Assembly: GCA_041736305.1 (NCBI GenBank)
Contig: JBGSTX010000220.1
Span: 1-27,068 of the forward strand
DNA: 27,068 nucleotides
Direction of reading: 5' to 3'
Origin: Oligoflexus sp.
GTDB taxonomy: Bacteria > Bdellovibrionota_B > Oligoflexia > Oligoflexales > Oligoflexaceae
Shown here: positions 1 to 27,068 of the stretch, in pieces
Layout: every line of letters begins with the position of its first letter
How positions within the stretch are numbered: the first letter of the stretch is position 1
Made by a program: the position numbers and the translations under genes
Notes under the pieces: model-generated
What the model was told of the DNA's origin: nothing
What the model saw: only the letters and a program-made list of their open reading frames with translations
Databases searched by the model: none

Positions 1-249
1 CTGATGCCCAAGACAGACGCCGAGGATGGGGATTTTACCCGCATAGGTCCTGATCGTGTCGAGGGTAATCCCCGCCTCATCCGGATTGCCCGGCCCTGGC
101 GATATCACGATTGACTCGGGTTTGAGTTTGCCAATAGCCTCAAGCTCGATAGCATCGTTGCGAACGACTTTAACTTTGGCCCCGAGCTGGCTCAGGTACT
201 GAAAGATATTGTAGGTAAAAGAGTCATAATTATCGATGAGTAGAATCAC
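1..249 (-). CDS. trpG: Anthranilate synthase component II (glutamine amidotransferase), 5' part; runs off the window
   Basis: Manual translation from GTG at 249: [19 protein letters not shown]...ISPGPGNP...[10 protein letters not shown], which are class I GATase motifs. GTGA overlap with the trpE stop. Confidence 0.95.
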
Positions 250-1763
250 GTGGCCCCTCCCGATAGCTGCTGGGCTACAGCTACTGCGGTCCGCACGACT
301 TTCGCTTTGTTCAAGACCTCTTCATATTCTTTCTCGGGCTTCGAATCAGCGACGATTCCCGCACCGGCCTGCGCATACCCGTAACCGTCGCGCAGATAAA
401 GACTGCGAATCGTAATGCAGGTATTCAGATCGCCTGCAAAATCTTTACAGACGATAGCCCCGCCGTAGGGTCCCCTTTGCACTCCTTCGAGCCCAGCAAT
501 AATTTGCATAGCCTTGACTTTCGGGGCTCCCGAGAGGGTTCCCGCTGGAAAGCAGGCAGCCAGGGCATCCCAGGGTCGAAGATTGGAGCGCAGCTTACCT
601 TCCACCCGACTGACCAGATGCATGACGTGCGAGTAGCGTTCGATATGCATGAAACTCTTTACTTCCACCGAACCTGCTTTAGCTACGCGTCCAATGTCGT
701 TGCGTCCGAGATCGACCAGCATGAGATGCTCGGCCTTCTCTTTGACACTTGCGAAGAGGTCCCGCTCAAACTTGGCATCTTCTGCAGCGTCGCGACCTCG
801 CGGTCTGGTTCCTGCGATGGGAGATGTCTCAATCGTTCGCCCCTCTGAACGGACCAGCATCTCCGGCGAAGCACCGAGTAGCGTTTCATCCGCAAAACTA
901 AGGTGAAAAAGGTAGGGCGATGGGTTGATCATCCGCAGGATTCGGTAGATGGTCAGCGAATCGGCAGATACGGGAAAACGAAAGCGATCAGAGAGTACGC
1001 ACTGAAAAATATCGCCGCGGCGAATATGATTCTTAATAGTCTGCACGCCCTTGATGAAGGCTTCTTCCCCTAGCGTGGCCTCGGCAGCGACAGGCGCGAT
1101 ATTCTTAATCATGTCGAAGGAGAGATCGAGCAGTTCTTCGTTAGCAGCGGCGTGAGGTCGACTCAGACGTTCTTTAATTGACTTGAGACGGAGCCGAGCC
1201 GCGGCATAGGCAGCGTCGAGAGAAGTACCTTCGATATCGATCAGCTGGACTATGAAGAGGCGGTGTTTGAGACGATCGAACGCCAGTATCGTTTTGAAAT
1301 ACATAAAATGTGCGGCATGCGGACTGTAGCTCTCTCGTACCTCGGGAATTTTTTCGAGATAACGAACCATATCGTAGGAAACGTAGCCGATGGCACCGGA
1401 AACAAAGGGCGGCATCCCAGCGAGTCGCGGACAACGGTAGCGATCGAGGGCTTGGCCTATCGATTCAAAACTACAGGGCACCGTTTCCGTAAAATTCTTC
1501 TCAAAATGGGTGAATTTCTGCTCGGCCCCCGTGCAGGTGAGGGAGGCAAAGGGATCAATTCCAAGATAGGAGTAGCGACCGACTGTCTCGCCACCATCGG
1601 CAGATTCGAGGAGAAAGCTTTGGCTGGATCCGCTGGCGCGGAGACGAAGGAAGGCATTGACGGGAGTCAGCGTGTCGGCCGGCAGCTCGATAGCGACCGG
1701 TATCAACGTATACCCCTCCGATGCCAAACCCTCGACTTCCTTGAGGTTTGGATAGATGTTCAC
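246..1763 (-). CDS. trpE: Anthranilate synthase component I
   Basis: Motifs [56 protein letters not shown] and QAGAGIV. The start is moved from 1838 to GTG 1763 because a GGAG SD lies at 1769-1772. Confidence 0.95.
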
Positions 1764-1962
1764 GATTTCTCCAGAGCTTAGATTCCAATTTCGTAGAGTC
1801 CTCATTGCCTCGCAAAGCTGCCCGAGGCGCGCAGGCACCCGGGCTCGCCTGAAGATGATAGAAAATTGACTCTGATATTGCTATGCAGATCCCGAAGCTG
1901 GCTGAAAATCGTAAGAGCTAGTGAGCGCAGTCTCTCAACAGAGTGATGCAGATCTGCGACTC

Positions 1963-4398
1963 TCAAAAATTCCTATCAGCCGAGATTTGCCCAGAAGCGC
2001 GTTCCGCTTTGCGCAAGGCGAACACCACGCGACTGTCGTCAGGATCGCTGCGTAATGCCACTTTAAAATGGCGGATTGCTTCCCCATTGCGCTGCTGCTT
2101 CAAAAACCAGAGACCTAAACGGTAGTGTGCATCGAGATGATCAGGTTTGATGCGCAGTGCGTTGTAGTATTCGGCCATCGCTTCGGCTTCTTTGCCTTGC
2201 CAGCGGGCTATATCGCCCAAGACGTAGTGCGGATCGGCCTGCGCGGCTTTGAGGCTGAGGCTCTTTCTGAGTACTTCATTCGCATCCTTAAAGCGCTTTT
2301 GCTGAAAGTAAACGGTTCCTTGCGCGGTCAATACTTCAGGCCAGTCAGGCTTAATTTGTAGGGCCCGGTCGAAGTAAGTGAGGGCCTTATCGTATTCCTT
2401 GGCGTGAACGAGAATAGTCCCGAGATTCCTAAAGAGCTGCGGATCGGATGGGTTGCTCTTGATAGCTGTCTCGTAGTGCGGACGGGCCTGCGCGTAGAGG
2501 TCCTGGTCAAAGTAGATATCGCCCAGTATACGGTTGGCATCCGGGTGATTGGGGTCGAGTTTAACGGCTGTTTCCAGGTGTGATTGAGCCGCCTGGGGTT
2601 GCTGCGTCCGCATCATCGCCAAACCGATCAGAGCGTGCGAATGAGCCTGTTCGGTGGGATTTCCGTCCCCAGCGAGGCGGAGGGCCTTCATGAGGAAAGT
2701 AATTCCCTCTACGTACTGCTCGCGGCGAACGTAGAGCATCCCGAGATAACGCAAGTTCTTCGGGTCGTCTGGCTCGAGATCGGCGGCTTTTTGCAGATGC
2801 GGGAGAGCTTTGTTGTAGGCGCTCTGATTATAGTAGGCTAGTCCGAGTCGACTATGAGCTTCTTTAAAGTTGGGATCCAAACTCAGCGTCTTCTCGAAAA
2901 GTTCAGCCGCTTTCTCGGGAGTTCCATGCTGCTGCTCTATTTCGCCCAAGTAAAAGTAAATTTCAGGATCTACCTGCGTGACGGCAAGGACTTGCTGGTA
3001 ATGCTCCCGCGCCTTCTCCCAGTTGCCTTCCCGACGGAAGGTATTGGCCATAGTCGCATGAACGATCGGGCTATTGGGATTTACTTGGACTGCATGTTGC
3101 CAGAGGGAATCATCGTTCTGCCAGTAGCGCACGTTGATGAAAGTAAGGTAACCGCAGGCAGCGATCAGCAGCACAAAAAGGGCTGGTAACCAAGAACGCC
3201 GACTCATCGCCACCGTTCCGGCAAGGGCCAGCGAGGGGCCTAGCATCGCAAAATAGGCGAAAGAGTTGGCGACCGTCGAGGTGCCCTGCTCAGGGAAGAC
3301 TACTAGGCCCAGGTAAGGCAGCAAGGCAGCTGCGAAAACGCCGAAGGCTGCCGCATAAATACCCCTTAATTTGCCGTAGCCGTAGGTCATGACCGCAAAC
3401 AATACCAGGGGTATAAGCCAGGTGATATAACCCCACCAGTGCGCCTGGAGATAGGACGGGGAGCGTCCGTAATCGGGCCCCATCAGCACGGGTGCAATGA
3501 GTTTGGCGATATAGAACATAAAAGCATCGCCCGCAACGAAGGGGCGGAACCAGAGGGCAACGCTCCCACCGAGACCCTGACTGTGATTGACGCCAAGAGC
3601 CCAGACGACGGGCGGAATCGCAAAAACGATCCAGAGAACCAGTGGCCAGGTAGGCATCCGGCTTGCCATCAAGGAACTGCGCTTGGGAACGATGCTGCGC
3701 AGAATTAGCGCTATGATAGGCATAACAGCGACGACCGGCGTGGTGAGCAGTCCAAGGATGAAGGCTACACTGCCGACCTGGACGTGCCGACGACCGGAGC
3801 TTCGCGTTTGATGGGAGCGATGTTCGCAGTAGACGAGGTACTGCCACAAGGCAATGAGTGCAAAAAAGGTCGCTAGAACGTATTTAGTTGCCGCGATATA
3901 AGCGACCGGCTCGACTTGAATCGGATGCAAAGCAAAGAGCATGGCCCCCACCAGGGCGGCGCCACTGCTCTGCAGGACGAGACTGAGAACGAGCATGACG
4001 AGGATGCTGCTGGCTATGTGCAGGCCGAAGCTGAGCCAATGCAGGGTACGTGGACTCATCCCCTTTTGTGGAGCGATGGTCCGGAGCCCCGTCCACACGG
4101 TTTTAGTAAGCGGCTGATAGGCTTCGCCGGCTTTGATGCGCCAAGCTTCTTTGAGAGCCGACTGGGCGTCGGCTTCCTGGGGTTGGTCGGCGACATCGAC
4201 GAGGCCGAGGGTCCGTCGATCGTCCCATACAAAATCGGCCTGACGTAATCCCGAGAATGCCGTGGCGCTAGCCACCGCTAAGAGCAAGGCATAAAGTATT
4301 TTTTCCAAAACGAGGCTCCTTTGCCGGGACGAGTCGCACGCCGGAACAAGAGATGGACCTGAATTAGCTTCATTACCTTTGCCTCGCAAAGAAATCAA
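1963..4398 (-). CDS. TMTC-like multi-pass membrane protein with C-terminal TPR array (putative GT-C protein O-glycosyltransferase)
   Basis: FVWDD after TM1, YQPLT, LFALHPIQVEPVAYIA, about 11 hydrophobic segments, WQNDDSLW, then about 10 TPR-like repeats. Start codon uncertain. Confidence 0.8.
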   Translation of the reverse strand: MISLRGKGNEANSGPSLVPACDSSRQRSLVLEKILYALLLAVASATAFSGLRQADFVWDDRRTLGLVDVADQPQEADAQSALKEAWRIKAGEAYQPLTKTVWTGLRTIAPQKGMSPRTLHWLSFGLHIASSILVMLVLSLVLQSSGAALVGAMLFALHPIQVEPVAYIAATKYVLATFFALIALWQYLVYCEHRSHQTRSSGRRHVQVGSVAFILGLLTTPVVAVMPIIALILRSIVPKRSSLMASRMPTWPLVLWIVFAIPPVVWALGVNHSQGLGGSVALWFRPFVAGDAFMFYIAKLIAPVLMGPDYGRSPSYLQAHWWGYITWLIPLVLFAVMTYGYGKLRGIYAAAFGVFAAALLPYLGLVVFPEQGTSTVANSFAYFAMLGPSLALAGTVAMSRRSWLPALFVLLIAACGYLTFINVRYWQNDDSLWQHAVQVNPNSPIVHATMANTFRREGNWEKAREHYQQVLAVTQVDPEIYFYLGEIEQQHGTPEKAAELFEKTLSLDPNFKEAHSRLGLAYYNQSAYNKALPHLQKAADLEPDDPKNLRYLGMLYVRREQYVEGITFLMKALRLAGDGNPTEQAHSHALIGLAMMRTQQPQAAQSHLETAVKLDPNHPDANRILGDIYFDQDLYAQARPHYETAIKSNPSDPQLFRNLGTILVHAKEYDKALTYFDRALQIKPDWPEVLTAQGTVYFQQKRFKDANEVLRKSLSLKAAQADPHYVLGDIARWQGKEAEAMAEYYNALRIKPDHLDAHYRLGLWFLKQQRNGEAIRHFKVALRSDPDDSRVVFALRKAERASGQISADRNF

Positions 4399-4476
4399 CG
4401 GTAAGCGGCCAAGCTAACCGCCCAGACTTGGCTGGGAAAACGCTCAAACAGAAGCAGCTCAAGGCTTCGCCGATCG

Positions 4477-4492
4477 CGTGAAATCTCTCACG
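4477..4492. promoter_or_regulatory. CRP/FNR-family-like palindrome CGTGA-N6-TCACG
   Basis: Perfect 5-bp inverted repeat with a 6-bp spacer, about 80 bp upstream of the TPR gene. It overlaps a minus-strand TTGACG (4491-4496). Confidence 0.35.
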
Positions 4493-4521
4493 TCAAATGT
4501 CGTTTGGGCAGGGTCAGCTTT

Positions 4522-4564
4522 AAAAACAAGAAAAGCCTGTCAGCCATGCGGCATGACAGGCTTT
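4522..4564 (-). terminator. Intrinsic terminator after lipoprotein C
   Basis: Minus strand reads AAAGCCTGTCA-TGCCGCATGGC-TGACAGGCTTT followed by TCTTGTTTTT. Confidence 0.85.
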
Positions 4565-4582
4565 GCGCTTGAGGCTTTTGCT

Positions 4583-5398
4583 TCAGCGACAGTCGCCCTC
4601 ATAAGAAGCTTCGGCGGCGACGAAGGCCGCGACGATAGATCCAATTTCACAGGAAAGGCTCTTGATGCATGCGGGTGAGAGTGCCGCTGCTGAGACACCA
4701 AGCTGACAGGCTTGGGCAGCTGGAACTGCACAGGCCGCTGCGACCATTGCACCGAAGGCTTCCGACTTGCGCGCTGCGCTACAATCGACCGTAGGCTCTT
4801 CGTCAGGCTTCTTGGCCTCATTTTTTTCACCGTCTTTGGCGCCGCCTTCGGCGCGACCTTTTACGGCGATGAGTTCGAGACCGGTATCGAGATCCTGATT
4901 AAATTCATCGTCCTGAGTACCCTGGTAAAACACTGCCAGCCCTCGATCGAGGAGTTTCTCTCGCAACTCAAGAATCTCACTGATCTGGCCCGAGTCGATC
5001 GTAGCTCCCACGGCAATATCGGGATCTTCACTGGCGTCTTCTATCAAGACGCGCATAGGAATGTCGCCGAAAAGTTCGCCTTCGCCGTCTTCGACTCTGA
5101 TCTGCAGGTCTTCTTCGACGTCTTGGAGATAAGCACCTTCATAATCGATGCGCTCATTGCGTATAGTAGATTGAACGCGATTATAAACGAGAAGCAGTTG
5201 CTCATAGAGAGTTCGTCCGAGAAAAGCTTGACCTGGATCAACTCCGGATCCCGAACTAAGTTCGTCGATACTAGGTGCTGGGACCTCAGTATTCTTGCTG
5301 AGACGGCTCTTGAAAAAGCCGGCTTTCGAGCAGCCCTGTATGCTTAGCGTTGAGAGTATGAAGAGGAAGACTATCCTCTGACTAAATATGAGTTTCAT
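4583..5398 (-). CDS. Predicted lipoprotein C: acidic N-domain plus 6-Cys, Ala-rich C-terminal segment
   Basis: ATG 5398 follows a GAGGGGG SD. Signal MKLIFSQRIVFLFILSTLSIQG-C. Shows similarity to lipoproteins A and B. Confidence 0.8.
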   Translation of the reverse strand: MKLIFSQRIVFLFILSTLSIQGCSKAGFFKSRLSKNTEVPAPSIDELSSGSGVDPGQAFLGRTLYEQLLLVYNRVQSTIRNERIDYEGAYLQDVEEDLQIRVEDGEGELFGDIPMRVLIEDASEDPDIAVGATIDSGQISEILELREKLLDRGLAVFYQGTQDDEFNQDLDTGLELIAVKGRAEGGAKDGEKNEAKKPDEEPTVDCSAARKSEAFGAMVAAACAVPAAQACQLGVSAAALSPACIKSLSCEIGSIVAAFVAAEASYEGDCR

Positions 5399-5468
5399 GG
5401 GAGCCCCCTCTAGTGCTTCTATCATCCGGTTCACTCGATAGACCGGCTATGGAAGAATATTTTCTCCC

Positions 5469-5496
5469 TTATCGGCAAATCGAGCCAAAAACTTTT
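5469..5496 (-). promoter_or_regulatory. sigma28 (FliA)-type promoter for lipoprotein C
   Basis: Minus strand AAAAGTTTTTGGCTCGATTT-GCCGATAA. Confidence 0.8.
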
Positions 5497-5685
5497 GCTT
5501 AGCTTCTAAGTACGTGATTCTTGAGCATAGCCTGCTGGAGAATTAGCGCTATGGGGCTTCGTTCTTAATTAGATAAAGCGTCCCCCTGCTTTCGTTTTCT
5601 AACCCAAATCCTACCGAAAATATGGAAATCCACCTTTTCTGACCCAGCTTAAGTCTTTGAAATGAGACAATTCATACGGAATTTC

Positions 5686-5712
5686 TAAAGTTTTTCCAAT
5701 TCTTGCCGATAA
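5686..5712 (+). promoter_or_regulatory. sigma28 (FliA)-type promoter upstream of lipoprotein A
   Basis: TAAA-N15-GCCGATAA, an exact consensus including the extended TAAAGTTT. Confidence 0.9.
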
Positions 5713-5970
5713 GGTAAATAAGCAATGCATGATAGGTAAGATTAGAGAAACAGACCGCAAGCGCCAGTTTAATTATTGGCTCCCGGATTACTTCTGGCCT
5801 TATCTCATCATGCAGAAAATTCGCTAAAAAGCTTAGAAACACTGTGAAATCCAACAAGGAGGAGTCTATCGTTTCGAAGTTCCGTCGTATTTTTGGCTTT
5901 TAGTTCTCTGTTCTCGTTTTTGGTTTTTATACTTTATTTTTGCAGCACAACACCTAGAGAGGGTACAGTC

Positions 5971-6978
5971 ATGAAAGTTAGTAAGTCGATCGTTCTTGGT
6001 CTCGCCGTAATGTTCGTCAGCACAGCATGTTCTTCAAAGCAAAGCGATTTCACCAGTGGCAAAGCTAAGACTCGGGTTCTCAAATCCGAAGACAGCGCAG
6101 CCGCAAAGGTCGAGATCGAAAAGATGGAAGGATTCGAAGCAAGCTACGCTAAGGCAGCAGAAGATTACCTCAATACCAGCTATTCAGATTACATGGCTGA
6201 TATGGTTAGCAAGGTAGAGAAGCACCTGGGTTCAGACACTATCGAAGTCGATGGAGTCACTATCGACGACCCGAGCGCACTTGTTGCTGACTTGGCAGAT
6301 CTTATGGCTTCTAGCGATAACATGTATGAAACCCCACGTGAATATTTGGAGGACATGGAAAGCTCTGTCGACACCACGAACTACCAAGAAGTTAAGGAAT
6401 ATTTGGCCTCAGAAAAAGACGCACTTACTGAAGTCAAAGAAGTTTTTGCCGAAGTTGATTTTGCTAACTTCAAAATCGTCGGCGAAGGCTCCTCAGAATC
6501 CTCAGAAGAAAGTAGCCAAGAATCTTTCTCTCTAGTCTGCGGTACAGCAGTTTCAACTCCTTACGGTAGTGCAACAACAACTGTTTCAGCAAGTGCTTCT
6601 AATGATGGTACTAATTGCACTACCGCCACTTCTGCTCCAGCTGCTGCCAAGCCTGTAGCTAGTACTGTCGCTGCTCAGGCTGCTGTTACTAAGAAGAAGA
6701 CAGCAACAGCAACAGCAGCGGCTCCCGCTACCCCGGTTACTCCCCAGAACATCGCAGCTTCCCAAACTTTGGTTCAGAATGCTCAGCCACTCGCGATCAA
6801 CGGTGAAAATGCATCGAATTACGCCTCCGCTGCTGTCGACGGAATCAGCAAATACATTACCACCAATGGTGTAAATGCCCAAGCTCAGTCAATGCAAGGA
6901 AACGTCGACCAAATCGTCAGCTTAGGCCTTTCGGATGCCTTGCTCGACCTTTCAATGCTTGGTATCATGCTTCGCTAA
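5971..6978 (+). CDS. Predicted lipoprotein A: acidic N-domain, Thr/Ala-rich linker, hydrophobic C-terminus
   Basis: ATG 5971 follows a GAGAGGG SD. Signal MKVSKSIVLGLAVMFVSTA-C. The ORF-track start at 5893 is unlikely. Confidence 0.85.
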   Translation: MKVSKSIVLGLAVMFVSTACSSKQSDFTSGKAKTRVLKSEDSAAAKVEIEKMEGFEASYAKAAEDYLNTSYSDYMADMVSKVEKHLGSDTIEVDGVTIDDPSALVADLADLMASSDNMYETPREYLEDMESSVDTTNYQEVKEYLASEKDALTEVKEVFAEVDFANFKIVGEGSSESSEESSQESFSLVCGTAVSTPYGSATTTVSASASNDGTNCTTATSAPAAAKPVASTVAAQAAVTKKKTATATAAAPATPVTPQNIAASQTLVQNAQPLAINGENASNYASAAVDGISKYITTNGVNAQAQSMQGNVDQIVSLGLSDALLDLSMLGIMLR

Positions 6979-7040
6979 TTTCAAGGCAAGTACTAAGAAT
7001 CGAGGGGCTGTATAGGCCCCGAAGATTCAGTCAGCAAAGG

Positions 7041-7077
7041 ACACAGATCGCCGCTTCCAAGCGGGATCTGTGTTTTT
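7041..7077 (+). terminator. Intrinsic terminator after lipoprotein A
   Basis: ACACAGATC-G-CCGCTT-CC-AAGCGG-GATCTGTGT-TTTT. A smaller GGGGC...GCCCC hairpin precedes it at about 7004-7020. Confidence 0.85.
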
Positions 7078-7169
7078 CAATTACGATCTCCATCAAGTTC
7101 AGCGTCACCCTGCTATCCCATAAAACTCCTCTACATTTTTCCAAAAGCTCCAGATACTCCAATTTCTCC

Positions 7170-7196
7170 TAAAGTTTTTCCGAAATTTGCCGATAA
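7170..7196 (+). promoter_or_regulatory. sigma28 (FliA)-type promoter for lipoprotein B
   Basis: TAAAGTTTTTCCGAAATTT-GCCGATAA (TAAA-N15-GCCGATAA). Confidence 0.9.
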
Positions 7197-7254
7197 GAGA
7201 TTTATAAAATATATAGATGCAATCATAAGATCACAAACTTTAGAGGGAAGCTTT

Positions 7255-8286
7255 ATGAAAACTCAGTTTAAGACTTACTTAGGTTCGTCTTGTATCAGCC
7301 TCAGTCTCCTGATGTCCACTGCGTGCAGCAAGCCGTCTGATTCTGGATTCCAAGGTCAGGCTAAGCGTGCAAAGATCGAAGTCAATAGCGAGGCTCTATT
7401 CGATACCAATGCTGACCAGGCTATCAAAGACAGATATGCAATCGAAATTCAGACTGTTTTGGATACTACTCAAGAAGTATTCATCAAAGACACTCAGAAG
7501 AAAATTGCCGCCACAGTCGGTGACGATACCTTAGAATATGATGGTTTTGAATACGCCTATCTTGAGACTTCAGTAGGCTTTCTTAGCGACCTTCTTGAAT
7601 GGAGCGAATCCGTCAGTCCTGATATGACTCTCCGCGAACAGCTAGAGGATTTGGGTGAAGACGTATCAGTCCTAGAGAATTACGACACAGCTATAGCATA
7701 CGCAAAAGACCTTTCTGACAATTCACTAGTTCCAGAAATGCAGGGTCTGTATCCACCGACTGATCCCGAATCACTTGAGGAATGGGGTTCAATCTTTGAG
7801 TCTGAGGACCAAGGAGGATCAGCAGCTGAGTTTAGCCTTTTGCAGAACCCGCTCCCGCAAAGAGCTCCAGTCCCACCAAAAGACTGCGGTAGCCATACTC
7901 GGGTATTAGAAGGAGGCGTCTGCAGAGACAAGACAGCTGCCGAATTTGCTAGTGGTGCGGCTTCTGGAGAAGCGAAGTCTCAAAAAGCCTTTAACCAAGA
8001 ATTGATCAAGAAAGGGACCGCAGAAAAAACGACTCTTTACGCTGTTATCGAATCAAAGCAACAAGGTTTAGACTGGCACGCAGGTCAGATGGATATGATG
8101 TACAACAAATACAAGGATACAAATCCTGAGACTGCCCAGAGCTATTTTAATCAAGCAGCAAAGTTTCGCCAAGATGCTGATTATGCTTTAGGAGCGGAGC
8201 TGGGTAACGCCGCCCAGGTCGTAACCCTTTGGGGCTTAGGTGAAATAAATGATATATTTGGCAAGTACATGAATCTATCCAAGTAA
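7255..8286 (+). CDS. Predicted lipoprotein B, paralog of A
   Basis: GAGGG SD and signal ending SLLMSTA-C. Shares G.DT.E.DG, RE.LED, NY and FSL motifs with A. Confidence 0.85.
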   Translation: MKTQFKTYLGSSCISLSLLMSTACSKPSDSGFQGQAKRAKIEVNSEALFDTNADQAIKDRYAIEIQTVLDTTQEVFIKDTQKKIAATVGDDTLEYDGFEYAYLETSVGFLSDLLEWSESVSPDMTLREQLEDLGEDVSVLENYDTAIAYAKDLSDNSLVPEMQGLYPPTDPESLEEWGSIFESEDQGGSAAEFSLLQNPLPQRAPVPPKDCGSHTRVLEGGVCRDKTAAEFASGAASGEAKSQKAFNQELIKKGTAEKTTLYAVIESKQQGLDWHAGQMDMMYNKYKDTNPETAQSYFNQAAKFRQDADYALGAELGNAAQVVTLWGLGEINDIFGKYMNLSK

Positions 8287-8303
8287 GGTTTAGTCCTAGA
8301 GAG

Positions 8304-8344
8304 AAATCCGCTCCCTGCAAAATGCACGGGGCGGATTTTTTTTT
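8304..8344 (+). terminator. Intrinsic terminator after lipoprotein B
   Basis: AAATCCGC-TCCCTGCAAAATGCACGGG-GCGGATTT followed by a long T run. Confidence 0.85.
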
Positions 8345-8368
8345 GTTCATTGGCAACAACAATCCTAT

Positions 8369-8396
8369 TCAAGTTTTTTACAATTCTTACCGATAA
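8369..8396 (+). promoter_or_regulatory. sigma28 (FliA)-type promoter for lipoprotein D
   Basis: TCAAGTTTTTTACAATTCTT-ACCGATAA. The spacer closely resembles the 5686 copy (CAATTCTT). Confidence 0.75.
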
Positions 8397-8421
8397 GAGT
8401 TAAAATACTGGAGGAATAGCA

Positions 8422-9309
8422 ATGACCAGATCAGGTCGCCTGATTTTGAGCGCAGGCATGCTCGCGCTCTTGGCCTTTGCCTGCAGAGGCCGCGAAATTC
8501 AATCATCAGTCGTTTTGTCTCAGCAAGAAACATTGCAAGACAAAAACATAGACGGCAAGGGGACGAAATCTGAGGTCTTGGACGAAGACTCTGTTTTCAC
8601 TACGTCTCAGTCTGCAGAAGAAGACGAGCTGATGCTGCCGGGCAGTGAAGCCCCTGAGGTACCTTTTCCTCGCCTGCCTTTTGCCGCCAAAGATGTGCCG
8701 GCTAGCAGCTCGGACTTGATCAATCTTACTCTCCCTATAGAGGCTGATACAGCTTACAGTCACTACGCTGCGAAATACAGCTCGACTAATGACTGTAACG
8801 TCACCAAAGGCTACTCGGTATTTGAACGATCTAAGCCTTTCGAAGTCGCTCAGGAACTCATGCCGAACGGACCCATCTTTCTTTGCATGATTGCCTACCA
8901 CTTTCCAAGCAAGCGCTGGCAGCCAGCGAGTGAGGCGCTGGTCTATAATTGGCAGAAAGTCCCTTTGAAACGCACGATCGAAACCACTTTCGATATGCTC
9001 CTACAAGCCTGTACGACTCCGACACGAACCAACGTTCGAAGTCTTGTGACCATCAACGGAACCTCGGGAACTTATCGCTGGACCGTAATAAACCCTCCTG
9101 GCTGCTCGATAGCATCTGGCACCGGCACCAGTCTCCTAACGAACATCAAGGTTTCTGGCCCGCTCATGGAAGGTAAGTTCATAGACTCTGGAGTTGAGGG
9201 CTGGTTTAAATTCAACTTCACTAACAACGAGAGAACCTCTTTCAAAGGTTCTTGGGGATTGGCATCCGACCTCAAAGTGATCGAAGGAGCCTGGAACTCA
9301 GACCGTTGA
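8422..9309 (+). CDS. Predicted lipoprotein D with beta-rich C-terminal domain, function unknown
   Basis: GGAGG SD, lipobox LLAFA-C, and an aromatic/Gly-patterned C-terminus (GWFKFNF...FKGSWG...GAWNSDR). Confidence 0.8.
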   Translation: MTRSGRLILSAGMLALLAFACRGREIQSSVVLSQQETLQDKNIDGKGTKSEVLDEDSVFTTSQSAEEDELMLPGSEAPEVPFPRLPFAAKDVPASSSDLINLTLPIEADTAYSHYAAKYSSTNDCNVTKGYSVFERSKPFEVAQELMPNGPIFLCMIAYHFPSKRWQPASEALVYNWQKVPLKRTIETTFDMLLQACTTPTRTNVRSLVTINGTSGTYRWTVINPPGCSIASGTGTSLLTNIKVSGPLMEGKFIDSGVEGWFKFNFTNNERTSFKGSWGLASDLKVIEGAWNSDR

Positions 9310-9311
9310 CT

Positions 9312-10568
9312 TTACGCTTCCATGCGCCGACCGATATGCTGCGCGGCAAGCCAGCCACCGGTCCAGGCGTTTTGGAAGTTAAATCCTCCCGTAACTCCGT
9401 CGATATCTATGATTTCGCCTGCAAAGTAGAGTCCTGGACAGAGTCGACTCTCCATGGATCTAAAGTCGATTTCACTGCGGGAAACTCCACCGGCTGTGAC
9501 AAACTCTTCTTTGAACACACCCTTGCCCGAGACCGTGAGTTCGCTCCGCCCGAAGCGTCGCGAGAGTCCGGCAATTTCTTTTTTATTCAGCTGCGCCCAG
9601 GATTTTCCTGGGTCTAGTCCCTCGAGCTCGCAGAGTCTCTCCCAAAAGCGTCGTGAACAGGGGAAGGGGTTTTCATTGCTTAAAATCTTCTTCGCATTCT
9701 TTTCTTTAGCTTTGAGCAGAATATCCTGCGCTGCTTCCACACTGATCTCGTGGCTCCACTGCACAAACAAGCGAGCCTTATAAGCCGAAGCCGCGAGTTC
9801 GCGCGCGGCAAAGGCCGAAAGTCGCAGGATAGCTGGACCGCTCAAGCCCCAGTGCGTGATCAGCGCTCCTCCCTCTTGGATCCAGCTGGTCTTCGCGCCT
9901 TCGATTTCAAGCTCAGCGCGAATGCGGGGAAAACTCTGCCCAGGCAAATCGACTAAGAGGGGATCAGCGATTTCAAAGGTGAAGAGCGAAGGGGCAGCCG
10001 GCACCAGCGAGTGACCCAGGGCTTTTGCCAGGTCTAGACCCATGGGCATGCTGCCTGTGGCTAGGAGCACGCTTCGGCTCTTCAGTATGCGGCCGTCCTT
10101 GAGCGTGAGCTCGAATCCAGTCCCTAGCCGTCTGACTTCAGTAACTAAAGCCTTGGTATGCAATTCAACTTTCGCTTTGGAACGGGCCGTCTCGAAAGCG
10201 TCAATAATAGTCTGCGAGCTGTTGCTCAAGGGAAACATCCGGCCATCGGCCTCTGTTTTTAGCTCGACTCCCCGCTCCTTGAACCAGCGCACGGTAGACT
10301 CAGGGCCGAAGTGATGAAAGGGCCCCAGCAATTCTTTCTGTCCCCGTGGATAATTTGTGACCAAACGCTTCGCTTCGAACTGGTGATGGGTGACGTTGCA
10401 GCGCCCACCACCCGAGACTTTGACTTTCGTCAGGACGCGCGGCGTGGCTTCGACTATTGAGACCCTCATACCGGGACGGGCTTCGGCTGCGTTGATGGCC
10501 CCGAAATATCCTGCGGCCCCTCCACCGATGACGATAAGATCGTAGGGGATTTGATCTAAGGCTTCCAC
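9312..10568 (-). CDS. HI0933/YhiN(BaiN)-family NAD(P)/FAD-dependent flavoprotein
   Basis: IGGGAAG, KVKVSGGGRCNVT, GRMFP, LITHWGLSGPAIL, VTAGGV and GLYFAGEIIDIDGVTGGFNFQNAW. GTG 10568 follows a GGAG SD and overlaps the end of menE. Confidence 0.93.
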   Translation of the reverse strand: MEALDQIPYDLIVIGGGAAGYFGAINAAEARPGMRVSIVEATPRVLTKVKVSGGGRCNVTHHQFEAKRLVTNYPRGQKELLGPFHHFGPESTVRWFKERGVELKTEADGRMFPLSNSSQTIIDAFETARSKAKVELHTKALVTEVRRLGTGFELTLKDGRILKSRSVLLATGSMPMGLDLAKALGHSLVPAAPSLFTFEIADPLLVDLPGQSFPRIRAELEIEGAKTSWIQEGGALITHWGLSGPAILRLSAFAARELAASAYKARLFVQWSHEISVEAAQDILLKAKEKNAKKILSNENPFPCSRRFWERLCELEGLDPGKSWAQLNKKEIAGLSRRFGRSELTVSGKGVFKEEFVTAGGVSRSEIDFRSMESRLCPGLYFAGEIIDIDGVTGGFNFQNAWTGGWLAAQHIGRRMEA

Positions 10569-11992
10569 ACTAACTCCATAGAGACGGGACTCGCCAACCA
10601 TTCATGATAGAAGAGGCGCGACGGTTTGTTGACTTCGGCGGTTTTATGCCAGTAGAAAGCTCGCGGCCACTTGATGCGCGGCAGACTTGCGGCCAGAATT
10701 TCGAGCACTCTGGTGCGAGGAGGGGGCTCCTCTAAGCCGCGATAGATAAGGACCGGCACTTCTCCATAATCCGCATCGGGCTGCGGAATGACGAAGAAAT
10801 CCCCACGTATCTTCAAGCTCTGCAGAGGTCCAAGAATTTCACTGGGCGCTAGGTTCTCCCCCGCAACCTGAAATATTCCATCGTCTCGTCCCTCGATGCG
10901 CAGAACTTTGTCGACTAGGCTGGCTCTATCGGCCGTTGCGTACCAGCTTCCCTGCTCTTCCCCAAAATCGCTCATAGCCTTATGAAAAACGCCTTCCTGC
11001 CACCAGCCTTGGCAGAGCGCAGCTCCTCGTAGCGCGAGACGCCCATCGATAAGCGCTGCCGTCCAGGGCTCTAAGAGCCTGCCAACCTCTCGTCTATCAG
11101 CTGGCAATTCACCGGGCGGAAAAGCAGCGATCTGCGAGGCAGTCTCAGTCGAACCATAGCTTATGGAAAGAGCTAAACCGCTGGCTCCTGCCGCATGCAG
11201 CAGGTCTTCAGGACAAGCCGCTCCACCGAGGATGATCGTGCGCGCCGCCTTCAGCTGCTCTCTGTTTTCATCGAGAGCTCGTGCGAGCTGAGTTGGCACG
11301 AGAGATATAAAGTTTGAGCGATGGTAATGGAGAGCCTGAGAGAGTTCCTGCGGCTTAAAGCCCGCGTGACAGCTGAGTCCACCTAAGAGACAGCGCAGGG
11401 GAATCTGGAGTCCACCGATATGGGCAATATCCAGACTCAATAGCCATGACTCGCCGGGAACGGCCGCATAGAACACGAGCGTCGCCAGAGCCGAGCTGAT
11501 AAGACTTCGCGCGCTGTGCTGAATAGCTTTCGGTCGACCCGTCGAGCCTGAACTATAGATCAGCAGACAAGGCTTATCGAGTTCGATAGAGAGAGGCAGA
11601 GTCGCAGCCAGAGGAAGTTCGCAGGGCTGCGGCAGGGAAAGGGCCCGCAGTTTCGCCGATGGCCTCGCTTCGTCTGAGGCCCAGAATTCAAAAGCAGCTT
11701 GAGCAAGGTAGGGGTCGATCTGCTGCCGCGAGAGGCGCGAAGGCAGAAGGGCCAGGATTCCTCCTTCACCCATAGCAGCCAGGACACTGACCCAAGTTTG
11801 GTAGGGCTTGGGGCAGTATAGGGCTATGAAGTCCCCCGCTTTCAAACCAGCTGTTCGCCATTGCGAACGCAAAAGGCTGACATCGGCGGCAAGTTCAGCA
11901 AAGCTACGCGTAAAGCCCGGCTCGTGCCAAGCCAGCTGCGAGCCGTAGCTCTTGAACTTCTCTTCCATCAGGCCACTATGTATGCCGTCCAT
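10556..11992 (-). CDS. menE: o-succinylbenzoate-CoA ligase
   Basis: AMP-binding motifs SSGSTGRPK, WLLSL..AHIGG, SLVPTQL, ILGGA, SYGSTET and GRDD, plus men operon context. Confidence 0.9.
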   Translation of the reverse strand: MDGIHSGLMEEKFKSYGSQLAWHEPGFTRSFAELAADVSLLRSQWRTAGLKAGDFIALYCPKPYQTWVSVLAAMGEGGILALLPSRLSRQQIDPYLAQAAFEFWASDEARPSAKLRALSLPQPCELPLAATLPLSIELDKPCLLIYSSGSTGRPKAIQHSARSLISSALATLVFYAAVPGESWLLSLDIAHIGGLQIPLRCLLGGLSCHAGFKPQELSQALHYHRSNFISLVPTQLARALDENREQLKAARTIILGGAACPEDLLHAAGASGLALSISYGSTETASQIAAFPPGELPADRREVGRLLEPWTAALIDGRLALRGAALCQGWWQEGVFHKAMSDFGEEQGSWYATADRASLVDKVLRIEGRDDGIFQVAGENLAPSEILGPLQSLKIRGDFFVIPQPDADYGEVPVLIYRGLEEPPPRTRVLEILAASLPRIKWPRAFYWHKTAEVNKPSRLFYHEWLASPVSMELVWKP

Positions 11993-12001
11993 CGTTTTCT
12001 C

Positions 12002-13099
12002 CTAGGTCGAGCGAGGCCATATTGGCCTCGAATCCAGGATTTCAAGTCCGGGGACCGCCTCGGGACCCAATCTTGGACTCTTCGGCCAAGCTGCATGAGC
12101 GGCATAGGGCGCCAGAGGACCCTCAGCTTTCACTCCGCTAAACGCATGTATAGTTCCCAGCCCTAGGGCCTCAGGCTTATGTACGATGCGTCCATAGAGC
12201 CAAGCATAGAGCTGCAGACTCAGCTCGCTTTCGTAGGCATTGCTCAAGACGACTCGGCCCATGCGCGCATTGAGCGTCTTCATCCAGACGATGCTGCGGC
12301 TCAAACCTAGACGATTTGGTTTGAGCACCGCAAGCTCTGGCAGCGGCTGCGTGTGCAGAGGATCTAAACCGCTGAGGCTTTCATCCATAGCCAGCGGCCA
12401 TTGCGAACCAAGGACTTGACGACTTTCCAGGGCTGCTTCTTCGAAATAATCGATAGACCAGTCGCCGCGCTCAAGAAACCTTTTCCAAGAGAGTAGACCC
12501 GTCTCGTTCAACCCTCGGTTCGCGTCGAGTCGGAACCTAGCCTCAGGTCCGAGAAGTGAGCGCACTTCCCCTAAAAGATCTTGCTCGAACGCGGCTTTCT
12601 CGCGGCCAATTTTGACTTTAATACATTGAATCCCGCGTTTGCGGAGCTCATAGAGAGCCTGCCACCAGGCTGCATCGGGTACGCGCGGGAGGTGAACAAG
12701 TGCGCTGTGTTCAAAGCTATCGCTGCATGGTGCAGCGGGTAGCTCGAAAAGCCCTCGCTCGATGGCTAGGTGAAGGAGGAGCATTTCAACGCTGCTCTGA
12801 ACAGCTGGACTCGTGCGAGGGAAATTCAAACCAAAAAAATCTGCGCCGACGCTCCAGAGATTCCAATCCACATTCCCGAGGGCTGGCCCCACCGCCTGCT
12901 CCCAGTAATCCATCGCGTCTTTGAGAGTCTCTCGGTGCAAACCCGCTAAGGGAGCACACTCGGCAAAAGCGCGTCGCCCCTCTCTATCCTCAGCTTCGAT
13001 GAAGAAACCAAGCCTATCGCTGAGGCACACCGACCCTATCGTCAAAGGTAGGAGCAGGGGACGGCGATACGCGTGCAAGTCTAGGCGAAAGCTTTTCAT
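12002..13099 (-). CDS. menC: o-succinylbenzoate synthase (enolase superfamily)
   Basis: ECAPLAGLHRE, KVKIG, RLDANR, YFEE, AMDESL and VLKP. ATGA overlap with the menA stop at 13096-13099. Confidence 0.88.
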   Translation of the reverse strand: MKSFRLDLHAYRRPLLLPLTIGSVCLSDRLGFFIEAEDREGRRAFAECAPLAGLHRETLKDAMDYWEQAVGPALGNVDWNLWSVGADFFGLNFPRTSPAVQSSVEMLLLHLAIERGLFELPAAPCSDSFEHSALVHLPRVPDAAWWQALYELRKRGIQCIKVKIGREKAAFEQDLLGEVRSLLGPEARFRLDANRGLNETGLLSWKRFLERGDWSIDYFEEAALESRQVLGSQWPLAMDESLSGLDPLHTQPLPELAVLKPNRLGLSRSIVWMKTLNARMGRVVLSNAYESELSLQLYAWLYGRIVHKPEALGLGTIHAFSGVKAEGPLAPYAAHAAWPKSPRLGPEAVPGLEILDSRPIWPRST

Positions 13100-14004
13100 A
13101 CCCAAAGCAGCCAAGCGAAGGCGAGAGCGTAAAAGAAATTGAAGAGCGCCGTGCGTTTCAGCGCCATGTTCAGCGAAGATGCCGGCCCTCTCAAGAGGGG
13201 GGCAATCCCTTTGGCTATAAGCACGATGAGCAGCGCGACTATCGCCAGACCGGCAAAGAACTTTTGATGCAGCAGAGCATAGCTGAGGATGAGCCCGCTG
13301 CTGAGAAGAAGCAAAGCGAGCGGCAAGAGACGACCGGCCTTCTCGCCGACGATCGTTGCGAGAGTATGCTTTCCGGCCCGCGCATCGGTGCGGATATCAC
13401 GAGCGTTATTGATCGCCATGATAGCTGCTGCGATGAGTCCTGGTCCTAGGCCCCAAAAGGCCACAGCTCCATCGATGGATTGCGTGTGCAGATAGTTGGT
13501 TCCCATCACGGCGATGGGCCCGAAGAAAATGAGAGCGACGACTTCGCCGAGCGCGAAGTAGGAAAGCGGTGCTGGCCCTGCGGTGTAGGCATAGGCAGCA
13601 AGCGCGCAGAGTAGGGCTACGGCCGGCATCAGCCAGTCTTGATTTCGCCAGAAGAGGCCAGCGGCAATGAGCGCCGCCGCTCCGAAGCAAAAGCTATAAG
13701 CTTTTCGAACCGCTTGCTGACTCAAGAGCCCTCGCTGAACGACGCGTAGCGGACCCAGTCTTTCGCCAGCATCGACCCCTTTTTGAGCGTCCTTGGCATC
13801 GTTGACGAGATTCGCTGCCGTCTGCAGGAGCAGCGCCAGCAGCAGGGCCGAGAGACTGGCGACGATACTCAAGCCTTCTTGGGTCTGCAGAGCGCTGAGA
13901 CGGGCGAAGCCGAGTCCTAAAATAACCGGGCCGATGCCGGCGAGCAGCGTCGGTGGTCGGATCGCCATCAACCAGACTTGCCAGGTAGGAAGTGATTTTT
14001 CCAT
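13096..14004 (-). CDS. menA: 1,4-dihydroxy-2-naphthoate prenyltransferase (UbiA family)
   Basis: W..AIRPPTL, ANLVND..D..KGVD...RLGP, YTAGP.PL.Y..LGE and NNARDI..D..AGKHTLA. TGATG overlap with the menD stop. Confidence 0.93.
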   Translation of the reverse strand: MEKSLPTWQVWLMAIRPPTLLAGIGPVILGLGFARLSALQTQEGLSIVASLSALLLALLLQTAANLVNDAKDAQKGVDAGERLGPLRVVQRGLLSQQAVRKAYSFCFGAAALIAAGLFWRNQDWLMPAVALLCALAAYAYTAGPAPLSYFALGEVVALIFFGPIAVMGTNYLHTQSIDGAVAFWGLGPGLIAAAIMAINNARDIRTDARAGKHTLATIVGEKAGRLLPLALLLLSSGLILSYALLHQKFFAGLAIVALLIVLIAKGIAPLLRGPASSLNMALKRTALFNFFYALAFAWLLWV

Positions 14005-15764
14005 CAGGGTATCCTCGGGTTCTGGCTCGTCAGGTGACGGAGCTGATTCTGGTAGAGCCGATCCGCGTCGGGGCTTTGACGACATTCGATGAGCCGCATG
14101 CCACCGGTCTTGAGACTCTGACCGTAGGCATGCTCAAACTCTTTCTGACTCTGGCAGGCGATATAGTCAACTCCGGCCATCGCCGCGATTCCTTCGAAAT
14201 TAAATGTATGCGGCGTAGAGATCCAAGGATCTTTCACTTCGGGGTAGGCAGCAATAGGCAGCGTTTCAAAGATCCGCCCACCGCTGTTGTTGACGATGAC
14301 GACGATGAAAGTTCCCGTGAGACCACTTGTCTTCAGACTCAAGATCGAATTGAGATCGTGCATCATTGAAATATCGCCGAGCACCACCGTCCAGCCCTGG
14401 CGCTTGCCTCGGGCTACACCGAGCGCCGTGGCTAGCAAGCCCTCGATCCCACTGACCCCTCGATTCGCTTGAATCTCGGGCCAAGCCCCCGCAGCGTAGC
14501 ACCAGGAATCGAAGGCGCGAATAGCGGTCGAATTCCCGAGAAAGAGTCCGTGATCCTCCCGAGGACTCAGCTCGATAATCGTCTCAGCCACGGCCGCAAA
14601 GTTGAATTCTCCCGGCTCCATAGTCGCAAGCTTGTTCACTAAAGATCGCGCGCTTGCCGCGAGATCAGCTGGGGGAGGCTTAATTTCAAGATCTGCTAGC
14701 GCGACCGCCACACTGGAGAGTTCGCTATCAAACTGCAGTCTTTGCAAGAGATGAGCGGGATCCTGGGGCCCGATCTCACTGCTGAAAACCCAGTACGAGG
14801 CTGGCTCGTGACGGGCGATGAAATCGTCGAAGTATCTCGATACCAATCGACGACCCAGATGGATGATCATATCGGGACGGTACGAGCTGAGCGCTTCGAG
14901 CATCAGCGGATGCTGCAGATCGAGAATCTGCTGAGGAACCATGCCCTTCAAACCCGAACCCACATCGGCGAAGCTCGGCCAGCCTAGCTTCTCTTGGATA
15001 AATCGTGCTGCTTGCCTATCCTTTTCATTGTTGAAACGGCCCAGCAGCAGAAATCCGCGCTTGGCTTCGCCGACTGCATTTCGAAACAATGCGGCACTCG
15101 CGGCATCGAGAGGCGGACGCTCGCGCCGGGCGATCTGGGTCGGCATCTTTCTGAGCTCTTTATCCCAAGCTTCTACTTCACCCGGACCGTCTTTAACTTG
15201 CACAGGATCGAGCGGCACGTGAAAGGGCACATTGAGGTGCACGGGCCCTTGAGGTGCTGCCAGAGCTGTTTGCAGAAGGTCGCGAGCCACGTCCATCCAG
15301 GCACGGCCATCGAAGTCCTTCGAAGGAACAGGAAAATCCAGACTCTTCTTGGCAAAGCGACCGTAGATTTGTCTTTGATCGACGACCTGCTGAGCAGCGG
15401 CATGAACCAGCTCAAAGGGTCGGTCTGCTGTGACGACGAGCATGGGAACTTGTTCGACAGAAGCTTCTATCAGCGCCGGATAATAATTTGCGCCAGCCGT
15501 ACCTGAAGTACAGATCAGCACCGCCGGTAGACCTGTGGCCTTGGCGTAACCAAGCGCTTGGAAGGCGCCGGCGCGCTCGTCGAAGCAAGAGACCAGCTCG
15601 ACGTCGCTGCGCGCCTGCAGAGCGGCGATGAGGGGTGCATCCCGATAGCCTGGTGATATGAAATAAGTGCTGACACCGAGCCTACGCCAGGCAGCGATGA
15701 GAAGCGAGGCAGCCAGCATGTTCCAGTTTTTTGCAGCTTCGCTAGGTAGCGCATGAGCGGTCAT
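14004..15764 (-). CDS. menD: SEPHCHC synthase (ThDP-dependent)
   Basis: SPGYRDAPL, DERAGAF.ALG, CTSGTA, TADRP, GPVHLN.PF, NRGVSGIEG, GDIS..HDLN and VNNSGG.IF. Confidence 0.95.
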   Translation of the reverse strand: MTAHALPSEAAKNWNMLAASLLIAAWRRLGVSTYFISPGYRDAPLIAALQARSDVELVSCFDERAGAFQALGYAKATGLPAVLICTSGTAGANYYPALIEASVEQVPMLVVTADRPFELVHAAAQQVVDQRQIYGRFAKKSLDFPVPSKDFDGRAWMDVARDLLQTALAAPQGPVHLNVPFHVPLDPVQVKDGPGEVEAWDKELRKMPTQIARRERPPLDAASAALFRNAVGEAKRGFLLLGRFNNEKDRQAARFIQEKLGWPSFADVGSGLKGMVPQQILDLQHPLMLEALSSYRPDMIIHLGRRLVSRYFDDFIARHEPASYWVFSSEIGPQDPAHLLQRLQFDSELSSVAVALADLEIKPPPADLAASARSLVNKLATMEPGEFNFAAVAETIIELSPREDHGLFLGNSTAIRAFDSWCYAAGAWPEIQANRGVSGIEGLLATALGVARGKRQGWTVVLGDISMMHDLNSILSLKTSGLTGTFIVVIVNNSGGRIFETLPIAAYPEVKDPWISTPHTFNFEGIAAMAGVDYIACQSQKEFEHAYGQSLKTGGMRLIECRQSPDADRLYQNQLRHLTSQNPRIP

Positions 15765-15800
15765 GGAATAGTCTCGAGTCTAAGAGCCCAAGGGCGTCTG

Positions 15801-17225
15801 CTAAAAGGATTCTGCTGCAGCATCACAGACTTTAGGGCGTGAGCGGGCCGGCAGCAAACCGAGGAAATTCTGCATCTTCTGCTCGGTTTCGCGCCATTCG
15901 GCGAGGGGTTCGGAAGCCTCGACGATGCCAGCCCCGGCGAAGACATGCAGCTGTTTTTGAAAGCAGAGGGCCGAACGAATGCCTATCGCAAATTCTCCTG
16001 CAGCACCAGCGATAAAGCCGATGTAACCGGCAAACCAACCGCGCTCGAAAGCTTCATGACGGCGTAGAAAGTCCAGGGCTGTAGGTCGGGGCACGCCGCC
16101 GACGGCAGGAGTCGGATGCAAACGTTGCAGCAATCTAAATCCTCGCGCCTCATCGAGCGAAGCCCACTGCCCTGAAAACCGACTGCGCATATGCTGAACG
16201 TGCTCGAGCTGCAGAAGTTTCTCTTCTTCCCCGGCGGTAAATGTCAGCCCTTCTCCGCTGAGGACCTCGGCTATGGCTTCGCTCACGAGACGGTGTTCAC
16301 GCTTTTCTTTCGGTGAATCCTGGAGCTCGCGGGCCGCAGCGCGATCTTGCTGCAGAGTTCCGACCCGACTCCGCGTGCCGGCGATCGCATCGAGCTCGAA
16401 ACCGCGGCTGTTCCAAGCCAGCAGACGTTCCGGAGAACGCCCCATAAACACGCGCCCAGATGGACTTCTCAGTCCGAAAACAAAAGCCTCTTCGCGGGTG
16501 TCGAGCAAGTGCTCTAGCCACTGAGTCCAGCTGTAGTTATGGGCAAATTCGAGTTTCACGCTGCGACTCATCACGACTTTGTCGAGCTTCTCATTGCGCA
16601 TGCATTCAATAGCCTGCTCGATGCTTTCGATCCACTCTGCCTGCTCAGGAATATCGATGCGGCGCTCGTAGGCGGGCAGAGCTAAGGAGCGAGACGCGGA
16701 GCGAGGGTTTAAGGCCAGCAGTGCCTTGATCAACTCTTCCGCCTTTTCCTGCAGTTCCACCTGCTTATCGAGATCGGAGCAGAGATAAAGATCGCAGCCA
16801 TCGGCACCCAGGCGCAGAAGGACGCCAGGCAGCAGCCACTGGGACGAACTCATTTCTCCCCAAAGCTCGGAAGGCTGCTCGGCGAAGAAAGGCTGACCAC
16901 CGAAAATAAAATGATCGTGCACCCCTTCCTGGAGTGAGGCCATCTCCGTCGCGCTCAAAAGCAAGAGGATATCCCAGCCTAACCAGAGATCAGCACCGGG
17001 CTCTCGACTCTTCCAGCAGAAAGCCCAACCTTCCGTCTGGGTGAGAAAAGTCCAGGGGGGCAGCAGGGCTTGGGCGCTTCCCTTGAGCCGCCACTTGCCG
17101 CGCACGAGCTTTCTTGGGCCGAGCTGCTGCTGGCTCCACTCCACGGCTTCGAGTGAATCGTCCAGCTGCTCTTGCTTATCTTTTGCTAGCGGCGCTGGCC
17201 CTGATCTTCCTCTCCCTTCCATCAC
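15801..17225 (-). CDS. menF: Isochorismate synthase
   Basis: KVVMSR, SPERL, AIAGT, KEKREH, LHPTPAVGG.P, RGWFAG, IRSA and FAGAGIV. The start overlaps the menG stop. Confidence 0.9.
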   Translation of the reverse strand: MMEGRGRSGPAPLAKDKQEQLDDSLEAVEWSQQQLGPRKLVRGKWRLKGSAQALLPPWTFLTQTEGWAFCWKSREPGADLWLGWDILLLLSATEMASLQEGVHDHFIFGGQPFFAEQPSELWGEMSSSQWLLPGVLLRLGADGCDLYLCSDLDKQVELQEKAEELIKALLALNPRSASRSLALPAYERRIDIPEQAEWIESIEQAIECMRNEKLDKVVMSRSVKLEFAHNYSWTQWLEHLLDTREEAFVFGLRSPSGRVFMGRSPERLLAWNSRGFELDAIAGTRSRVGTLQQDRAAARELQDSPKEKREHRLVSEAIAEVLSGEGLTFTAGEEEKLLQLEHVQHMRSRFSGQWASLDEARGFRLLQRLHPTPAVGGVPRPTALDFLRRHEAFERGWFAGYIGFIAGAAGEFAIGIRSALCFQKQLHVFAGAGIVEASEPLAEWRETEQKMQNFLGLLPARSRPKVCDAAAESF

Positions 17226-17929
17226 TGCTTTACGCCTCGATAGAGGTTGACGATTCCAAAGCTGAGACTCTGGAACTTGGTATGGCTGTAGCCGGCCTCA
17301 CGCATGAGGGCGGTAAACTGCTCGCCATGGGGAAATTCTTCTATGGTTTCATTAAGATAGCTATAAGCCGTCGCATGACCGGAAAGGAGCCGACCTATGA
17401 GCGGCAGACAATGCCGCAGATAGAAGAGATGCAGCTGCCGAAAGAGTTTGGACCGAGGCAGGGCAAATTCTAGGATAAGACAGACTCCACCTGGTTTGAG
17501 CACCCGGTAAATCTCTTTGAGACAAGTCAGCGTACTAGGAACGTTACGAATACCGAAAGACATCGTCGCCGCATCAAAGCTGCGGGAACGGTAGCGTAGC
17601 TGCTGAGCATCTCCGACTTCAAAGCTGATTTTCCGCGTGAGCTGACGAGCTTTCACTTTCTGCTCACCCAAGGCAATCATTCCCCGCGAGAGGTCGAGGC
17701 CGACTATATGCTTAACAGCGGGACTTTGGCTAAGTTCAATTGCCACATCACCCGTTCCTGTCGCCAGGTCTAAAACCTGGAGTCCGCTCCTATCTGGCAG
17801 AGCCCGTCGCAGAGCTCGACGCCAGCCTCGATGCAGACCTAAGGAAAGCACGGTATTAATGATGTCATATCGACTCGCTATGGCGTCGAAGATTCGGTAG
17901 GATTCGCTTTTTGCATGGATAAGAGTCAT
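17222..17929 (-). CDS. menG: Demethylmenaquinone methyltransferase (UbiE/MenG)
   Basis: FDAIASRYD..N..LS.GLH..W, LDLATGTGD, SFGIRNV, RVLKPGG..ILEF and AYSYL..TIEEFP. Confidence 0.95.
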   Translation of the reverse strand: MTLIHAKSESYRIFDAIASRYDIINTVLSLGLHRGWRRALRRALPDRSGLQVLDLATGTGDVAIELSQSPAVKHIVGLDLSRGMIALGEQKVKARQLTRKISFEVGDAQQLRYRSRSFDAATMSFGIRNVPSTLTCLKEIYRVLKPGGVCLILEFALPRSKLFRQLHLFYLRHCLPLIGRLLSGHATAYSYLNETIEEFPHGEQFTALMREAGYSHTKFQSLSFGIVNLYRGVKQ

Positions 17930-18126
17930 TTGATCGCTACCTGTGAGTCACTGTTCACGACTATATAAACCTTTTGCGAGAAGCCCATCAACCAAAATTC
18001 CAGGGGCCTTTTGCCTGCGTCCGGACACCTCCTTAACATTTGTGTGGAAGGGGCTTGCCTTCAAGAGACGATCGAGGAATAACTAGGAGTGTCGCTAGGT
18101 GGATCCGAGACTCAGTTTAAGGAAGC

Positions 18127-19149
18127 ATGAACCTCGTTCTACCTCTAAGCAGCAGCTTTTTTGAAAATCTTTGCAGAGTGAACATCGTGAGCATTTCTTC
18201 GTTGGCCCAAGTCCTGTCACCCGCGATCATGCAAAGCGTCGAGCGGCTCGACTTTAGCTTGGACAGCTGGCAGCTCAATCCCCGCATTGGATCTCTACTC
18301 GGTAAGACTGTACTGAGCGGCGGTAAACGTTTGCGCCCGCTTATGACCTTTATGATGGCCGACTTCTATGGCGTACCTCATGCTTTGATAGAACCATATG
18401 GACGCATGATCGAGCTCGTGCATGCCTCCACATTGGCGCATGATGATGTGGTTGATAATGCTGAGTTTCGGCGCGGTGAGCCCTCCATCAATGCCGTGGC
18501 GAGCAATAAGAAGGCCGTTCTCGCCGGCGATTATCTCCTTGCTTACGTGCTTCAAGAGATCGCCCGTTCGGGAAGGAACGACCTCGTCATTGAGATGGCG
18601 AGCATTATCGCCGATCTTGCCGAAGGCGAATGGCTACAAATTGAAAACAGTATGAAAGTCGATCTCAGCTGGGCCGATATCGAAAGAGTGGCCCTTAAAA
18701 AGACCGGGAGTGTGCTCCGTTGGTGCTGCACCGCACCGGCTCTGCTCTCCGAACTCGGCGATAGTTTTCTCGAACGCTCGCGCCGCCTGGGAGAAGCCAT
18801 CGGCATCGCCTTTCAACTGACCGACGACATCCTCGATTTTCAGCGCGTCGACGGGAGCAAAGGCGCTGATCTGAAAAATCGAGTGATCAACGCGGTGATC
18901 TTCGAAGCGCTGAGCCTGCAAGAAGGCAGCGAGTTCCTTAATATGCAGAACATCACTGAAATCGAGCCGAGCGCGATGCTGGCTCCGGCCATGGGCCGCG
19001 TGCGCCAGCGCGTGGATGAATTGGTCGATGAGGCCCAGGCTCTTCTGCTTTCCTTAGCCGAAGATCTGCGAGTTCACAAAGGCTTGGACGACCCGAAGCC
19101 TTTGCTAGCCTTGCAGAATCTGGTCCGATTCTTAGCGAAGCGGATCTGA
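18127..19149 (+). CDS. Long-chain trans-polyprenyl diphosphate synthase (IspB/HepT-like)
   Basis: GGKRLRP, first Asp-rich motif STLAHDDVVD with a small residue at -5, AVLAGDYL, KKTG and second motif QLTDDILD. The start could be GTG near 18187. Confidence 0.9.
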   Translation: MNLVLPLSSSFFENLCRVNIVSISSLAQVLSPAIMQSVERLDFSLDSWQLNPRIGSLLGKTVLSGGKRLRPLMTFMMADFYGVPHALIEPYGRMIELVHASTLAHDDVVDNAEFRRGEPSINAVASNKKAVLAGDYLLAYVLQEIARSGRNDLVIEMASIIADLAEGEWLQIENSMKVDLSWADIERVALKKTGSVLRWCCTAPALLSELGDSFLERSRRLGEAIGIAFQLTDDILDFQRVDGSKGADLKNRVINAVIFEALSLQEGSEFLNMQNITEIEPSAMLAPAMGRVRQRVDELVDEAQALLLSLAEDLRVHKGLDDPKPLLALQNLVRFLAKRI

Positions 19150-19152
19150 AAC

Positions 19153-19731
19153 ATGAGCAAGCACGACGACGAGAAAACGCTGCCCGAACTCGAGGAATTT
19201 GCCAATCAGGTTGGCCATTTCATGGAATATTGGGGCTTCAAGAAAGTCCACGGGCAGATCTGGTGCCATATTTATCTTTCAGATCATCCACTAGACGCCG
19301 CCGAACTCATGCACCGCCTGCAGATTTCTAAGGCTCTGGTCAGTATTTCGCTCAAAGAACTCCTGGACTTTGGGGTCTTGGAAGAGGTGGGCAAGAGCCC
19401 ACGCGGAACCCGACTCTACAAAGCTCGCGAGGACTTAGGCGCAACGATCCTGGACACCCTGCGCCGTCGGGAGAGGAAGATGATGGCCCGCATCCTCGCC
19501 GCTTACTCCTTGCTCGAGAAACTCGATCAGGACGAGCTCAGCGAACACGGCATTGAGAGACAGAAGGTGGCACTGCTCGGCGCCTTGATTCGCCTGGTTG
19601 ATCAAGGGCTCGACCAGATAATCAAAAAGCAAAACGGATCTATCTTTGACCTGATGAACATACTCTCGAAGAATCTCTTTCAAGTCAGCCCCGCCTCCCC
19701 GCGATCGCCGCCCCCCTCCCCCCCTGCTTGA
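19153..19731 (+). CDS. GbsR/MarR-family transcriptional regulator
   Basis: G.FME.WGF....G.IW...YLS..PL.A.EL...LQISKA.VS..LKEL pattern. Starts 3 nt after the synthase stop. Confidence 0.85.
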   Translation: MSKHDDEKTLPELEEFANQVGHFMEYWGFKKVHGQIWCHIYLSDHPLDAAELMHRLQISKALVSISLKELLDFGVLEEVGKSPRGTRLYKAREDLGATILDTLRRRERKMMARILAAYSLLEKLDQDELSEHGIERQKVALLGALIRLVDQGLDQIIKKQNGSIFDLMNILSKNLFQVSPASPRSPPPSPPA

Positions 19732-19808
19732 TGGGCAAGATTTACCACTCCTGTATGCATTAGAATCTTGAGGAGCGACTCTTTTTTTTGAGCGCTATCA
19801 GGAAGCTT

Positions 19809-22304
19809 ATGAGCGTGAGATACCAGGGCAAACGAATAAGAAAGCTAGGGCGAGGACAAGCCTTCCTCAGCCTATTTCTGCTTTTCTGCCTATGGTCCTG
19901 CCGCCCGAGTGCTCTGACGCCCATAAACAAAGAAATCGATTTTTCTATAATTCCTGAGCCTGTTCATCGCTCCCTGACGATCGATGAAGTCCAGGATTCG
20001 ATCGATTGGCTACCGCTTACACGCGACCGGGATCCGCGAACTCTGCACTCGCCAAGTGCCTGGGTTCGTCTCAATGTACCTGAGCTCAGTGCCTACCAAA
20101 ACCCGGCGCTCCTCCTCGGTCTCTGCCTCAACATCAACCAGATTTACTTCCAAAAAGAAAAACTCCTCGATCATCAACTGGAAGCAAATGGTCGCATGAC
20201 TGCTCGTCGTTTAAGCGTGCCCTATGTCTCTCTCAGCCAGGCGGCCTCTGGAAAACCCCTCTATCTCAACCTCGTTAATTCGCAGCGTACCGGTCTACAC
20301 CCTGACTGCAGGGAGCTGGCTTTTGGAGAAGAGCTCAATGTCATTCGCCGCTTTGCAGCCTTCCAAGCCCTCGACATCACCACGGGCCTGATCGTGCTCT
20401 TTCTCGGCCTGGCTGGATGCGCCATGGCTCTCGTCGGTAGACGTCTCGTCTATTTCTTCTTCGGCTCCTTTGCCACTAGCCTCGGCCTCACCTATCTGCT
20501 CGCATCCCATCCCATTCTTTACTATTATGCCGAGAAAGACTGGATTTTCGATTTCTGGCACTTCGCAGCCATGCTCATACCCGTGTCCTTTTGCTTTTTC
20601 TTCCAAGAGACTCTGCCTACCCGCAATCGCTTTCTAGAAACCGTCAACGTCGGCCTCCTGCTCATGGTTGCCGGCAGCGTATACTTCTACTTTGAGAAGG
20701 ACTGGACCGGACTCGAGCGCTATCGACTCGTCTACCTGGGCCTCAGCGTCCCCGTCGGTATCGCCGTCGTTGTCCGTAGCCTCAAAAACTCCTTCGGCAG
20801 CGCCCTAACGTCCAAGCGCTACCTCGGCTTTGGTCTCTGCCTTTTTCTGCTCTCAGCTGGCGTCGATCTGCTCTCCTACCTATTGGACGGGCCGATGTAC
20901 ATGGTCTCCTGCTGGGGAATTCTCTTACTGATGAGCTTCATGCTCATCTTCCTCGTCCAGTTCATGATTGAAAAAGAACAGACTCTCGAGCGGGAAAAGC
21001 GCCGCGGCCTTGAAGAAGATACCCAAAAATTGGAAGACCTGATCAACACCCGCACCGCTCACCTCAACGAGAAGACCCGTCAGCTGCAGAGCTCCAATGC
21101 CGAACTGAGCGACAAGAACGTTCTCATGTCTCTCACCTACAAGCGTCTTGAAGACCTTATCTTTCAAAAAGATGCTCTGCTTAAGCAGGCCGCGGCTATT
21201 GGTAGCAAGCAGGTTCCCCGCTTTACTCAGTCCCTCAAGCAGCTTTTCGAAGGAGGCCTCAGATCGCAGCTGCAGACAGCGAGCATAGAGGCCCATACCC
21301 TGGCGAGCCAACTCGAGCCTTTTGCTAAACTCTACGAAGACGTGCGAGCCGTGAATAATAAACTCGTCTGGCTACTGGAACCGAGTCCGCACTTCAGCGC
21401 CCTGATTCGCACCGCTCTGGGTGGCAGCAAAGTCTCGGTTCGCTCCTTCCAAGAGCCCGAAGCCTTCATGGCGGCTCTCATGCTGCAAAGGCCGGATCTC
21501 ATCGTCATCAATGCTGCATTTCGCCATATCCCCGAACTAGTGGTCCGTGATTTCCCTGAGACCGAAGTCATGCTCTGCACGCGCGAAAACTTTGCGGAGC
21601 ACCTCTCCTTCCTACAGTCGCAGCCAGCTATCTGCCATCTCCTCTTCCTCGACTCCGAAGATAGAAGCTTCATCCAGAAGAACCTCCTGGTATCGACGAC
21701 CAAGCTCCTCAGCAACGACATCTTCGGCATAGAGAAGTACCTCAACTGGGGCGTCGACATCAAAGAGCATATCGTCACCGGCAGTGAAACGCGCGATCAG
21801 ATCAGCGAGCAGCTCCGACTTCACCTGACGCGCAGCGGTGTGCAAAGCTCCCATATTCGTACTGCCGATCTCATTTGCGAAGAACTTCTGATGAACGCTG
21901 TCTACGATGCTGCCGTCGATCGCAACACCGGCCTTGCGAAATACAATCATCTGCCTCGAACGCAAGCCGTCGAGCTCGAACCCAACGAATTCGGCAAGCT
22001 CCGCTATGCCTTCGACGGACAGCTTATCGCTATTTCGGTAGAAGACCCTTTCGGGGGCCTGACGCGCGACATCGTCCTTAAGTACCTTCGATCCTGTTTC
22101 GAGGGGCAGTACGGCAAGATCAATGAGATAGAAGGAAAAGGGGGTGGCGGCATGGGCTTCTTCCAAATTCTCTCGACGGCCGATCTACTAGTAGCCAACC
22201 TGCGGCCAAAGCAAAAAACCGAAATTTTAGCTCTGATCAACGTCAATACGAAGTCTCACATTCGCCAGCAGGGCGGGTGTTTTCAGTTCTTCATCGAAAG
22301 GTGA
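19809..22304 (+). CDS. 7TM-DISM-like sensor with coiled coil, pseudo-receiver and RsbW-like GHKL ATPase domain
   Basis: Possible lipobox LWS-C, ~150-aa extracellular region, 7 TM segments, S-helix-like LINTRTAHL, N-box EELLMNA, ISVED.FGG and G-box GGGGMG. ATG 19809 follows an AGGA SD. Confidence 0.8.
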   Translation: MSVRYQGKRIRKLGRGQAFLSLFLLFCLWSCRPSALTPINKEIDFSIIPEPVHRSLTIDEVQDSIDWLPLTRDRDPRTLHSPSAWVRLNVPELSAYQNPALLLGLCLNINQIYFQKEKLLDHQLEANGRMTARRLSVPYVSLSQAASGKPLYLNLVNSQRTGLHPDCRELAFGEELNVIRRFAAFQALDITTGLIVLFLGLAGCAMALVGRRLVYFFFGSFATSLGLTYLLASHPILYYYAEKDWIFDFWHFAAMLIPVSFCFFFQETLPTRNRFLETVNVGLLLMVAGSVYFYFEKDWTGLERYRLVYLGLSVPVGIAVVVRSLKNSFGSALTSKRYLGFGLCLFLLSAGVDLLSYLLDGPMYMVSCWGILLLMSFMLIFLVQFMIEKEQTLEREKRRGLEEDTQKLEDLINTRTAHLNEKTRQLQSSNAELSDKNVLMSLTYKRLEDLIFQKDALLKQAAAIGSKQVPRFTQSLKQLFEGGLRSQLQTASIEAHTLASQLEPFAKLYEDVRAVNNKLVWLLEPSPHFSALIRTALGGSKVSVRSFQEPEAFMAALMLQRPDLIVINAAFRHIPELVVRDFPETEVMLCTRENFAEHLSFLQSQPAICHLLFLDSEDRSFIQKNLLVSTTKLLSNDIFGIEKYLNWGVDIKEHIVTGSETRDQISEQLRLHLTRSGVQSSHIRTADLICEELLMNAVYDAAVDRNTGLAKYNHLPRTQAVELEPNEFGKLRYAFDGQLIAISVEDPFGGLTRDIVLKYLRSCFEGQYGKINEIEGKGGGGMGFFQILSTADLLVANLRPKQKTEILALINVNTKSHIRQQGGCFQFFIER

Positions 22305-24694
22305 TCGGCTTGTTAAGTAGCTATGGGAGCATCATTATCCTTTGTGTCGCCGGCTGGCTCCTCGGGGCCTGTTCGAATTCAAGTTCCTTGAATTTGCTGC
22401 GGGCTCCCGGCACTACAATGCTGATCGATGCGAAAGGCGTCTACCAGACGCCTCCGGAGACCGGAGCAGCTTGGCAAAAATTCGATCGTGGCGCGCTCGA
22501 TGCGATACCCTTCGACAGCGCGACTCGGGTTTGGTTTTCCTTTCCCTTGGAGCGCAGTGCGGGAACCCACCTCTTCATCAATGCCTGCAAAAACATAGCT
22601 AGTCTCTATCAAGATCAAACCCTTATCAAACGGGATCTTGAGGGGCGTACCTATCCCTACATGCCCGATTTATTTCTCGGCGACCCTATCCTCCCGCTAC
22701 CCGAAAATCCCCCTCAGTCAAGGCTCTACCTGCAGGTCGTCTACAGTGGAAAATCGGGTTTCTGCTATGACTGCTTTCAGCTTTCCATCAGTTCTCGCTA
22801 TGAAGCCATGCGCAGTCTTTTGGAATCAGCTGCTCCCGAGCTTTTCGCGACGTTCGTGGCTTTTTTCTTAGGCCTGCTTTCACTCTTTCTCACGATCTCT
22901 CGCCGACAGAAAATGATCACGTACTTTTCTCTCTTTGTCTTCACGATGGCTGGACTTTATTTCAACGAAAACCTGATCGTCAGAATGGTCCTGGCTCACG
23001 CTGTCAACTGGGATGCCCTGGCTTACTTTGCTTTGATGGCTGCGCCTATCGTTTTCTTACTTTTCTTTGAGGAGGTTTTAAGTCCTCCCTTTCAGCTCGC
23101 AAAGCGCATCGCCTGGCTCGATTTATCGATCTTTATCGTCGAATTGGTAACTTTCGTTGCCATGCCAGAGATGAACATTGCACTGCATCGCCGCTACTAT
23201 TTCATTTTCCTACTGGTCGAATTCGCGTTCATACCTCCTCTATGCATAATCGGAATTATTCAGCGCAAACCTTTCGCAAAGAGCTTTGGATTTGGCGCTA
23301 TCTTGGTTGTGGGTGCAGCTTCTTGCGATGTCTGGGCCGATCTATTCGCAGTGAGCAAACCGATCGTACTCATGCCCTTTGCATTGATTGCCTTCATCAC
23401 TCTGCTCCTCGGGATTATTACCTCTCTCGCGACTCGAGAGGATGCGACTATCGAAAAGGAAAAGCTGCGGCTCGCGCAAGAGCGAACGCAGAATCTCATG
23501 AATCTCGTCACCCGACGCACGGCGGATCTCGATCAGAACTCCGAGAAGTTAGCTAGCCTCAATCAGGAGCTATCCGACAAGCACGAATTCTTCCTCGTTC
23601 AAGCCCAAAAGGTCAGCGAGTACGCCGAAGAAAAAGATCGCCTCCTGCAGCAGATTCACCGCATTCGAGAAAGCTCCCTGCCGCAAATTCTGGCTAGTTT
23701 ACAAAAACTTCATCGTTCGCCCGATGATGCGGTAAAAAAGGCTATCGACCAAGAGTCTTCGCTGATCCAGCAGGTTTTTGAAGTGGTAGCGAGGCTCTAT
23801 GCCATGCGTCAGCATCTGCTGGACCGACGAATCTTGATTTTTGATGCAGAAAAGAAAAACCAACGTTTCTATAAGCTGGCTTTGGGTGGCAGCAAACTCG
23901 AACTGATTTTGGTAGGTACCCACGAGGAGTTCAGCGCACAGCTCGACAGACATAGCTTTGAGTTGATCGGCATCCACGAGCAGCAGGTCGCTGCTCTAGC
24001 CCTTACCCAGACCAAGCAGCCTGAGGCCTCTATTATCATCTTTCACGAGTCGCAGCTGCTCGAGGATCATATTCCTCTCGTACATCCGGCTGGGGTTCAT
24101 TATCTTGCTCTCAACCTACCGCGGACCTTGCTGCAGAAGTTGTTGCTTACTCACGTAACCAAGCTTGTGACCCGCGAAATCTTTGGCCTCGAGAAGTACC
24201 TCAACTGGGGTTCGATGGTGAAGGAAGCTGGAGTGGCTAGTCGAGACCAACAGCTCCATGTGCTGGAGAGGATGCGGGCCCAGCTTGAAAGTCTAGGGCT
24301 CATGCCTGAGCATTTAGCTCAGATGGTCCGAGCCGCCCATAACCTGCTCGATATTCAAGCTAAGGGTCTTTTAGCTGATCATGGCGGCATCAAACACACT
24401 TCGCAAACTATCCTGCGTTATGGCTACGATGCCAGCTTTCATATGGTATCGATTAGCATTCAAGGTCGGCTCGGGGCTCAGGTCCAAAAGCTTTTCCAGA
24501 CTTCGGACCCTTCCCCTCCTATAGCTGAGCTTCTGCATACTGCAGACTGTCTGATTCTCAACAGTGACTCTCAGCTGAGGCATGAGATTCTAGCCATCAT
24601 GCAGAGCGACAAGATCAACGAAAAGACTGAGCTAGCTTCCTTCCATACCTTCACTTTATCCAGAGATTTAGTAGCATCTCTCCAGTCAGCCTGA
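22301..24694 (+). CDS. Paralogous 7TM-DISM-like sensor with degenerate GHKL domain
   Basis: GTGA overlap with the upstream paralog. Lipobox LLGA-C, 7 TM, LVTRRTADL, ALGGSK and IFGLEKYLNWG are present; N- and G-boxes are absent. Confidence 0.78.
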   Translation: MIGLLSSYGSIIILCVAGWLLGACSNSSSLNLLRAPGTTMLIDAKGVYQTPPETGAAWQKFDRGALDAIPFDSATRVWFSFPLERSAGTHLFINACKNIASLYQDQTLIKRDLEGRTYPYMPDLFLGDPILPLPENPPQSRLYLQVVYSGKSGFCYDCFQLSISSRYEAMRSLLESAAPELFATFVAFFLGLLSLFLTISRRQKMITYFSLFVFTMAGLYFNENLIVRMVLAHAVNWDALAYFALMAAPIVFLLFFEEVLSPPFQLAKRIAWLDLSIFIVELVTFVAMPEMNIALHRRYYFIFLLVEFAFIPPLCIIGIIQRKPFAKSFGFGAILVVGAASCDVWADLFAVSKPIVLMPFALIAFITLLLGIITSLATREDATIEKEKLRLAQERTQNLMNLVTRRTADLDQNSEKLASLNQELSDKHEFFLVQAQKVSEYAEEKDRLLQQIHRIRESSLPQILASLQKLHRSPDDAVKKAIDQESSLIQQVFEVVARLYAMRQHLLDRRILIFDAEKKNQRFYKLALGGSKLELILVGTHEEFSAQLDRHSFELIGIHEQQVAALALTQTKQPEASIIIFHESQLLEDHIPLVHPAGVHYLALNLPRTLLQKLLLTHVTKLVTREIFGLEKYLNWGSMVKEAGVASRDQQLHVLERMRAQLESLGLMPEHLAQMVRAAHNLLDIQAKGLLADHGGIKHTSQTILRYGYDASFHMVSISIQGRLGAQVQKLFQTSDPSPPIAELLHTADCLILNSDSQLRHEILAIMQSDKINEKTELASFHTFTLSRDLVASLQSA

Positions 24695-24695
24695 T

Positions 24696-25139
24696 TTAGT
24701 GAGCTAGGCGAGCGACGTTCGCTACGAGCCGACGATGCTGAATGGGCTTTGCTAGATGCAGCTGAAAGCCTTCGATTATAGACTTAACCTGCCAATGCTT
24801 TTCTGTATAAGCCGACAGCGCTATGACTGGGATTCGCTTTCCAGGGGAATTTTCATGTTCTTTGCGGAAAATGCGGATGAAATCGAAGCCGTCTTGATCG
24901 GGCATTCCAATGTCGCTGATGATTACATCGGGCTCGTAGTTCTCAAGCACTTTAAAAGCTTCGCATACCGAACTAACGCTTTGCGAGCTGGCTCCGTATC
25001 GGCGAAGCAGACGCGAGATAAATACCCGATGATCTTCTTCATCATCGATAACGAGCACTTTCAGACCGGCAAGTGTTTCAGGAGTCAGTTCTTCTTTGTT
25101 AGGAAATTCTTCTGAATTTGTTGTCGTGAGTAATTCCAT
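24696..25139 (-). CDS. Stand-alone receiver-domain response regulator
   Basis: VLVIDDEED, IISDIGMPDQDG, IALSA and LAKP: the acidic pocket, phospho-Asp, Ser and Lys are all intact. Confidence 0.92.
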   Translation of the reverse strand: MELLTTTNSEEFPNKEELTPETLAGLKVLVIDDEEDHRVFISRLLRRYGASSQSVSSVCEAFKVLENYEPDVIISDIGMPDQDGFDFIRIFRKEHENSPGKRIPVIALSAYTEKHWQVKSIIEGFQLHLAKPIQHRRLVANVARLAH

Positions 25140-25394
25140 GGCTCTATTCTTTCTTAAGTAAGACGCCCGAGAAGCCGCTTATAGTTCTCTAACTTAATCT
25201 TTACAAGCTCATTCACACGTTCGTGATTTAGAGCTGAAAGGACTATTGTGATATGGCCTAGACTTAACGCGATTTGAATGTCTCAAAGACCTTGGTTCAA
25301 AGTTCGATAAGTGCCGGGTTTTTTCCAGGCAATTATCGCTTTCATCAGGATAGTCTCTAAGAGACGCGAAAGACATGAGAAGTTGAAGGAACCT

Positions 25395-25844
25395 TCAGCT
25401 AGGTGCTTGAGCTTCAGGTTTGTCGATGACGGCGACGGTCAAGGTGATGCGAGCGATAGGTTTACGCTGCAGAGTTTCAACTATGTTGATCTCCCAGATC
25501 TGACTGCGCCGCCCGGTATGCAAAGCTTTAGCTGTCAGTTCTAAGGTCATCCCAGGCTTTGCGGGTCGCATATGCAGCGCATAAAGACTTTGGCCCACGA
25601 CAGTCTTCCCTGATTCATGAACGACCAGACCACCGGCTATTGAACCAAGACTTTCACCTACGACACAGGATATGCCCCCATGCATAATACCGTGCGGCTG
25701 AAGATGCTGTTGCCCGACGGTGAAGGTCGCCACGATACTGTTTTCACGAACTTCAGTCACGCGTAGCCCCAGAAAGCGATCTATCTCGGGCAGCCCACGT
25801 TCATTGATCGTTTCAGGCTTCAGCTTGGCTGGAAATAAGCCCAT
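25395..25844 (-). CDS. menI: Hotdog-fold thioesterase, MenI/YdiI/EntH-like (putative DHNA-CoA thioesterase)
   Basis: QPHGIMHGG...GESLGS, HMRP and H.GRRSQIWEI. The family is clear; the menI assignment is inferred from the nearby men genes. Confidence 0.7.
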   Translation of the reverse strand: MGLFPAKLKPETINERGLPEIDRFLGLRVTEVRENSIVATFTVGQQHLQPHGIMHGGISCVVGESLGSIAGGLVVHESGKTVVGQSLYALHMRPAKPGMTLELTAKALHTGRRSQIWEINIVETLQRKPIARITLTVAVIDKPEAQAPS

Positions 25845-25854
25845 GCGTTCCCTC

Positions 25855-26829
25855 TTAGAGCGAAAGAGTTTTCAAGAGATTGAGGAGGCTTTCTTCGGTC
25901 TCGTTGCGCTTGTTTAGGCACTCCGTGAGAGGCGCGAGACCGAACTTGCCATCCCGCACAACGGTCGCAACTTCCACGTCACCATTGACCAGAGCTTTAA
26001 CGGCCATGTTGCCCATGAGAGAGCCGATAAAACGATCGCGGGCCGACGGGTTACCGCCCCTTTGGATATGCCCGAGAATGCATAGTTTAGTGTCCAGCGA
26101 ATAGCGATCGCGGAGCTCTTTCTGATAGACGTGGCCTATGCCTTCCTTCTCACCTTCAGCCACGATGACTATGGAAGACTTCTTGCCCCTCGCTACCCCG
26201 CGGCGGATGTTGCTCGCGACGGCATCGAGGTCAACTTTTCTATCGGGAAAAATCACAGCTTCTGCGCCGGTTGCGATCGCAACAGTAATCGCTATCATTC
26301 CGGAGGAACGACCCATGACTTCGACGAGAAAGCTGCGATCGTGTGAAGTGGCTGTATCGCGAATTTTATCGATGGCTTCTACTGCCGTATTGAGAGCTGT
26401 ATCAAAACCGACCGAGAGCTCAGTGCCATTAATGTCGTTATCTATGGTGCCTGGTATACAGGCTACAGGGATGCCATGCTCTCGATGGAGGAGGTGGGCG
26501 CCGTTGAAAGAGCCATTGCCACCGATGACGATTAAACCGCTGACACCCAGATCCTGCAGAAAAGCAGCGGCCTCAAAGCGGTAGGTCGGTTCCATAAAAC
26601 GCACGCTGCGCGAGCTGTAGATGACCGTTCCACCGCGCTGAATGATATTGCCAACCGAAGAGATGTCGAGGTTGACAATAGATTTGTCGAGGAGACCTTC
26701 GAAGCCTTTATAAATGCCATAGATCTCATGATCCAAGCTATAGGCAGTCCGGACGACCGAGCGAATGGCGGCGTTCATCCCGGGTCCATCTCCTCCACTG
26801 CAGAGGACAGCTATCGACTTTTTCTTCAT
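25855..26829 (-). CDS. pfkA: ATP-dependent 6-phosphofructokinase
   Basis: SGGDGPGMNAAIR, GGT, IGGNGS, PGTIDND, GFDTA, VEVMGR and LGHIQRGG. The start is ATG 26829 or GTG 26838. Confidence 0.96.
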   Translation of the reverse strand: MKKKSIAVLCSGGDGPGMNAAIRSVVRTAYSLDHEIYGIYKGFEGLLDKSIVNLDISSVGNIIQRGGTVIYSSRSVRFMEPTYRFEAAAFLQDLGVSGLIVIGGNGSFNGAHLLHREHGIPVACIPGTIDNDINGTELSVGFDTALNTAVEAIDKIRDTATSHDRSFLVEVMGRSSGMIAITVAIATGAEAVIFPDRKVDLDAVASNIRRGVARGKKSSIVIVAEGEKEGIGHVYQKELRDRYSLDTKLCILGHIQRGGNPSARDRFIGSLMGNMAVKALVNGDVEVATVVRDGKFGLAPLTECLNKRNETEESLLNLLKTLSL

Positions 26830-26997
26830 CCCAAACACCCTTTATAAAAGCCCGGTCACTTAGGCTAGCGAACGAACAGCAACTCAGACCGTTTGTAATC
26901 TTTTCGCAGGAGCCTCTCAAGAGCTTTACAGCCTGTCCGAAAAATCCAAAACTTCAAAGTCCTAAGACTTTTTCGGAATTTGGCTTTTCCCTGACAT

Positions 26998-27068
26998 ACC
27001 CCGCTCTCGGGGTTTGGTCCATGTCTTCCACCCGGACTGTCTCACGATAGGAGGTGGAAATCACCGTC
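26998..27068. other. Structured intergenic element (two hairpins); possible cis-regulatory RNA truncated by the window edge
   Basis: ACCCCG-CTCT-CGGGGT hairpin, then TTCCACC...CTGTC-TCAC-GATAG...GGTGGAA. Confidence 0.35.

Follow-up and report, generated by a model that had tools for sequence, protein, structure and literature searches.

In E. coli and Salmonella, the class 3 flagellar promoters have the consensus TAAAGTTT-N11-GCCGATAA. To our knowledge, a sigma28 regulon that extends far beyond flagella has so far been documented experimentally only in the predator Bdellovibrio bacteriovorus. There, the motif TTAAG-N16-CCGATA is found at 92 of 140 mapped attack-phase promoters, those of surface proteins and uncharacterised proteins included (Karunker et al. 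2013, PMC3627812). Oligoflexus belongs to the same phylum (Bdellovibrionota). It is described as non-motile and filamentous, and in the description of the type species motility was not seen (PMC4179278). The part of the literature covered by our search yielded no paper that links Oligoflexus with FliA or sigma28.

Here we deal with four lipoprotein genes of an Oligoflexus genome that lie side by side, each of them downstream of a sigma28-type motif. Most likely, these four motifs are working FliA (sigma28) promoters, each driving one of the lipoprotein genes. Their general form, T(A/C)AAG-N15/16-CCGATA, resembles the bipartite motif of Bdellovibrio, and in both organisms the motif is found at about a hundred mostly non-flagellar genes, which are related to pili, signalling and the surface or are uncharacterised (PMC3627812). 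The two regulons differ, however, in how they became known: that of Bdellovibrio from mapped starts (PMC3627812), the putative one of Oligoflexus from sequence. They also differ in their most prominent members. In Oligoflexus the strongest sites precede orphan lipoprotein genes, of which a single array comprises four, whereas the Bdellovibrio table contains two promoters annotated "lipoprotein", one of which has a FliA site (PMC3627812). As to E. coli and Salmonella, two of the four sites (sites 2 and 3) are identical to the class 3 consensus at all 16 positions, including the N11 spacer, and FliA and FlgM are likewise both encoded in the Oligoflexus genome. In contrast to class 3 genes, none of those in the array is a gene of the flagellum, of chemotaxis or of the motor, and the sites at the flagellin genes are poorer.

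The proposed promoters of the array

A FliA promoter was defined by a -35 box TAAA(GTTT) and a -10 box GCCGATAA, 15 nt apart (N11 between the extended boxes). The strict pattern AAGTTTTT-N9-11-RCCGATAAG has exactly four matches in the window, i.e., the entire stretch of 27,068 nucleotides that was analysed. As originally noted, there is one in front of each of the four consecutive lipoprotein genes (Table 1); 100 dinucleotide-preserving shuffles of the window gave none. The whole genome (5,022,171 bases in 392 contigs) contains seven matches, four of them within the 2.9 kb of the array. Nowhere else in the genome do such sites lie so close together: outside the array, one weaker triple is seen, and apart from that only pairs. 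A matrix trained on 54 sites, all from contigs other than that of the window, placed the four sites at ranks 1, 2, 14 and 25 among 4225 scored positions of the genome. In a second strain, one spacer base of promoter 1 is changed, the bases of its boxes are not.

Table 1. Positions of genes, predicted promoters and terminators in the array (matches refer to TAAAGTTT-N11/12-GCCGATAA)
Feature	Position	Strand	Details
Terminator of gene 1 (intrinsic)	4521..4564	-	hairpin and U-tract; fold of 4515-4585(-) -28.2 kcal/mol, z -3.35, 0/200 shuffles as good
Gene 1, lipoprotein P0001	4583..5398	-	271 aa, lipobox IQGC
Sigma28-type promoter 1	5468..5496	-	AAAAGTTT-N12-GCCGATAA; predicted start near 5461; 15/16 matches; matrix score 23.5 (rank 25)
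Strict pattern, site 1	5468-5494	-	
Sigma28-type promoter 2	5686..5712	+	TAAAGTTT-N11-GCCGATAA; predicted start near 5720; 16/16 matches; matrix score 29.8 (rank 1)
Strict pattern, site 2	5688-5713	+	
Predicted leader of gene 2	5720..5970	+	about 250 nt, unusually long
Gene 2, lipoprotein P0002	5971..6978	+	335 aa, lipobox STAC
Terminator of gene 2 (intrinsic)	7037..7082	+	hairpin and U-tract; fold of 6979-7085 -44.5 kcal/mol, z -5.93
Sigma28-type promoter 3	7170..7196	+	TAAAGTTT-N11-GCCGATAA; predicted start near 7204; 16/16 matches; matrix score 29.6 (rank 2)
Strict pattern, site 3	7172-7197	+	
Gene 3, lipoprotein P0003	7255..8286	+	343 aa, lipobox STAC; paralogue of gene 2
Terminator of gene 3 (intrinsic)	8297..8347	+	hairpin and U-tract; fold of 8287-8360 -29.5 kcal/mol, z -5.24
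Sigma28-type promoter 4	8369..8396	+	TCAAGTTT-N12-ACCGATAA; predicted start near 8404; 14/16 matches; matrix score 25.7 (rank 14)
Strict pattern, site 4	8371-8397	+	
Gene 4, lipoprotein P0004	8422..9309	+	295 aa, lipobox AFAC

The ATG follows the end of the -10 box after 70, 58 and 25 nt in genes 1, 3 and 4, respectively, but after 258 nt in gene 2. The start codon of the latter is fixed, since the best homologue of P0002 has the same N-terminus, MKVSKSIVLGLAV. Its long leader matches no Rfam family and does not fold better than shuffled sequences (z -0.19). Among the listed differences from strain X2, at least one falls into this leader and at least 14 into the region 5399-5685. With its distance of 258 nt, site 2 could have another target within the leader, or transcription of gene 2 could also begin at a promoter closer to it.

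The strong terminators that had been claimed for three of the genes are indeed there (Table 1). Gene 4 has none of its own (fold z +0.68); only 2 nt separate its end from the stop of a convergent gene. Of the four proposed modular promoter-gene-terminator cassettes, three have a terminator, and genes 1-3 are ancient paralogues rather than unrelated modules (see below).

The motif in the genome

Sites with at least 14 of 16 matches reach 40.7 per Mb in the 250 nt preceding a gene on the same strand but 1.3 per Mb in coding sequence, a difference of about 30-fold (20 sites among 0.49 M forward-upstream strand-positions, 11 among 8.38 M within coding sequence and 10 among the remaining 1.17 M intergenic ones), although these genome-wide counts, like those that follow, are approximate because they were built on a crude in-house ORF caller and the training sites of the matrix had been chosen by their fit to the consensus. 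The motif is therefore far from being equally frequent elsewhere. At 16 bits or more, 90 unique forward-upstream sites are obtained, about four being expected from the density in coding sequence. CCGATA points at the downstream gene in 179 cases, its reverse complement in 113. The spacing between site and start codon is mostly 25-70 nt.

Could the four sites be chance matches in AT-rich intergenic DNA? The local intergenic GC content of 38-41% certainly favours T-rich words such as AAGTTTTT, of which the genome has 433 copies. However, the absence of matches in the shuffles, the mere seven strict matches in the entire genome, the roughly 30-fold enrichment upstream of genes in the correct orientation and the complete failure of a reversed control pattern to produce a hit make this reading extremely improbable, and it was rejected on these counts.

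Instead, the sites of the array appear to be part of a larger set, about a hundred promoters spread over the genome, most of them non-flagellar. Behind sites with at least 13 of 16 matches, 60 genes were found, 35 of them without a Pfam family. The remaining ones include those for a PilB-type ATPase, CheV (with a 14/16 site), two PilZ proteins, an EAL protein, response regulators, a sigma54 activator, a CHASE2 cyclase, PP2C, a Ser/Thr kinase and Lon. Lipoproteins are over-represented behind strong sites: of 31 genes, 12 encode one, whereas the background has 393 in 3997 (p 2e-5), and the enrichment persists if the four genes of the window are left out (8/27, p 0.0035). The flagellin genes are less well equipped. 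Three of the six clear ones have moderate sites of 11.8-15.9 bits, 52-80 nt upstream, which are much weaker than those of the lipoprotein genes of the array; upstream of the other three and of flgM, no site worth naming was found. Still, the sites at three flagellin genes and at the CheV gene tie the motif to the flagellar/chemotaxis system.

The sigma factor

A gene of the sigma28 family, without which the proposed FliA promoters would make no sense, is present. A single sigma factor exceeds the cut-offs for FliA (288.8 bits versus 189.6 for TIGR02479, 272.7 versus 201 for NF005413); the FliA profile search had two further hits, an RpoH and an ECF-like sigma factor. The anti-sigma factor FlgM (60.4 bits, cut-off 25) and FlhA are also encoded, and there are eight flagellin-N hits.

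Of course, the promoters might work and yet be read by another alternative sigma factor of similar specificity, in which case the gene set would have no tie to flagellar timing. A candidate is the FliA-like/ECF-like sigma factor encoded on contig C205, which matches FliA/WhiG weakly (52 bits, below the cut-off of 189.6); the weak motif versions at the flagellin genes would also be compatible with such a reader. We consider this very improbable, as the boxes have up to 16 of 16 matches to the sigma28 consensus, only one sigma factor passes the FliA family cut-offs, and the motif is present at CheV and three flagellin genes. The same motif also marks the FliA-type promoters of Bdellovibrio (PMC3627812). 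FliA thus remains the preferred reader of the four promoters.

The lipoproteins

All four products begin with a lipoprotein signal peptide whose lipobox (residues 20-24) passes a PROSITE-like rule; its Cys is invariant in the alignments. To call the four genes orphans was too strong, as gene 4 has a genus-wide family and genes 1-3 are related to each other.

Judged from sequence comparison, genes 1-3 are distant paralogues, almost without relatives anywhere. P0001 has an acidic N-domain and a Cys/Ala-rich C-terminus. It belongs to no Pfam or NCBIfam family; two homologues (64-65% identity) were found among 5.8 billion proteins and none in 21 other Oligoflexaceae genomes searched. By hhalign, its N-domain is related to genes 2 and 3 (probability 96%, E 3.4e-9, 146 columns). 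P0002, with an acidic helical N-domain and an Ala/Thr/Gln-rich tail, has three homologues among 1.84 billion representatives and shares 25% identity with P0003 over 246 aa. For P0003, nothing besides itself was found among 5.8 billion proteins; weak relatives occur in one of 21 family genomes. Genes 2 and 3 have three distant relatives in genome G004, none of them with a good upstream site.

This paralogy raises the question whether the motifs are alike merely through duplication of one promoter-gene unit, so that not all of them need to function now. The T-rich spacer stretches such as CAATTCTT that are common to sites 2, 3 and 4 point in the same direction. Genes 1-3, however, have diverged to 15-25% identity, and their promoter boxes are still at or near consensus; neutral decay would have erased the boxes, and the 14-16 matches out of 16 therefore count against duplication as the sole explanation. 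Comparable sites, moreover, precede about 90 other genes, and gene 4 is unrelated to genes 1-3 by sequence comparison, its promoter being conserved across seven genomes. Duplication alone is thus a very improbable cause of the likeness, and promoters maintained for their function are the better reading.

Comparison of gene 4 across relatives is indeed instructive. Among eight homologues in other genomes, six have a site with 13-14 of 16 matches just upstream; no good upstream site was found for the other two and for the in-genome paralogue on contig C390. When seven homologous upstream regions are aligned, the columns that never vary are T-AAGT, CCGAT-A, the ribosome-binding site and the ATG, although the proteins themselves share only 25-36% identity with P0004 over the whole alignment. 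FliA was found in 21 of 22 family genomes searched, among them G006, where the gene 4 homologue and its promoter are also present. The family, so far seen only in Oligoflexus-labelled genomes, consists of lipoproteins with four invariant Cys besides that of the lipobox.

The predicted structure of P0004 comprises a disordered tether, an Ig-like sandwich and an 8-stranded barrel (pLDDT of at least 74 nearly throughout residues 80-295). With its lipobox, long disordered tether, beta-sandwich and C-terminal 8-stranded barrel, the model is built in outline like Neisseria-type surface lipoproteins (fHbp, NHBA, HpuA, TbpB lobes, PmSLP-1). Among these, fHbp, TbpB, HpuA and NHBA are surface lipoproteins that depend on the translocator Slam (DUF560). 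The top Foldseek hits are NHBA, fHbp, HpuA and PmSLP-1 (E 3e-4 to 7e-3), yet with a TM of only about 0.25 and an identity of 7-15%; VIA-align gives Z 8.0-8.4 to the barrels of NHBA, fHbp, TbpB and HpuA, but unrelated 8-stranded barrels (designed, OmpA, OprF, Cap15) score higher (Z 10-12). For these reasons, only the general architecture is considered as shared, and the modelled likeness implies neither a ligand nor a route of surface export.

Proposed mechanism and significance

The FliA-type reading is supported by the single FliA, the upstream enrichment, the conserved promoter of gene 4 and the mostly non-flagellar targets. We infer that RNA polymerase with FliA would start about 7 nt past GCCGATAA at each promoter. 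Genes 1, 2 and 3 would yield separate transcripts, each stopping at its own terminator, and gene 4 a fourth one that enters the convergent gene. Since the release of FliA from FlgM would switch all promoters, the four proteins would be produced together. The same release would be the cue for the late flagellar genes and for the hundred or so mostly non-flagellar promoters, with a type IV pilus ATPase, CheV, PilZ and EAL proteins, response regulators and many exported proteins without known family as further targets. The four products would be lipid-anchored envelope proteins, presumably exposed at the surface during a motile or dispersal phase: three paralogues that evolve fast and whose N-domain is acidic and mostly helical, and P0004 as a tethered sandwich-plus-barrel with an architecture like that of known surface lipoproteins.

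As far as can be predicted, the array fits an expanded FliA regulon of the Bdellovibrio type, here in a genus described as non-motile. That the same promoter logic is seen in Oligoflexus suggests that the trait is old within the phylum, and it points to a motile or dispersal cell type, as yet unobserved, in this genus. Some Oligoflexus have been reported to attack microalgae. It is conceivable, though rather doubtful, that Oligoflexus has a hidden Bdellovibrio-like two-phase life cycle, in which FliA drives the formation of a motile cell for dispersal or attack that wears fast-evolving, lineage-specific lipoproteins. If so, the four-gene array would be the example of such envelope dressing with the strongest promoters, FliA would have taken control of a whole cell-type programme before Bdellovibrionia and Oligoflexia split, and the orphan lipoproteins would become candidate prey- or host-contact factors. 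In practical terms, the array supplies concrete promoter-gene pairs. As four monocistronic cassettes with consensus promoters and, for three genes, strong terminators, it may provide handy reporters of FliA activity in these organisms.

Composition and flanks

The island is AT-richer than its surroundings, as had been noted before: its GC content is 47.1%, versus 54.6% and 56.4% in the flanks and 51.3% in the genome. What lowers the value is the intergenic DNA, at 38-41%, together with gene 2 (47.6%) and gene 3 (45.5%); gene 1 (52.5%) and gene 4 (50.7%) are unremarkable. The trp and men flanks, too, were correctly assigned. To the left lie the genes for anthranilate synthase I and a TPR protein, to the right one for an HI0933-like flavoprotein, followed in this list by the men operon. 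The neighbouring TPR protein gives a TPR_Slam hit of 36 bits, one of 23 overlapping generic TPR hits.

The lipoprotein array and its predicted promoters

Four consecutive lipoprotein genes, each preceded by a sigma28-type motif, had been proposed from the sequence alone, and this array is confirmed. The pattern AAGTTTTT-N9-11-RCCGATAAG, searched in the window and in the whole genome, matches four times in the window and never in 100 dinucleotide-preserving shuffles. All four sites point towards an ORF that encodes a protein with an N-terminal lipoprotein signal peptide. The extended enterobacterial sigma28 consensus is TAAAGTTT-N11-GCCGATAA. The sites at 5686 and 7170 agree with it at all 16 positions, that at 5496 on the minus strand at 15/16 and that at 8369 at 14/16, the last two with an N12 spacer. 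The distances from the -10 box to the ATG are 70, 258, 58 and 25 nt for genes 1 to 4, respectively.

Features of the window, with the folding energies of the terminators
Feature	Position	Strand	Description
Pattern match, site 1	5468-5494	-	pattern search of window
Pattern match, site 2	5688-5713	+	pattern search of window
Pattern match, site 3	7172-7197	+	pattern search of window
Pattern match, site 4	8371-8397	+	pattern search of window
Gene 1, P0001	4583-5398	-	271 aa, lipobox IQGC
Gene 2, P0002	5971-6978	+	335 aa, lipobox STAC
Gene 3, P0003	7255-8286	+	343 aa, lipobox STAC
Gene 4, P0004	8422-9309	+	295 aa, lipobox AFAC
Gene 1 terminator			hairpin + U-tract, -28.2 kcal/mol, z -3.35
Gene 2 terminator			hairpin + U-tract, -44.5 kcal/mol, z -5.93
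Gene 3 terminator			hairpin + U-tract, -29.5 kcal/mol, z -5.24
Predicted leader of gene 2	5714-5970		between site 2 and start codon
Ala/Thr-rich tail of P0002	6618-6700		in-frame insertions and deletions between strains
Menaquinone operon	10556-17929		complete-looking: menE, menC-like, menA, menD, menF, ubiE/menG methyltransferase
Two big adjoining ORFs	19788-24694		838 aa without Pfam family; 805 aa with 7TMR-DISM membrane sensor domain

None of P0001-P0004 has a Pfam or NCBIfam family. The sole family match among them, HisG in P0002, is sub-threshold and was taken as noise. Strong terminators of their own are seen for genes 1, 2 and 3 when folds are compared with shuffles; gene 4 has none by the same folding check, and its stop codon lies 2 nt from that of a convergent gene. 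The island is indeed AT-richer than the trp and men flanks (47.1% GC versus 54.6% and 56.4%; genome 51.3%), which is mostly due to its intergenic DNA and to genes 2 and 3. The left flank consists of trpE and a TPR protein, the right one of an HI0933-like flavoprotein and the menaquinone operon. Rfam families were found nowhere in the window.

The motif in the genome

Strict pattern matches number seven in the genome, four of them inside a single 2.9-kb stretch of the window. Broader counts were based on our own crude ORF caller (4100 genes, 83.5% coding). Matches of at least 14/16 occur 20 times within 250 nt upstream of same-strand genes (0.49 M strand-positions), 11 times in coding DNA (8.38 M), where over-long ORF calls place some true promoters, and 10 times in other intergenic DNA (1.17 M). 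These counts amount to a roughly 30-fold enrichment upstream of genes; the motif is thus far from equally frequent elsewhere.

A first position matrix was over-fitted to its seeds and was replaced by consensus counting and by a second matrix, built from 54 sites outside the window. Unique forward-upstream sites of at least 16 bits then number 90, versus about 4 expected from coding density, figures that are approximate because the training sites were picked by consensus fit. The window's sites rank 1, 2, 14 and 25 among all scored positions, and its four-gene array is the densest site cluster in the genome. A second divergent, back-to-back near-consensus pair (16/16 and 15/16) is found on contig C341 around 9108-9305; one site drives a secreted 227-aa protein without known family, the other a lipoprotein of alpha/beta-hydrolase fold.

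By a conservative lipobox rule, 12/31 genes behind sites of at least 14/16 encode lipoproteins, versus 393/3997 in the background (p 2e-5); without the window's four genes the figure is 8/27 (p 0.0035). The target survey covered 60 genes behind sites of at least 13/16, out of 61 qualifying outside the window. A Pfam family at E 1e-5 is missing in 35 of them. The predicted targets with families include a PilB-type ATPase, CheV, two PilZ proteins, an EAL protein, response regulators, a sigma54 activator, a CHASE2 cyclase, PP2C, a Ser/Thr kinase, Lon and an OmpA-family protein.

Sigma factor and flagellar genes

The genome (5,022,171 bases, 392 contigs) does encode a sigma28-family factor: a single FliA exceeds the curated cut-offs (TIGR02479, 288.8 versus 189.6 bits; NF005413, 272.7 versus 201). 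Of the two weaker matches, one is an RpoH and the other an ECF-like sigma. FlgM, FlhA and eight flagellin-N matches are also encoded, FlhA on the same contig as FliA. Among the 22 Oligoflexaceae genomes searched, 21 have FliA, including G006, which agrees in its coordinates with the O. tunisiensis record.

Of the six clear flagellin genes, three are preceded at 52-80 nt by moderate sites (11.8-15.9 bits); in the matrix scan, the other three and flgM have no such site. The sigma28-type sites of the flagellin genes on contigs C79, C129, C215, C5 and C227 are weak or missing (3.8-15.9 bits). The best sites genome-wide belong to orphan lipoprotein genes (23.5-29.8 bits), a reversal of the usual pattern.

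The FliA-type interpretation of the promoters is supported by sequence, comparison and genome statistics; what we infer for the four cassettes is where transcription starts (near 5461 on the minus strand and near 5720, 7204 and 8404 on the plus strand), that it depends on FliA, and in which physiological phase it takes place.

Comparison with Bdellovibrio and other Oligoflexus

In B. bacteriovorus, Karunker et al. mapped 140 promoters of the attack phase, and 92 of these contain TTAAG-N16-CCGATA (PMC3627812). They proposed that FliA acts as a global regulator in this phase, its targets being surface proteins, proteases and uncharacterised genes (PMC3627812). Measured against that account of the B. 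bacteriovorus FliA regulon, the Oligoflexus locus follows the same logic in a different class of the same phylum. The description of Oligoflexus speaks of a non-motile organism in which flagella were not observed (PMC4179278), and some Oligoflexus-like bacteria are, according to a report, flagellated pests of microalgae (PMC12865303). Our search of literature listings found no paper on a FliA/sigma28 regulon in Oligoflexus or Oligoflexia.

The gene 4 family

The family of gene 4 is present in 11/21 other Oligoflexaceae genomes (E 1e-3 or better), and all homologues of named origin are from Oligoflexus, including O. tunisiensis Shr3 and the FD111 draft. They are only 25-36% identical to P0004 over the whole alignment; four Cys residues are invariant in addition to the lipobox Cys. 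A 13-14/16 site lies just upstream in six of the eight closest homologues. The cultivable O. tunisiensis Shr3 has both the homologue and its predicted promoter. When seven upstream regions are aligned, the columns that never vary are T-AAGT, CCGAT-A, some of the ribosome-binding site and the ATG. No other single argument for the motif as a working promoter is as strong as this conservation. With P0004 alone as query, no loci were found in the genome contigs; with alignment A1, seven were. The genome itself contains a 39%-identical paralogue of P0004 (C390:6564-7223) and a weaker relative (C232:30017-30313), and the sites upstream of these two are poor (8.3 and 11.6 bits).

The P0004 model has a mean pLDDT of 74, high across most of 80-295. 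In the predicted layout, a disordered tether spans 22-75, followed by an Ig-like sandwich at 76-181 and an 8-stranded barrel at 182-295. The best Foldseek matches are neisserial surface lipoproteins (among them NHBA, fHbp and HpuA), with TM-scores around 0.25. In VIA-align, unrelated small barrels score higher (Z 10-12) than NHBA, fHbp, TbpB and HpuA (8.0-8.4). Because of the low TM-scores and this ranking, the likeness is taken as one of architecture only.

Genes 1 to 3

The other three proteins are rare. P0003 matches nothing but itself among 5.8 billion proteins, P0002 has three relatives among 1.84 billion representatives, and P0001 has two, at 64-65% identity. No member of the P0001 family was found in the 21 other Oligoflexaceae genomes searched; the P0002/P0003 family gives weak matches in only one of them, G004, where none of the three copies is preceded by a good site. 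Metagenome scans with alignments A3 and A5 for DNA around relatives of genes 1-3 found nothing. By profile comparison, the P0001 family is related to that of P0002/P0003 over 146 columns, some of them in the signal peptide (probability 96%, E 3.4e-9); three of the cassettes thus represent old paralogues. Their products are down to 15-25% identity, and the promoter boxes are still at consensus. The P0002 model, built from 8 sequences, was too poor for a fold search (mean pLDDT 38.9).

The second strain and the predicted leader of gene 2

In X2, a second strain sequenced in a separate study, the entire stretch is present in unchanged order. Its contig pieces differ by about 1.6% over most of the island versus 0.2-0.9% in the flanks. 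The boxes of sites 1 and 2 are untouched among the differences listed up to position 6336, with 66 further differences outside that list; since the changes are so few, this is no significant footprint.

Site 2 stands 258 nt before its start codon, the other three 25-70 nt. The predicted leader thus defined has one listed difference in X2, versus 14 in the adjoining intergenic DNA (5399-5685). It does not fold better than shuffles (z -0.19) and has no Rfam match; a long regulatory leader is one possibility, a separate small RNA another. Within gene 2, the tail indels add up to 12 nt around 6618-6627, and at 6699/6700 they consist of a 6-nt ACAGCA unit. A spike of contig depth over the tail is due to other contigs that match the low-complexity repeat.

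The neighbourhood

Housekeeping neighbours are just 57-62% identical across the 'genus', whose genomes are therefore far apart. The flanking HI0933-like and TPR genes lie 3.5 Mb from each other in the sole complete relative, and none of 16 loci examined has a cassette within 1.5 kb of either gene. The island can thus not be traced as an insertion between conserved neighbours. In G006, the locus matching the 811-aa TPR protein of the window (L108, C1:4573006-4575345) contains one in-frame TGA. The menaquinone operon fits what is described for the Oligoflexus type species, whose major quinone is MK-7 (PMC4179278). The 838-aa/805-aa ORF pair is followed by a response-regulator gene on the opposite strand.

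Follow-up and report, generated by a model that had tools for sequence, protein, structure and literature searches.

The Oligoflexia are, to our knowledge, almost unstudied at the molecular level. Paralogue families of lipoproteins in Borrelia and the variable lipoproteins of Mycoplasma combine a conserved N-terminal part with a variable C-terminal part; they vary by recombination, repeats or phase variation, and the bacteria are host associated. Glycine-zipper outer-membrane lipoproteins of the SlyB/Pcp type are small and have a C-terminal hydrophobic segment rich in small residues. The SitA proteins of Myxococcus are polymorphic lipoprotein toxins in six families, SitA1/2 to SitA7, and are described as having a lipobox, a disordered stretch, a family-defining N-terminal domain and unrelated C-terminal parts (PMC8546572). 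In the same description, the escort domains have about 375 residues, the C-termini are nucleases common to other toxin systems, and a sitI immunity gene always follows (PMC8546572).

We analysed 27,068 nucleotides from Oligoflexus sp. (GenBank assembly GCA_041736305.1, contig JBGSTX010000220.1), referred to here as the window. Three of its genes, C, A and B (Table 1), encode members of one real, rare and previously undescribed lipoprotein family with a common N-terminal domain, which is known to date from a single branch of the Oligoflexus lineage (Bdellovibrionota, Oligoflexia). On balance, we regard the members as two-domain envelope lipoproteins in which a constant N-domain is joined to a replaceable C-terminal module. 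An earlier, sequence-only reading of the window had described a conserved N-domain with an exchangeable payload; its observation was partly confirmed and its interpretation partly supported.

The present family and SitA are alike in having a lipobox followed by a disordered stretch, a conserved N-domain and unrelated C-terminal parts, with several copies per genome in variable regions. They differ in that the N-domain here has about 100 residues, and the modules of B (a helical hairpin) and A (low complexity) are unlike the SitA nucleases. Like the Borrelia and Mycoplasma families, it is lineage restricted and multicopy, with a conserved signal peptide, tether and N-terminal part and a copy-specific C-terminal part; unlike them, the sole length variation observed in it consists of two in-frame differences in A, and C is under purifying selection. 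Pfam gave no sequence relation to those families. The hydrophobic tails of C, of protein P0026 and of a family member from G009/G095 (Ala/Gly/Val/Cys-rich in this member) are similar in general composition to the SlyB/Pcp type, but these tails are Cys-rich, the modules of A and B are quite different, and glycine-zipper families were absent from the Pfam matches of the family alignment, P0026 included. Unlike leader-peptide bacteriocin or pro-peptide precursors, the genes have no processing peptidase or export transporter nearby (Pfam scan of the window, other loci). Their hydrophobic patch, set beside the junction motif of such precursors, is conserved in subfamilies and not clearly family-wide.

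Table 1. Positions of genes and protein segments in the window
Feature	Position	Strand	Basis or remark
Gene C (P0003), 271 aa	4583..5398	-	Divergent family member; hhalign against the family
C, signal peptide and lipobox (…LSIQG/C, Cys23), then SKAGFF	5330..5398	-	Lipobox pattern; Cys invariant among C orthologues
C, N-domain core, about residues 56-130, with IRNERIDYEG and MRVLIEDASEDPD	5009..5233	-	hhalign alignments
C, patch LELIA, end of acidic linker	4865..4879	-	Aligned to B FSLLQ by hhalign
C, C-terminal module, residues 205-271, hydrophobic, Cys-/Ala-rich	4586..4786	-	Five Cys positions common to P0026
Gene A, 335 aa from ATG at 5971	5971..6978	+	ORF translation, BLASTP to B
A, signal peptide and lipobox (…FVSTA/C)	5971..6030	+	Lipobox pattern
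A, N-domain core (LGSDTIEVDG … PREYLEDMESSV)	6130..6372	+	BLASTP, family alignments
A, patch FSLV, behind Ser/Glu-rich linker	6526..6537	+	Orthologue comparison
A, C-terminal part, low-complexity Thr/Ala/Gln-rich, two Cys	6538..6975	+	Translation
Gene B (P0002), 343 aa	7255..8286	+	BLASTP to A, genomic HMM
B, signal peptide and lipobox (…LMSTA/C, Cys24)	7255..7326	+	Lipobox pattern
B, N-domain, residues 53-156, helices and beta-hairpin at GDDTLEYDGFEY	7411..7722	+	AlphaFold2
B, acidic linker, confidence mostly low	7723..7830	+	AlphaFold2
B, patch FSLLQ	7831..7845	+	Comparison with P0023
B, C-terminal module: Cys211…Cys223 hairpin and long helical hairpin (228-326)	7846..8283	+	AlphaFold2, pLDDT 53-94
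Gene D (P0004), 295 aa, fourth lipoprotein	8422..9309	+	Different family; co-directional with A and B

Architecture and distribution of the family

The proteins are built in a common order. A predicted type II signal peptide, with its lipobox cysteine, is followed by a short conserved stretch (Ser/Asn, x, x, Gly/Ser, Phe, x, Gly) and a basic tether, which in every member is rich in Lys, Ser and Ala. Next comes an acidic helical domain; it spans about 100 residues and contains a beta-hairpin (GDxEFxxxGxxF) and a helix (TxRExLEDLG). The linker behind it is flexible and acidic or Ser-rich, often with a short hydrophobic patch at its end, and leads to a C-terminal module of about 35-160 residues particular to the subfamily. 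In A, B and C, two Lys/Arg residues precede the hydrophobic stretch of the signal peptide, and all three fit the lipobox pattern, which we take to be that of PROSITE PS51257. Among 27 proteins (26 family sequences and the unrelated neighbor D), 21 fit this pattern, 5 nearly fit it, and one has no N-terminus. The lipobox Cys and the Gly of the GD motif are near-invariant in A3, the family alignment of 23 sequences, which includes P0026. Ser or Asn at position +2 would predict outer-membrane sorting under the E. coli rule only, which may not apply here. AlphaFold2 modelling of B (23 sequences) predicted a helical N-domain with a hairpin (strands at residues 93-95 and 98-100), mostly with confidence: block pLDDT was mostly 73-94, with a single block at 61. 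The segments with pLDDT below 50 include residues 22-31 and 33-38, next to the lipobox.

The N-terminal parts of A and B were aligned by BLASTP at an E value of 2e-7 (29 % over 122 residues, composition-adjusted), which already refutes chance similarity for this pair. An HMM iterated over the complete set of six-frame ORFs converged, for this genome, on nine copies, and C brings the number to ten. In a library of 1,835,955,588 representative proteins, 22 were matched at an E value of 0.001 or less; this genome accounts for 8 (two assigned to it by length only), and foreign proteins reached profile E values of 1e-20 and below. With this genome counted, the family is present in 3 of 41 related genomes (E ≤ 0.01) and in 2 of 95 of the order (E ≤ 0.001). 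Relatives of one flanking gene lie in Oligoflexaceae/Oligoflexus genomes. No member gave a Pfam or NCBIfam match below an E value of 0.001, PDB sequences gave nothing better than 0.0036, and the fold search gave nothing over background, in agreement with the sequence-only reading, which had recognised no described family in the N-domain. The genes thus define a protein family absent from databases. Its domain boundary is clear, and of its roughly two dozen known members, ten are copies in a single genome.

In the reading that we favor, Sec export and lipidation would leave each protein hanging by its tether from an envelope membrane. The N-domain would be the constant unit, and the linker would allow the C-terminal module to fold back onto it; with such folding back, each paralogue would be a two-domain envelope protein. 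Duplication and subsequent replacement of the C-terminal module would have diversified the family, and each copy would therefore present a module of its own. In B this is a helical hairpin, in A a tract of low-complexity Thr/Ala/Gln sequence, and in C a hydrophobic tail rich in Cys and Ala. In our view, the proteins most probably serve a structural purpose or an interaction, in the envelope or at the cell surface, and toxin delivery is less likely. The family offers a small, tractable case of envelope lipoprotein diversification, in which an N-terminal unit is kept and a C-terminal one replaced.

C-terminal modules, their inheritance and their neighborhood

The C-terminal parts of the A group and the B group are unrelated (hhalign probability, 0.1 %), which bears out the modular build proposed earlier for the paralogues. 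The module of B matched generic helical hairpins only (Z up to 8.6); its Cys pair and CGSHT are kept in the orthologue P0023, which is 32 % identical to B. The orthologues of A are P0018 and P0024, and those of C are P0029 and P0030 (64-65 % identity). Within orthologue groups, the two parts of the protein are conserved to similar degrees: 66-68 % (N part) and 63-66 % (C part) for C, 33 % and 31 % for B, and 47 % and 43 % for P0005/P0016. The modules thus differ between paralogues and are inherited with the N-domain inside each orthologue group, and this conservation of homologs over their full length is a result that the sequence-only reading had itself named as evidence against its interpretation. 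A strain from a second study, about 1.6 % different, has the entire cluster. In this near-identical strain, the C-terminal part of A has 12 nucleotides inserted at 6618-6627 and a 6-nucleotide difference at 6699/6700, both in frame, and 4 of the 6 differences listed in A up to position 6480 are synonymous. All 12 differences in C are synonymous, and the gene is under purifying selection. A is listed as P0001 with one extra residue, from 5968.

By analogy with SitA, the N-domain could be a carrier that escorts a variable effector against neighbor cells or the cell's own envelope. The general build is the same (PMC8546572), the genes lie in a variable region with a G+C content of 0.46-0.49 in 8 of the 10 copies (genome, 0.513), and a membrane-active peptide would be in keeping with the hydrophobic Cys/Ala/Gly-rich tails of C, of P0026 and of the G009 member. 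We nevertheless consider this explanation unlikely. None of the 23 A3 members, and not C, had a Pfam match below an E value of 0.001, and at an E value of up to 1 toxin and effector families were absent for these proteins and for A and B; the lone immunity-family match was that of one member to Imm5, at just 0.027. C and P0026 matched no Pfam family at all at this threshold. In this genome, neither other carriers nor orphan cassettes with the modules were found, and the modules did not turn up as short proteins either; specifically, a free short protein corresponding to the C-terminal part of C was sought and not found. Orthologues retain their own modules, C differs between strains by synonymous changes only, and the N-domain is much shorter than the approximately 375-residue SitA escort domains (PMC8546572).

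The gene neighborhood also argues against a carrier. At the 9 loci checked, no recurrent, tightly coupled downstream ORF was present (gaps: A to B, 277 nucleotides; B to D, 136 nucleotides; nothing within 1.2 kb of P0010), and no neighbor family was common to the loci of the copies. Measured against SitA, the family is without a toxin-family match, a recurrent downstream gene or any sign of module exchange between carriers. Paralogues of D lie on contigs C390 (E value, 2.4e-46) and C232 (6.4e-6). The locus is variable: the flanking TrpE and HI0933-like genes directly adjoin in G008, and one histidine-kinase-like gene lies between them in G002. A Pfam scan of 14 further large ORFs in the window assigned them to tryptophan or menaquinone biosynthesis, TPR, flavoprotein, signalling or glycolysis, or gave no match, and no peptidase or export gene was among them. 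The earlier comparison with the exchangeable payloads of polymorphic effectors or pro-peptide systems is therefore unsupported: these searches gave no toxin domain, no recurrent downstream gene and no linked immunity gene, peptidase or exporter. At present the genes represent an orphan family, not a demonstrated new mechanism. Were the modules released or toxic, the myxobacteria would no longer be alone in having a lipoprotein effector system of this kind.

The junction patch

The sequence-only reading had correctly quoted FSL at 6526-6534 (A) and 7831-7839 (B) and LEL at 4871-4879 on the minus strand (C), as it had everything else that it quoted, and had described (F/L)xL as a junction after which composition changes abruptly. 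Family-wide conservation does not reach the patch: it stops where the helical domain stops, 20-60 residues earlier. The profile match ended at position 97-138 of 159 in 13 of the 14 foreign members, and the A orthologue P0018 was the sole one to match up to position 157. This indicates that the alignments place the boundary at the close of the helical domain, and that the linker preceding the patch varies. The motif itself is not clearly enriched family-wide. Among 14 other representative members, the strict pattern [FL].L[VLI] occurred in 2, and shuffled sequences led us to expect 1.6. When the pattern was relaxed to [FLMY].L[LVIA], a choice made after the data had been seen, it occurred in 7 of 14 with 3.8 expected (P = 0.046). 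An unsupervised motif search did not recover the patch. The motif that it did return, SEFSLxY, lies within the domain (LLR, 83.7; shuffles, 70.4 ± 2.9), and no second motif was found.

Within subfamilies, the patch is kept. It reads FSLV in A and P0018 and MSLL in P0024, and FSLL/LRLL in the B group, where B and P0023 have A191, E192, L195, L196 and Q197 in common. The P0009 group has LKLQ/LKLL/FELL, and C, P0029 and P0030 invariantly have LELIA; a Cys pair follows the patch in many members. An acidic flexible linker with a conserved hydrophobic patch at its end is also the form that a processing site could take, which counts against the two-domain reading. A lipid-anchored pro-protein is accordingly a second alternative, with the N-domain as pro-domain or intramolecular chaperone and a protease that cuts at or just after FSL/LEL to free the C-terminal part. 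In addition to the retained patch and Cys pair, the mostly low confidence of the acidic linker in AlphaFold2 (in B, pLDDT below 50 at residues 158-170, 172-174, 176-179 and 181-202) is consistent with this, as is the end of the C-to-family hhalign alignment at the patch. AlphaFold2 gave B a C-terminal fold separate from the N-domain; the arrangement of the two is not confidently predicted because the pTM of the full-length model was 0.39. When the B N-domain (45-160) and B 186-343 were paired in ESMFold2, a test that joins two parts of one chain, the median score was 0.54 against 0.01 for the best control, which is "weak support" by the tool's own calibration. This result bears on the folding back of the module in the favored reading as well as on a pro-protein. 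Of 157 solved complexes, 116 attained the mark, as did 2 of 215 mismatched pairs; only 18 of the solved complexes, together with both passing mismatches, did so with scores of 0.60 or under. Across runs, at least 45 % of the contacts agreed, with a partner pLDDT of at least 58.

We hold such a pro-protein to be improbable, since the strict patch pattern is not enriched and the relaxed one was chosen after the data had been seen, the unsupervised motif falls inside the domain, family-wide conservation ends ahead of the linker, and no peptidase gene is among the linked genes in the window or at the other loci. Likewise improbable is its extension to a new type of lipid-tethered pro-protein, in which the N-domain would hold and mask the module, cleavage in the linker at the patch would free it, and the handle would have been recombined with unrelated cargos as Oligoflexus evolved. 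On that pro-protein reading, the module of the C subfamily would be a Cys/Ala/Gly-rich membrane-active peptide released into the envelope or onto neighbor cells. Independently of that reading, it counts against the two-domain view that the hydrophobic tails of C, of P0026 and of the G009 member might act as membrane-active peptides.

Placement of gene C in the family

Of the three paralogues proposed from the sequence alone, A and B are joined by BLASTP, and C by profile comparison only. Pairwise, A and C gave a best E value of 2.9, which is not significant, and B and C a marginal 0.10; the nine-copy genomic HMM gave C only 1.6 bits. C is placed in the family because profile comparison matches it although direct pairwise comparison does not. 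Compared with A3 by hhalign, C alone reached 93.6 % (E value, 2.2e-7), and C with its two orthologues reached 96.9 % (1.9e-10) over 158 columns, the profile-profile significance on which the earlier proposal had depended. The latter alignment stops at AEFSLLQN/TGLELIAV. With signal peptide and Cys removed, C still scored 28.1 (E value, 5.8e-4), 9.7 standard deviations above 100 shuffles of C (mean, 10.5; standard deviation, 1.8; maximum, 17.1). That the likeness arose by chance, or from the composition of lipoproteins that are acidic and helix-prone, as the weak pairwise and HMM values for C might suggest, is exceedingly improbable against these shuffles, the composition-adjusted match of A to B, the foreign library matches and the near-invariant GD-motif Gly.

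P0026 provides a second bridge to C: it matched the family at an E value of 1.2e-4 in the library search and aligns with C end to end, with five tail Cys common to both. Cys23 of C is invariant in alignments A4 and A5, and the orthologues of C read IGNERIDYEG, which restores the near-invariant family Gly. The ATG at 5398 is the likely start of C, and the ORF list places a GTG upstream, at 5434.

A narrow family of lipoproteins with a shared N-terminal domain

A, B, and C, three lipoproteins encoded in the window (P0001, P0002, and P0003), form a real, undescribed, and taxonomically very narrow family. Each begins with a signal peptide that ends in a lipobox cysteine (lipobox pattern of PROSITE). 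The sequence-only reading had aligned the three into one family, and all of the strings that it quoted were found in place. This alignment proved right, C included, as judged by BLASTP for A and B and by profile-profile comparison for C. A and B matched at an E value of 2e-7, with 29% identity over 122 residues spanning the signal peptide and the N-terminal domain. In pairwise comparison, C showed no significant similarity to A (best E value, 2.9) and only marginal similarity to B (E value, 0.10).

Further copies were sought in a six-frame translation of the window's genome (5.02 Mb, 392 contigs). Searches using phmmer with A and B detected more copies on other contigs, and a hidden Markov model (HMM) of the shared acidic, helical N-terminal domain (N-domain) converged in four iterations on nine genes: A, B, and copies on contigs C375, C305, C106, C83, C45, C10, and C35. 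All but the C35 copy have a lipoprotein signal. The C35 copy (L007 5922-6416, minus strand, in the window's genome, G000) lacks a signal peptide; it is immediately preceded by a TAG stop near the end of the contig and is possibly a pseudogene, a broken gene, or an assembly artifact. A word-based homologue search with B returned only B itself. That the N-domain belongs to no described family, as the sequence-only reading had suggested, agrees with Pfam and NCBIfam, where no family fell below an E value of 0.001 for any member. No PDB sequence matched better than an E value of 0.0036.

Distribution outside the genome

An HMMER search of 1.84 billion representative proteins (E value of ≤0.001) with profile A2, an alignment of the nine genomic N-domains, matched 22 proteins, 8 from the window's genome and 14 foreign (P0015 to P0028). 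Among the eight, five appeared under their own identifiers, P0014 is an internal-start version of family member P0005, and for P0012 and P0013 length was the sole basis of assignment. Clear foreign orthologues were found for A (P0018 and P0024), B (P0023), the C375 copy (P0016), and the C45 copy (P0015 and P0019). Matches were found in 3 of 41 species-representative relatives at an E value of ≤0.01 and in 2 of 95 order-level genomes at an E value of ≤0.001, each count including the window's genome; many of the genomes searched are incomplete, and in these the family is to be read as not found rather than absent. The other clear carrier, G004, has two copies. The match in G009 was weak, and inspection revealed a family member with a long Ala/Gly/Val/Cys-rich tail. 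Searches for related loci with P0018 (genome contigs) and P0023 (metagenome contigs) confirmed no relative. The flavoprotein encoded beside the cluster shares only 57-62% identity among "same genus" genomes, and the group is therefore deep. TrpE of the window has its closest named relatives in Oligoflexaceae and Oligoflexus genomes, in line with Bdellovibrionota as guessed in the sequence-only reading. The G009/G095 member (L121 1057-2316, plus strand, contig C262; the closest named relative) has a long hydrophobic Ala/Gly/Val/Thr/Cys-rich tail that runs off the contig and is similar in composition to the C and P0026 tails.

C is a divergent member of the family

Profile comparison identifies C as a divergent family member. 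Against the HMM of the nine copies, C scored only 1.6 bits yet aligned exactly where the sequence-only reading had proposed. A word-based search with C returned only two close orthologues, P0029 and P0030 (64-65% identity), both of which have Gly, the family's near-invariant residue, in place of the Arg in C's IRNERIDYEG. Profile-profile comparison with the 23-sequence family alignment A3 gave 93.6% (E value, 2.2e-7) for C alone and 96.9% (E value, 1.9e-10; 158 columns) for C together with P0029 and P0030 (the C group). Because signal peptides could inflate these values, the test was rerun with C from the residue after the cysteine. The score was then 28.1 (E value, 5.8e-4), versus a mean of 10.5 (standard deviation, 1.8; maximum, 17.1) when C was shuffled 100 times. 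An independent line of evidence linking C to the family is P0026, which matched the family at an E value of 1.2e-4 when the library was searched, can be aligned with C over the full length, and has five Cys positions of C's tail in common with it. A C-group profile detected no orthologue in 21 other genomes of family rank.

Order of parts and fold

The order of parts along the protein was derived from A3 and from an AlphaFold2 model of B built with A3, which agree. A Foldseek search of PDB with the model of B returned nothing at an E value of ≤0.001, and the exhaustive structural search VIA-align wide related the C-terminal part of B only to generic helical hairpins (Z up to 8.6). When the N-domain was modeled alone, confidence was low (mean pLDDT, 55) and the best fold match (Z, 5.8) was within background; the N-domain may therefore still have a known fold.

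Genes of the cluster (window positions) and parts of the family proteins (residues of B)
Feature	Position	Strand	Length	pLDDT
TPR membrane protein gene	1963-4398	-	811 aa	
C	4586-5398	-	271 aa	
A	5971-6975	+	335 aa	
B	7255-8283	+	343 aa	
D	8422-9306	+	295 aa	
HI0933-like flavoprotein gene	9312-10601	-		
Part 1, signal peptide and Cys				
Part 2, short conserved stretch: Ser/Asn, x, x, Gly/Ser, Phe, x, Gly				
Part 3, basic Lys/Ser/Ala-rich tether				under 50 at B 22-31, 33-38
Part 4, helical domain with one beta-hairpin at GDDTLEYDGFEY	B 53-156			blocks mostly 73-94, one block 61
Part 5, acidic linker, mostly low confidence				under 50 at B 158-170, 172-174, 176-179, 181-202
Part 6, patch FSLLQ	B 193-197			
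Part 7, Cys211-Cys223 hairpin, then long helical hairpin	B 228-326 (helical hairpin)			

Conservation ends before the junction patch

The acidic linker ends in a hydrophobic (F/L)xL patch (FSLV in A, FSLL in B, and LELI in C), which had been proposed from the sequence as the conservation boundary. Conservation stops earlier. The library profile match ended at position 97-138 of 159 in 13 of the 14 foreign members, and across the family the boundary therefore falls where the helical domain ends; the A orthologue P0018 was the sole foreign member matched on to profile position 157. Both the length and the sequence of the linker vary, and in most members a short hydrophobic patch closes it, after acidic or Ser-rich residues. 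This patch is well kept in the A group (FSLV, FSLV, and MSLL) and in the B group (FSLL and LRLL, with A-E-x-x-L-L-Q invariant), and LELIA is invariant in the C group. Among the other representatives, the strict pattern first proposed was present in 2 of 14 (1.6 expected), and a relaxed pattern, chosen after the data had been seen, in 7 of 14 (3.8 expected; P, 0.046). Unsupervised motif search did not recover the patch or any significant second motif; what it did yield was another motif, SEFSLxY, at the domain end of one subfamily (log-likelihood ratio [LLR], 83.7 versus 70.4 ± 2.9). The evidence for a putative family-wide patch motif is thin. In A3, the SEFSLxY subfamily comprises P0006, P0008, P0009, P0011, P0015, P0019, P0021, and P0025, most of which have no Cys after the lipobox; in the remaining members, a Cys pair usually follows soon after the patch.

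C-terminal modules differ between subfamilies

The C-terminal modules of the A and B groups are unrelated (hhalign, 0.1%). That of A is Thr/Ala/Gln-rich and of low complexity, that of B consists of a disulfide hairpin and a helical hairpin, and that of C is a hydrophobic Cys/Ala-rich tail. A candidate C-terminal motif common to A and B (GNVDQIVSL and GNAAQVVTL) was rejected as not significant (LLR, 87.5 versus 83.4 ± 3.4 in shuffles). Within orthologue groups the modules are retained, about as well as the N-terminal part for C, B, and the P0005/P0016 pair and less well for the A and P0009 groups. Searches with phmmer detected none of the modules elsewhere in the genome, and a word-based search, covering shorter proteins only, returned nothing for the tail of C as a free-standing protein.

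The whole cluster is also present in a strain, about 1.6% different, from a second public study. The strain differences inside C are all synonymous (12 of 12), as are 4 of 6 in A among the differences listed (up to position 6480). The low-complexity part of A differs in length in frame, with 12 nucleotides inserted at 6618-6627 and a 6-nucleotide difference at 6699-6700. Given these synonymous and in-frame differences, the cluster genes are real and under constraint. Sequencing runs X3 to X6, from which the stretch is largely or wholly missing, were left out of the interpretation. The low-complexity sequence of A at 6625-6650 also attracts a pile-up of short contigs from other organisms.

Proposed organization and alternative readings

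Together, these comparisons establish how the proteins are built and how that build has evolved. The family most likely consists of envelope lipoproteins, in which a flexible acidic linker would join a constant N-terminal unit to a replaceable C-terminal module, and the module may fold back on the N-domain. Complex prediction for the N-domain of B with the remainder of B gave a score of 0.54 (best control, 0.01), rated "weak support"; the runs agreed in at least 45% of contacts, with a partner pLDDT of at least 58. Of 157 solved complexes, 116 reached the mark for this prediction, as did 2 of 215 mismatches; at scores of 0.60 or under, it was reached by only 18 of the 157 solved complexes and by both of these mismatches. 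The predicted contact is compatible with a module that folds back and equally so with a pro-protein, in which processing would take place at the patch and the N-domain would serve as a pro-domain; this second reading is otherwise not supported. Nor is a toxin carrier: such a role for the N-domain would resemble that in SitA lipoprotein toxins, for which a toxin domain and an immunity gene are defining features (PMC8546572), whereas neither was found for the window's family. The carrier, processing motif, and exchangeable payload of the sequence-only reading are a possible mechanism but not a supported one.

Locus and neighboring genes

The genes for the family lipoproteins C, A, and B and the unrelated lipoprotein D (P0004) are flanked by the TPR membrane protein gene on one side and by the flavoprotein gene on the other. 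In G008 no gene separates TrpE from the flavoprotein gene, and in G002 a single histidine-kinase-like gene (TPR/Hpt/HATPase protein) lies between them; the position taken by the TPR gene and the four lipoprotein genes is therefore variable. The G+C content of 5000-9000 is 0.43-0.48, versus 0.53-0.59 in the flanks. Recent transfer is a candidate explanation at most; the family genes themselves are only mildly low. Within 4300-9500, promoter-like sites were at chance level (5 found, 4.7 expected); 11 terminator-like sites were found (5.0 expected), none of which was taken into the interpretation. Besides the A-B tandem, no neighbor family recurred among the loci of the scattered copies, and no tightly coupled downstream open reading frame (ORF) recurring at these loci was found.

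D, codirectional with A and B, belongs to a different orphan family and has a C-terminal GWFKFNF…FKGSWG. It matched nothing in Pfam or NCBIfam and has paralogues on contigs C390 (E value, 2.4e-46) and C232 (E value, 6.4e-6). In the TPR protein, the first ~430 residues look hydrophobic and membrane embedded on reading and are followed by TPR repeats. Modification of Ser/Thr-rich lipoproteins by this protein was considered and found no support; its N-terminal membrane part matches no family in Pfam or NCBIfam.

The other genes of the window are housekeeping genes. An 838-aa ORF (19788-22304, plus strand) had no Pfam match at an E value of ≤1e-5; an 805-aa protein with a 7TMR-DISM domain follows and overlaps it. 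A menaquinone-type biosynthesis cluster (10556-17929, minus strand, and 18127-19149, plus strand) lies next to a polyprenyl synthetase gene and encodes an AMP-binding enzyme, an enolase-like protein, a UbiA prenyltransferase, a TPP enzyme, a chorismate-binding enzyme, and a UbiE methyltransferase.
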